Positions 1 through 64,000 of a stretch of DNA of 64,000 bases are shown one piece after another. Origin of the DNA: Macrostomum hystrix. Its lineage: Eukaryota > Animalia > Platyhelminthes. The translations under genes and the position numbers were made by a program. The notes beneath the pieces are model-generated. The model saw only the letters and a program-made list of their open reading frames with translations. It had not been told where the DNA came from and did no database searches. Location of the stretch: positions 4,402,001 through 4,466,000 of the forward strand of contig CATNEN010000024.1 of the NCBI GenBank assembly GCA_950097015.1, in the 5' to 3' direction. Position 1 is the stretch's first letter. Each line of letters starts with the position of its first letter.

Positions 1-958
1 TCACACACCTTTCTCACCTCATCCTCTAATCACACACCTTTCTCACCTCACCCTCTAATCACACACCTTTCTCACCTCACCCTCTAATCACACACCTTTC
101 TCACCTCACCCTCTAATCACACACCTTTCTCACCTCACCTTCATCACACATCTTTCTCACCTCACCCTCTAATCACACACCTTTCTTACCTCACCCTCTT
201 ATCACACACCTTTCTCGCCTCACCCTCTAATCAGACACCTTTCTCACTTCACCCTCTAATCACACACCTTTCTCGCCTCACCCTCTAATAACACACCTTT
301 CTCACCTCACCTTCATCACACATCTTTCTCACCTCACCCTCTAATCACACAACTTTCTCGCCTCATCCTCTAGTCACACACCTTTCTCACCTCACCCTCT
401 AATCACACACCTTTCTCACCTCACCCTCTAATCACACACCTTTCTCGCCTCACCCTCTAATAACACACCTTTCTCGCCTCATCCTCTAATCACACACCTT
501 TCTCGCCTCATCCTCTAATCACACACCCTTCTCACTTCACCCTCTAATCACACACCTTTCTCGCCTCACCCTCTAATAACACACCTTTCTCACCTCACCT
601 TCATCACACACCTTTCTCACCTCACCCTCTAATAACACACCTTTCTCACCTCACCCTCCCCACCCCCCTTCTTACCTCATCCTCTAATCACACACCTTTC
701 TCACCTCACCCTCTAATAACACACCTTTCTCACCTCACCCTCCCCACCCCCCTTCTTACCTCATCCTCTAATCACACACCTTTCTCGCCTCATCCTCTAA
801 TCACACACCTTTCTCGCCTCATCCTCTAATCACACACCTTTCTCGCCTCATCCTCTAATCACACACCTTTCTCGCCTCATCCTCTAATCACACACCTTTC
901 TCACCTCACCCTCTAATCACACACCTTTCTCGCCTCACCCTCTAATAACACACCTTTC
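1..958. repeat. Minisatellite, ~29-bp unit (TCACACACCTTTCTCACCTCACCCTCTAA), intronic to the DYRK gene
   Basis: Tandem copies visible from window start to ~958. Confidence 0.95.
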
Positions 959-1075
959 CCACTCCACTATCTACCGAGCAATCAGTCCTTTCTGAGCTTA
1001 TAATTTGATTGCATTGCTATCTTGTCTCTCATCACCCTAATCCCAATGAAAATCCCAATCTAATCCGCACTGCAG

Positions 1076-2879
1076 GCACCCCGCTGTTTCCAGGCGAGAA
1101 TGAGCATGAGCAGCTGGCCTGCATCATGGAGGTGCGCGGCCTCCCGCCTAAGAGCCTACTGGATCGCGCAACCAGATTAAAAGTGTTCTTCAGTGAGTCT
1201 TCTTCCTTTACAACCTGTCAAGACAGGTGATAACAAAAGAATTGGCCCACTTTGATGCCCGTGTCAGGTTAACAAAACAGCTAACCGGCTAACAATGGGA
1301 TAATACCTCAGAGGGGATTCCAGATGTCGCGTTTGAAACCAAATGCCAAGGCTAGGGCGTAAAACTATCTCAAACCTTCCATGCTTGACATGAACTTCCA
1401 TGACCTTCCACGCTGACACGCTTTACTGTATGCAGGACCCCCAGTGTCCACCTGACAATGCATCAGCGCCTACCATTTAGCCTAGCCTAGTTTTAACTTT
1501 TAGCCTAGTCATTAGAGCGTCAGGGGTTCGATTCCTGGCTAGTTTGGAACTACTTGTGTCCATCAGCAAGAAACATTATTTTGCATTGCTTCAACTAACC
1601 CAGCTGTTAAATGGGTAACAGCATTAGCTGGGGTAATTGAGGGTGGGTGTGGCGTCCCCCCAGTCCATGGACTGAACAGCCGTACGCAGCCTTTCAGATG
1701 CGCCGCGCAATAGCTGCGGCTGTGCTGTCCACTGCACATCTGATCCAATTGTGGCATGTGTAATCAATTATTAAAGTTTGTACTCATTGATTAATAACGA
1801 GTTAATTAATAATCCCATTCTTCCCTTCCCTGCCCACCCCATTGCAAAGACTCCAGCGGTCACCCGAAGAACCTCAGCAACAGCAAGGGCAAGACTCGCT
1901 TCCCGAACTCGCGCAGTCTTCAGTCGGCAATAAAGACTGAGGACAAAGACTTCCTAGACTTTGTGTCTCGCTGTATCGAGTAAGTGATCAACATATAAAA
2001 TACTCACATTGAAGGCAATCAATTAAAATTTTCCGCAACTGACCCGACAAACGCCAGATGGGAACCAGGAAACCGACTGACCTCACAACAGGCCTCAGAA
2101 CATCCTTGGCTGAAGGAGACAAAAACTAGACAGACGAGTGTTGCTGAGTCGCAAGGTAACTTTTGGAATGATCAGTAATATCTGCCTATATATTAAAAAA
2201 GAAATAAAAATAATTGCAGGAGGGCTGTGGTCACTATCACATCATTTGGTGACACTAGACCCACAGCCAGCGAGGAGGCAATTCTGCCCATTCCACTGAC
2301 TCCTGAGCACACACGCACACAGATACTGTACGCAGGCATACACTCACACAGGTGTGGCAGTGTACACCTGGCCTGACTTTCTCAACGTAAGGCAGAGTAC
2401 ACTCAATGGTGTAAATTAATTTACACGACAAGCCTCTAAGTCTTCTCTCTGCGGCTGCGCCCCTAGCAAACGAGGCCTCGCGGTGAAATCGAGCTCAGGT
2501 ACCTTGGTGCGAGAAGCCAACGCGTTCGACCGCTCTGCCACTAACCCTTGTCATCTTACTCGTACTACTCGAGTTGTAAAGTCTAGTAGTAGTAGTCGCA
2601 TTTTTAGCAATTCTACTATTACTTGTCGTAGTTAAGTTATGCGGTCGAGCGGCGGAGTGGAAACCACTCTCGCACTGAGGTCGCCGAGCTCAAATTCGCG
2701 GCGAGGCCGAAGACGAAGGCGCGGAGAGGAGGCGTGGAGTCTTGCCCATCAATGTTGAAAACCTGGGCGAGCTAATGGAAATTTCCACTTTTACTTCAGA
2801 TGGAACTCAATGTCAGCCGCAGCCAGCAGATCCACAGGCGAGCGAGCAGCTTTCGGTGCAGCTTCCAAGAATCGGCTAA
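1076..2879 (+). CDS. DYRK4: Class-2 DYRK kinase (DYRK4-like), 3' exons only
   Basis: Exons 1076-1192, 1850-1979 and 2058-2155 join in phase via GT-AG to give [25 protein letters not shown]...[26 protein letters not shown]...[28 protein letters not shown], matching DYRK2/3/4 kinase subdomains IX-XI. Probable last exon 2800-2879 (..QLPRIG*) is less certain. The paralog assignment is a judgement. Confidence 0.88.
1500..1772 (+). mobile_element. tRNA-derived SINE family A copy (degenerate head)
   Basis: TAGCCTAG..GGTTCGATTCC A/B boxes, shared core CACCCAGCTG..AATGGGTA and CAGTCCATGGACTG; similar copies at 8491, 13788, 34050 and 46170. Confidence 0.8.
2226..2545 (-). mobile_element. tRNA-derived SINE family B copy
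   Basis: Co-linear with 32660-32980 (ATCATTTGGTGACACTAGACCC..GCCAGCGAGGAGGCAATTCTGCC); minus strand begins with a tRNA-like head; fragments at ~15120-15185 and ~47425-47490. Confidence 0.75.
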
Positions 2880-3229
2880 AAGAAATCTCAGCAAAATAAA
2901 GTCGATTGCTTTAGAAATTGATCCAGTCGCGATATTTTTAACTGATAAAAAATTAGACAGCAAAGCACGCAGTTAGACTTAATGCCTAAATTGTATTACC
3001 TAATCTTATATTATGTACTCGCGCAGTATAAGTATAACATGTACTAATAAATGATGTATTCAACTTTTATGTTGTAGCAGCCACTTTCGATTCTTAGAAT
3101 CTTGAAGTAGCATTGAGCCATGTTGGTGGCACTAAGTTTTGGTCCGACAGCAAAATTTGACAGGTCGACTGTTAGACTGCGAAAGCCAAGCTGTTAGACA
3201 GCGATGGCCAATCTGTTAGACAGCTAATC

Positions 3230-3808
3230 CCAACCTGTTAGAAACGAAATTCCAACCTGTTAGGCAGGTAATATCAACCTGTTAGACTGGGAATCCCAAC
3301 CTGTTAGACAGGGAATCCCAACCTTTTAGACTGGGAATCCCAACCATACAGGGAATCCCAACCTGTTAGACAGGGAATCCCAACCTGTAAGGCAGGGAAT
3401 CCCAACCTGTTAGACAGGGAATCCCAACCATACAAGGAATCCCAACCTTTAAAGACTGGGAATCCCAACCATACAGGGAATCCCAACCTGTTAGACAGGG
3501 AATCCCAACCTGTAAGGCAGGGAATCCCAACCTGTTAGACAGGGAATCCCAACCATACAAGGAATCCCAACCTGTTAGACTGGGAATCCCAACCTGTAAG
3601 GCAGGGAATCCCAACCTGTTATACAGGGAATCCCAACCTGTTAGACTGGGAATCCCAACCTGCAAGGCAGGGAATCCCAACCTATTAGACAGGGAATCCC
3701 AACCTATTAGACAGGGAATCCCAACCTATTAGACAGGGAATCCCAACCTATTAGACAGGGAATCCCAACCTATTAGACAGGGAATCCCAACCTATTAGAC
3801 AGGGAATC
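3230..3808. repeat. Minisatellite, 22-bp unit (GGGAATCCCAACCTGTTAGACA)
   Basis: Tandem copies with short deletion variants. Confidence 0.95.
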
Positions 3809-4274
3809 ATTTATTAGAAATTAGAAACTGCAGTTTCCCAGTCATACTGATTGTTAGAGCGTCTTCGTGTCCAGACACCTGGCTCATCCTATTGTTTTCA
3901 TGTAACTTGCCTTTTTCAGACGACGTGCCCTAAGTGGCATGAGACACTCACCAGTCACACAAATATCAGCCGTAGAACAATCATTATTTTATTGCTTCAT
4001 TGCTGTTCAGAAAACACTTTAAACTTTTTAATTTAACACCCGCTTTTTAACCGCGGTATACTAATTCCGCAGTCACGCAACCTATTTGAATTGCTCAAAT
4101 TTGGCTCCCATCAATTTCGGAAGTGTTTCACATCCGATCCTCAAGGAGACCAATTGTGTACAGTTTCAATTTAACTTTGCTACCTGTTGTCTGCTATCGA
4201 GTTGCTTGCGATTAATAAATTGCTTTTTGCAAGAATTAAACAGAAACAGTTAATTGTTAAACCTGAATTAATTG

Positions 4275-5132
4275 TGCGGGGTGGCTGTGAGGGGATACAG
4301 GTGTGGGGTGGCTGTGAGTGAATACAGGTGTGGGGTGGCTGTGAGGGGATACAGGTGCGGGGTGGCTGTGAGGGGATACAGGTGCGGTGTGGCTGTGAGG
4401 GGATACAGGTGTGGGGTGGCTGTGAGTGAATACAGGTGTGGGGTGGCTGTGAGTGAATACAGGTGTGGGGTGGCTGTGAGTGAATACAGGTGTGGGGTGG
4501 CTGTGAGGGGATACAGGTGTGGGGTGGCTGTGAGTGAATACAGGTGTGGGGTGGCTGTGAGGGGATACAGGTGTGGGGTGGCTGTGAGGGGATACAGGTG
4601 TGGGGTGGCTGTGAGGGGATACAGGTGCGGGGTGGCTGTGAGTGAATACAGGTGTGGGGTGGCTGTGAGGGGATACAGGTGTGGGGTGGCTGTGAGTGAA
4701 TACAGGTGCGGGGTGGCTGTGAGTGAATACAGGTGCGGGGTGGCTGTGAGGGGATACAGTTGCGGGGTGGCTGTGAGGGGATACAGGTGTGGGGTGGCTG
4801 TGAGTGAATACAGGTGCGGGGTGGCTGTGAGGGGATACAGGTGTGGGGTGGCTGTGAGTGAATACAGGTGCGGGGTGGCTGTGAGGGGATACAGGTGTGG
4901 GGTGGCTGTGAGTGAATACAGGTGCGGGGTGGCTGTGAGTGAATACAGGTGCGGGGTGGCTGTGAGGGGATACAGGTGCGGGGTGGCTGTGAGGGGATAC
5001 AGGTGCGGTGTGGCTGTGAGGGGATACAGGTGTGGGGTGGCTGTGAGTGAATACAGGTGCGGGGTGGCTGTGAGTGAATACAGGTGCGGGGTGGCTGTGA
5101 GGGGATACAGGTGTGGGGGGGTGGCTGTGAGT
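4275..5132. repeat. Minisatellite, 27-bp unit (GTGGGGTGGCTGTGAGGGGATACAGGT)
   Basis: Tandem copies; explains spurious ORFs 4257-5204 and 4272-5147. Confidence 0.95.
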
Positions 5133-6683
5133 GGACGCAGGAAGTAGAAGTGCAGAAAGGCTAAGTTTCAAATTAGTTAAACCTTTGCGTACTTGCGTTG
5201 CCAACGCAGCTTTTGGCTGATCGAAGGCAATGTAAATATTGCTTATATAATATATATTTCACTAAGACTTTATTGGTAGCACAGGTTAGGCATTAGTAAG
5301 TTATATAAAAAAAGCATCTTGTGATTTCAATGGCCATATAAAAAGCTAGCGAATATAGATAAGCAACCTAGCAAAGCTCGCACAATATGCTCAGCAACAT
5401 CAGTAATCGAGAGGCGATTGGAAAATAATGTTGGTGAATTTAGGTCGGCCTGAAAGGAATTTCGACAATAAATACGAGCTACGACAACTACAGTCAGACT
5501 CTTCACGGATGGGATTTTAAGTTCGAAGCAAACCTATTAAATTGTGTGAGACAATACACATTGTTGTAATTGCGAGAGTATATGCAGATAATACAGCCAC
5601 CACTTGGCATTGGGACACTTTGATGATTTAGAAGCCTATTTACTTTAGTGCTTAAAGTCAATTAGTAGAATCTATCATTTGGACAAATCAGAACAGGACC
5701 TGGTGTTAGGGGTGTGAGAGAAATTTATAGCTTCCACATGTCAGCCAATAGGAAAAAAATCATGGGTTTTGCGTGCGCTAACTTTCAATTTCCGATAAGA
5801 ACAAGATTTGGGACTGTGTGTGCTATTTTTAGCTTCCTTGGAAAAATCTTGGGTTTTAGGTTCCCGACTTTCAGATTGGGTTGTGCTATTTTTAGCTTCC
5901 TCGTGTCGACCAATAAGAATAAGATTTAGGGGGTGTTATTTTTAGCCAGAACTGGAGAATGAATCAGTATATGTACGATGCAGCCATATTTTTGGTATAA
6001 AAATGTCCTAGTTGCGCATTTTATGAAGCAATAGACTGAGACAGCCAAACAAGCTGTAAAAGCAAAGAAATAAAATCCCAAATCCATAGCAATTTTCGCA
6101 CAGAACATACATCCAGGGAAGTTTAACATTAGTTGGTATTTCTTTACAAAATATCTAATATGCACAAGATACCTATAGTTAGTAGCTGTCGGAAATGCTT
6201 CCTCCAGAACTCCTTCTCGTCGTTTCCTTCGACTCTCCTCTTTTCTCTCTTGCTCACCAACTAGTTAATCAGTACGTTTCACTGCACTTTAATTGTTTCG
6301 CTTTCTATCGTCCTTTTAGCCCATAGACTACGCATCCTGCCCGCCCCTTGTTACTCAATCGTTGTCTATGTTTCTAATTCCTTTCTCGGTACAGTTCCCC
6401 TTTAGTTGCTTCTAGTGCGCACTAAGCCCACAAGAGCTTCGAACCAAATACTTTCAATATACAAGTCAAATACAAGCAAAGAAGTTTTGTCCCAAGCGAC
6501 AGTAGCATAGCAAGGGTTTGAACTCCGCTTTCCCAGCACTCTCTTGTGCGAGTCAACAAGAAAATGAATAATGTAAAAAAGCAGTAAAAAGTTAACAGAG
6601 CAGTAACACATCGGACACGGTAAAGTGTTGATAGCGCCGAAAAAAAACGAAGTCCTACAGTTCTTCCCCACCTCAACTCATGG

Positions 6684-9600
6684 CTAGGCTTTTGCAGTCA
6701 GCGGAATTGACGCACCCGCCTGATGAGGGTCGCTCCCGCCGCCGCCATTGTGCTCGCGTCGTCTCTGAACTTCGTTGGCATCGCCGCGACAGAGCAGGAA
6801 GTCGCGCACAGTCTCCCAACGGGTCTTCTCCACAGCGAACGGTGCGAGCATGTCGATGGGATCTGGCGGCTCCACTGCTGAGAATTCCATCTCGGCTGCC
6901 TCTAAGTATTCGAATAAGTTGTCGGTTTCAAAGCCGGGAGCCTTCTTAATCCACTCCATGGAGGGCTCGGAGAGGCCCTCGGGAAACGTGATGGCCTGGC
7001 CCTCGGCGCAGCGCGATGAGATCTGCGGTGTGGGGCGACAACAGCGGTGTCACAGAACAACCTGGCACGACGCTACGAAGGATTTGGGGTGACGCCACGA
7101 AGGATTTGGGGGGACGCCACGATGGATTTGGGGGATGTCGCATTGGATTTGGGGGATGCCACGATGGATTTGGGGCCGCCAAGATGAATTTGGGGACGAC
7201 ACGAAGGATTTGGGAGAGGCCACGGTTTATTTGGGGATGGTACGATGGATTTGGGGGGCGCCAAGATGGATTTGGGGGCTAAGATGGATTTTGGGGCTAA
7301 GATGGATTTTGGGGCTAAGATGGATTTTGGGGCTAAGATGTATTTTGGGGCTAAGATGGATTTGGGGACGCCACGATGGATTTGGGTTGACGCCACGATG
7401 GATTTGGGGACGCCACGATGGATTTGGAAGATGTCACGATGGATTTAGGGTGACGCCACGATGGATTTGGGGATGCCACGATGGATTTGTGGACGCCAAG
7501 ATAGATTTGGGGGACGCCACGATGGATTTGTAGGACGCCAGTATGGATTTGTGGGATGTCGCGATGGATTTGGGGTGACGCCACGATGGATTTGGGGACG
7601 CCACGATGGATTTGGGGGACGCCAAGATGGATTTGTAGGACGCCACTATGGATTTGGGGGGGCGCCAAGACGGATTTGGGGGCGCCAAGATGGATGCGGG
7701 GACGCCACGATGGATCTGGGGACGCCACGATGGATTTGGGGGACGCCAAGATGGATTTGTAGGACGCCACTATGGATTTGGGGGGGCGCCAAGACGGATT
7801 TGGGGGCGCCAAGATGGATGCGGGGACGCCACGATGGATCTGGGGACGCCACGATGGATTTGGGGGACGCCAAGATGGATTTGTAGGACGCCACTATGGA
7901 TTTGGGGGGGCGCCAAGACGGATTTGGGGGCGCCAAGATGGATGCGGGGACGCCACGATGGATCTGGGGACGCCACGATGGATTTGGGGGACGCCACGAT
8001 GGATTTGGGACGCAACGACGGATTTGGGAGCGCTAGGCAACCGAAAAAGTCGAGGCTGAATCCATCAGACGTTGTCAACTTAAAACAAATTTAGTTCAAC
8101 TAAAGATTTGTATTTTTAATGCTTTCCGTTTTAGCTTCATTGTGCCCGAGCGATGGTCCCTTGCAATGCCAGTCAAAGCGATAAAGCGATAGAGTCCAGA
8201 GTACAGTGCTTCTTCTGTCGCTTGAAGCTTATCTTCAACGCAGCGTTATCACTGTTCTGCGAATATTTAGTCAAACTCAATCTCGAGCTTGGACTGTATT
8301 AAATTTCAGTTTATTCAAAACTATAGCTCTCCTCCAGTATAGCAGGGTCAGTACTGCTAATTGAAACTAACTTTTTTCATTGGTATTTTGACTCGTACTA
8401 GCATTCCTGCAGCACAGGTTGAACTAGCCCTGATTGACAGGCCATTTCATAGAGATAGGGATTGCTAGACCAGTGCTAGAGGCATTGTAAGAGGTTTGTA
8501 GCCTAGTGGTTAGGGCGTCGGACTCACGACTTAAAGGCCGGGGGTTCGATTCGCGACTCCACTGGAACAAGTTGTGTCCTTTGGCAAGACACTTAACTCT
8601 GCATTGCTTACCATTCACCCAGCTGTTCAATGGGTACCAACAAAAGCTGGAGTAACTGAGGGTGGGTGTGGCGTCCCCCCAGTCCATGGACTGAGCAGCC
8701 GTACGCAGCCTTGAAATGCGCCGCGCAATAGCTGACCAAAGTGTGGCAGGTGTAATCAATTATTTCTATTATTAGACCAGTGCTAGAGCGATTGCTAGAC
8801 CAGTGCTAGAGCGATTGCTAGACCAGTGCTAGAGGCTTTGCTAGACCAGTGCTAGAGGCTTTGCTAGACCAGTGCTAGAGCGATTGCTAGACCAGTGCTA
8901 GAGGCTTTGCTAGACCAGTGCTAGAGCGATTGCTAGACCAGTGCTAGAGCGATTGCTAGACCAGTGCTAGAGGCTTTGCTAGACCAGTGCTAGAGCGATT
9001 GCTAGAACAGTGCTAGAGGCATTGCTAGACCAGTGCTAGAGCGATTGCTAGAACAGTGCTAGAGGCTTTGCTAGACCAGTGCTAGAGGCTTTGCTAGAAC
9101 AGTGCTAGAGCGATTGCTAGACCACTGCTAGAGGCTTTGCTAGACCACTGCTAGAGGCATTGCTAGAGGCATTGCTAGAGGCATTGCTAGAAGCATTGCT
9201 AGACCACTGCTAGAGGCATTGCTAGAGGCATTGCTAGAAGCATTGCTAGACCAGTGCTAGAAGCATTGCTAGACCAGTGCTAGAGGCATTGCTAGACCAG
9301 TGCTAGAGGCATTGCTAGACCAGTGCTAGAGGCATTGCTAGACTATTGCTAGAGGCATTGCTAGAGGCATTGCTAGACCACTGCTAGAGGCATTGCTAGA
9401 GGCATTGCTAGACCATGTGCAGGAATGTAGGGGGGCTGCTAAACAGATTTCTTTTTCTCCTGTCTTCCACCCCGGCACAACGAACCTCGAGATTGTAGTC
9501 CAGGATTTCAGACGTGTGAAAATCCTCGTCGTCATCGCCAAACGGGTTCATGACGCACATGGCCACTTTTAGCCAGCCCATTAGGAATAGAAACTGAAAT

Positions 9601-12600
9601 GACAGAGTGACGTCATAGTCTATGGCACAACTATCGAACAAGCAGTAAGTAAATTACTAGTTTACCTGGAAGACGGTGAACACAGGAAAGAACATGTCGA
9701 TGACTTCGCCATGGTTGTCCTTGTTGCCAATAGAGATTGGCGACACGGTCACGTTTCTTTCTGCGCTGAGTTGCTGGGCTGTCCATTTAGGATTGACAAA
9801 CTGCTGGCTGAACAACTGCAGCAGGAAGTAGCTGTACACCGCTATGATAACTACCTGTCAGGTAGGGATTAATTAATTAATTAATTAATAGCTTTCTTCG
9901 CACATTAATTTACTGAGCGCAACCAACGTGCTGAACACACTACTTCGCTACTGAATCTGGTCATCTTTGATTGGCTAATCATTATGCAATCTGATTGGCT
10001 AGTGTTTGTGTTAATCTATGATTGGCTAAAGATTGAGTTTTATCTCTACTGATTGAGTTAATCTCTGATTGGCTACTTGTTAAGATGATCTCTGATTGGC
10101 TACTGGTTAAGATGATCTCTGATTGGCTACTGGTTAAGATGATCTCTGATTGGCTACTGGTTAAGATGCTCTCTGATTGACTACTGGTTAAGATGATCTC
10201 TGATTGGTGTTTAAATTTGTGTAAAAATACGAAACTTCAAGCCGAGACCCACCTGAGTGTACACGAGCGGTATCATGACGTCATTATAGATGATGAGAGT
10301 CTGCATGGTGCCGCGCACCTCCTCGATCTCCTCAATCAGCATGACCATGGAGCGCGGGTCACAGAAGCCGTGCATCATGGCCTTCTTGCACAGCAGCGCC
10401 GCCCACTGCAGCGGCAGCCAGAAGTCGGGCACGTACTTCTTCTGGTACTTGTTCTTGTACTCGCCCTCGGCACGGACAAACGCTTCGATCTCAGCCTCGG
10501 TGACCAGCTTGCGAAAGTGCAGCTTCACCCGGGGACACTTGTTGATGCTCTCCAGGAGGCCGCGAACTCCTTTCTCGTCTTGCACCTGTGGTTGGGAAGG
10601 TTTTGGTTAAGCTGGCTGTGAGCTAATCCCATCCCAGATAGCAAATTGTGTTAAGGCTAAAGCAAACAAAAGCTTTTAATTCTGTTGCAGCTACTACAGT
10701 TTACATTCGTTAGGATTCTTGTTATGTTTTTTTTAAATTACACAAAAAATGGTTACAGAATTATGTAAGCATAAATGTTAATTACGTTGGGAACAAGTTA
10801 GACTGTGAATAATTAGCTATGGGTGAGTTTCAATATGAAATATTTAATTATTCATTAGATTGTAGATGACCTTCTTCGGGTTGGACCTCAACTCGGCGGA
10901 GAGCTGGTTCATGCCCCGCAGCCTCTCGTACAGGTAGACCAGGCGACTCCGCAAATCCTTCTGCGTAGACCAATTTGGCATGGTTACAGCATAGCAACAG
11001 CATGGCAACAGCATGGTAGCAGTATTGCAACAATATAGCAACAGCATGGCAACAGCATGGCAACAGCATGGTAGCAGTATTGCAACAATATAGCAACAGC
11101 ATGGCAACAGCATGGCAACAGCATGGCAACAGCATGGCAACAGCATGGCAACAGCATGATAACAGCATGGCAACAGCATGGCAACAGCATGGCAACAGCA
11201 TGGCAACAGCATGGCAGTAAAGTACTCAAAGCCAGACATATTTGAGAAGAACTCCTTATTAAGCGCATTCTTTTTTAATTGAATAAATCACTCTTATTAA
11301 AGGAGTGCTTCAATAAGAGTGACTTGGAATTTCTATTTTAATTTCTTCCGAATATCACAATTTTATAACTTTTTAGAACTTTAAGAATTGACAATTAATA
11401 TTTTATTTCCTTCTTATTTGTAACAAAAAGCTAATTCAGACGAAACGACTATGAATAAAAAGTCAGTCATTGAAATCCCTGTTTCAATCGCGAACGTGAC
11501 AAGCTATTCAATATTATTTTTCACGATCTCCACCTTAAAACATGTAATTAGCTCTTAAAACAATTTTTAAGTTCTACAATAGTTTTGTACAGTCAGGCCA
11601 TTAGACAAAAACGCAGGTTAAAATACTGCTAGATTATCATAATATTCATAAAGTAGTGTATAATTTTTATTGGCACAGAATGGTCGGCGACAAGGATAAA
11701 TAAATGCATGCAGGTAAATATGTTCTTCGGTACAGACAAATACAGGAAACACGATAATTCGTTGCTGTCTCTCCACCTCACTCGCCCTCCATCTGTCCAC
11801 CTCACTCTCCCTCCCTCTGTCCACCTCACTCTCCCTCCCTCTGTCCACCTCACTCTCCCTCCCTCTGTCCACCTCACTCTCCCTCCCTCTGTCCACCTCA
11901 CTCTCCCTCCCTCTGTCCACCTCACTCTCCCTCCCTCTGTCCACCTCACTCTCCCTCCCTCTGTCCACCTCACTCTCCCTCCCTCTGTCCACCTCACTCT
12001 CCCTCCCTCTGTCCACCTCACTCTCCCTCCCTCTGTCCACCTCACTCGCCCTCCCTCTGTCCACCTCACTCTCCCTCCCTCTGTCCACCTCACTCTCCCT
12101 CCCTCTGTCCACCTCACTCTCCCTCCCTCTGTCCACCTCACTCTCCCTCCCTCTGTCCACCTCACTCTCCCTCCCTCTGTCCACCTCACTCTCCCTCCCT
12201 CTGTCCACCTCACTCTCCCTCCCTCTGTCCACCTCACTCTCCCTCCCTCTGTCCACCTCACTCTCCCTCCCTCTGTCCACCTCAATCTCCCTCCTTCTGT
12301 CCACCTCACTCTCCCTCCCTCTGTCCACCTCACTCTCCCTCCCTCTGTCCACCTCACTCGCCCTCCTTCTGTCCACCTCACTCGCCCTCCCTCTGTCCAC
12401 CTCACTCTCCGTCCCACTCTCCACCTCACTCTCCCTCCCTCTGTCCACCTCACACGCCCTCCCTCTGTCCACCTCACACTCCCTCCCTCTGTCCACCTCA
12501 CTCTCCCTCCCTCTGTCCACCTCACTCGCCCTCCCTCTGTCCACCTCACTCTCCGTCCCACTCTCCACCTCACTCTCCCTCCCTCTGTCCACCTCACTCT

Positions 12601-15600
12601 CCCTCCCTCTGTCCACCTCACTCGCCCTCCCTCTGTCCACCTCACTCTCCGTCCCACTCTCCACCTCACTCGCCCTCCCTCTGTCCACCTCACTCGCCCT
12701 CCCTCTGTCCACCTCACTCTCCCTCCCTCTGTCCACCTCACTCGCCCTCCCTCTGTCCACCTCACTCTCCCTCCCTCTGTCCACCTCACTCTCCCTCCCT
12801 CTGTCCACCTCACTCTCCCTCCCTCTGTCCACCTCACTCTCCCTCCCTCTGTCCACCTCACTCTCCCTCCCTCTGTCCACCTCACTCGCCCTCCCTCTGT
12901 CCACCTCACTCTCCCTCCCTCTGTCCACCTCACTCTCCCTCCCTCACTCTCCCTCCCCCTCTCTCCCTCACTCTCCTTTATTGGTTAGAATTAGTAATAC
13001 TTTATTGTGGTTGATATTTCTCTGTGTCTCTCTGATTTTCCATTTGACCATTGTAGACAAAATATATTTCAATGAAAGAACGAATATTAAAATGATTATA
13101 TTATATTTTTATCTTCACAGTCGCAAAGTTTATCAGATAGCCAAGAGATTTTCTACCAGAGTATTTGTTAATATCTAGTCATTATATTAAATTGATTCCA
13201 GGGCACCGAGATAAATAATAATAAAGGAATCTGTATACTACAGTTTAAGCTCGAAATAAAAGTACATTCCATGAAAATCTTAAGAAGGCTTTGTACTTAA
13301 TTTTCACAGAGAGAGCGACAGAGAGAGATTAACTTTATAAATCTAAAAAGTTTGAATCACAATAAACTGATTGTTGCAACAGTGCAGCTTACTAAACTGC
13401 AGTCTCAAGGGCCAATTAACGAAATCTAATCGAGTATATACTCGTAACTTGCGCACATAAACACGCTAAGCATTTATGCAAGCAAGTTTACTCATTACGC
13501 AGAAAGAAGAAAATTACTTTTGCGCAATTCTCTGACGGCCAGTTTTCTGCTGGTTTGCACTTCGATATTTCGAGTCTAATGTAAAGGCTGCAAGTTTCTA
13601 GTCTGTCTTAGCACACACTAAATCCGTCACCATAGCAACCCACTCAAAATTTAAAGTAATAAGCATAAAACATGCGAGGTAAAATGGTTATAAAAATGCT
13701 TCTTTGTGAATTTAAATGTTTAGGACCATTACGGCATCTGGAATTCTTTCGCCTTAAACAGAGAACAGGAATATTTAAGGCTATTTAAGGCAAGCTTGTA
13801 GCCTAGTGGTTAGAGCGTCAGACTAACGACTTGAAGGTCGGGGGTTCGATTCCCAAATCCACTGGAACAATTTGTGCCATTTAGCAAGACACTTAACTCT
13901 GCATTGCTTCAGTTCACCCAGCTCTTAAATTGATACCAGCAACAGCTGACAGTTGGGATAATTGAAGGTGGGTGTGGCGTCCCCCCAGTCCATGGACTGA
14001 ACAGCTGTACACAGCCTTCAGATGCGCCGCACAATAGCTGCGACTGTGCTGTTGGCTGCACATCTGGCCCAAACGGGGCAGGTGTAATCAATTATAATTA
14101 TGTATTATTAAGGCTACGTATAGCTTTTCAGTCCATGGACTGAAACCACCTCAGCTACGCGAATCTTATAAGTGTCTTGCTCAAGGACGAAATTCGTTTC
14201 TGAGATTCAAACTCCCGAGCGAATGCTTAATAAGTTTTTAATATAATCTTAGCGACACCCTACTTCTCCATTGTAATTTTTCCTCGAAATTTCGTTTCAT
14301 GACGAATAGTGTGTTTGCTTTTCACTTATTTACCAGCGGCATCAGGCCTGGCTATGAACACAGGCTAGTCCAAATAAGGAATTGTGAAAGGAATGCGTGC
14401 AGGCTAGCAGTCTTGACCCAATGTACACGGTGTGGCAGAACCCCATTCTATAGCACTGCATCTATTCGAATAGAAAATTTGTGAACAAAAATATGCACGC
14501 TCCTCTAGATGACAATGGGTGGTTAGTCTATGAGGCTTCTTAAAACTATTAGAGTCTTAATTTCATTCTAACGGCCGTGGATTACATTAAAATAAATTCC
14601 CTTCGATAATTCCCAAGCCTGCCTATCAGATCAGTCGGTGTACATTTCATCGCAAGGTAAATTAATGGTCATGAAAGCTATTAATTTGAGAGGCATTCAC
14701 ACAATGGAGGCGTTTTTTACTATATCTGTCTAAAAAACTGCGGATTCAGGACTGCGGATTAATGTGTATATTATTTCTACAATGGATTCAAATCACTTTG
14801 TCTATGACTAAAACTCGTTCGATAACCAACATCTAACCTGATTCTTGTTTAACCTAATTTTGGCCAAACTACAGTTTGGCGTCATTTTTCATTGGCTGTG
14901 ATCAGTCACGTGTTTGGGCTGTGGTCGTGGGGTGGCTAAATAGATTTAAAGCGTTCTAAAAATTGCAACTAACATCGCTATGCTGGGCTAATCAGATTTT
15001 AGCCAGAGCTATAACACAGAATTAAAGCGTACGAAACTGTGCTCCAATGCACTGTGAGAATGTACACTCCCTGACTATGAGAAAGTCAGGGACATGTACA
15101 CAGCAATGTGAGTGTGTCTCGTACAGTATTTGTATCTGTGTGAGTGTGGGCTCAGGAGTGAGCGGAATGGGCAGAACCGCCTCCTGTTGACCTAATAATA
15201 ATGATATTATTAATCCCTAAAATGCATTGCAAGATGAGGGTCTAGCTCCATTAGTTATACATATTCTAGCACTTCTTCACTTGTAATTATAGACGCATTA
15301 GAAAACATAATTAAAAATAATAATTAAGTACTACATTTTCTAGATGACAACACAAAAATATGGTATGTTTCAGTTGCAATAATGTGTATATTGATAAAAT
15401 TGTGTTTAGTAAGTTCGCTAGGGCGCTAATAAGCTATTCTAGTTATATTGGTACACGGTTGCACCTGAGCTGACGGCTGACCTTGTCAATCAGCACTTAC
15501 CAAGTTGGACTTTGCCTGCGGCTGTAATTGTTTTATTAATTGCGCAATTTGTGGATTTGCGATGGATGTTCAGAGAGGCATCGATAAATCATCAGTACAA

Positions 15601-18600
15601 GTACATATATTAGTACAAGCGGGAGTATGCTCAACTCTGATACTTAAAAGCGACATTTCTCAGTCAGTTTATCGCTAAGGAAATCGGTGATCCCAATCAG
15701 GGATGTAAGTCTATCGGTGGCAGCGCTAGCTACAGTTGAGGCAGAATTGATGAATAGTCCCCCCGTGGATGTCCCAACCAGCGGGACAATGATGTTGAGC
15801 AGGCAGTTTTTGCCTAATTACGCATGCAAAGCCCAGGGTTAGACGGAACCCATTACTCTATTTTTAGTAAGCGTCTGGCCAGTCAATTGATTGATTAATT
15901 AACAATAGAACTGTCAGCAATGCTTCTCGAGGTTAACGTGAAATATGTCCTGCCATCGATAGTGCACAAAGACTTGAAAAGTTTGTACTATGGCTGAAAG
16001 ATGCTCTACGAGCTAATTCTGGATTCAAGTCCAGGGCAGAAAATATTTTCGGATTCATTTACAAAGTCGTCCGATCTGCGGATCACCAGGAAACAGAGAA
16101 AATGAATATGCACGCCGTGTATGCGAGCGTAGACTATGGGCGTGAGGTGGGTGTCTAGGACGGACAGAGGTTATAAAATTGAATGTACACTCGTGCGTAC
16201 ATTCCGCTGAAAACTGGTCGTAGCTAATCATCGTTGCGTGTGTGAGGTGGGTGTCAAGGGACGGAAAGAGGTTATAAAATTAAATGTACACTCGTGCGTA
16301 CATTCCGCGAGCTGAAAACTGGTCGTAGCTAATCATCGTAGCGTGAGGTGGGTGTCTAGGAGGGGTAGGAAAGGGAAAAATGACTGTTCAACGAAACCAA
16401 AAAGACAAAATTTTAACGGTCATCGACTCATCGCTAAGGAAGAATTAAATGGATGCCAGTCAATGTCATGAGGTTTTTTATAAATATAAAAATACTTGAT
16501 ATTTTTACAGGCTTTTTAATCATTCCGTAGTAGTATGCAAGAGGGGGCTTCTAGGACAAAAATAATCGCAGCCTCCATTATCCACAAACCATTACTTTTA
16601 TTATTCCCGAAGAGATCAGGAAAAAAAGGGTCCCCGCCCCTCTAAAAACTCCGTCTCCATATTCTAAATTCTCTACTTTTAATATCCCACATCAGTTTGT
16701 AAGTTGAATATCTAGGACAAAAAATTATCGCAGCCTCCTTATTGCACAAACCATTACCTTTCCTGAAGGAACAAGGTTCCCCCGCCAAAAAAAAAATACT
16801 TTCCAGTTTCTGAACTTGGACAAAACAAATTATCGCAGCCACTCCCTAAGAGATCATGCACAAAATAGCGAAGCTGCAAAAAGCGTGCCAAGACAATCAA
16901 ATTAGCACTAAAATCCCAATCAAGACCCCGAACCTAGGGTGCTCATCCTCCGAAAAAAAATTATATTCTCATTAAAAATGCTCCCAATCGTCTCTCCAGG
17001 ATCTTATTACAAAAGTCATGAGCCTAATTACAAGAGTAAGTACCAATGCAAACGAGAATGCAGCGAGTACATGAAGAAATATTGTCCCAACGTCGATATC
17101 AATGTCCCTAATATTAATCTAGCTCTCCAAAGTCACTGGTTTCATAAGTATGGAGCAATTATAAAGGACTACGACAGCTACTATAACTTTGCAGAAATCA
17201 TTAAGCAGCTATAGAACACGCTGCATTAAAATCGATATTTTACGTACGAGCGTTTGATATTTTGCTGTGTGGCGGGTGGATGTTGAGCGGAATGTGTAAG
17301 GCAGCTGTTTCTTGTCTTAGTTCACAGCGCGAGCGGTGTTGGTAGTCACTCCCAGTTGGCTCCACCCCCCCCCCCCCCCCCCAATACGCTCAAACGTGAG
17401 CTCAACGTCAGCTCTTAAAACAAACGTGAGCTCAGCCCGCCCTTTTCGCCGCCTCTTCCTAAAGTTATTTTACACTTCTCAACCGAAACCGTAATAGCTT
17501 CTACTTCATCTATGGATGTCGATTGGTGTATAAACCTGTCTGGCGAAACAGTGCAACGGAGCCTATGTGAGGTCTTATCTGAGACTTTAGCAGAAATCAA
17601 GGATCCAGTTAGAGCTGCGCAGAAACGACAAAAGATCGCCGCATTTTTCAAGCTCAACGAAGAGTCGCTGCAAATGGAAGTCCTCACTCTAACGCGGCTG
17701 CAGAAGAAGGCCGCGAGTGATCGCGTGGCGGCGCTTGATGCAGAGCGGCGAGCTAAGCGCAAAGAAGACTTCAAACAGAAGCTCCTCGCTTCACGAATTC
17801 CCCAAGCAGATGTTGGGAAACCTGCCGATGATGAAAGCGGTGATGTGGTAGAGCGTCTGCAGTGCGCTCTGTTTCGTCTGAGAAGGTCGCAGAAGACTGG
17901 TCTGCATCATGCGATCCAATGTGGAAAACTCTTGTTGACATTTAAAGCCAGTAATAAAAACAGCGGTAAGAAGGCACGAAAGCAGCATTTTGACTACCTT
18001 CTTGATCAAGTAAACCTCAAGGTTTCGTCAGCAAATCTTTATATGAAGTTGTTCAAGCTGGAAAGTGAATACCCTGGTCTTAGGCAAGTCTCCCTGCCGC
18101 TTCGTGATTTGAACACCAATATGTCAATATTAGTTGAAATCCTTGAGGATGATCAGTTATGGAAGCAACTTGTTTGACAATAGGCGCAGAAACTCTAGCC
18201 TGCTTCGGATTGGCCAGAAAAAGTTAACGCGTTGGCTTTTTTTTCCTATTGCAACTTTTTTTAGAAAGCTCTAGTATGCTTCGGATTGGCCAGAAAATGT
18301 TAACGCGTTGGCATTTTTCCCTATTGCAGAACAAAAAAAAAAGAGAAATAGTTGTAGTAAGTGTATTACGTAAAATATTTTTGTGGTATATTGACGCTTC
18401 CTATTAGTCAGAAAAGGCTAATATGCTATTTACCCTATTTCCTGAATAAAGTGACAGACGCAATTAAAAAATCTGCTTTCCTATATCTGAGTAGTATGCA
18501 AGCGGGGGTCACCAGAATTTTTTAAGTGACCATCTTTGATTTAAATTTTGGTAGAAGAATTTCCTCGAAAATTAAATGATGCGCTTCAACATACAAAAAA

Positions 18601-21600
18601 AGTGTTCAAAACAATTCAAATTTATTCTTTGAAGATTCAAATTTATTCTTTGAAGATTCAAATTTATTCTTTGAAGATTCAAACGCATAATTAGGTAGCT
18701 CATTATCTTTGAATCTTCAAACGCATAATTAGGTAGCTCATTATCTTTGAATCTTCAAACGCATAATTAGGTAGCTCATTATCTTTGAATCTTCAAACGC
18801 ATAATTAGGTAGCTCATTATCTTTGAATCTTCAAACGCATAATTAGGTAGCTCATTATCTTTGAAGATTCCAATACGAGTATTCTTAAGCAACAAGAAAA
18901 ATCGGATTCGAACCACAGGCTAAAAGTTTGCAACTGCATGCCAACCACACGCCATACCAACTATGCCAGCGAGCGATCTCTAGCCAGTACGATGGAACTC
19001 CTATTTAGCCTGCAAATGTGTGTTCTGCTCTCTCAACCCCCAGCTCTTTCAGCAGTCTTCCCAGTTCTTTACTTGGCGCATGCAATACAAAGCCCACCCC
19101 ACCAATCCCCAACCCCAACTTTGTCTTACCAAAAATAACAGCTTTAACTAGTTTCCGAGCGATCGATTCCCTCCACCCGCTTGAAGTCCCCATATTGTCT
19201 AGCTTTCTAAGCATTTCTTTGTCCCAGCGAGTCTTCTCCTCTGGAAAATCCCTATACTTAATATCATGCCACATACAGACAGAGTCTAGCTCGTTCACAG
19301 GCTCATGCCCAGGATTTGGATTATTGTTTTTATCTAGCTGTATTTCAAGCGGATTCAAAGGCCCACAATATTTGTAGCCGGGAATTGTCCAGCCTTTGTT
19401 TGGATGAGGAAGCTTTTCTACCAGTCCATGTGAGTCTAAGTTTCCACCAGAGCGTTGCATCATTTTTATAAAAAATTAAATAAAAAATAATGGCAGATCA
19501 GAAACTTCAAAAGCTCTACTACAGTGACAAAGGATTCTTTGTAGGAAAAAATGCAGTCACCAAACTCGCGGAACTAAGTAATGAATCAAAACAAACAGTT
19601 GAAAGATGGCTCTCTAAGCAAGCAGTTTACCAAGTCTATTTCCCACCTGTTAAATTTACAAGACCTCACTTTAACATCTATAAACCTAATGAAGCGCACC
19701 AAGCAGATCTTCTGTTTCTCCCCAATGACTCAGGCTACAAGTATGCGCTCACTGTTATAGACATTGCCTCCAGATATAAGGAAGCGAGACCGCTTAAGAC
19801 TAAGAAGTCAGAAGCAGTTGCAGCTGCCCTCCAAGACATTTACAAAAACTCTCCGCTCACATACCCCCAAACCTTTATGACTGATCCTGGCAAAGAATTC
19901 ATGGGGGCAGTCAAATCCCTTATGGAAAAGAACAATACGAAAATGCGCTACGGAAGAACTGAGCTCCATAGAGACCAGGCTTTTGTTGAAAGATTCAATC
20001 TAACTCTAGCAAAGAGACTTTTCACAAAGCAGACAGCTGAAGAGCTGAAACTAAAAAGTGGCCAATACTATACCAAGTGGACAGAAAGACTCCCCGCAGT
20101 AATAAGTCAACTGAACAATGAAGTATCTCGAATGACAAACCTGAAACCAAATACTGCCATCAAACAAGACACAGTTAAATCAAAACATCCAATCGCCAAT
20201 TTCAACTATCCAAAGCTCCCTGGCGTTTATTCTCCGGAAATTCTTACTAACTCTGAATTCGTTCGCTTCCTTTACTTACCAGGAGAGCTGGAGAAGGACA
20301 CAAAGAGAAGAGCAACAGACCCATACTTTAGTCTTGATGTACATAAGATAAACAGGCATTTCACATCAGCATCCGGTGATTACTATTTTCTATCCCAAGA
20401 CTTTAATTCAAAATCCCCCACACGATCATTCACAAGGGCTGAGCTTCTAGTGATTCCACATGACACAGAAATAAATTAATTTTTTTTTAAATAAAATGAT
20501 TGAAACCAGAACCGTGAATAAAATCAGCAGAATTATCGACTCTAAGAAGCCAGGCGTTGTATCAATTAAAGGTGTCAAAGTCAAAGTAGATCCAATCCAG
20601 CAAATGATCCATTGTAACAATCAAACGCACAATATCACTGATGAGAAGACAGGCGGGATTCTTCCTTTGCTAACTCTTATCCCCATCATCGCAGGTGCTC
20701 TTGGTGCTGCAGGAGGTGTAGCCGGCGGAGTTGCATCAGCTGTGAAGGCTGGCAATGACAGAGCACATCAACAAGAGATGGAGAAAATCGCTAGAGAAAA
20801 AGGAGTCAGAATCGGGGGTAGTTGTGAATCTGATGATGGATCAGCTGATGAATCAGTCAGCAAATCAGAAATCGTTAAAGCCATCATGACACTGCATAAA
20901 GCAGGATTTACAATACTCCGGATGTGAAAACAGAACAGAACAGAATCTGCTCTCATAACTATATTTAGCACTGTTGGTAGTAGTATGCCATACTTTACAC
21001 TTAACTTGAGGGTGACCACCCTAAATTTTTTTTATAAAATTTTCATTAAAAATGCCTAAAGCAAATCCAGAAAAAAAATTTGTCGAATCTTTCTTTCAAA
21101 ATAATTGTCCTCAAGCTCAATCGTTTCAACAAAAAAGTCAAGTCCTGCAAGAGTTTTGCAGGCAGAAATTCCATCAAGATCCAGGCTACCTCGGGAGCTA
21201 TGCAATACAGCAAGAAATTATTAATCAGCTTCTGCATTCAGAGCAGTACACACCAGTGAAGAAGCCGGCGACTGAACACCAACAAAAGAGCCGCAGCTTA
21301 GTCAATAAGTATGAGACACTCACAGGTCAAAATGTGTCGAAATACCCACAGAATAAGCAAGAGCAAGAAGATCTAGAACGTACAATCCACCAGGTTGAAG
21401 CAGAGCTACAAGCAGAAACTGAAGACCTTAAATTTGCACAGAGAAAATTCACAGAGCATTATATTGAGTATACAATCCAGGAAGACACCACAAATTCCCA
21501 ATCCGACATTTACGACTTCAAAGACAGAATTCAATCAGTAATTGATCACACACTGAAGTCACGTAAGACCTTCAAGCTTCAGTTATCATTCAAGATTGAA

Positions 21601-24600
21601 TTTTACATGCCTGCAAAACCCACTGAGCGTCTTGAATACTACATGACTACTAAAGCTCTACCCTTTACTCCCACTGACACACAGGATCCTTTTCTTCAAG
21701 AGATCAGTAAAAAGATTGACGCCTTTACTTCCAGAGGATCAGGTTGGGTTGTCAATGGCATTCAAAAAGCTACAGTAATGATCATGAAATATGACCCTCT
21801 CAAAGCTTCATCATATATTGAGCTCCCGAAAAAGCTAGCGAGTAAAAAAGCTTGCATCAATGTGCAAAATCCTGACCAATGCTGCGCACTATGGGCCGTT
21901 CTGTCTGCAATATTGTATGACAAGGATCGAGCCCACCCAGAGAGAACTTCTCATTATCAAGGTTTGTTCCAGCATAATCATCTCATCTGCCAAGCTAAAG
22001 GAATTTCCTTCAATAGAGGCGGCTTGGCAATCGATCAAATCCCAAAGCTAGAGGAAGTATTTAACAATAAAATCAGAATCACAGTCTTTGAATGGAATGA
22101 GAAGAGCGAAAAAGTACAATTAGTCAGAGCCAGTAAAAACACGCTAGATCCTGAAGGTAGGCGTCGCATAGATGTCGATCTTCTAATCATAGGTGATTTG
22201 CGAGAAAATGCCCACTACGTTTGGATTAAAGATCTTTCCAGGCTCCTCCACAAGCAAATGAACAATCATCATGAATCGGTAGCAATCTGCCGTCTTTGTC
22301 TGAAGCATTATAGTGGACCCGATCGTGATGAAAAACTTAAAGAGCATGAACTGACCTGTGAAGATCATCCAACCAACTGCACACTTCCAACGGATAAGCA
22401 TCTCAGATTTAAGAGTTATCACAAGATGGAGAAGCTCCCGTTTATAGTGTATGCCGACTTCGAATGTACTATAAACCCTGAAACCAATAAGCATGTCCCA
22501 AATTCTGTTGCGTATCTCTTTATTGGAAGAGACTCTTTTATTGACTCAAAGTATTTCTTAGGTGACCAGTGTGTTGAACAATTCATTTACTCGATGATGG
22601 AATTACAGAAAAATGTTGCTGCCATTCAGCCTGTTCCGATAACTATGTCCGATCAAGATGAAATCGACTTCGGATCTGCAACTCATTGTCACATTTGCCG
22701 AAAGCTATTAACACCCTGCGACGTCAAAAACCACACAGTCAGAGATCACGATCACTTCACAGGAAAATTTAGAGGGGCAGCTCATAACACCTGTAATCTG
22801 AAACTTCAGAAAAACATCCGCGACCTTACCATTTTCTTCCATAACGGAAGGGGATATGATTATCACTTATTGGTTGAGAAGCTGGGTATGATACCAGGCA
22901 TTAAACTAGATTGCATCGCAGAGAACAAAGAAAAGTTTAAGTGCATTGATATTAAGCGAGATTCAGGCAAGATTAAGATCAAAGATTCATTCCAGTTTCT
23001 GGCCGCCAGTCTCGATGCTTTGAGTAAAAATCTCACCGATGACCAATGTACTTATACCAAGATGCTGGCAGATTCCCTCAATCCTAGAACCCCAGATTCA
23101 TTTAAGCTTCTTAGAAAGAAAGGTGTCTACCCTTATGAATGTAATCACGTCTTTGCAGAACCACTACCACCCAAGGACAAGTTCTTTTCAAAGCTAACAA
23201 ACTCTGGGATTTCTGATGAAGATTATGAGCATGCTCAGACTGTTTACAAACATTTTAACTGTCGAAACTTTCTTGATTATCACATGCTTTACCTTTGGAC
23301 TGATGTCTTTCTTCTAGCTGATGTATTTGAAACCTTTAGAAAGACCTGGTACTCTGCTTATGGTCTCGACCCCGCTCATTATGTGTCTTTGCCTGCTACC
23401 AGTTGGGAATCATTGCTTAAAATGAAATGGGATCAAAATCCCAACTGGTACATCGAGCTGCTTACAGACATAGACATGTACAACTTTATAGATTCATCTA
23501 AGAGAGGTGGCATCTCTATTTGTGTCCATAGGTATGCAAAGGCGAACAATCCGTATCTAGAAGACTATGATAAAGAAAAGCCTTCAAACTACATCATTTA
23601 TCTGGATGCCAACAACCTCTATGGTTGGGCTATGAGCCAAGATTTACCTGTTAGAGATTTTAGGTGGCTAGATACTTATAAACGCGACTTTTCAATACCT
23701 GCGATCTATGAAGTTGATGTTGAAATCCCTAGGGAACTTCACGACAATTTTTCTGACTTTGCCCCCTTCCCTGAGAACATTAACTGTCCAAAGATAATCC
23801 AGTACAATGATGGAAGCTGGCAGCTATCTGAAAAAGAAAAAGAGCGTGTGAAAAAGTTAACACAAAATCTCATGAACAAGACACGCTACATCATTCATTA
23901 CAAACTGTTGCAGTATTTTATCTCCCTAGGCTGTAGGGTCACGAAAGTTCACAGGGCTCTCGCATTCACAGAAGAAGCGTGGATGAAGCCATACATAGAA
24001 AAAAACACCCAGTTTAGAACTAAAGCAACAAACAGCTTTGACAAGGACCTGTTCAAGCTTGCAAACAACTCTGTCTATGGCAAGACCCTAGAAAACGAAC
24101 GCAACCGCACGAACCTGAAGCTCGTTACCTGTTATGAGCCTGGTACTATTCAGACAAGTTTATCAAAGCCCACTTTCAAAGAGCTTCATATCTTTAATGA
24201 TTACTTGGGTGCCATACTGTTCTATAAGACTAAAGTTACCCTATGCAAGCCCATATTTACAGGTGTGACTGTACTTGACGAATCGAAGCGCCTGATGTAT
24301 AAATTCTTCTATGACATGAAGCGACAATACGGCGAACAAGTGAAACTTCTATATACTGACACAGACTCCCTAATTCTAAACATACAGACTGAGGATGTCT
24401 ATCAGGACATGTTGAATCAAAAACATCTGTATGACCTATCCGAATATCCAGAGTCCTTCAAGACTTTGAAAGGTGATCAAGTACGCGACACTGGAAATCA
24501 AAAAGTTGTAGGAAAAATGAAGGATGAAACGGCTGGCACCCTCATTACAGAGTTTATCGGTTTGAGGGCAAAGTCCTATTTTGTAAAAAGTTGTAAGTCT

Positions 24601-27600
24601 ACCATTAAAAAATCAAAAGGAATCCCAAAACATGTTGTTAAAAACGATCTCCATGAAGCTTCATACAAGGACGCATTGATCAATAATAAAAACACCACCC
24701 ATGAATTTATGAAACTGCAGTCTAAGAACCACAACATTCACACAATTCAACAGAAGAAGATAGGCCTCTCAGGTGCCGATAACAAACGACATATCTTTGA
24801 TGACAACATTACCAGCCTACCATTTGGACACTATAGATTAAATAATTTGTAACAAAATTTGTTACAAAAATTTGTAAAAAAATGACAACCAATATTTATT
24901 TAGAAGAGCTAGCTCAGCAATTAAAAATCCCAAACTTCAGAGGCGTCTTTATGAAGGATACACTGCCAGAAACCCCACTAGAAAAAGAATGTGGAATCAT
25001 GAACTTTGACCCTGCAGAAAAGCCAGGTTCTCATTGGGTTTGTTGGGTAATTGATCCGAACCGTAAACACAAGTACTATTACTTTGATAGCTATGGAACT
25101 GCTGTACCCGAACAACTGAGAAATTATATGACTCATATGAGACATAAAATATACCGCTCAGATTTTATACTCCAGGGTATTAACAGTGATATTTGTGGTG
25201 AGCTATGTATGACTGTTTTGTATGCAATGACCCACACCCGAAAGAGTTACAAAGAAATCATTTTAGGGATGAAAAAATAATTTTTTTAGGTCCCGTTAGG
25301 TCCTGTTAGGTCTTGTTCATTTTCGCTGCTTTCGCCACATGCTGTTTGAACACATTCTCCAGATCATTTCTTAGCTGGCTCATTTCATCAATGGTATTTA
25401 GATTAAGCCTAACTCGTTGCTCATAGAGGTCTTGAATGTTTTTAAACTCATCCTCTGAAATGAACTTGTCTTCAATCGCCTTTGAGATGTACCCGATGAT
25501 AGAGCTTTGTACTGATTTCTCATTTGTTTGCTTCGCATGTAGATGCTTTAGCTTTTGTCGTCTGTTCCGTGATAGTGCTCCTGTAACTGCTGAAATCAGA
25601 CCACATGTGGCACCAGCAGCTCCGAGTGGAATGGCGATTGGCACAGTGATTACTGGAATTGTTGAAACAGCAGCTGCTGATCCCGATAGAACAGATACAG
25701 ATCCAAGAAGCATATTAAGGTAATCGAAGACCTTGCACTCTCTATTATAGCGCTTCAGTTTCTTGGTATTATGATCAATTTGCCGTTTAATATCATCTCG
25801 CATCTTTTGAATCTCCACCAATCTGAATTGCTGCGAGTTACAAGTGAAAGTTGGGTAAAGGGGTTGTTGTGGGCTTGGGTTGTTTGGAGGCGCACTAGGT
25901 TCATATAGAGAGTTAATTTTTTCAGACATTTATTGAACGAAAAAAAATTATATAAATTTTTTATGACCTTTCTCGCAAATCTGTTGCACGCCTTGCCGCC
26001 TCCCTTGATACCTCTTCTGATGGTCCATCAGATACTCTTGCTTCTTCAATGTCAATGTCCGGCAGATTGTGCAGTCTCTCTAGTCGGCCGAGTCTTCTTT
26101 TCGTTTTCCCCCAGTCGTTGTATATCCTATTCAAATACTCAGTGTGTCTTGTTACGTTTAGCCCCATGGGTCTTAGTGTTTCCTTTGTTTCATTTGCTAG
26201 TCTCTGAAGAGTTGTTATATCTGACTCTGCTGCTGTGAGTCGCGAACTCAATCTATCATGCACAGTGCTTGATCTTAGCATAAAGGCTTCTAAATTTCGA
26301 ACTTTATTTGAATTTTCTGTTACTCTTTCTTCCACCAAGTTTGCTCGATTATTAACGGCAGTTCTCAGAGTGGCGATGTCTAATCTTAGAGTGGCGATGT
26401 CTGATCTCAGAGTGGGTATCGCTGCAACAAGAGTATCCCGATCATGAACAAACTGTACATATAGTATGTCAATCTCTTCCTTCCGCTTTGCTATGCTCAC
26501 CCGTAGGTCTTCCATGTTTATTTGTCGTTGGTGTGTTGCCCGCTCTAGGGCTTTCAAGCGATCTTTAATGAGTTTGATTTCTGGAATTTTTTCGTCAACA
26601 TTTATATAACGCCTGTCAAGGTAAGAAACTTGAGCACTAGTGAGTGTGCTTCCGCGATCCAACGATTCACCTGCAAAATTAATAGACATTTTTTTAATAA
26701 CAAAATTTAAATTACAGTTCTTTTTTCTTTGTTGATCATCACAAACTGGTAAGGTTGATTCCACTTGTCATAGCAAAGATTAACGAATTCCTCCTGTGAA
26801 ATCTTTCTGTTGGAGTTTTTTGTTGGATTTACAAAATTGGCAGGCGCAATGACCTCATTGTAAAATCTTTTTAGCCTGTCCTGTGGAATTGTTGGAAACA
26901 GGAGGATCAGATTGCAGTTCCCACGAATTGTTTTGTTCGGGAGCTCGAACCAGTTCTGGGCAATGTAAATTACGTTACAATTGTTGTGCCGTCCTCTTGT
27001 AAAATAGTTTTCTATCTGCTTCTGTGGGCCTGTCATGCAATCATCAAAGACAATCAAATGTTTTCTCCCCTTTTCTAGCTCATCTGGTTGGGGTAGAAGT
27101 TTGGTCTTAGGATCAACCTGCGGATCTCCGTATGTGAACACTTTAATGTTCTGCCATTTTTCATTGTCTTTGATGTACTTTGCATATTCGGCAGCTACAA
27201 TTTCTGGGTTACTGGGAAGGCTCTTTTGGTTATTAAAACATTGAATAATGTGCTCTTTGTGCAGTCTGTTTTGCAGTCCAGAGATCAACATTTTATACTC
27301 ATCTTGATACAGGGTGGGAGAGTAGATGTGCAGAGTGTCATAGTCGATAAAGCCAGGTCTAAGAAGCATGTTAAAGACTCTGAATGTTTTACCTGAACCT
27401 GACGAACCAACAACAATGCATCTGAAGTGACTCGGGATTGACTCATGATGAGAAAACTTAATCTGATTACGTGTCCAGTGAGGATTGAAGTCGTTTGAAA
27501 AGTCCATTTTTCTATGATGAAAAAAAAATTAAAAAAGAGTAAATCATTTATAAGATGTGTCTAGGACTTAGATGTGTCTAGGACTTAGATGTGTCTTTTT

Positions 27601-30600
27601 GGGACTTAGATGTGTCTAGGACTTAGATGTGTCTATTTGGGACTTAGATGTGTCTTTTTGGGACTAGTCTTGTACCCTTACATGTCTTGTACCCTCGGAA
27701 AGTACCCTAGTACCCTATTCGAATTTGAAACCACTTCCTTTTTTAATGCTAGCTCTCATCTTCTCATAGATTGCAGGGTCCACAGTGTCTGGGTTTGGGG
27801 CCAGAGGAGCCAGCGGAGCCAGCGGAGCCAGCGGAGCCAATGGGGGCTGAATATCTTGTGTTACAGTATCCTTTATCTTTTTAGCCGCAGTGACAACACT
27901 TCCCACAGATTCAGCCACGTTCTTAATATTATCTTTGTTCTCACTAATGACTTTAAAGATCTGAGCACCCTGTGCAATCATGTCAGCAAGACCATTCCCT
28001 GAGCGTTCTTTCCTAGGATAGTGACCTGCTGGGAAAAGTCCAGATCCACGCTTAATTAGATTAAGTTCCTCCTTGTCATAGTATTTGTCCACGTCTTTTT
28101 CGAAAATAATCGGCATTTTTTATTAGGGAAGAAATTATTTTTTGTTAAAACGTGAAAGCAGAAGCTCTCTTGCCCGTTTGTCGATATACTTCTTTTCCAT
28201 CATTTTGTCCAGGATGTTGACAAATTCTTTTCTATTTTCGTCTTTCATGCCAGTCTTTGCAGCTCCAAGAAGAACGGCCACTCGCTTATAGATGTCAGAA
28301 ATTCCTTTTCCTTGAAATGATTGGTCAGTGGAGGACTGGTCGGTGGAGGACTGGGGTGAACTCTCAACTGGTCTTTGTTGTGGTGTGAACACTCTTGCCT
28401 TGATTTTATTCATTCGAGCTGGGGAGAAATTTTCTAGTTGTTGCCAGGCATCCGGGTGATCATTTTTATATTTAGCTACTTGAGTCGGATCTGCATTTTC
28501 AAGGGCACTGAGTACGTCTTCGGGTGTTGATTCAGATGTTTGTTGCTGCTGTGGCGGTTGCTGCTGGGGCGGTTGCTGCTGGGGCGGTTGCTGTTCTAGA
28601 TGTTTTATGGCATCTTCTTGATCTGGCAAACCAAACCATTGTTTAAAATGCTTGTACTTTTTGAATCTAGTCAGGATGACACCGTTGTCATGCATCATTT
28701 TCAGAATTTGTGGGGCCTTTAGTATTTCTATATCTCTTGCAAGAGCAAAACTCACAAGATCTCTATAGTTCTTTAGCTGCTTGTCCGAAATTTTCTCTTG
28801 GTTCTTAGTCATAAAATTCAGTAAGGTTTCTGTGTAAATTATTCTCTTAGTTTCTGAGCCTTTGACAACAGAAATATGGTTCTTGTTTATGTCGATATAA
28901 TATTCCACTGGTTCATTATAAATGTTTTTTCTCCACATGCTTATTCCAAATACATATTTCCCATCATGTTCTGCGCGTTCTACTGGTCCAAAAAAGTTAT
29001 CTGTCACTTTTAGTTGTGACTGTTGTGGGACTTGGACTTGTGGATCTGCAGATTGCTGTATCTGCGGTGCTTCTGGAATTTTGTCCAAAGCCTTTTGCAC
29101 CTGGGTTTCCTGTATGTCGTCAATAGTTTCTTTGACTTGATCAATATTTTTCTTAGCTTCTCCATACCCGGGTTTATGAAACTCTGTGGCTGCTTGGACA
29201 AACTCATTGTAGGATTGTTGCTCCTTATTGATTAGCCCGGTAACTCTCTTTTCTGCTTGTGCTAGCTTCTCCAATTCAGATATTTGGTGCGCATTTTTTC
29301 GCTTCATTTTTATTTTATTTTTTTTAGTTTAAAAAAATGAACGACCCACTGACACCAGTTTTCTACAAAATTAACAAGCCTATTTTGAGTGATGATAGCA
29401 CAATCAAAGCGACTCAAGTAAGAGTTCCCAGTCAGGAAAATCAGAATGAAACTAATCTTGGTCCTGGTCAAACACTGACATTCACCTACAATGGATGTTC
29501 GTCTCTGGTTAGTGTGCACAGTCTTAAGAGCGGCTTCCATATGACATTTCAATTCAAGACAAAGGGAGGTGCGGATGCAGCTCATGCTAACGTTGACAAG
29601 CATGATGCAGATGTGGCTCTGATTAGTAACTTTTGGGCGTACATGTTCAAGGAGTTTAGTGTATCGAATGGGAGCACAGAGTTGGAGCGAATCGCCAACT
29701 TTGGAATTGTCTATGACGCTCATTGTTTGATCGAGAATCCAGATTTTATTCAGTTGGGGAGTGGTGCAGGTTTTATTGCAGATGAAAAAGAAGGAGATAT
29801 CAATGACAGTGGCTATAAAAAGAGGAAGAAGAGATACAACTATGCATTGCAAGGTGCTGATGATGCTGCCAAGAACCCGCTGTATCGGTCTGTTGATGTA
29901 TTCATACCACTGAGATTCATGAGTGGATTCTGTAATACATTTAATCGACTGACTAGTAATTTCAGCTACACCTTTAAGATGACTAGAGATGATCGCAGTA
30001 GAGTGTTGTGGACTGGGGCGGACCACACTAGGATGGAAGTGAAGCTAACCGGAATCGAGCTGTATTTGGAAGTCATTGAGCCAAAGACCGCACTAAAAGC
30101 AGATTATCTCAAGGCAATAGAGAAGGACATTGATGTCGCCTACACGGCCTACATGTGTCGAGATGAGCGAAACGAAACCAGAACAAACATCTGCATTAAA
30201 GAGGGATCATGCAGCAATCCTAGGTATATTATTATTAACATGAGAAACCCAAATAACATTATACGCTACATGCATGGAGACGTGCGGTCCATTCAGCATG
30301 AAATCAGTGATAATCTTTACCCCGCACTGCCACAAAATGGAAATTTCAGTCAGAACAAGATTAGCAAATTTTACAGCGAGTTGGTCGACTTGGCTGTGAA
30401 AGAGAACAATGGAATTGCTATCACTGCTCTTCAATATGGAACTCTTTATCCGATGTTTGGCGCTGATGTGTCTGCCAGACAAATGCCTACTGATAACAGC
30501 CCTGTGAATATCGTGACTAACATTGAGAGGACTGCCGCAACTGCTGTTGACCTGTACATTATCTATGCGTTCGAGAGGAAGGTGAAGCTTAACATGATCA

Positions 30601-33600
30601 ACAATTCATCCAGTAAAGTTTAAATATTTTTTTTCGGGGCTGAAAAATGGAAGCGATTGCTGAAAGACTAAATAATATTATTTCTCACTCTAAGGAGAGC
30701 ATTCCTATTACAATAGCTGGGCGAATTAATGACTCAAACGGGATATTTGTTGAAAAATTAGAGCAGGCGATTCATCTGGATCCAGGTGCTAATTACCATG
30801 TATATCTTAACGACTTCACTGGTTGGTCAAACGTTCCCAATGTGACAGCAGCAAATAATAAGTTTCATTACAAATGGAGAGGTGCAGCAGCAGAAGCTGT
30901 GGTATTCCCTGTGAGCACGCAAAGTGTGGATACCTACAATTACTTTCTAGAAAGTGTTTTTACTAAAAGAGGCCATTTTGAAACACCCAATGAGAGCAAG
31001 CCAGAGAAGAAACTGTTCCCTGTCAAACTATCCTATGATCTCACTGTAATGAGAGTGGTCATGCAAGTTCACAAAGATGCTGAGGTTGAATTTAAAGATG
31101 ACACATGGTATAGGGAATTGGGATTCGAGAAGAAAGTTTATAAGGCGGAAGCACAGACTGCATCACCGGAGGCAGTTTCAAGGACCCTGCTAAGCGGCTT
31201 GTTCTTAGCACCCAATATCGCAGACATTGTAAAGGGTTTGAATATACTAATCAGAAGTAATCTCAGTCGTGATTGGGTGTTTAAGGGAAAGCGAACGAAT
31301 ATTTTGTACAACATCTCAAACTCTGTTGCTGGAGGACAGATGCTGGTAGAGAAACCAAATCCAGTGAAAAGAGTTGTGCTAAGTAATAAGGAGATTCACG
31401 AGATTGTGCTGCAGTTTGAGACGGAAGATGGTGTTGGCGTTGATTTCAACGGTGAAGAGTTTGTATTGACGTTGATCATTGAGAGAATGTAAGCTGCTTA
31501 ATGATTTCTGCAAAGTTATAGTAGCTGTCGTAGTCCTTTATAATTGCTCCATACTTATGAAACCAGTGACTTTGGAGAGCTAGATTAATATTAGGGACAT
31601 TGATATCGACGTTGGGACAATATTTCTTCATGTACTCGCTGCATTCTCGTTTGCATTGGTACTTACTCTTGTAATTAGGCTCATGACTTTTGTAATAAGA
31701 TCCTGGAGAGACGATTGGGAGCATTTTTAATGAGAATATAATTTTTTTTCGGAGGATGAGCACCCTAGGTTCGGGGTCTTGATTGGGATTTTAGTGCTAA
31801 TTTGATTGTCTTGGCACGCTTTTTGCAGCTTCGCTATTTTGTGCATGATCTCTTAGGGAGTGGCTGCGATAATTTGTTTTGTCCAAGTTCAGAAACTGGA
31901 AAGTATTTTTTTTTTGGCGGGGGAACCTTGTTCCTTCAGGAAAGGTAATGGTTTGTGCAATAAGGAGGCTGCGATAATTTTTTGTCCTAGATATTCAACT
32001 TACAAACTGATGTGGGATATTAAAAGTAGAGAATTTAGAATATGGAGACGGAGTTTTTAGAGGGGCGGGGACCCTTTTTTTCCTGATCTCTTCGGGAATA
32101 ATAAAAGTAATGGTTTGTGGATAATGGAGGCTGCGATTATTTTTGTCCTAGAAGCCCCCTCTTGCATACTACTTTCCGTTAACAAAAGCTATTGCTATGA
32201 TATTTAGAAAGGCCAGAGACATACTTTAGGAGCGTTTAAATCTTTGAATCGCCAAGAAAGCATGAACTTATTGAGAATATAATACTGGTACTTACATTCT
32301 CCTCTTCCGCGCCGGAGAAGCGGTGCATAATCTGCTCAGAGATGGAGTGCATGAGCAGGATCCAGCCGAGGTTCATGTAGCGCATGATGCTCAGGCGCAG
32401 CCGGCGGGCCACCTCGAAGGTGCTCTTCGTGCCAGTCAGGATGCCGTAGGAGAAGAATGAGATGCGGTTTAGCCAAGGGATGTTGAGGTACATCTGCCAC
32501 CATCGCCCGATCACGCCTGCGGGTTGTGAATGGAAAGTGCGTTGTAGAGAGAGAGAGAGAGAGTACATCTAGCCCAGCTGAGCCTGAAGTTCAACCAGTG
32601 GCGCAGCCGCAGCTAATACTAATAGTAATAGTAATAATAATAAGTGCCGAAGGGCTGCGGGCAGTGGCACATCATTTGGTGACACTAGACCCGCAGCCAG
32701 CGAGGAGGCAATTCTGCCTATTTCGCTGACTCCTGAGCACACACGCACACAGATACTGTACGCAGGCACACGCTCACACAGGTGTGTACATCTGCCCTGA
32801 CTTTCTCATCGTCAGGCAGTTCGCACTCTCACTGCGCCTTGGAGGTTGGCCCTCAAAGGCGTAAACTGCACGACAAGCCCCCAAGCCTTCTCTCCGCGGC
32901 TGCGCCCCAAATAAATGTGGCCTCGCCGTGGAATCGAACTTAGGGACCGTGGTGCGAGAGGCAAACGAGTTAACCGCTTAATATTTTTTCTGATACGTTC
33001 GTTGCTGAAGTGAGATTAATTAAGATGATTTTCAAGCATATAGTTTGCCTCGTTACAACTGATGGAAAATGTCTGAGTCCCAAAAATGTTTTCTAATTTT
33101 GACTGCACAATATTGGGGTACTGCAGGTAACTAAAATTTGCTAATTATTTTCTAAATTGACAGGTGTCTCAGCTTGCCCGTCTAGATTGACAGGTGTATC
33201 AGATTGCCTGTCTAGATTGACAGGTACGTGAGATTGCCTGTCCAGATTGACAGGTCAGCTTGCCCGTCTAGATTGACAGGTGTCAGATTGCCCGTCTAGA
33301 TTGACAGGTGTCAGATAGCCCGTCTAGATTGACAGGTGTCAGATAGCCCGTCTAAATTGACAGGTGTCAGATTGCCCGTCTAGATTGACAGGTGTATCAG
33401 CTTGCCCGTCTAGATTGACAGGTGCGTGAGATTGCCTGTCCAGATTGACAGGTCAGCTTGCCCGTCTAGATTGACAGGTGTCAGATAGCCCGTCTAGATT
33501 GACAGGTGTCAGATAGCCCGTCTAAATTGACAGGTGTCAGATTGCCCGTCTAGATTGACAGGTGTATCAGCTTGCCCGTCTAGATTGACAGGTGCGTGAG

Positions 33601-36308
33601 ATTGCCTGTCCAGATTGACAGGTCAGCTTGCCCGTCTAGATTGACAGGTGTCAGATTGCCCGTCTAGATTGACAGGTGTCAGATTGCCCGTCTAAATTGA
33701 CAGGTGTCAGATTGCCCGTCTAGATTGAGAGGTGTCAGATTTCCCGTCTAGATTGACAGGTGTATCAGATTGACTGTCTAGATTGACAGGTGCGTGAGAT
33801 TGCCTGTCCAGATTGACAGGTCAGCTTGCCCGTCTAGATTGACAGGTGTCAGATTGCCCGTCTAGATTGACAGGTGTCAGATAGCCCGTCTAGATTGACA
33901 GGTGTCAGATTGCCTGTCTAGATTGACAGGTATATCAGATTGCCCGTCTAGATTGACAGGTGTCAGATTGCCAGTCCAGATTGATAGGTGTCAGATTGCC
34001 CGTCTAGATTGGCAGGTGTCAGGTGGCAGGTGGGACCTTGGCGCGAGAGGCACGCTCTGCCACCGACCCCCAGCCGCAGTTATCACTTGACGCTTCCAAA
34101 GGTCGTGTACAGCTGTTCAGTCCATGGACTGGGGAGGCTGCCAGGCCCACCAGAATTTTTATCCCACGCTGGCACTCAGTTAGGAAGGCTGAATCATTAG
34201 GAAACGTTGTGCCTTGCTCAAAGACACCAAATTCTTTGATTGGGCTGCGAATCGAACTCCCGACCTCTGGGTCAAAAGTCCAAAGCTCTAACCACCATGG
34301 AGCTTGAGTTAGTTTATTTGTATCTAAAAATATGTGCAATGAAAGGTGCTTGACGTAATTCTTCATTGACCATTTGCATATAGTGATCAAATGCGATTAA
34401 GTGACGCAGAAACTGCCGATCCTATGGTCTTTAGTACAACAGTCTGCCACTCAAGCAAGCGGAACAAATGGAGATGTAGAGGGACAAAGCCTGGCTTTTG
34501 TTTTCTCTGAAATTCCCGAGAAGGAGGCCGGCCTATTCAAGACTTTTTCATCTGAAAACTGTACAATAACACAGGGGAATGGAGAATGAGAAGCATTAGT
34601 GCGTGAGCTGCAGTGTTGGGGGTGGGGACCAGAAGCTTGTTGGAGTTAGTGGGACTGGAGGGCCGCAGTTCAGCACGAGAGGGGGTTGGCGCGTTTCAAC
34701 GCATGCCAAATGTGACTCGTCATCAATTTTGAATGGCGAGAGCCAAGATGGGATAGTCACGCGGGTAGCTTGGGTGGGGTGGGGGCGGTGGGCACGGATT
34801 TGGTAGGCCGGTCTGGTTTTCCTCTGGAGTCAAGGAGCAGCTCTTGAATAGCTGGCACAGTTGCCAGCTGTCAGCTGGGTGACTGCGCCAAGTGCAGTCG
34901 GGCATCGGGCATCGCGTGCCTAACAGCGCTTCAACCGATGGGAGAGAAAGTGAATGAGCCAAGGTGTCTGCCAATCAGTAGTCCAGTCCTAATTTCCAAA
35001 CTCTAAATCATTCACGAGCGTATTATCTAAATCCCATGTCAGGGACATACTCTCAGGCTAGCAATGATGTCACTTACAAAGTCAGTTGATTCGCATGAGG
35101 CTTAATGCTTAGACCACTCAGATTCAATCGAGCCTTCCACCGAATCAACTCTGCTAAAACCTGCCCGTGTAGTACAGTCTACCCAATGCAGTCTACTCAA
35201 TGCAGTCTACCCAATGCAGTCTACTCAATGCAGTCTACCCAATGCAGTCTACTCAATGCAGTCTACTCAATGCAGTCTACCCAAAACAGTCTACCCAATG
35301 CAGTCTACCCAATCCAGTCTACCCAATCCAGTCTACCCAATGCTGTCTACCCAATCCATTCCACCCAATATTTATAGTCTACCCAATTCAGTCTACCCAA
35401 TGCAGTCTCCCCAATCCAGTCTACCCAATGCTGTCTACCCAATCCAGTCTACCCAATCCAGTCTACCCAATGCTGTCTACCCAATGCTGTCTACCCAATG
35501 CTGTCTACCCAATGCTGTCTACCCAATCCAGTCTACCCAATGCTGTCTACCCAATCCATTCCACCCAATATTTATAGTCTACCCAATCCAGTCTACCCAA
35601 TCCAGTCTACCCAATCCAGTCTACCCAATCCATTCCTCCCAATATTTATAGTCTACCCAATCCAGTCTAACCAATCCAGTCTACCCAATCCAGTCTACCC
35701 AATGCTGTCTATCCAATGCTGTCTACCCAATCCAGTCTACCCAATCCAGTCTACCCAATCCAGTCTACCCAATCCAGTCTACCCAATCCAGTCTACCCAA
35801 TCCAGTCTACCCAATCCAGTCTACCCAATGCTGTCTACCCAGTCTGTCCCAAAGGTTTCAACAGCCGCGGCCTGAGCCTCACCAGCCACGAAGAATCCCA
35901 GAATGAAGGACAGCGGGATGCCCTTGTCCATCTGTCCGCAGAATATCACAACCAATTCAAAGGTGTGCCGAGAGCTGGGTGACAATAGAAATCGGTAGCA
36001 GAGGCTGATGGCCGCATAGGCCGACAGATAGACCAGCAGCTCGCTGTACAACAGCCGGTAGATGCTGCCGCGCCACATTGCTAACAGCTTCAGGAAGACG
36101 CATCTCGTATTAGTTGATACAATCCTGGCGTAGGAGCCTGGCACTGCCATGTTGCCTTGCCCAGGCTGCAGGTGCGAAACTGGTTTAGAAGAGCTAAGCC
36201 TGGCAAAGTCTTGTACGCGCAAGAAATAAGGGACCTGTCCGCATGCGCTGTGTTTATCTTTCAGCCAACCTCTCTACCTGCTTTCGGCGGGACAACCACT
36301 GAGCGAGA

Positions 36309-36344
<36 letters not shown>

Positions 36345-37437
36345 TCTGTTGCTCAGGAAGATCCAAGGCAGAGTAGGCTTGAGCACAAAATAAGAAGCAG
36401 CTTGGGGTCAAGCAGAAAATCCCGGGGCTGGCAGTCTTTGAGCTGGAGTCAACGGTGCTTTGTCGAATTAAGTTTGGCGCATTTTGTCATTCCACCCGTT
36501 TGAGTCAGATTTTATTGATTCCATGCGCCCAACCCCAGCGAAAACTCACAGCTATTGTTCGGTCTCGTTACCAGAAAAAATGGGAATGAAAATTTCTTCG
36601 GGACACAGGAGGAACTGTCCCAGCTAGTGTTCCCCACCGCGTTCTCACAATTACTCACCCCTACGACCTCGGATCCCCTATTCCCTCCCTGGCAACTGTG
36701 GAAATAGATATGAAGAGCTGCAAAGGCCGCGTACTCAAGGAAGGAATGTGAAAATGCACGCGAACTATCATGGCATTGGAGTGGCAAGCGCTCATTGATA
36801 GATTGAGCTGTGGATCGCGATTGCCGTAATCACACGAAGCCAGATTTTTTAAAAGAACCGCTGCATCTATTAGGCGGCAGGCTCTTCAGCTGCACTACCG
36901 CTTACAACCGTTGACCAAGGTCATTGCTTCCGTGCACTCAAGCACTCCGTAGAACCGGCTACCTCGTGCGGCCCATCGACCCGCGTCCCCCATTCAATGC
37001 AGCGCGGCCTCTAAACAGGCCAGACGGACGGCCTCCCGACGCTGCGACACATTTTAACGAGACAAGAAATCGTATGAAAGGTGAAGGCAGACAGACTGGG
37101 GCCAATCGATGCGGCTACAAGCCTTCCCCAACCGGCCCCAACAACCGACCCGCAGCATCCCAGGTATTCACTCACCTGCCACAAAGAAGCCGAGAATGAA
37201 GGATAGCGGGATGCTCTTGTCCATCTCCTCGCAAAACTTCACCACCAGTTCGAAGTTCTGCCTTGCCTCCGGGCCCATGAAGACCCTATAGGAGATGTTG
37301 AACAGGTAGTAGAGCAGCAGGTAGACGATGAGGTCAGTGTAGACCAGCTTGTACAGGCTGCCCTTCCACAGCAGTAGGATCTTGATGAAGACGCCACCTT
37401 GGCTGCTGGAGATCGTCTCGCTGTAGGAGACCGTCAT
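6684..37437 (-). CDS. BEST: Bestrophin (Ca2+-activated anion channel), multi-exon, two alternative first exons, Polinton in a long intron
   Basis: Exons (minus strand) 37437-37176 or 36150-35883, then 32516-32296, [10960-10871 possible], 10585-10253, 9854-9666, 9593-9486, 7022-6684; all GT-AG and in phase. Motifs IPLSFILGFFV, RWWQMY, DFWLPLQW, IPLVYTQV, GWLKVA..NPFGDDDEDF (Ca clasp). 483/485 aa without the optional exon. Confidence 0.93.
7060..8030. repeat. Minisatellite ~20-21 bp (GGGACGCCACGATGGATTTG) with a 124-bp higher-order repeat at ~7630-7990
   Basis: ATTTGTAGGA recurs at 7631, 7755 and 7879. Confidence 0.93.
8491..8764 (+). mobile_element. tRNA-derived SINE family A copy
   Basis: GTAGCCTAGTGGTTAGGGCG..GGGTTCGATTCG head, GGCAAGACACTTAACTCTGCATTGCTT core, CAGTCCATGGACTG. 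Confidence 0.88.
8772..9414. repeat. Minisatellite, ~23-bp unit (ATTGCTAGACCAGTGCTAGAGCG) decaying into 11-12-bp subunits
   Basis: Tandem copies. Confidence 0.93.
10065..10207. repeat. Short minisatellite, 27-bp unit (TGGTTAAGATGATCTCTGATTGGCTAC)
   Basis: About 5 tandem copies. Confidence 0.88.
10982..11217. repeat. Minisatellite, 11-bp unit (CAGCATGGCAA)
   Basis: Tandem copies; source of the MLLPCCCHAVA pseudo-ORFs. Confidence 0.93.
11770..12975. repeat. Minisatellite, 24-bp unit (CTCCCTCCCTCTGTCCACCTCACT)
   Basis: About 50 tandem copies; source of the >400-aa repetitive ORFs. Confidence 0.96.
13788..14095 (+). mobile_element. tRNA-derived SINE family A copy (best preserved)
   Basis: GTAGCCTAGTGGTTAGAGCGTCAGAC..GGGTTCGATTCCC head plus the core shared with 8491; a further degenerate minus-strand fragment at ~14125-14220. 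Confidence 0.88.
16142..16365. repeat. ~100-bp tandem duplication (2 full copies plus a partial third) in host flank left of the Polinton
   Basis: GTGAGGTGGGTGTC at 16142, 16242 and 16343. Confidence 0.85.
16529..17210 (+). repeat. Left terminal inverted repeat (682 bp)
   Basis: Reverse complement of 31492-32173; same length, ORF translations identical over the shared TIR portion, no mismatch in the stretches compared by eye. Confidence 0.97.
16978..17214 (+). CDS. TIR-encoded hypothetical protein, 78 aa (left copy)
   Basis: ATG in CATTAAAAATG context, same as the polB start; Tyr/Lys/Cys-rich; stop lies just outside the TIR. Confidence 0.5.
   Translation: MLPIVSPGSYYKSHEPNYKSKYQCKRECSEYMKKYCPNVDINVPNINLALQSHWFHKYGAIIKDYDSYYNFAEIIKQL
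17512..18177 (+). CDS. Polinton accessory protein, 221 aa: coiled coil plus C-terminal DUF3102-like helical domain
   Basis: Intact ORF; HAIQCGKLLLTFK..FDYLLDQVNLKVSSANLYMKLF resembles, by recall, the DUF3102 pattern (IEIGxxLxxxK..WL..xSxRTAxxYMxI). Confidence 0.7.
   Translation: MDVDWCINLSGETVQRSLCEVLSETLAEIKDPVRAAQKRQKIAAFFKLNEESLQMEVLTLTRLQKKAASDRVAALDAERRAKRKEDFKQKLLASRIPQADVGKPADDESGDVVERLQCALFRLRRSQKTGLHHAIQCGKLLLTFKASNKNSGKKARKQHFDYLLDQVNLKVSSANLYMKLFKLESEYPGLRQVSLPLRDLNTNMSILVEILEDDQLWKQLV
18193..18330. promoter_or_regulatory. ~76-bp direct repeat (x2) carrying inverted CCAAT boxes and ACGCGT sites
   Basis: CTCTAG..TGCTTCGGATTGGCCAGAAAA.GTTAACGCGTTGGC at 18193 and 18269; regulatory role is inferred. 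Confidence 0.5.
18614..18873. repeat. Internal Polinton array: 3 x 21 bp plus 5 x 38 bp, junctions forming TTTGAA-NN-TTCAAA palindromes
   Basis: Palindromes at 18628, 18649, 18670, 18708, 18746, 18784, 18822, and an imperfect one at 18860. Confidence 0.93.
19005..19463 (-). CDS. Parvovirus VP1u-type phospholipase A2 (adintovirus PLA2X-like), 152 aa
   Basis: IPGYKYCGPLN Ca-binding loop, PVNELDSVCMWHDIKY catalytic HD, downstream D in WDKEML. Confidence 0.9.
   Translation of the reverse strand: MMQRSGGNLDSHGLVEKLPHPNKGWTIPGYKYCGPLNPLEIQLDKNNNPNPGHEPVNELDSVCMWHDIKYRDFPEEKTRWDKEMLRKLDNMGTSSGWRESIARKLVKAVIFGKTKLGLGIGGVGFVLHAPSKELGRLLKELGVERAEHTFAG
19490..20479 (+). CDS. INT: Retroviral-like (rve) integrase of Polinton type, 329 aa
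   Basis: HQADL..YKYALTVIDIASRY..TDPGKEF..VERFN; catalytic D, D-x34-E triad intact. Confidence 0.96.
   Translation: MADQKLQKLYYSDKGFFVGKNAVTKLAELSNESKQTVERWLSKQAVYQVYFPPVKFTRPHFNIYKPNEAHQADLLFLPNDSGYKYALTVIDIASRYKEARPLKTKKSEAVAAALQDIYKNSPLTYPQTFMTDPGKEFMGAVKSLMEKNNTKMRYGRTELHRDQAFVERFNLTLAKRLFTKQTAEELKLKSGQYYTKWTERLPAVISQLNNEVSRMTNLKPNTAIKQDTVKSKHPIANFNYPKLPGVYSPEILTNSEFVRFLYLPGELEKDTKRRATDPYFSLDVHKINRHFTSASGDYYFLSQDFNSKSPTRSFTRAELLVIPHDTEIN
20496..20927 (+). CDS. Adenovirus pX/mu-precursor-like core/membrane protein, 143 aa
   Basis: GGILPLLTLIPIIAGALGAAGGVA closely parallels the adenovirus pX C-terminus GGILPLLIPLIAAAIGA. Confidence 0.8.
   Translation: MIETRTVNKISRIIDSKKPGVVSIKGVKVKVDPIQQMIHCNNQTHNITDEKTGGILPLLTLIPIIAGALGAAGGVAGGVASAVKAGNDRAHQQEMEKIAREKGVRIGGSCESDDGSADESVSKSEIVKAIMTLHKAGFTILRM
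21052..24852 (+). CDS. pPolB: Protein-primed family B DNA polymerase with N-terminal terminal-protein-like region and EndoVII-like insert, 1266 aa
   Basis: ExoI YADFEC, ExoII FHNGRGYD, ExoIII YLWTD, PolA YLDANNLYGWAM, PolB KLANNSVYGK, PolC YTDTDS; CHIC..RDHDHFTGKFRGAAHNTCN insert. Confidence 0.98.
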   Translation: MPKANPEKKFVESFFQNNCPQAQSFQQKSQVLQEFCRQKFHQDPGYLGSYAIQQEIINQLLHSEQYTPVKKPATEHQQKSRSLVNKYETLTGQNVSKYPQNKQEQEDLERTIHQVEAELQAETEDLKFAQRKFTEHYIEYTIQEDTTNSQSDIYDFKDRIQSVIDHTLKSRKTFKLQLSFKIEFYMPAKPTERLEYYMTTKALPFTPTDTQDPFLQEISKKIDAFTSRGSGWVVNGIQKATVMIMKYDPLKASSYIELPKKLASKKACINVQNPDQCCALWAVLSAILYDKDRAHPERTSHYQGLFQHNHLICQAKGISFNRGGLAIDQIPKLEEVFNNKIRITVFEWNEKSEKVQLVRASKNTLDPEGRRRIDVDLLIIGDLRENAHYVWIKDLSRLLHKQMNNHHESVAICRLCLKHYSGPDRDEKLKEHELTCEDHPTNCTLPTDKHLRFKSYHKMEKLPFIVYADFECTINPETNKHVPNSVAYLFIGRDSFIDSKYFLGDQCVEQFIYSMMELQKNVAAIQPVPITMSDQDEIDFGSATHCHICRKLLTPCDVKNHTVRDHDHFTGKFRGAAHNTCNLKLQKNIRDLTIFFHNGRGYDYHLLVEKLGMIPGIKLDCIAENKEKFKCIDIKRDSGKIKIKDSFQFLAASLDALSKNLTDDQCTYTKMLADSLNPRTPDSFKLLRKKGVYPYECNHVFAEPLPPKDKFFSKLTNSGISDEDYEHAQTVYKHFNCRNFLDYHMLYLWTDVFLLADVFETFRKTWYSAYGLDPAHYVSLPATSWESLLKMKWDQNPNWYIELLTDIDMYNFIDSSKRGGISICVHRYAKANNPYLEDYDKEKPSNYIIYLDANNLYGWAMSQDLPVRDFRWLDTYKRDFSIPAIYEVDVEIPRELHDNFSDFAPFPENINCPKIIQYNDGSWQLSEKEKERVKKLTQNLMNKTRYIIHYKLLQYFISLGCRVTKVHRALAFTEEAWMKPYIEKNTQFRTKATNSFDKDLFKLANNSVYGKTLENERNRTNLKLVTCYEPGTIQTSLSKPTFKELHIFNDYLGAILFYKTKVTLCKPIFTGVTVLDESKRLMYKFFYDMKRQYGEQVKLLYTDTDSLILNIQTEDVYQDMLNQKHLYDLSEYPESFKTLKGDQVRDTGNQKVVGKMKDETAGTLITEFIGLRAKSYFVKSCKSTIKKSKGIPKHVVKNDLHEASYKDALINNKNTTHEFMKLQSKNHNIHTIQQKKIGLSGADNKRHIFDDNITSLPFGHYRLNNL
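24882..25280 (+). CDS. PRO: Adenain-like cysteine maturation protease, 132 aa
   Basis: GSHWV (His), YFDSYG (Asp), LQG (Gln), DICGELC (Cys). Confidence 0.94.
   Translation: MTTNIYLEELAQQLKIPNFRGVFMKDTLPETPLEKECGIMNFDPAEKPGSHWVCWVIDPNRKHKYYYFDSYGTAVPEQLRNYMTHMRHKIYRSDFILQGINSDICGELCMTVLYAMTHTRKSYKEIILGMKK
25306..25929 (-). CDS. Polinton membrane protein (coiled coil plus hydrophobic hairpin) with N-terminal PSAP and LYP motifs, 207 aa
   Basis: YEPSAPP..PLYPTF; FRLVEI; hydrophobic stretch LNMLLGSVSVLSGSAAAV..IAIPLGAAGATCGLISAV; ISKAIEDKFISEDEF. Confidence 0.85.
   Translation of the reverse strand: MSEKINSLYEPSAPPNNPSPQQPLYPTFTCNSQQFRLVEIQKMRDDIKRQIDHNTKKLKRYNRECKVFDYLNMLLGSVSVLSGSAAAVSTIPVITVPIAIPLGAAGATCGLISAVTGALSRNRRQKLKHLHAKQTNEKSVQSSIIGYISKAIEDKFISEDEFKNIQDLYEQRVRLNLNTIDEMSQLRNDLENVFKQHVAKAAKMNKT
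25961..26689 (-). CDS. Coiled-coil, putative fibre/spike-like protein, 242 aa
   Basis: True start probably the ATG at 26689 (AAAAAAATG context, MSINFAG); heptads IPTLRSDIATLRLDIATLRTAVNN; fibre role is inferred. Confidence 0.7.
   Translation of the reverse strand: MSINFAGESLDRGSTLTSAQVSYLDRRYINVDEKIPEIKLIKDRLKALERATHQRQINMEDLRVSIAKRKEEIDILYVQFVHDRDTLVAAIPTLRSDIATLRLDIATLRTAVNNRANLVEERVTENSNKVRNLEAFMLRSSTVHDRLSSRLTAAESDITTLQRLANETKETLRPMGLNVTRHTEYLNRIYNDWGKTKRRLGRLERLHNLPDIDIEEARVSDGPSEEVSREAARRATDLRERS
26707..27507 (-). CDS. ATP: A32/FtsK-like DNA packaging ATPase, 266 aa
   Basis: Walker A VVGSSGSGKT, Walker B LIVFDD, FTRGRHNNCNVIYIAQ. Confidence 0.96.
   Translation of the reverse strand: MDFSNDFNPHWTRNQIKFSHHESIPSHFRCIVVGSSGSGKTFRVFNMLLRPGFIDYDTLHIYSPTLYQDEYKMLISGLQNRLHKEHIIQCFNNQKSLPSNPEIVAAEYAKYIKDNEKWQNIKVFTYGDPQVDPKTKLLPQPDELEKGRKHLIVFDDCMTGPQKQIENYFTRGRHNNCNVIYIAQNWFELPNKTIRGNCNLILLFPTIPQDRLKRFYNEVIAPANFVNPTKNSNRKISQEEFVNLCYDKWNQPYQFVMINKEKRTVI
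27553..27715. repeat. Intergenic short tandem repeats in the Polinton (AGATGTGTCTAGGACTT-type, then TGTACCCT-type)
   Basis: About 6 copies of a 17-19-bp unit followed by 4 GTACCC motifs, just upstream of the ATPase start. Confidence 0.85.
27715..28116 (-). CDS. Polinton small core-like protein with GxG motifs, 133 aa
   Basis: Intact ORF with AAAAAATG start; KRGSGLF, RSGNGLA, KKGSGF; (PLA)4 repeat. Confidence 0.75.
   Translation of the reverse strand: MPIIFEKDVDKYYDKEELNLIKRGSGLFPAGHYPRKERSGNGLADMIAQGAQIFKVISENKDNIKNVAESVGSVVTAAKKIKDTVTQDIQPPLAPLAPLAPLAPLAPNPDTVDPAIYEKMRASIKKGSGFKFE
28135..29307 (-). CDS. Polinton structural/accessory protein, 390 aa
   Basis: Intact ORF; C-terminal QGKGISDIYKRVAVLLGAAKTG..EFVNILDKM resembles a recurrent Polinton C-terminal helical motif (recall); Q/P-rich linker. 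Confidence 0.8.
   Translation of the reverse strand: MKRKNAHQISELEKLAQAEKRVTGLINKEQQSYNEFVQAATEFHKPGYGEAKKNIDQVKETIDDIQETQVQKALDKIPEAPQIQQSADPQVQVPQQSQLKVTDNFFGPVERAEHDGKYVFGISMWRKNIYNEPVEYYIDINKNHISVVKGSETKRIIYTETLLNFMTKNQEKISDKQLKNYRDLVSFALARDIEILKAPQILKMMHDNGVILTRFKKYKHFKQWFGLPDQEDAIKHLEQQPPQQQPPQQQPPQQQQTSESTPEDVLSALENADPTQVAKYKNDHPDAWQQLENFSPARMNKIKARVFTPQQRPVESSPQSSTDQSSTDQSFQGKGISDIYKRVAVLLGAAKTGMKDENRKEFVNILDKMMEKKYIDKRARELLLSRFNKK
29337..30623 (+). CDS. MCP: Major capsid protein (double jelly-roll, hexon-like), 428 aa
   Basis: Size, position next to the penton gene, beta-rich; D.S..(DDSTIK), SN...MFKEFSVSNGSTELERIANFGI pattern of Polinton MCPs. Confidence 0.85.
   Translation: MNDPLTPVFYKINKPILSDDSTIKATQVRVPSQENQNETNLGPGQTLTFTYNGCSSLVSVHSLKSGFHMTFQFKTKGGADAAHANVDKHDADVALISNFWAYMFKEFSVSNGSTELERIANFGIVYDAHCLIENPDFIQLGSGAGFIADEKEGDINDSGYKKRKKRYNYALQGADDAAKNPLYRSVDVFIPLRFMSGFCNTFNRLTSNFSYTFKMTRDDRSRVLWTGADHTRMEVKLTGIELYLEVIEPKTALKADYLKAIEKDIDVAYTAYMCRDERNETRTNICIKEGSCSNPRYIIINMRNPNNIIRYMHGDVRSIQHEISDNLYPALPQNGNFSQNKISKFYSELVDLAVKENNGIAITALQYGTLYPMFGADVSARQMPTDNSPVNIVTNIERTAATAVDLYIIYAFERKVKLNMINNSSSKV
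30647..31492 (+). CDS. mCP: Minor capsid protein (single jelly-roll, penton-like), 281 aa
   Basis: IHLDP..YHVYLNDFTGWSNVPNVTAANNKFHY; EKPNP..IHEIVLQFETEDG..VDFNGEEFVLTLII; the last base of its stop codon is the first base of the right TIR. Confidence 0.88.
   Translation: MEAIAERLNNIISHSKESIPITIAGRINDSNGIFVEKLEQAIHLDPGANYHVYLNDFTGWSNVPNVTAANNKFHYKWRGAAAEAVVFPVSTQSVDTYNYFLESVFTKRGHFETPNESKPEKKLFPVKLSYDLTVMRVVMQVHKDAEVEFKDDTWYRELGFEKKVYKAEAQTASPEAVSRTLLSGLFLAPNIADIVKGLNILIRSNLSRDWVFKGKRTNILYNISNSVAGGQMLVEKPNPVKRVVLSNKEIHEIVLQFETEDGVGVDFNGEEFVLTLIIERM
31476..31724 (-). CDS. TIR-encoded hypothetical protein, 82 aa (right copy)
   Basis: Mirror of 16978-17214 with a 4-aa longer tail (QLTFSQ*); overlaps the mCP 3' end convergently. 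Confidence 0.5.
   Translation of the reverse strand: MLPIVSPGSYYKSHEPNYKSKYQCKRECSEYMKKYCPNVDINVPNINLALQSHWFHKYGAIIKDYDSYYNFAEIIKQLTFSQ
31492..32173 (-). repeat. Right terminal inverted repeat (682 bp)
   Basis: Reverse complement of 16529-17210. Confidence 0.97.
32660..32980 (-). mobile_element. tRNA-derived SINE family B copy
   Basis: Homologous to 2226-2545; minus strand GCGGTTAACTCG..AAGTTCGATTCC head. Confidence 0.78.
33160..34025. repeat. Minisatellite, ~28-bp unit (GTCTAGATTGACAGGTGTCAGATTGCCC) with higher-order blocks
   Basis: Tandem copies. Confidence 0.94.
34050..34285 (-). mobile_element. tRNA-derived SINE family A-related copy
   Basis: Minus strand GGTGGTTAGAGC..GGGAGTTCGATTCG head; CAGTCCATGGACTG motif. 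Confidence 0.7.
35170..35845. repeat. Minisatellite, 14-bp unit (CCAGTCTACCCAAT)
   Basis: Tandem copies ending ~37 nt from the exon-1B donor. Confidence 0.94.
35883..36150 (-). CDS. BEST: Bestrophin first coding exon B (MAVPGSY...FFVAG)
   Basis: ATG at 36150, phase-1 GTGAGG donor at 35882, compatible with exon 2. Confidence 0.88.
37176..37437 (-). CDS. BEST: Bestrophin first coding exon A (MTVSYS...FFVAG)
   Basis: ATG at 37437, phase-1 GTGAGT donor at 37175, compatible with exon 2. Confidence 0.9.
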
Positions 37438-38689
37438 AATTGAACTAGCCGCTAGCTAAAGCTGCTCAAAAGCTGAATTGAGACCAGAGCCAGCGGTGCA
37501 CGACTTCGGGAACCCTTTGAGATAAAAAATACTGGGCTCCGAAATACCAACAGAAACGCAGGCGATCGAAGGGCGGAGAGAGGCACGTCGAATGACGAGT
37601 GAGGTCCCCCCGCGCTTTTATTATTTGCCAAAGCTAGCGCGTGCGGCTGCGTGTTAGTGTCTGCGCGAACCGGCGGAGTTGAGGCGGCTTGAAGCACGCA
37701 CGCGCAGGGGGGAGGGAGGTGGCGGGTCAACACCGTCGAGTCGATAGCGCCTCCTCGATTGGTCCGGTCGACGAAGCGAGTTTAGTTGGCCTGGTCAGTC
37801 GGGGTAGGGAGGGATTGGTGAAGCGGCCGGTCCGCCTCCCCCGTGGACTGCACTCTCCCGGCGTCGTGCCTTTTGTCTGCTTGTGCGAGTCTCTCCCTCT
37901 CTCTCTTTCTCTGTCTCTCTTGAGCTGTCTATTATTTCTGCTTGTAAATGTTTTGCCGGCTCTTCTGCCTTGCTTGCTCTCTCGGTTATTCTTAATCTAC
38001 CGGAGCGAGTACGACTCACGGCGCGCAGTCAAATGCCTAACTGAGCAGAGCTTGTCTATCTACCAGTTCTCAGCTGTCAAATGAAGGAACCAGAGACGAC
38101 GGCACTATAACGCACCTTTAGCTGAGAGTTCTGCGCTTAAAAACAGCGACTGTGCGTATAGCGACCCTTGTTTCCTCCTGTTGAGCAGTTTTTTTTCCCG
38201 CAGCCGGTAGGGCGCGGTGAAAGAATAGGGACTGGCTGGTGGGGTTGGGAGGCAGCTAGAGAACCGCCCTGATGCAGCAACCAAGGCTGCTGGCTGAGTC
38301 ATTGGGGACACTTCTCGCACAGTAAGTGACTGCGGGAACCAATCCCAGAGGGTCTTCCCACTCCCTCATCTCCTCCATCTACTCTCCCACCGCTCTCAAA
38401 CTCAATGGCACTGATGGGAGATGTAAAATGAAGAATTACTCACGTGAGCACACTGCATGGCAACTGCTGCGGTTTTTTGTAAAATAAATTCCCGCTGACG
38501 ACAACGCCTTGTTTCCCCTCCTCTCATTTCAAAGCCCAAGCTTTTGTCTCTAACGCAGGAATCTGCGGACTAAAGTTGAGACATTGTGACCTGCCCCATC
38601 CATGGGTGGAAGAAAAACAACATTAGAATTTCTATAGCTGAAAACTCAATTCAAAATTCTAAATGCTTCTAACAAAAACTATTCAATGT

Positions 38690-38990
38690 GTGTGCTCCAA
38701 TATCCATGTGTGTGCTCCAATATCCATGTGTGTGCTCCAATATCCACCTGTGTGTGCTCCAATATCCATGTGTGTGCTCCAATATCCATGTGTGTGCTCC
38801 AATATCCACCTGTGTGTGCTCCAATATCCACCTGTGTGTGCTCCAATATCCACCTGTGTGCTCCAATATCCACCTGTGTGCTCCAATATCCACCTGTGTG
38901 TGCTCCAATATCCATGTGTGTGCTCCAATATCCATGTGTGTGCTCCAATATCCACCTGTGTGCTCCAATATCCACCTGTGTGCTCCAATG
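38690..38990. repeat. Minisatellite, 20-22-bp unit (GTGTGCTCCAATATCCACCT)
   Basis: Tandem copies. Confidence 0.93.
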
Positions 38991-39669
38991 GCACACACAC
39001 GCACACACCAGACAGACAGACAGTGAGGTTGATGACTGAGTTTTAGCAACAGTCGCTAGTTACACAGCCATCATCGTATATTGAGCTACAAAAATATTAA
39101 CAGAGATACAGAATGACGAGTTTCAAAGTTACAGCTCTCAAAACCGGTGCATCTTATTATTTTTTTAATGTCTAGCCTCTTTGACTGCCCGGCAAGACAA
39201 CTGACGTACCCTTGGGCATTGTTATTCTTTACATTGAGCACACACACAGGCGCACAGATGGCACAAACGTATGCGTCGGCACACTAAGCTGAGTCTTGTG
39301 TTTGCCTTCTTCCGTTTCCTAAGCTTAGCAGCTAGTAATAAAAATAAATTTCAATTCAATTTCGCTGATGGCAGCAAAATTTTCGAACTAAAACAGTCTG
39401 GCACGGTAAAAAGGCCGTTTGCGCGTAAAAACTGCTGCGAATTTGGTACTCACATGAGCTTTTAGGCATGCCTCAACCAGTTAGTTAATTAAATTGCATA
39501 CCGAGCAGTCTGAGCAGTCTGAGCAGCCTGAGCAGTCTGAGCAGTCTGAGAAGTCTGAGCAGTCTTTTATCTACTTCACTCCCAAAAATGCAAACGGCTA
39601 TCGTTGTTTACCTACGTCAGGTGGCCTTTGTATTATTGAAGACAAATAAACTTATGCCTGACCGAGAAA

Positions 39670-41172
39670 TTCTCAGTATCCGCCCTTCAATCACTGGGAG
39701 AGGAAAGGTGGCGGGGCTGGTGGAATCCGCCCCTCAATCACTGGGAGAGGAAAGGTGGCGGGGCTGGTGGAATCCGCCCCTCAATCACTGGGAGAGGAAA
39801 GGTGGCGGGCTGGTGGAATCCGCCCCTCAATCACTGGGAGAGGAAAGGTGGCGGGCTGGTGGAATCCGCCCCTCAATCACTGGGAGAGGAAAGGTGGCGG
39901 GGCTGGTGGAATCCGCCCCTCAATCACTGGGAGAGGAAAGGTGGCGGGCTGGTGGAATCCGCCCCTCAATCACTGGGAGAGGAAAGGTGGTGGGCTGGTG
40001 GAATCCGCCCCTCAATCACTGGGAGAGGAAAGGTGGCGGGGCTGGTGGAATCCGCCCCTCAATCACTGGGAGAGGAAAGGTGGCGGGCTGGTGGAATCCG
40101 CCCCTCAATCACTGGGAGAGGAAAGGTGGCGGGCTGGTGGAATCCGCCCCTCAAGCACTGGGAGAGGAAAGCTGGCGGGGCTGGTGGAATCCGCCCCTCA
40201 ATCACTGGGAGAGGAAAGCTGGCGGGCTGGTGGAATCCGCCCCTCAATCACTGGGAGAGGAAAGGTGGCGGGCTGGTGGAATCCGCCCCTCAATCACTGG
40301 GAGAGGAAAGGTGGCGGGCTGGTGGAATCCGCCCCTCAATCACTGGGAGAGGAAAGGTGGCGGGGCTGGTGGAATCCGCCCCTCAATCACTGGGAGAGGA
40401 AAGGTGGCGGGGCTGGTGGAATCCGCCCCTCAATCACTGGGAGAGGAAAGGTGGCGGGCTGGTGGAATCCGCCCCTCAATCACTGGGAGAGGAAAGGTGG
40501 CGGGCTGGTGGAATCCGCCCCTCAATCACTGGGAGAGGAAAGGTGGCGGGGCTGGTGGAATCCGCCCCTCAATCACTGGGAGAGGAAAGGTGGCGGGCTG
40601 GTGGAATCCGCCCCTCAATCACTGGGAGAGGAAAGGTGGCGGGCTGGTGGAATCCGCCCCTCAAGCACTGGGAGAGGAAAGCTGGCGGGGCTGGTGGAAT
40701 CCGCCCCTCAATCACTGGGAGAGGAAAGCTGGCGGGGCTGGTGGAATCCGCCCCTCAATCACTGGGAGAGGAAAGGTGGCGGGCTGGTGGAATCCGCCCC
40801 TCAATCACTGGGAGAGGAAAGGTGGCGGGCTGGTGGAATCCGCCCCTCAATCACTGGGAGAGGAAAGGTGGCGGGGCTGGTGGAATCCGCCCCTCAATCA
40901 CTGGGAGAGGAAACGTGGCGGGGCTGGTGGAATCCGCCCCTCAATCACTGGGAGAGGAAAGGTGGCGGGCTGGTGGAATCCGCCCCTCAATCACTGGGAG
41001 AGGAAAGGTGGCGGGCTGGTGGAATCCGCCCCTCAATCACTGGGAGAGGAAAGGTGGCGGGGCTGGTGGAATCCGCCCCTCAATCACTGGGAGAGGAAAG
41101 GTGGCGGGCTGGTGGAATCCGCCCCTCAATCACTGGGAGAGGAAAGGTGGCGGGCTGGTGGAATTCGCCCCA
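39670..41172. repeat. Minisatellite, 46/47-bp unit (TGGTGGAATCCGCCCCTCAATCACTGGGAGAGGAAAGGTGGCGGG[G]C)
   Basis: About 32 near-identical copies; source of three ~500-aa pseudo-ORFs. Confidence 0.96.
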
Positions 41173-41364
41173 AATGACTTTGAGAGTTAAGGTGACAAGA
41201 TTGTGCGAGGATTGTGAAGCTGTTTGAAAACGCAAAAACAGGTAAAGAAATATTTCACCGAGAATGTACTACTTTTGGGCAGTAGTCTACAGAAAACATA
41301 ATAGAATACATATTTAATACTCTGCGGAACAACGAATGTGAATGTTTATCAGCAATTAAATCAG

Positions 41365-42125
41365 TCTGTAATTTAGTGAGTGTCTGTAATTCAGTGAGTG
41401 TCTGTAATTTAGTGAGTGTCTGTAATTCAGTGAGTGTCTGTAATTCAGTGAGTGTCTGTAATTCAGTGAGTGTCTGTAATTCAGTGAGTGTCTGTAATTC
41501 AGTTAGTGTCTGTAATTTAGTGAGTGTCTGTAATTCAGTTAGTGTCTGTAATTCAGTGAGTGTCTGTAATTCAGTGAGTGTCTGTAATTCAGTGAGTGTC
41601 TGTAATTCAGTGAGTGTCTGTAATTCAGTGAGTGTCTGTAATTCAGTGAGTGTCTGTAATTCAGTGAGTGTCTGTAATTTAGTGAGTGTCTGTAATTCAG
41701 TGAGTGTCTGTAATTCAGTGAGTGTCTGTAATTCAGTGAGTGTCTGTAATTCAGTTAGTGTCTGTAATTCAGTTAGTGTCTGTAATTCAGTGAGTGTCTG
41801 TAATTCAGTTAGTGTCTGTAATTCAGTAAGTGTCTGTAATTCAGTGAGTGTCTGTAATTCAGTTAGTGTCTGTAATTCAGTTAGTGTCTGTAATTCAGTG
41901 AGTGTCTGTAATTCAGTTAGTGTCTGTAATTCAGTTAGTGTCTGTAATTCAGTTAGTGTCTGTAATTCAGTTAGTGTCTGTAATTCAGTGAGTGTCTGTA
42001 ATTCAGTGAGTGTCTGTAATCCAGTGGGTATCTGTTATTTAGTGTCTCTAATCCAGTGGGTATCTGTTATTAGTGTCTCTAATCCAGTGCGTATCTGTTA
42101 TTAGTGTCTCTAATCCAGTGGGTAT
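41365..42125. repeat. Minisatellite, 18-bp unit (GTGAGTGTCTGTAATTCA), ending in a longer variant unit
   Basis: Tandem copies. Confidence 0.95.
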
Positions 42126-43285
42126 CTGTTATTTAGTGTCTGTAGAACATTGGATCAATTAAGTTAATCTTAAAAGTGTTTTCCATGGTATAGTGTGAAA
42201 GGTCTGATACTAACTTTTCAGTTTGAATTTTTCGTTTTACATGTTCGTAAATCTATAGGTTAATAACGAAATGGCCGTGTAGATTAAAATGCTCACGTTG
42301 AGCAGCTCTTCTCAGGAAAAACGTTCGCTACAAGCTGTTCAGTAGACTATATTTGGCAGCCATACTTGGGAAAGACCTAACGATGGAGAGTGCCAGAAAA
42401 ACAACTGTCGATTTTCCCCACATTGCGAGGAAGCTGAGAGGAGCTACAGCAGAGACCATTCAAAATAGTCCCGCGTCATTAGGGAGAATCGCGCGCGTGA
42501 GAATCCGCTTGAGTAGAGTGGCGTCCACCTCCCCCCACCCACTTAAGCTGCAGCCCAGGCGGACTCAATATCAGTTGACCTGAGTGGACAACCTGCTGCT
42601 GCTGAGAGAAGATTCCGCCGTGACGGAATACGGTCGTACTCGTTGATAGCAGATTTTTCAATGATAATAAAAATTTCATGCCAGCGCCAAGGTTAGAGGC
42701 GAGGACAATTCGCAGACAATTTTTCGACATGCCAACGTGGCGCTGATTAATTTGAAAGCTATATTTCGATTGTCGGCGCTAGACTCGCCCGACCACCCCA
42801 ACTCCGCTGACAGGAGTGAAGAGGCATCCATTGGTAGGTAATTCATGGATTTTTATTGCCAGCACACTAACAACAGCAATCTATGAACAGGTGCTTTGTC
42901 ATTTTTCAATTAATCAGAAATGTCTCATTCTCGGGTGTATTATAGAGGCAGAGCTGCACTCGGCTGCCAGTGAAATCAGTAGACGTTGCTAATGTAGCTA
43001 CTAATGCGCGCACAGTTGCTCCTAGGTTGAGCCGTGCATAATCCCATGGGCAGCAACCACGCCTTCGTCCCACGGGTGTAGCCACCGGCGACTGTCATTG
43101 GTTGCTAACCAAAAAACACGGTAGAGGTGAGAAGTCGCGCCCAACAGGTATAAAATGAGGGAAGAGTCGAACAGGTAAAAAGCGCCACTGTTTAAGAATC
43201 GCGTCATCACACCGAGTGATACTAAGCAAAATATCAGAGCACACTTTAATCCAGCCTTAGTGAATTTTCTGACACATACCGCATC

Positions 43286-44016
43286 ATGCCTGCTGGAGCT
43301 GCGATCCGGGTCCTATTGCGCTGGCTGTTGTTAGCAGTAACTTCGGCACTCCTTCTGCAATCTATGTGCCAGTGCGAGGTTGGCAAACTACTGCTGTTTT
43401 TTGCTAATTTTTTAATTTGTTGTTGCCTATCAATAATTGTACCTGGTCCCACTAAACCATCGCAGACTCTATCGGACGAGCTGGAGGCTGATAGAGGTGA
43501 GTGGAGCATTTAATTGCTAGTCAGTCGGACATAACGGCAAACATTTGGTTGAGCAGGTGTACGAGAGTTACAACGAGACGATTGTCGGATAATTGTGCAA
43601 CTGAATGCAACTTTAAGCTTTGAAGAAAGCCAAGCCTTTAAACTTGATTAACCAAGGGGCACAGAGCTGTTGCTATTTTTAGAAAGGGAACTAGGGAACC
43701 CCTAATTTAAGCATCCCTTAATCGAAGCACGTGACATGCGCTAGCCAATAAAATTAATGCCCAGTTTGATAGCGAATACTTCAGCTAGTATGACAGGGAA
43801 GAGTTCCGTATACGGGCAATTGTTTCAGAAAGTGAACATTTCCCTCCTCCAGCAGCAGGTTTAAATGCCCGACTCTGGCAAAGTCTGCTCCTCAGGGAGG
43901 CGGCCCTGTCGCAGCCGCAGAAGCGCGACTCGTTTGGCAAATGCCTGCTGGACTGCTACAAGCGGAAGGAGATCAGCTTCCAGCACTGCAAGCTGCGCTG
44001 CAACTCGGTCTTCTGA
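43286..44016 (+). CDS. Secreted Cys-rich neuropeptide-like precursor, 93 aa, 3 exons
   Basis: Exons 43286-43378, 43466-43496 and 43859-44016 in phase; signal peptide, acidic propeptide, KR, then DSFGKCLLDCYKRKEISFQHCKLRCNSVF*. Confidence 0.75.
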
Positions 44017-44784
44017 CCGTCTGCGAGGCAGTGCTACTGTCATCAGTGCGGCTGGGCGGGACATGCACGCTGACTAATGAGCTGCAAAATGATTCGACTA
44101 CAGACAATGCAAACTACACCATTGAAAATACTGTGACATGAAGCCTTGCGAGGCCTGCAGTCCTCACAGGCTATATAAACGATGAAGCTGGGCTTGCAGT
44201 AAACGGATCTGTACTCTAAACCAAAACAATACCGCACGGAATTCTAATGTACCCATTAGATGTGCTTAGCACATCGGCAGTTCCATTTATGGCCATCCGT
44301 AAGCCTATAATGAGCGTAGCGAAATCGATGCAGATATAAAAATGAGTCAATAGCTAATTGAAAGTATGCATCTCAACAGTTTCTACTATAACGCTTAGAT
44401 CTATTGGCAAAAACAGCGTTAAAAGGTTTTGATGCAGCTCACAAAGCCATTATAGATTAAAAAGTGAATCAGAAGACTGGCAGGAGAAGACTTTCAGCAT
44501 TGCCTGCCGTGGCACCTTAGATGGCGAATGCTTAGTTTGTGGACTGTCGTCTGCATTACATTAAGGTCATTCTCAGTTTGGTTGACAATGACGACAACAT
44601 CGTGGTCAGGGGGGACAGAAAAAGTGCAGTTTTACTCCATAACAGCTAATTTCAACGAGTAAAGGATAGTAGTTTTACAGCGAAAGACTGGACTAGATTA
44701 TAGACTATGGATTAGACTACGAAATCTGCAGGTAGACAAGACATTTGATTGTAAGACAAGGCAATCTCATTTTGAGACAAGTCC

Positions 44785-45390
44785 ATCAGCTATTAGACAA
44801 GACCGTCAGCTGTTAGACAAGACCGTCAGCTGTTAGACAAGACCATCAGCTGTTAGACAAGACCGTCAGCTGTTAGACCAGACCGTCAGCTATTAGACAA
44901 GACCGTCAGCTGTTAGACAAGACCGTCAGCTGTTAGACCAGACCGTCAGCTGTTAGACAAGACCGTCAGCTGTTAGACAAGACCGTCAGCTATTAGACCA
45001 GACCGTCAGCTATTAGACCAGACCGTCAGCTGTTAGACAAGACCATCAGTTGTTAGACAAGACCGTCAGCTATTAGACAAGACCGTCAGCTGTTAGACAA
45101 GACCGTCAGCTATTAGACAAGACCGTCAGCTGTTAGACAAGACCGTCAGCTGTTAGACAAGACCGTCAGCTGTTAGACAAGACCGTCAGCTGTTAGACAA
45201 GACCGTCAGCTGTTAGACAAGACCGTCAGCTATTAGACAAGACCGTCAGCTGTTAGACAAGTCCGTCAGCTGTTAGACAAGACCGTCAGCTGTTAGACAA
45301 GACCGTCAGCTATGGCTGCTATTAGACAAGACCGTCAGCTGTTAGACAAGACCGTCAGCTGTTAGACAAGACCGTCAGCTGTTAGACAAA
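44785..45390. repeat. Minisatellite, 20-bp unit (AGACAAGACCGTCAGCTGTT)
   Basis: Tandem copies. Confidence 0.95.
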
Positions 45391-46169
45391 ATGAAAAGCC
45401 GGAACTAGACCATCAGACAAGATCACTAGACTAGACTATCTCGAGTAGGACAAGATAATTACCTACGGGACAAGATTATCACCTGTAGGACAGGATGATC
45501 ACATAAGACAAGACTTATTACCTGTCGGAACGGATGTAATTTAAAAAACTGTCCAGCAAAAATGACAACCAGTCAATAGAAGCATTAAATACAATTGACT
45601 ATTATTGTGGATCAACGCACAGGTATATAATATATTTTAAGTAAACAATGATTAATTAGAAATCGTCTTAGCTAAACAGACTAAATAAAAAAAGCGATTT
45701 CACAGAGAGTCCATCAGTGTGTCCAGTCAGTTTTTATAAAAAGCACGTAAAAAATCAATCCAGATAAAGCATAATCGACTACTAGAGATTTGAGTAGTAT
45801 GAAATACTGTAAGTTTACGTTTAGGTAAACAGTAAAACAGCGCAGGTTAAATTAGGCATCAATCACAACTTTGTAATTTGATAGTCTAAGTGAGATACGT
45901 GACAATAAAACAACTATAAAGGAAAAACCTGACCAGATGAATTGTTTTGCATGTTAAATAGCACAGAGTTAACAAATCTATAATACCGTCTTGTAAAAAT
46001 CACATGTAAAACTCATCTTCTACATGTCCATTGAGTGACAAAAAATTGCATAACAATCCAAAATTATAACCCTGTGCGATGCGACAAAAAATAATGCTTC
46101 ACTAATTATAAAAACATAATCGAATACACCTGTCTCGATTGGACCGATTGTGCAGCCGACAGAAAAGAT

Positions 46170-46376
46170 GCAGCAATTGCGCGGCGCATCTGAAGGCTGC
46201 GTACGGCTGTTCAGTCCATGGACTGGGTGGGCACCACATTGACACCTCAAATAGCCCCAGCTGGGTGACTTAAAGAGTTAAGTGTCTTGCTAAGGGATCC
46301 AAATTGTACTAGTAAAGCAGGGAATCGAACCCTCGACCTCCGAGTCGTGCATCAGACGCTGTAACCACTAGGCACA
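46170..46376 (-). mobile_element. tRNA-derived SINE family A copy
   Basis: Minus strand GCCTAGTGGTTACAGCG..GGGTTCGATTCCC; AGCAAGACACTTAACTC core; CAGTCCATGGACTG. Confidence 0.85.
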
Positions 46377-46551
46377 ACTCCCGACACTATTACAAATAAT
46401 ATAATTATGAAACTACTACTACTTTGAAGTTGCGTAGACAATCGTAACAAATCATTATCCTCACTAGCAGAGTTTAGTAACTGGCAGGAATTAGGCAGAA
46501 AGCTACAATCTTAAACTAAATTGAATGAAATCTATTGTTCACAACTTGTCC

Positions 46552-49500
46552 TCATTCTTCAAACGGATTCAGACTGGTTTTCTCTTCTACTTCAAACGGA
46601 TTGCCTGACGCTTTTGGCTTCGCTCTGCGGCGTTCAGCTTCCGCCTCCGCCTCCGCCTCGGCTTCGAATGGGTTCGCGGGCCTCGGCGCCGGTCTATTAA
46701 TGGTCGAGGAAGCAGCGGCATTCGCCCGCCTCCGTTCAGCCTCCTGCCTGGAGTGCAGTTCGGCCAGCAGCTCGGCCAGGTTGGTCTCCAGAGCGCGCAA
46801 CTCGTCGGCTCGCCCGGCCTGCCTGGCCAGCTGAATAAAGTCGCGCAGGTTGGCAATCTGCTCCCGCAGCGGATCGGCGTCGGCATTGTCGGCGCCGGTT
46901 CCGTCGGCGTGATCGCCCGTTGTAGCCGCCGTCGTCGCCGGCCGACGACGCGAAGACGAAGCGGATGCGATGAAGGCACCGGGAGGCGGCGGAGGCGGAG
47001 GCGGCGGAGCTGGCGGCGGAGGCGCGGCGCGGGCCCGCCTAGCTTCGGCTTCGCGTCGCTGACGCTCCGCTCGTTGGGCACGCAGCTCTTTCAGCTGCTC
47101 AGGCGTTGGCAGGCAGGCCACAGTCAGGAGGCCTTCGCGGACGAATGTGACAGCGTAGGTGCGAATTGCGCGCTCGACTCGAGCCTCCTTGGCCAGCTGA
47201 TGCTGCCGCTGCTGCTGCTGGCCAGTGGCTTCATCGGGATCCGGAGTGCTGGGCCTAGCGCTGAGGCCAGCAATGCGCAGACTGATTGAATCAATCTGTT
47301 GCATTAGGACCAAGCGCGAATTCTCAATATCACACTTAATACTCGAATGAACAGAAATAAATAGTACCCCAAGATCTCAATAAAATATTTGCTAGGGTTG
47401 TGCGTACTGACACTTCATTTGGCGACAGTAGAACACGCAGCCAGCGAGGAGGAGGCAATACTGCTCATTCTGCTGACTCCTGAGCACGAACGTAGGAAAA
47501 AACGACCCGGCTTTCTCATGGTTAAGCAGTGTACATTCTCACTGTGCCAAGCCTTCTCGCTACTGCTAGTTCCCAAATGAATGCGGCCTAGGCTCACCTG
47601 ATCAAGCAGCTGCCTGATCTGCAGCCTCAGCTCGCTAACATGAGCCAGATTGTAGGAATCCTCGCCGCGCTTCAGCGAAGCCGCCATCGGCTCGTACTCG
47701 GCCAGCTGCTCGCTAGCCTTCGTCATGCCAGCCCGCAGCTGCCTGTAGAGTTCGCTGATTGGCGAGACGGCGGCTCGCTGACGCGCCGCGGCTCGGTGGC
47801 GACGAAATTCTAGACAGTCGCGACAGTCGGGACAAACGCGAATTACAAGAGTTTCGCGCGAGGCGCCAGCTCCTGAAAGTGCAAATTAATCTGTATAAAT
47901 AAACATTCTAAGCTTCTAAAATATCTAACAAGTCGCCATGAAAATCCAGAACACGGGCTAAAAATGTCCGCTCTCTCCGATGAAAGAACTTAAAAAAACA
48001 TCGCATCGTCGAGATATTCAACGATTCTCGTCGGGGTGTCTTGTGAAAAAAAATTGTTAATCAAATATCCAAAGATTTTCCATCTGAAATCCCAGAATTT
48101 TCCATCTGAAATCCCAGAATTTTCTATCTGAAATCCCAGAATTTTTTATCTGAAATCCCAGAATTTTCAATCTGAAATCCCAGAATTTTCCATCTGAAAT
48201 CCCAGAATTTTCCATCTGAAATCACAGAGTTTTCCATCTGAAATCACAGAGTTTTCCATCTGAAATCACAGAATTTTCCATCTGAAATCACAGAATTTTC
48301 TATCTGAAATCCCAGAATTTTTTATCTGAAATACCAGAATTTTCCATCTGAAATCCCAGAATTTTCCATCTGAAATCCCAGAATTTTCCATCTGAAATCC
48401 CAGAATTTTCCATCTGAAATCACAGAATTTTCCATCTGAAATCCCCGGATTTTCCATCTGAAATCCCAGTATTTTTTCTGAATATCCGGATTCTTAAAAT
48501 TTGAAATCCTGAATCCAAGGATTTTCGTATTCTGTCAGCTTTTCATTCCCATTGATGGAAAGAATCGGCCACTGGTCTAAACAGCTTACCGCCGGCGCCG
48601 CCCCCACCAGCGGCACTAACAACAGCCGCAGTCAGCACAGAATGAAGCGAAGACTCGGATCCTGAGCGCTGAATGAAGCCTAAGCCGGCAAATTGCGGTT
48701 CCGATGCAGCCGCAGCCTGCTGTCGAGCATCGTCGCCTTCGTCAGCGGGTGGCGCGGTCAGCAGGCGCGCCAGTCGGTAGGGCAGGAATAGACTGCAGGC
48801 GGCGCAGAGGACGGCGCCGCACAGGCGGCAGTGATGACGCCGTCTGGCCAATGGCAGGAAGCGCTGGCCGCAGTGCGGGCACAGAGGGACATCCGCATCC
48901 GGCGCCCAGTAGACAATCGACTGCTCAAAGTCTGCGAAAATGCGGGGCCTTTAAAATTTTGCTAAAAAGAAAATATTTAGCCAAGCAATGCCTGATTTTC
49001 CCATTTTGTCAATATGGGATTGCTAGACCATTCAATAGCGAGCTGTCAATATGGGATTGCTAGACCATTCAATAGAGAGCTGTCAATATGGGATTGCTAG
49101 ACCATTCAATAGCGAGCTGTCAATATGGGATTGCAAGACCATTCAATAGAGAGCTGTCAATATGGGATTGCTAGACCATTCAATAGCGAGCTGTCAATAT
49201 GGGATTGCAAGACCATTCAATAGAGAGCTGTCAATATGGGATTGCTAGACCATTCAATATTGAGCTGTAAATATGGGATTGCTAGACCATTCAATATTGA
49301 GCTGTAAATATGGGATTGCTAGACGATTGAATCGTGAGCTGTAAATATGGGATTGCTAGACCATTCAATAGAGAGCTGTAAATATGGGATTGCTAGACCA
49401 TTGAATAGAGAGCTGTAAATATGGGATTGCTACACCATTCAATAGTGAGCTGTCAATATGGGATTGCTAGATTATTGAATGGCGAGCTTAAACATAGATA

Positions 49501-51481
49501 AGGTGGTTATAAAACCCAGACAAAGCAAGAGAAAATCGCTCACCCTTTCTGAGCTTAGGATCCATTGGTCCCTCGCTAATGAGCTTGTCCAGCCGCAGCA
49601 GCAGCTTATTAGTTTGCGCCTCCTTGCTGTTCATCTTGGCCTGGCGTAACTCTTTAAACTGGCGCGTTAGCATTCGGGTAATGCCCGGCGCTTGAAAGCT
49701 ATTTGGATCCTCATAGTAGGCCAACTTTTGCTGCTTCTGCTGCTGCTGCCCAGTCGAGTTAGATGCAGCGCCATGGCTGGATCTGTTATTGGCCGATCGA
49801 ATACCAGAGGAAGAAGATTGGTTCTGGGATGGCTCCTTTGAGAACAGAGTCCTGGTCTTGCCAAGCAGCGCTGTTGTAAAATATGTAAAATACCTGTTTT
49901 ATAGCATAGTAGGGCCTACTGTTTTAGTTAAGGTTACAGTTTTTTTCTTGCCTCGAGGTCCATTGTCCCTAAGAATTTTTCGCCTCCAACCTTTACTAAA
50001 AAATTAAATATAGACAAACTATAAAATAGCTAGAGCACTGATATTTAAATGTATCATTTTATTGTTTACTGTTTTTAGTTCTCTATGTTATACTTCTTTT
50101 AAATCAAAACTAAAAGATGAAATTAGCTGATTGTACTTTACAACACTAAGGCAGATGATTGATAAATTATTACCTAAATTGTATGGAAATGTATAGCTAG
50201 TCATTAGTTCATAGAAGCTGAATGCTCTGCTCTAAAAGAGTAGAAGTACATACATGCTCATAAAGTAGAACTATGGCTTATTTTAGTATTTCTAAGTCTA
50301 ATGTTTCAAAGCAACAATTATAAAACAACTAGCCATTACATTACCCATCATTTATTATTGATCATAGGCCTTAGCTTTAAATGAGACAGCTTCAGATGTT
50401 AGGCTGATTGTCAATAGAAATTATTTAAAGCTAGGAATAAAAATAATATTAGGCCTAAGCATAAATTCTAAACAAAAATTCAAAAGGAAATGGAAATAAT
50501 ACATACTTATTACAAGAGAAGCAACATGTCAAAGTCTACTGTCTAGCATACTAGCTAGATACTAGCTAAACTTCATGTTTAAAAGTTTAGATAAGATACA
50601 AAATGGTCTTCTGACAAATCAGTTCAAATAGTTTGTAGATATAATTGAGCATGAATCAGTTACAATGCATGGCTATTAATAGGAAGCTAAAACATATGAA
50701 ACCATAGTAGCTGGCTAAGCTAGGTATACAAAAGGGATCCTAGAAACTTCATCATCTTACAACTTCGTCATCCACTTGGAAAGTAGGAGGACACTTTGTC
50801 ATCTAGCCACTTGGCATGCTTTAAAATTTGGTCAGTTCCTCATCTACTAAAAACAAGCATCAAGTTCATCATCAATAAAGTGAGGGTGGGGTGGTGGGGC
50901 AGAGGTATGAACACACTTCAACTCTAAATTGACAAAGAGGTGTCAAAACTGATTTTAGAGGTGTCCAAGTCTCTTCATCATCCACTCTCTAAGATATTGG
51001 ACAGATCATCATCTGGATGACGAAGTTGTAAGATGATGAAATGTCCAGGTACTATACAAAAGCCTCTAAAATAATAGCTAACTATGAATTAGCCTTATTA
51101 TATAGATGGTAAGATTTGCTTAGTTGTTTTTTATAAACAATAAAAATATTGAACAAAGACAAAGTGAAATAAGAAAACAATGTAAAAATAGCTTGCTAGT
51201 ATAATGAATAATTGTAATTATCTATATAAAGAAGATAAGTTAGAACACAATACTAAATAGAAAACATGATGTTGTAAACAATATAAAATACTTAGACTTT
51301 GCACAATTTTAAGCAAAATACGATTACCTTTAATATCCAGTCTCAAATCATGATATGGTCTTTCTGGGGCTTCATCATTATGCTGTGTTTGAAAATGTTC
51401 TAAAAGCTTATCACTACTATAGCAGTCTGTGACACAAATTGGGCAAATGAAACCTTCTTGAAAAGTTTCTGGCTCTATCAT
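46552..51481 (-). CDS. RBSN: Rabenosyn-5 (FYVE Rab5 effector), 613 aa, 5 exons
   Basis: Exons 51481-51328, 49870-49544, 48931-48590, 47872-47598 and 47295-46552 in phase; C2H2 (EGFICPIC..HFQTQH), FYVE (WAPD..CPHC..RRRHHCRLCG..CPDC), Rab-binding DPLREQIANLRDFI..LETNL, three NPF motifs. Confidence 0.95.
48075..48470. repeat. Minisatellite, 22-bp unit (TTTCCATCTGAAATCCCAGAAT), RBSN intron 3
   Basis: Tandem copies. Confidence 0.94.
49010..49487. repeat. Minisatellite, 37-bp unit (ATATGGGATTGCTAGACCATTCAATAGAGAGCTGTCA), RBSN intron 2
   Basis: About 13 tandem copies. Confidence 0.94.
50735..51052. mobile_element. MITE (318 bp) with 10-bp TSD, Mutator-like by TSD length
   Basis: TATACAAAAG direct repeat at 50725-50734 and 51053-51062; perfect 27-bp inverted repeat 50748-50774 / 51014-51040. 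Confidence 0.8.
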
Positions 51482-52224
51482 TATTATGTTTTATGCCTAT
51501 GTCATGGACTGAAACCAGATCAAATTCGAGTACTCAATAAGTATTTACTAATGTGACTTTGAAATTAGCATTTATCCGATTCAGAACCTATGTCCTAAGC
51601 ATTTAAACTTAAAGTTAAACAGCTTTAAACATGAAACTATTTAATACTAATAGGCCTAGTAATAGCAAAATCAAGGAAGTGTATATCCCAGTGCGATTTT
51701 AAAATAAAACAATTTGCTGAATTTAAGCTGCCAAAATTAACTTTTATTGACAAAAATAAACTAAGCGTGTGTTAAATCAGTCAATAACAAAATGCGCCTA
51801 TCCGACAAGACAGATCAACTGACAACTGTAATAATTAAATCACACCGTGTTTGGGCTTTTTATTCAAGCGATGCCATGCCACTAGCCCAGTGCATTCAGC
51901 TAGGCTTAACTATTGGCACTTATTTGCACTTATTTATTTCTTAAGATAAACTTTAGCTCAAAATGGTCTCTGTAAAGTTGGTAACACTTATGCTATACTT
52001 ATTCCATTTCTGTCGTATTTATAAAGCATCTCTATCGTCACATTTTGTCACATTTTCACATTCGCAAAAAATATTTATCTCATCAACTGTAGTGTCTATG
52101 GTTAAAGTCATTTGTTTATCACATTTGCATTCCCAGTGCTAAAATATAGAATTCGTAAATCCCTGAAAAGTGAACTTTGGCTTATACTTCGCCAAAAAGG
52201 TGCTGCATCTACGAGCTATATATA

Positions 52225-53028
52225 ATGCATGGTTGTGTCAATCTGACCCACGCGATCGACAAGGTGGCCAAATGGATGGCTACCTCTGATTCGCAGGTCT
52301 GTCTGTTCGCGGATGACACTTCAGTCTCCATTCTGTCGTCACCGTCGACCAATTCGGCAAACGAGCAGGGCAGGCAGCTGCTAATTGACCGACTGAAAAG
52401 TGACGCAGTCAGTCGCATGAAGTGTATGCTTCGGAGCACGGCAAATCAGGAGAACAATCACAATGAGTCATGTGCTAGGGGCGCCGCGAGGCTGGACGAA
52501 CGCAGCTCTGACAAATCCGACTCATTTAACCGCAATCAGAACAACCGACACGGAGTTGAGTCTGAGCAGAAATACAAGTCTCTATCGGACAGTCGCCACA
52601 GACGAAAGTCGCAACCGGTAAACAGTCACTCGGGCTCCGCACAACGCAAAGACAGTGGCGATGGCAGCGGTGGCTTCAAGGAGGACAAATACCTCGAGCG
52701 CATTGTCGAACGAGCTACTCAGGAAATTCGAAGTGCAATCTACAAACTCAGTGCAGAGAACAAGCTGCCAGAGAAATGTCACTTAAAAATGAAGCTGTCT
52801 ATCAAACCGCAACGATCGGCCAACGAGGAAAGCAGCCAGAAGGAGCAGCAACGACGCCATCGAGGCGGCAGTAGCGAGGATGAGGCACGTCATCGTGTAT
52901 CAAACTCTGGACGTCACAAGACCTCCGAGAAAGACGCCGGAGGCAGAGCGGATCGAGAGAAGCGAGCCACATCAACTTCGAACAAGCGAGATCATCATGA
53001 ACAGAGGAAGGAGAAGCGGAAGTACTGA
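52225..53028 (+). CDS. Hypothetical single-exon low-complexity (S/R/E/K-rich) protein, ~267 aa
   Basis: Long GC-richer open frame in AT-rich surroundings; first ATG at 52225; no recognisable domain. Confidence 0.5.
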   Translation: MHGCVNLTHAIDKVAKWMATSDSQVCLFADDTSVSILSSPSTNSANEQGRQLLIDRLKSDAVSRMKCMLRSTANQENNHNESCARGAARLDERSSDKSDSFNRNQNNRHGVESEQKYKSLSDSRHRRKSQPVNSHSGSAQRKDSGDGSGGFKEDKYLERIVERATQEIRSAIYKLSAENKLPEKCHLKMKLSIKPQRSANEESSQKEQQRRHRGGSSEDEARHRVSNSGRHKTSEKDAGGRADREKRATSTSNKRDHHEQRKEKRKY

Positions 53029-54930
53029 TTGACTGAAATCCTCTGCATTTGCTTTGACGGATGTCGTGACGTGAAAACTACACCGATAAAAACATTCTTT
53101 TGAGTTGATAATGTAGCTTCTAGTTTCATAATAGTTGTAAACAACTGGTCAACACTGCAAGCAGTGCTCAGTCCACTCACAGAAGCGTTAGACAACAACC
53201 AGTTCCTAAGCAGGTGCAAGTCATTATCGAACCTCCCAGTGATCTTTCTGTTACTCGGCTTCTCACGCCATCTTCACTTTTATGTAATTCACAACCTGAC
53301 CTACTTGTATTAGTATTTTTACTAGTTTTTGATACTTTGTGAGCATCGTTCTCCCCACAGTAAGACCACTTGCCTTCCATAGTACTCTGCCGCTACGGCA
53401 GCCAAGGGCCTGGAGCCCTAAATCATTCAGCCAGTGTACAGAAGCGTAAATTTAAGTTTTGCAGTCTAAAATACACAGAACATGCAACATTTTTACTTTC
53501 CTAATGCCAAAGGTGGCAACTGCAGTATCTGCTTTTTCAACTAAACTGTTCTCGTTGCACCTTCTCTCAATTAAATGATACTAAACCGCTCTCTTACCGG
53601 AGCCGGTTAAAGCTCTCTTACTCAAGGCAGATCCAACTACTAACTAAATGATGAACTGCTTGGCTTCTTAAATCTTGCTCGTAACTACTTATTCTAGAGC
53701 AACAACTAAGCATGATGTCCATTAAACCTCACAATAGGGGCTAACAACGAGTGGTTCTTGGTTAGGGCCTCGATGCGAAGTGCATATTGGTGACCAGCTG
53801 GAATACATGTAGCAGATGAACGCAATGCAGGTTCCTTAGTTGAGTCAGGCGGCAGAAGTTCCCATTCAAGATGTGCTCATCGTCGACTCTTGATTGCGGC
53901 TGCTCCCAGGTGACCTGCAGCATCTTGAACTCTGCTGCGATGAATTTACCCAAGTTGTGAAAAGCAATTTAACATCCATTGAGTCTGAATCAACCTGTGG
54001 AGGATACGACTTTCGTAATTCGTAACTCTTTTAATAATATCAGTTGTTACGAAGGAATCTTTAACAAAGTGCAGCATTATGATGGTATTTTTAGTGCTTG
54101 CACTCGTACTTGTACTGTATCAGCTTTTAGTTACTGAGCTCCAGATTCCGTGGAGACAACAAGTCTGTTTCCAACGCTTTTGTCTTTATCTTGAACCGCC
54201 ATGTTCATGAGCACCCGTTCGGCTCCTTCCTCGGCCTCTGCCCAGCACGTTCACCCTCCAGGGACAGTTTCAGGATGGACGCTATCGAATAGGGAAAAGA
54301 AAGAGAATGCTGTCGCTCTTTTGGCGAGCGAAGGCACATTGCCATTAGAACCAGGGGGTTTAGGCTTGGCTGTTTGTATTTTTATTGGAGCGCGGACGTT
54401 AAGGGAAGAGAGAAAAACTGAACGACCAACGAAAGGATTATTTAGAACGAACTTCAGTTGCATAAGCACAGTCCATATTGCGAGTGTTGCTCCTTACCGC
54501 AGCTGCCGTAGCTTTGCGTCCTGTACACCAAGCTTTCGGCGGTGGGTGGTGCAGAAACTACAGCGGCTGGAGGATTTGACTGCGCTGACCTGGGTCTGGT
54601 CTGCACGGGAGAGAAAATAGCGTGAGAGAGTGCGTGCGCTGCCCCTTGTCCTGCCGTCTTTCCTTTCTAAAGCCTCCCCTCCACTCCTCGCCTGGAACCT
54701 TAAGGCTCGCGATATAATGCCAAACACGCGGAAGAAATATAGAATTGGTCTTCTTCCAAACCGGCGGCTCATCTGTTAATGAATATATCTACCTTGACCT
54801 TGACAATAGAATATCGATAACAATAAGAGATTGCGCTGAGCAAATAGGAAAGCAGAGCCGGAGGACGAGACTGTTGGGATAAAATCCTGCACAGTAGTTA
54901 CGGAGAGGACGCGGAGGCTCTCGAGCAGTC

Positions 54931-57900
54931 ATGCGGCTAAGTCGATTCTCATCCGGCGGACGTCTGCTACTCGTTACCATGGCAACTCTTATCTACTTCT
55001 GGTTGTGCTTGTCGCCTGGTGCCGCACAGCCTTTGTGAGTACATGAGTAGATGGTAATCAATAAATAGAAGCTCCTCAGTTCCTCGACAAATTTTAATTC
55101 TTGCATTTTCAGACTCAGCGAAAAAGTAGATAATTTATCAAATTGGCTGAAGAGTGTTTTTAAAAGCGCAAGCCGAATCAAACACTTGACAAAGGTGAGT
55201 TTTGACGCACCAAAGTTTTCCCTTCCACGTCCCTTCCAGAGTTCAGGTTAATTAAACAGACCGCAAGAAAAATTTACCCGTAATTTTAGATCTACGAGGA
55301 CGCCCACTCTGAGGAACTGTTTCGGGTGGAGCCAGTCGACGCAGTGACTGAAGTCAATCAACTGACAGAGCAGATTGGCGATATGGTTGCTAGAAAAACG
55401 CAAGCGATAAAGGTGAAACTGGGCTGGGAGGTGTGGGTCACTGGAACACTCTGTTGTGGATCACTGGTAAAGGAGTGAGGTAGGCAGCTGTCCCCTGAAG
55501 GATGGTGATGGAGGTAGCCAACTGTCCCCTGAAGGATGGTGAGGGAGGTAGCCAACTGTCCCCTGAAGGATGGTGAGGGAGGTTAGGCAGCTGTCCCCTG
55601 AAGGATGGTGATGGAGGTAGCCAACTGTCCCCTGAAGGATGGTGATGGAGGTAGCCAACTGTCCCCTGAAGGATGGTGACGGAGGTAGGCAGCTGTCCCC
55701 TCAGTAATGGTGAGGGAGGTAGTCGACTGTCTCTTGATAACTCCTGAGGTAAAAAATGCGGATTCTTTAATAAAAGCAGGAAAAGTAACGTTGGTAAATT
55801 GTTAAATTAACAATAATGTTTTTATCCTAACCAATTTGAAGGAGTCGGTAGACATGGCTGAGGAAGTTGCCTCGAATTATCGATTTAAAGCAAAAATAGA
55901 GGTAATTTGCTAGTCCATTTTATGAATGTGTATTAACCAACGATTTATCGATTTCTAAATCCTTGATTGCAACTGAAATCCACGCAGAAAAAAGCCGTCT
56001 CGTATCTGTCCGCCCTCAAGTTGAAAGACGAAAACAGTGCACTCGAGTACGACCGGCACTTCCTGCAGAAGGTGGCCAAGAACCAGTCAACTGTGATCAT
56101 TCCGACAGACATCTTCGATGGCAGTGAGTGACCCTGGCTGAATACTGCAGAGGTGTAGCCATTTCAATGAAACAGTTTTACTCGCAGGTGAACTAGTCTT
56201 TTAAATTTTATTGGGTGTTTGTTGCTATTTTTAGAAACTGAGTCAGTGGAAAATCTATTTATGTATCGCAGCACAAGCATGTGACAGACGACAGCCAATC
56301 AAATTTTATCCAACAGGAACCGACATCCTTAATCAGCTGATGTGGACTGGACAAGTGGAGCGAAAGTTGGCTAATCTGGTTGCGAATGAGGAGTACTTTC
56401 AGGATACAGTGCGCTACATGTACCTTGTCACAGATATGGGACTCATGCGAATGCTCCCAGGTAGGCGAATTTCCTATAAAATTGAGAAGGTAGATTATGA
56501 TAATTACGAAATCTCAAAAACAACAGTTCTAATTTCAATTTTCCACAAGGCATGAAGTGGACGATGAGTGAGATCACAAATATGTATGACGCGAGGCGAA
56601 CCTCATGGTGAGACGCATGCGATCAATTGTTAGTCTATCCCATGGGTTAACGAATAGACTGGATTGTTAGTCTATCCCATGGGTTAACGAATAGACTGGA
56701 TTGCTAGTCTATCCCATGGGTTAACGAATAGACTGGATTGCTAGTCTATCCCATGGGTTAACGAATAGACTGGATTGTTAGTCTATCCCATGGGTTAACG
56801 AATAGACTGGATTGCTAGTCTATCCCATGGGTTAACGAATAGACTGGATTGCTAGTCTATCCCATGGGTTAACGAATAGACTGGATTGTTAGTCTATCCA
56901 TGGGTTAACGAATAGACTGGATTGTTAGTCTATCCCATGGGTTAACGAATAGACTGGATTGCTAGTCTATCCCATGGGTTAACGAATAGACTGGATTGCT
57001 AGTCTATCCCATGGGTTAACGAATAGACTGGATTGTTAGTCTATCCCATGGGTTAACGAATAGACTGGATTGCTAGTCCATTCCATGGGTTAACGAATAG
57101 ACTGGATTGCTAGTCTAGCTTATTGATTAACGAATAGACTGGATTCCGAGTCTATCCCATGGATTAATGAAATAGAATGGATTGCCAGTCTATCCCATGG
57201 ATTAATTAAATAGAATGGATTGCTAGTCTATCCCATGGGTTAATGAAATAGAATGGATTGCTAGTCTATCCCATGGATTAATGAAATAGAATGGATTGCT
57301 AGTCTATCCCATTGGTTAATGAAATAGAATGGATTGCTAGTCTATCCCATTGGTTAATGAAATAGAATGGATTGCTAGTCTATCCCATGGGTTAATGAAA
57401 TAGAATGGATTGCTAGTCTATCCCATGGGTTAATGAAATAGAATGGATTGCTAGTCTATCCCATGGGTTAATGAAATAGAATGGATTGCTAGTCTATCCC
57501 ATGGGTTAATGAAATAGAATGGATTGCTAGTCTATCCCATGGGTTAATGAAATAGAATGGATTGCTAGTCTATCCCATGGGTTAATGAAATAGAATGGAT
57601 TGCTAGTCTATCCCATGGGTTAATGAAATAGAATGGATTGCTAGTCTATCCCATGGGTTAATGAAATAGAATGGATTGCTAGTCTATCCCATGGGTTAAT
57701 GAAATAGAATGGATTGCTAGTCTATCCCATGGGTTAATGAAATAGAATGGATTGCTAGTCTATCCCATGGGTTAATGAAATAGAATGGATTGCTAGTCTA
57801 TCCCATGGGTTAATGAAATAGAATGGATTGCTAGTCTATCCCATGGGTTAATGAAATAGAATGGATTGCTAGTCTATCCCGTGGGCTAATGAAATATAAT

Positions 57901-60395
57901 GGATTGCTAGTCTATCCCATGGGTTAATGAAATAGAATGGATTCGCTTTCCAGGTACGTCGAGGGCTCAACGTGCGCCAAGGACATGCTGCTGCTGATTG
58001 ATACGTGAGTTATGTTTTCTCAATTTGGCTTTGCTTATCGTTTTATTGAGTCGGCAACCCACCAGGCTGCAGCTGATTTTATTGATCGATACTTTCAGGA
58101 GCGGCTCCATGCAGGGCCAGAACTTGTTACTGACCAAACAGGCGGCGAAGAGCCTCATCAACACCCTGGGGGCGAACGACTACGTGGCTGTTGGACAGGT
58201 TTTCTTTGAATCCATTCTCCTACCACATCGGGTCCTTAACCACATCTAGTGTCTGGTCCCATTGCTTATTATGTTCCCCGTCCAGATTTTGATCCCCATC
58301 CATCCAAGTCCTGATCCCCACCATGCAGGTCCTGTTCGCCATCTAGATTATTTTCCCCATTCATACTCTAAATTCCCTATTTCGTTGTGTAATCCACGTT
58401 AAGTATTTTGATCCCATTTAGATCCCCTATTCTATCCATACCCCATCTAGATTCAATTTCTTAAGGAGCCATTCCCGTGTTGCCCCCGCAGTATCCGGGC
58501 AAAGCGCTGTCGGCTGAGCACACCCAACGCCCGCACCTGCTGCATGACAAGGAGCCACTGAACGGCGGGAATGGGACCTGCTTCCAGACGTTCGTGCAGG
58601 CCACAAAACGGCACAAGCAGGTAAGAGCTGGCTGATCTGTGTCAGACTGTCAGCTGATCTGTGTCAGACTGTCAGCTGTTCTGTGTCAGACTGCCAGCTA
58701 ATATGTGTCAGACTATCAGGTGATCTGTTTAAGTCTGTCAGCTGATCTGTGTGAGACTGTCAGCTGTTGTGTCAGAGACTGTCAACTGTTTTGTGTTAGA
58801 CTGTCAACTGACCTGTGTCAGTTTGTTTGTGTCATCATATTTTTTGCAAGACTGTCAGCAAAAAAATCTCGAATGCAATTCATAAATCTTAGAGATTATT
58901 CAAGCAAATCGAGAGCATCACGGCCAAAGGCTTGGTGAACCTGACAGAAGCTCTGGAGTTTGCCTACAACACCTTCGACGCTGTGAGCACTGGATATGTT
59001 TGTCTTAGATATATTTTTTGAAAAGTTTTCTCGAGTTCTTCTAGAGTGGTCGGGAGTTCGAACGTCAGTCTAAAGGAAGGCAATATGAAGACAAAATGTC
59101 TTCGCGCGAAAATTCACCGCTCCAAATGCATTCTGTCAACAATTTTTTTAGTTTCAAAACGGCACATCCAACAATCACGGAGCCAAGTGCAGCAGCATCA
59201 TCGGCCTGCTGACGGACGGTGACATCAGCAGCGATATGGACCAGACTAATTCGCTGATTGAATACTACAAGGCCAAGAGTGAATACCTGAACAAGGTGAG
59301 GTTGGCTTTTATTCAGTTTTCGTTGAAATTCCTTCAGTCGTTCAATTGATCGAACTGTCAATGTTTAAAGCCAGATTTCCACTTACCTTGAGAATGTTAT
59401 TATCCTACCGAATTCGCAGGTGAGGATATTTGTCTTCTCCGTCGGCAGGCACACAAACCCTGACGGGCCGCTGATTCAATTGGCATGCAAAAATCGAGGT
59501 GAGCTCATTGAATAGCTATTATTGGCCTTTATAACTGCGATTTGGGGTGGTTTGGCGGAGTGGGGTGGTTTGGCGGAGTGGGGTGGTTTGGCGGAGTGGG
59601 GTGGTTTGGCGGAGTGGGGGATGATTTGGCGGAGTGGGGATGGTTTGGCGGAGTTGGGGTGGTTTAGCGGAGTTGCGATGGTTTGGCGGAGTGGGATGGT
59701 TTGGCGGAGTGGAGTGGTTTGGCGGAGTGGGATGGTTTGGCGGAGTGGGTTGGTTTCGCGGAGTGGGGATGGTTTGGCGGAGTGGGTTGGTTTGGCGGAG
59801 TGGGGATGGTTTGGCGGAGTGGGATGGTTTGGCGGAGTGGGGTGGTTTCGCGGAGTGGGGATGGTTTGGCGGAGTGGGATGGTTTGGCTGAGTGGGGATG
59901 GTTTGGCGGAGTGGGGTTGTTTTGGCGATGTGTGGGTTTTTAGTGAAGTAGGTTGTTATAGTGTAGCGAGTAGGCGATTCTGCCCATTCTTCTGCTCACT
60001 AAAACCACACACAAGCACTTAAACCACACACACACAAAAGGATAAATTTGTAGGCCCACCATTTCAACGCCTTGAAATGTGTTGCTTTTGTCCATTTCCA
60101 GGCACATTTACTGATGTACCAGCGATGGGAGCTGTAACCAGCAATGTACAGGTTTGTATTTCAGGACATTATCAGTTTTAGTTCTAGTTCCATTGATATT
60201 AATAGAACTACTGCCGTAATGCATTGGTTTTTCAGGAGGGTTATCTAACTACCCTGCGCAAGGTAGGTGCTCTGTACGAGGCAAAACTGCCGATTGCTGA
60301 GCGCAGCGCTCCCAGAATGATGCTGCACAGCCACTTCGACCCGGAAGGTCACCGAATGTTTCTGTTCTTCACCGAGAATCAGATGCGCGATCTGG
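54931..60395 (+). CDS. CACNA2D: Voltage-gated calcium channel alpha2-delta subunit, 5' part (continues beyond the window)
   Basis: Exons 54931-55034 (signal peptide), 55113-55194, 55290-55412, 55842-55901, 55988-56123, 56317-56460, 56550-56607, 57954-58004, 58099-58198, 58492-58620, 58893-58982, 59152-59295, 59420-59498, 60102-60151 and 60236-(donor uncertain), all in phase. Motifs IPTDIFDG, YDARRTSWY, VWA MIDAS LIDTSGS, LLTDG, VRIFVFSVG..LACKNRG. Confidence 0.94.
55480..55730. repeat. Minisatellite, ~34-bp unit (GTAGCCAACTGTCCCCTGAAGGATGGTGATGGAG)
   Basis: About 7 tandem copies in a CACNA2D intron. Confidence 0.9.
56625..57942. repeat. Two-phase minisatellite: 37-bp unit switching at ~57150 to a 38-bp variant
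   Basis: TTGCTAGTCTATCCCATGGGTTAACGAATAGACTGGA, then TTGCTAGTCTATCCCATGGGTTAATGAAATAGAATGGA; fills almost the whole intron 56608-57953. Confidence 0.95.
59543..59935. repeat. G/T-rich minisatellite (GGTTTGGCGGAGTGGG[G][AT]), 18-20 bp
   Basis: Tandem copies; same family as 60465-64000 in the neighbouring intron. Confidence 0.92.
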
Positions 60396-60464
60396 TGAGC
60401 CTGCTGGCTGGAAATATGTGCTGGTTAGACGATTGATCAGTGGGGCAGGTAGCTGTAGGAGTGG

Positions 60465-63400
60465 GGTGGTTTGGCCGAGTGGGGATGGTTTGGCGGAGTG
60501 GGGTGGTTTGGCGGAGTGGGGGATGGTTTGGCGGTGTGGGAATGGTTTGGCGGAGAGGGGTGGTTTAGCGGAGTGGCGATGGTTTGGCTGAGTGGGGGAT
60601 GGTTTGGCGGAGGGGGTGGTTTAGCGGAGTGGCGATGGTTTGGCTGAGTGGGGGATGGTTTGGCGATGTGGGAATGGTTTGGCGGAGTGGGGGTGGTTTG
60701 GCTGAGTGGGGGATGGTTTGGCGGTGTGGGAATGGTTTGGCGGAGTGGGAATGGTTTGGCTGAGTGGGGGATGGTTTGGCTGAGTAGGGGATGGTTTGGC
60801 TGAGTGGGGAATGGTTTGGCGGTGTGGGAATGGTTTGGCTGAGTAGGGGATGGTTTGGCTGAGTGGGGGATGGTTTGGCGGTGTGGGAATGGTTTGGCGG
60901 AGGGGGGTGGTTTAGCGGAGTGGCGATGGTTTGGCTGAGTGGGGGATGGTTTGGCTGAGTGGGGGATGGTTTGGCGGTGTGGGAATGGTTTGGCGGTGTG
61001 GAAATGGTTTGGCTGAGTGGGGGATGGTTTGGCTGAGTAGGGGATGGTTTGGCTGAGTGGGGGATGGTTTGGCGGTGTGGGAATGGTTTGGCTGAGTAGG
61101 GGATGGTTTGGCTGAGTGGGGGATGGTTTGGCGGTGTGGGAATGGTTTGGCTGAGTAGGGGATGGTTTGGCTGAGTGGGGGATGGTTTGGCGGTGTGGGA
61201 ATGGTTTGGCGGAGGGGGGTGGTTTAGCGGAGTGGCGATGGTTTGGCTGAGTGGGGGATGGTTTGGCTGAGTGGGGGATGGTTTGGCGGTGTGGGAATGG
61301 TTTGGCGGTGTGGAAATGGTTTGGCTGAGTGGGGGATGGTTTGGCTGAGTAGGGGATGGTTTGGCTGAGTGGGGGATGGTTTGGCGGTGTGGGAATGGTT
61401 TGGCGGTGTGGAAATGGTTTGGCTGAGTGGGGGATGGTTTGGCTGAGTAGGGGATGGTTTGGCTGAGTGGGGGATGGTTTGGCTGAGTAGGGGATGGTTT
61501 GGCTGAGTGGGGGATGGTTTGGCTGAGTAGGGGATGGTTTGGCTGAGTGGGGGATGGTTTGGCTGAGTAGGGGATGGTTTGGCTGAGTAGGGGATGGTTT
61601 GGCTGATTGGGGGATGGTTTGGCTGAGTGGGGGATGGTTTGGCTGAGTAGGGGATGGTTTGGCTGAGTGGGGAATGGTTTGGCGGTGTGGGAATGGTTTG
61701 GCTGAGTGGGGGATGGTTTGGCTGCGTTGGGAATGGTTTGGCTGAGTGGGGGATGGTTTGGCTGAGTAGGGGATGGTTTGGCTGAGTAGGGGATGGTTTG
61801 GCTGATTGGGGGATGGTTTGGCTGATTGGGGGATGGTTTGGCTGAGTAGGGGATGGTTTGGCTGAGTGGGGGATGGTTTGGCTGAGCAGGGGTTGGTTTG
61901 TCTGAGTGGGGAATGGTTTGGCGGTGTGGGAATGGTTTGGCGGAGGGGGGTGGTTTAGCGGAGTGGCGATGGTTTGGCTGAGTGGGGAATGGTTTGGCGG
62001 TGTGGGAATGGTTTGGCTGAGTGGGGGATGGTTTGGCTGCGTGGGGGATGGTTTGGCTGAGTAGGGGATGGTTTGGCTGATTGGGGGATGGTTTGGCTGA
62101 GTGGGGGATGGTTTGGCTGAGTAGGGGATGGTTTGGCTGAGTAGGGGATGGTTTGGCTGATTGGGGGATGGTTTGGCTGATTGGGGGATGGTTTGGCTGA
62201 GTAGGGGATGGTTTGGCTGAGTGGGGAATGGTTTGGCGGTGTGGGAATGGTTTGGCTGAGTGGGGGATGGTTTGGCTGAGTGGGGGATGGTTTGGCTGAG
62301 TAGGGGATGGTTTGGCTGATTGGGGGATGGTTTGGCTGAGTGGGGAATGGTTTGGCTGAGTGGGGGATGGTTTGGCTGAGTAGGGGATGGTTTGGCTGAT
62401 TGGGGGATGGTTTGGCTGAGTGGGGGATGGTTTGGCTGAGTGGGGGATGGTTTGGCTGAGTAGGGGATGGTTTGGCTGAGTAGGGGAATGGTTTGGCGGT
62501 GTGGGAATGGTTTGGCTGAGTAGGGGATGGTTTGGCTGAGTGGGGGATGGTTTGGCGGTGTGGGAATGGTTTAGCGGAGTGGCGATGGTTTGGCTGAGTG
62601 GGGGATGGTTTGGCGGTGTGGGAATGGTTTGGCTGAGTGGGGGATGGTTTGGCTGAGTAGGGGATGGTTTGGCTGAGTAGGGGATGGTTTGGCTGATTGG
62701 GGGATGGTTTGGCTGAGTGGGGGATGGTTTGGCTGAGGGGATGGTTTGGCTGAGTGGGGAATGGTTTGGCGGTGTGGGAATGGTTTGGCTGAGTGGGGGA
62801 TGGTTTGGCTGCGTGGGGAATGGTTTGGCTGAGTGGGGGATGGTTTGGCTGAGTGGGGGATGGTTTGGCTGAGTAGGGGATGGTTTGGCTGAGTGGGGGA
62901 TGGTTTGGCTGAGTAGGGGATGGTTTGGCTGAGTAGGGGATGGTTTGGCTGAGTAGGGGATGGTTTGGCTGATTGGGGGATGGTTTGGCTGAGTAGGGGA
63001 TGGTTTGGCTGAGTGGGGAATGGTTTGGCGGTGTGGGAATGGTTTGGCTGAGTGGGGGATGGTTTGGCTGCGTTGGGAATGGTTTGGCTGAGTGGGGGAT
63101 GGTTTGGCTGAGTAGGGGATGGTTTGGCTGAGTAGGGGATGGTTTGGCTGATTGGGGGATGGTTTGGCTGATTGGGGGATGGTTTGGCTGAGTAGGGGAT
63201 GGTTTGGCTGAGTGGGGGATGGTTTGGCTGAGCAGGGGTTGGTTTGTCTGAGTGGGGAATGGTTTGGCGGTGTGGGAATGGTTTGGCGGAGGGGGGTGGT
63301 TTAGCGGAGTGGCGATGGTTTGGCTGAGTGGGGAATGGTTTGGCGGTGTGGGAATGGTTTGGCTGAGTGGGGGATGGTTTGGCTGCGTGGGGGATGGTTT

Positions 63401-64000
63401 GGCTGAGTAGGGGATGGTTTGGCTGATTGGGGGATGGTTTGGCTGAGTGGGGGATGGTTTGGCTGAGTAGGGGATGGTTTGGCTGAGTAGGGGATGGTTT
63501 GGCTGATTGGGGGATGGTTTGGCTGATTGGGGGATGGTTTGGCTGAGTAGGGGATGGTTTGGCTGAGTGGGGAATGGTTTGGCGGTGTGGGAATGGTTTG
63601 GCTGAGTGGGGGATGGTTTGGCTGAGTGGGGGATGGTTTGGCTGAGTAGGGGATGGTTTGGCTGATTGGGGGATGGTTTGGCTGAGTGGGGAATGGTTTG
63701 GCTGAGTGGGGGATGGTTTGGCTGAGTAGGGGATGGTTTGGCTGATTGGGGGATGGTTTGGCTGAGTGGGGGATGGTTTGGCTGAGTGGGGGATGGTTTG
63801 GCTGAGTAGGGGATGGTTTGGCTGAGTAGGGGAATGGTTTGGCGGTGTGGGAATGGTTTGGCTGAGTAGGGGATGGTTTGGCTGAGTGGGGGATGGTTTG
63901 GCGGTGTGGGAATGGTTTAGCGGAGTGGCGATGGTTTGGCTGAGTGGGGGATGGTTTGGCGGTGTGGGAATGGTTTGGCTGAGTGGGGGATGGTTTGGCT
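60465..64000. repeat. G/T-rich minisatellite, 20-bp unit (GGTTTGGCTGAGTGGGGGAT), with a 1346-bp higher-order duplication
   Basis: Runs to the window end; rare variants recur at an offset of 1346. Confidence 0.96.

Follow-up and report, generated by a model that had tools for sequence, protein, structure and literature searches.

A probable full-length and young Maverick/Polinton provirus in a bestrophin intron of Macrostomum hystrix

Introduction

Most genomic copies of Mavericks and adintoviruses are decayed. The locus described here raises the question of whether a copy in an animal genome is complete and young, and whether it might still be competent. It lies within a stretch of 64,000 nucleotides from Macrostomum hystrix (contig CATNEN010000024.1, positions 4,402,001 to 4,466,000; hereafter the window), for which the original prediction had proposed an intact and very recently integrated element of a possibly undescribed lineage. 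[quoted passage not shown] The Alpha-type adintoviruses were described by Starrett et al. 2021 (PMC8502044), who for the barley-midge element also described the positions of read ends with respect to the TIR termini, and Alphadintovirus is a genus in Eupolintoviridae (NCBI taxonomy). The analysis presented here indicates that the window very probably contains a full-length and young Maverick/Polinton provirus, which is inserted into an intron of an animal bestrophin gene.

Results

Boundaries of the element

The element is of the adintovirus type of Maverick/Polinton and measures 15.6 kb. Its ends and non-coding repeats are as follows.

16523–16528, no strand: left TSD, TTCCGT, identical to 32174–32179
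16529–17210, plus strand: left TIR, 682 nt, begins AGTAGT (self-comparison)
18188–18865, no strand: three tandem-repeat arrays with periods of 76, 21 and 38 in a non-coding stretch
31492–32173, minus strand: right TIR, 682 nt, ends ACTACT (self-comparison)
32174–32179, no strand: right TSD, TTCCGT, identical to the left copy

The perfect TSD of the original prediction was recovered with 6/6 matching positions, for which the probability by chance is 1 in 4096, and its length of 6 bp is of the kind made by rve-type integrases. The proposed identity of two TIRs of equal length was borne out as well, as a base-by-base alignment of the arms gave 682/682 complementary positions (100%) with 0 mismatches. 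The complementarity ends sharply at 682 nt, since only 6 of the 20 following bases match. The predicted AG...CT ends belong to longer termini of the form (AGT)2//(ACT)2, and the left TIR contains two 42-nt direct repeats (16558–16599 and 16720–16761). In the flanks of the element within the window, neither a second copy nor a solo TIR or fragment that might point to a local rearrangement was detected. A search of the whole window against Rfam gave no match. The observed/expected CpG ratio is 0.64 in the element versus 0.78–0.85 in unique parts of the host sequence, a difference from which residence time is not clearly readable.

The host locus

The regions on both sides of the element carry parts of one bestrophin gene on the minus strand.

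32296–32516, minus strand: nearest bestrophin exon on the upstream side of the insertion (positions 89–154 of the Pfam profile)
10214–10606, minus strand: open frame containing the bestrophin exon that follows beyond the element (positions 144–239 of the Pfam profile)
9660–9857 and 9411–9653: further bestrophin exon pieces

The upstream exon is followed by a canonical splice donor GT at 32295–32294, at a distance of 116 nt to the TSD. Left of the element, no bestrophin exon was present in the 30 open frames tested first, and the exons lay further out. The presence of consecutive bestrophin exons to the left and right of the element identifies the host as an animal and shows the integration to be real. 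The host introns and the animal genes ruled out an origin of the sequence from a prokaryote or a phage. Assemblies are known to include adintovirus-like contigs that stem from contaminating organisms (PMC8502044), and the flanks are rich in minisatellites, which are hard to assemble. Nevertheless, a free viral genome or contaminant misjoined to host sequence is highly improbable and such a chimera was rejected, because a perfect 6-bp TSD sits at the exact TIR ends and the two junctions are situated in unique sequence within an intron of one gene, the exons of which follow in order on either side. An exon of rabenosyn-5 was observed near the element.

Gene content and gene order

The element encodes 13 open reading frames (ORFs), which occupy 88% of its unique part and contain no stops or frameshifts. 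The integrase, polymerase, protease, ATPase, MCP and mCP genes, all described as unbroken in the original prediction, each consist of one uninterrupted ORF, and the same applies to the seven further ORFs. MCP, mCP and the polymerase are full length relative to their relatives, and the integrase, protease and ATPase were compared at the level of their domains. The order of the genes is PLA2, integrase, pX, PolB, protease, followed by three ORFs flanking the ATPase and by the MCP-mCP pair. Those involved in integration, replication, maturation, packaging or putatively in entry are listed below.

19005–19463, minus strand: phospholipase A2 (PLA2), 152 aa, parvovirus-VP1u-type domain (Pfam PF08398, 9.3e-14, profile positions 1–78 of 80)
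19490–20479, plus strand: integrase, 329 aa, rve core (Pfam PF00665, 2.2e-9, over cutoff)
20496–20927, plus strand: adenovirus protein-X-like (pX-like) ORF, 143 aa (Pfam PF05829, 1.3e-5, 25.5 bits versus a cutoff of 25)
21052–24852, plus strand: protein-primed DNA polymerase (PolB), 1266 aa, with an Endonuclease-VII-like insert (Pfam, homologues)
24882–25280, plus strand: adenain-like cysteine protease, 132 aa (Pfam PF00770, 5.2e-5, over cutoff)
26707–27507, minus strand: packaging ATPase, 266 aa, A32/FtsK-like (Pfam PF04665, 1.7e-6, over cutoff)

The integrase aligns to the core of foamy-virus integrase, with the second Asp and the Glu among the aligned residues, and its start is 26 nt from the start of the PLA2 gene on the opposite strand. 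The two entry-type genes of the original prediction, PLA2 and pX, were both recovered in the Pfam searches. The calcium loop and the His-Asp dyad of PLA2 align to AAV VP1 chains, and the pX-like ORF contains a hydrophobic Gly/Ala-rich segment. The protease is unusually short; its His51 and Asp69 align with His54 and Glu71 of adenain (1avp), and the region of the nucleophilic Cys lies outside every alignment. Residues 14–237 of the ATPase match PHROG 2666 (terminase large subunit; 2.3e-8), and a sequence search of the ATPase against solved structures gave nothing useful.

The polymerase

Pfam assigned the exonuclease piece of PolB (22450–23100) to PF02945 (27.8 bits) and PF03175 (26.2 bits), both over cutoff, and the majority of its 2035 homologues carry PF03175. 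The closest relatives are 47–48% identical and are unnamed environmental or assembly proteins. PolB of the element retains 162 of the 192 columns that are invariant among 78 relatives, including conserved Asp, Glu, Lys and Tyr positions and a Cys/His cluster; 11 of the 30 differing columns show conservative exchanges. These 78 relatives form one tight clade with a median identity of 71% among each other and 39% to PolB of the element. The N-terminal 520 aa gave no match in relaxed-threshold Pfam and PHROGs searches, and a sequence search of PolB against solved structures gave nothing useful. Since no family match was obtained for the OTU-like part, the presence of an OTU/terminal-protein part is postulated from the literature (PMC11161782, PMC8502044); a conserved Cys and a conserved His are present in the expected N-terminal region.

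The capsid proteins

Two adjacent genes encode proteins with the folds of viral capsid components.

29337–30623, plus strand: major capsid protein (MCP), 428 aa, double jelly roll (DJR; fold match, relatives)
30647–31492, plus strand: minor capsid (penton) protein (mCP), 281 aa (fold match, relatives)

The MCP reached 21.5 bits against Pfam PF21738, which is under the cutoff of 27, and its relatives (422–438 aa) carry this domain. An AF2 model of the MCP (pLDDT 53, low) matched exclusively DJR capsid proteins in the PDB, among them those of PBCV-1, Sputnik, SGIV and mavirus, with E-values down to 6e-11 and a probability of 1.0, despite TM-scores of only 0.3–0.4. A BFVD search with the same model likewise retrieved DJR capsid proteins only, again with a probability of 1.0. 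The closest MCP relatives are 78% identical and represent unnamed environmental or assembly proteins; relatives at 71–78% identity are present in several datasets from ENA, JGI and Logan that are independent of each other, and the best 20 MCP clusters that were looked up are all unnamed. For the mCP, the stop codon of which adjoins the right TIR, 12 relatives with 54–65% identity were found; most of the full-length ones measure 269–280 aa and one 332 aa. The top PDB matches of its AF2 model (pLDDT 66) are the mavirus penton, the adenovirus penton base and the Sputnik penton (E 7e-6, probability 1.0). Sequence searches of MCP and mCP against solved structures gave nothing useful.

Accessory ORFs

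The remaining five ORFs were not assigned a function by relaxed-threshold Pfam and PHROGs searches.

17512–18177, plus strand: u221, 221 aa, accessory region (no Pfam or PHROG match)
25306–25929, minus strand: u207, 207 aa (no family match)
25961–26689, minus strand: coiled-coil ORF, 242 aa from the first ATG (sub-threshold coiled-coil matches only)
27715–28116, minus strand: u133, 133 aa, short peptide repeat (no family match)
28135–29307, minus strand: u390, 390 aa, Gln/Pro-rich repeats (no family match)

The central hydrophobic Gly/Ala-rich segment of u207 weakly resembles that of the pX-like ORF (E 0.004, single comparison), and u390 and the MCP gene, which lie on opposite strands, have their starts 29 nt apart. 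The coiled-coil ORF, which is listed as 25961–26764 when counted from a GTG, is the sole candidate for the fibre-like gene of the original prediction, and its sub-threshold matches do not sustain that description.

Discussion

Classification of the element

The genes and ends described above comprise what characterises Mavericks/Polintons (Polintoviricetes), namely an rve integrase, a PolB of the PF03175 class, a DJR MCP with a single-jelly-roll penton protein, an FtsK/A32-type ATPase and an adenain/Ulp1-type protease (with its Cys region outside the alignments), together with long TIRs, a 6-bp TSD, a size within 15–20 kb and ends composed of repeated trinucleotides. The MCP, penton, ATPase and protease genes amount to a complete set for morphogenesis. 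The animal host and a PolB of the Alpha (PF03175) class suggest an Alpha-type adintovirus/Maverick, a known kind of which the element would be a new member.

The element resembles Alpha adintoviruses in its animal host, in a PolB of the PF03175 class that carries a long extension at its N-terminus, and in its rve integrase, its ATPase of the FtsK/A32 type and its adenain-like protease. Hexon-like DJR and penton proteins are further common features, as are a parvovirus-like PLA2 and a membrane-active function of the pX-like type. In Alpha adintoviruses, the latter two reside in one PLA2X protein of the virion module, a PLA2 with a C-terminal pX-like domain, whereas the element encodes them as two ORFs on opposite strands, flanking the integrase. 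Named adintovirus proteins were not among the sequence-level matches. The intact vertebrate Mavericks share the 6-bp TSD, the (AGT)2//(ACT)2 ends and the intronless ORFs, and the sizes of the element (15.6 kb) and of its TIRs (682 nt) fall within their ranges of 12.7–24.6 kb and 46–1447 nt, respectively (PMC8097293). Their genes, which include PZ, PW and PM, are arranged in two conserved modules, pPolB-ATPase-PZ and INT-mCP-PW-MCP-PRO, an order from which that of the element differs (PMC8097293), and the nearest named vertebrate PolB match, from a snake, is about 44% identical. The part of the original prediction that concerned an undescribed lineage is plausible, considering identities of 78% for the MCP and 47–48% for PolB to close relatives that are all unnamed, but the kind itself is already documented.

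Mavirus-type virophages likewise possess an rve integrase, a protein-primed PolB and TIRs, and they provide some of the closest structural matches to the penton and the MCP. However, structural alignments show only about 10% identity, sequence-level matches are absent, and the element has an animal host with no sign of a giant-virus helper. An identity as virophage or Polinton-like virus was rejected, given a likeness at the fold level only and the animal nature of the neighbouring host genes. Adenoviruses share the penton-base and hexon-type folds, the adenain-type protease, the protein-X-like peptide, inverted terminal repeats and a predicted protein-primed replication. In contrast to them, the element has an integrase and a TSD, less than half the genome size and far smaller capsid proteins (428 and 281 aa).

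Putative life cycle, age and competence

By analogy with adenoviruses, tectiviruses and Mavericks, PolB may use the terminal-protein part at its N-terminus as a primer at the repeated AGT ends, and the jumping back involved would keep the two TIRs identical in each round. The (AGT)2//(ACT)2 motif of vertebrate Mavericks has been tied to such jumping-back priming (PMC8097293). The ATPase would then package a linear copy into a capsid built from trimers of the MCP and pentons of the mCP. Maturation of this capsid would fall to the protease. PLA2 and the pX-like peptide could help in membrane crossing at entry, and the integrase would insert the linear DNA by a 6-bp staggered cut.

The absence of any difference between the 682-nt TIRs together with the 13 open ORFs suggests that the insertion is young, which agrees with the very recent integration of the original prediction. 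Judged from its sequence, it may be roughly younger than 0.2–2.2 My, depending on the mutation rate of the host. Gene conversion between TIRs is a process by which an element could seem younger than its real age. The copy may well be still competent, for which we give about an even chance.

The strongest alternative, which we regard as somewhat unlikely, is a very young fossil, a copy with intact frames that has become incompetent by host silencing, missense changes, regulatory loss or a missing accessory function. Silencing of Maverick-type elements by the host is well known. Moreover, 96% of the vertebrate Maverick loci are degraded (PMC8097293), and both the short protease and the 30 of 192 PolB columns that deviate from the best-sampled clade would fit such a loss. 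As the 78 relatives represent a single tight clade, these 30 differences are as expected of a separate lineage, and the retained acidic, basic and Cys/His positions of PolB, the 13/13 open ORFs and the identical TIRs argue against incompetence.

An older insertion, the TIRs of which were homogenised by gene conversion and the ORFs of which were kept open by selection, for instance after co-option by the host, appears improbable. Long inverted repeats within one molecule can convert each other, and an element in the intron of a gene would be inherited along with it, but co-option is not expected to preserve all of the 13 ORFs along with the TSD and the two TIRs, and no precedent for it was found in PMC8502044 or PMC8097293.

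Significance

Beyond a young and full-length provirus, it may be speculated that the element is the integrated form of a still-circulating lineage of animal viruses, the capsid module of which is otherwise encountered only in unnamed contigs from environmental samples and sequencing runs. The separate PLA2 and pX-like ORFs and the compact protease of 132 aa would be further traits of this lineage. We consider this rather doubtful; if true, the element would serve as the reference genome of a group of adintoviruses at the level of a genus that is as yet undescribed. With its perfect ends, open genes and unambiguous host junctions, it is a good annotation reference for a poorly sampled lineage, and through it about 500 unnamed clusters of capsid proteins in public data acquire a name. 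Lying 116 nt from a bestrophin splice donor, the element is also a natural example of a large insertion of viral origin with a possible effect on a host gene. Furthermore, the locus is well suited to addressing, from population and expression data alone, the current activity of such elements in animals.

Termini and age of the insertion

The element, a Maverick/Polinton provirus of the adintovirus type (16529-32173), is bounded by one pair of long inverted arms at 16529-17210 and 31492-32173, which were 682 nt long and 100% complementary in an inverted-repeat search. The original prediction had claimed equal and identical terminal inverted repeats (TIRs) of 682 bp, and a base-by-base alignment confirmed this with 0 mismatches in 682 nt. 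Beyond the inner TIR edge complementarity is lost, with matches at 6 of the following 20 positions. The termini read AGTAGT at the start and ACTACT at the end. The perfect 6-bp target-site duplication (TSD) that had been predicted was likewise recovered, as TTCCGT lies directly outside both TIRs (16523-16528 and 32174-32179); a 6/6 match is expected by chance once in 4096. The predicted interval of 16523-32179 therefore comprises the element plus both TSD copies. Each TIR also contains two 42-nt direct repeats that are 86% identical and 162 nt apart (16558-16599 and 16720-16761 in the left arm, with counterparts in the right), as well as a weaker 23-nt repeat pair. Both repeat types could be protein-binding sites.

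Protein-primed replication, as established for adenovirus-like replication, holds the two terminal repeats identical. Consequently, TIR differences accumulate only after integration, and 0 differences in 682 positions correspond to 95% upper age bounds of 2.2, 0.9, 0.4 or 0.2 My at rates of 1, 2.5, 5 or 10 × 1e-9 substitutions per site per year, respectively. A second estimate, independent of the TIRs, comes from the open reading frames (ORFs), which total 12.6 kb and in which a stop would arise from about 4.6% of single-base changes. Assuming one indel per ten substitutions, the probability that every one of the 13 ORFs is still open falls to 5% after 0.4-1.8 My.

Gene content

The 13 ORFs (132-1266 aa) each begin with ATG, contain neither stops nor frameshifts and occupy 88% of the inter-TIR sequence.

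Assigned genes of the element (window position, strand, gene, basis)
19005-19463, minus, PLA2, Pfam PF08398 (9e-14, 78/80 model positions)
19490-20479, plus, integrase, rve core over cutoff
20496-20927, plus, adenovirus-protein-X-like (pX-like) ORF, PF05829 just over cutoff
21052-24852, plus, protein-primed polymerase (PolB), 1266 aa
24882-25280, plus, protease, PF00770 over cutoff
26707-27507, minus, packaging ATPase, PF04665 over cutoff and PHROG terminase large subunit (2e-8, residues 14-237)
29337-30623, plus, major capsid protein (MCP), relatives with PF21738 and modelled double-jelly-roll (DJR) fold
30647-31492, plus, minor capsid (penton) protein (mCP), relatives 54-65% identical and modelled penton fold

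In tool alignments, read by residue number, PLA2 aligns with AAV VP1 chains at the calcium loop and His-Asp dyad, the integrase with that of foamy virus at its second Asp and the Glu, and the protease with adenain at His51 and Asp69 (His54 and Glu71 in adenain). Searches of Pfam and PHROG returned no function for a 242-aa coiled-coil ORF or for four ORFs named by their length in amino acids (u221, u207, u133 and u390). The coiled-coil ORF is the sole candidate for the predicted fibre-like gene, a reading that family matches did not confirm. A hydrophobic Gly/Ala-rich segment of u207 (25306-25929, minus) weakly resembles one in the pX-like ORF (34% over 44 aa, E 0.004 in a single comparison). 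The likeness may mean that u207, too, is membrane-active, or it may reflect composition alone. Short peptide repeats were found inside u133 and u390, and tandem-repeat arrays occupy the two largest non-coding gaps of the element (18188-18865 and 27553-27665). In the divergent gene pairs PLA2/integrase and u390/MCP the start codons are 26 and 29 nt apart (19464-19489 and 29308-29336), which leaves almost no space for separate promoters.

Polymerase

With the whole PolB as query, Endonuclease_7 was the only Pfam family reached, just under the cutoff. Searched in pieces, residues 467-683 matched both Endonuclease_7 (27.8 bits) and DNA_pol_B_2 (26.2 bits) over the cutoff. A protein search recovered 2035 homologues, most with PF03175 and many also with PF02945; the best was 47-48% identical in the polymerase part, and named matches came from a sea slug, a snake and a sponge (~43-44% identity). 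The 78 aligned full-length relatives form a tight clade with a median identity of 71% to each other and 39% to the PolB of the element, which retains 162 of the 192 columns invariant in that clade. Among the retained columns are the Cys/His cluster of the endonuclease-like insert and, throughout the exonuclease and polymerase parts, the conserved Asp, Glu, Lys and Tyr positions; of the 30 columns that differ, 11 are conservative changes. The exonuclease part accommodates the Endonuclease-VII-like Cys/His module at 22651-22827 (residues ~534-592). Many relatives have the pairing of PF02945 with PF03175 in their precomputed annotation, so the module characterises the family rather than this element in particular. 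Polinton PolBs are known to carry homing-endonuclease inserts plus an N-terminal terminal-protein and OTU-like part (PMC11161782, PMC8502044). As the N-terminal 520 aa had no family match in Pfam or PHROG, we can only infer the latter part here.

Capsid proteins

A word-indexed search identified nine MCP relatives, the best 78% identical. The full-length ones measure 422-438 aa and all carry PF21738, which indicates that the 428-aa MCP is full length. When 1.84 billion representatives were searched with a profile, 498 clusters reached E<=1e-3, 156 reached 1e-10 and 23 reached 1e-30. The best 20 clusters were all unnamed ENA, JGI or Logan proteins, with 0/20 in NCBI/UniRef; by this measure the capsid lineage is 'dark' in databases. 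For the mCP, 12 relatives were found, most of the full-length ones 269-280 aa and one 332 aa long. The contigs that carry relatives of the capsid lineage mostly measure 1.5-15 kb, with a single one of 7.3 Mb. One MCP relative and one penton relative each come from a 3702-nt contig, probably the same one.

The AlphaFold model of the MCP is weak (pLDDT 53), yet its structural matches were exclusively DJR capsid proteins, namely those of PBCV-1, Sputnik, SGIV, mavirus, PM2 and PRD1 (E down to 6e-11); a comparison with BFVD likewise returned DJR capsid proteins exclusively. The mCP model (pLDDT 66) matched the mavirus penton, adenovirus penton bases and the Sputnik penton with prob 1.0. With TM-scores of ~0.3 for both models, these are fold assignments and not close likenesses.

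Host locus

The element is spanned by a bestrophin gene on the minus strand. Its five exon pieces, searched separately and unjoined, are all open and follow one another in profile order, together spanning positions 4-323 of the Pfam profile.

Host exons (window position, strand, assignment)
35824-36222, minus, bestrophin, profile 4-87
32296-32516, minus, bestrophin, profile 89-154, adjoining the element
10214-10606, minus, bestrophin, profile 144-239, on the far side of the element
9660-9857, minus, bestrophin, profile 238-280
9411-9653, minus, bestrophin, profile 275-323
46552-47313, minus, rabenosyn-5, large open frame with Rab-binding domain PF11464 (1.6e-10)

The adjoining exon has an AG acceptor and a GTAAGT donor from 32295, and the right TSD lies 116 nt into the intron, counted from this donor. 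The element makes up ~15.65 kb of the ~21.7-kb intron. In an alignment with chicken BEST1, roughly 50-60% of residues are common to it and the first exon piece, and rabenosyn-5 is a second animal-type gene upstream of bestrophin. The host of the element is an animal; a human origin of the contig was rejected, as its proteins are distant from their human counterparts. The flanks (1-16400 and 33150-64000) show an unusual density of unrelated minisatellite arrays with periods of 14-46 nt, and many of these arrays extend over 0.3-1.5 kb. Between 60459 and the end of the window there are ~180 copies of a 20-nt unit, with very strong GC skew.

Proposed life cycle and placement

Building on the observed gene parts, TSD and end motif, we propose a route from replication to integration. 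Protein-primed initiation would involve jumping back at the doubled AGT. The ATPase would package the DNA into an MCP/penton shell, which the protease would mature, and PLA2 and the pX-like peptide may aid membrane penetration. The rve enzyme would then integrate the element with a 6-bp stagger.

Every defining Maverick/Polinton feature that could be examined is present. By the criteria of PMC8502044 the element classes as Alpha-type adintovirus-like, in that it resides in an animal and combines a PF03175 PolB with a virion module that includes PLA2. It differs from the Alpha-type adintoviruses described there in having PLA2 and pX on two distinct ORFs, and from vertebrate Mavericks in lacking their conserved gene order (PMC8097293). 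Mavericks that are intact, with TIRs and 6-bp TSDs, have been described before, 134 of them in 17 vertebrate species (PMC8097293). The element adds to the known Mavericks/Polintons a member of a thinly sampled lineage.
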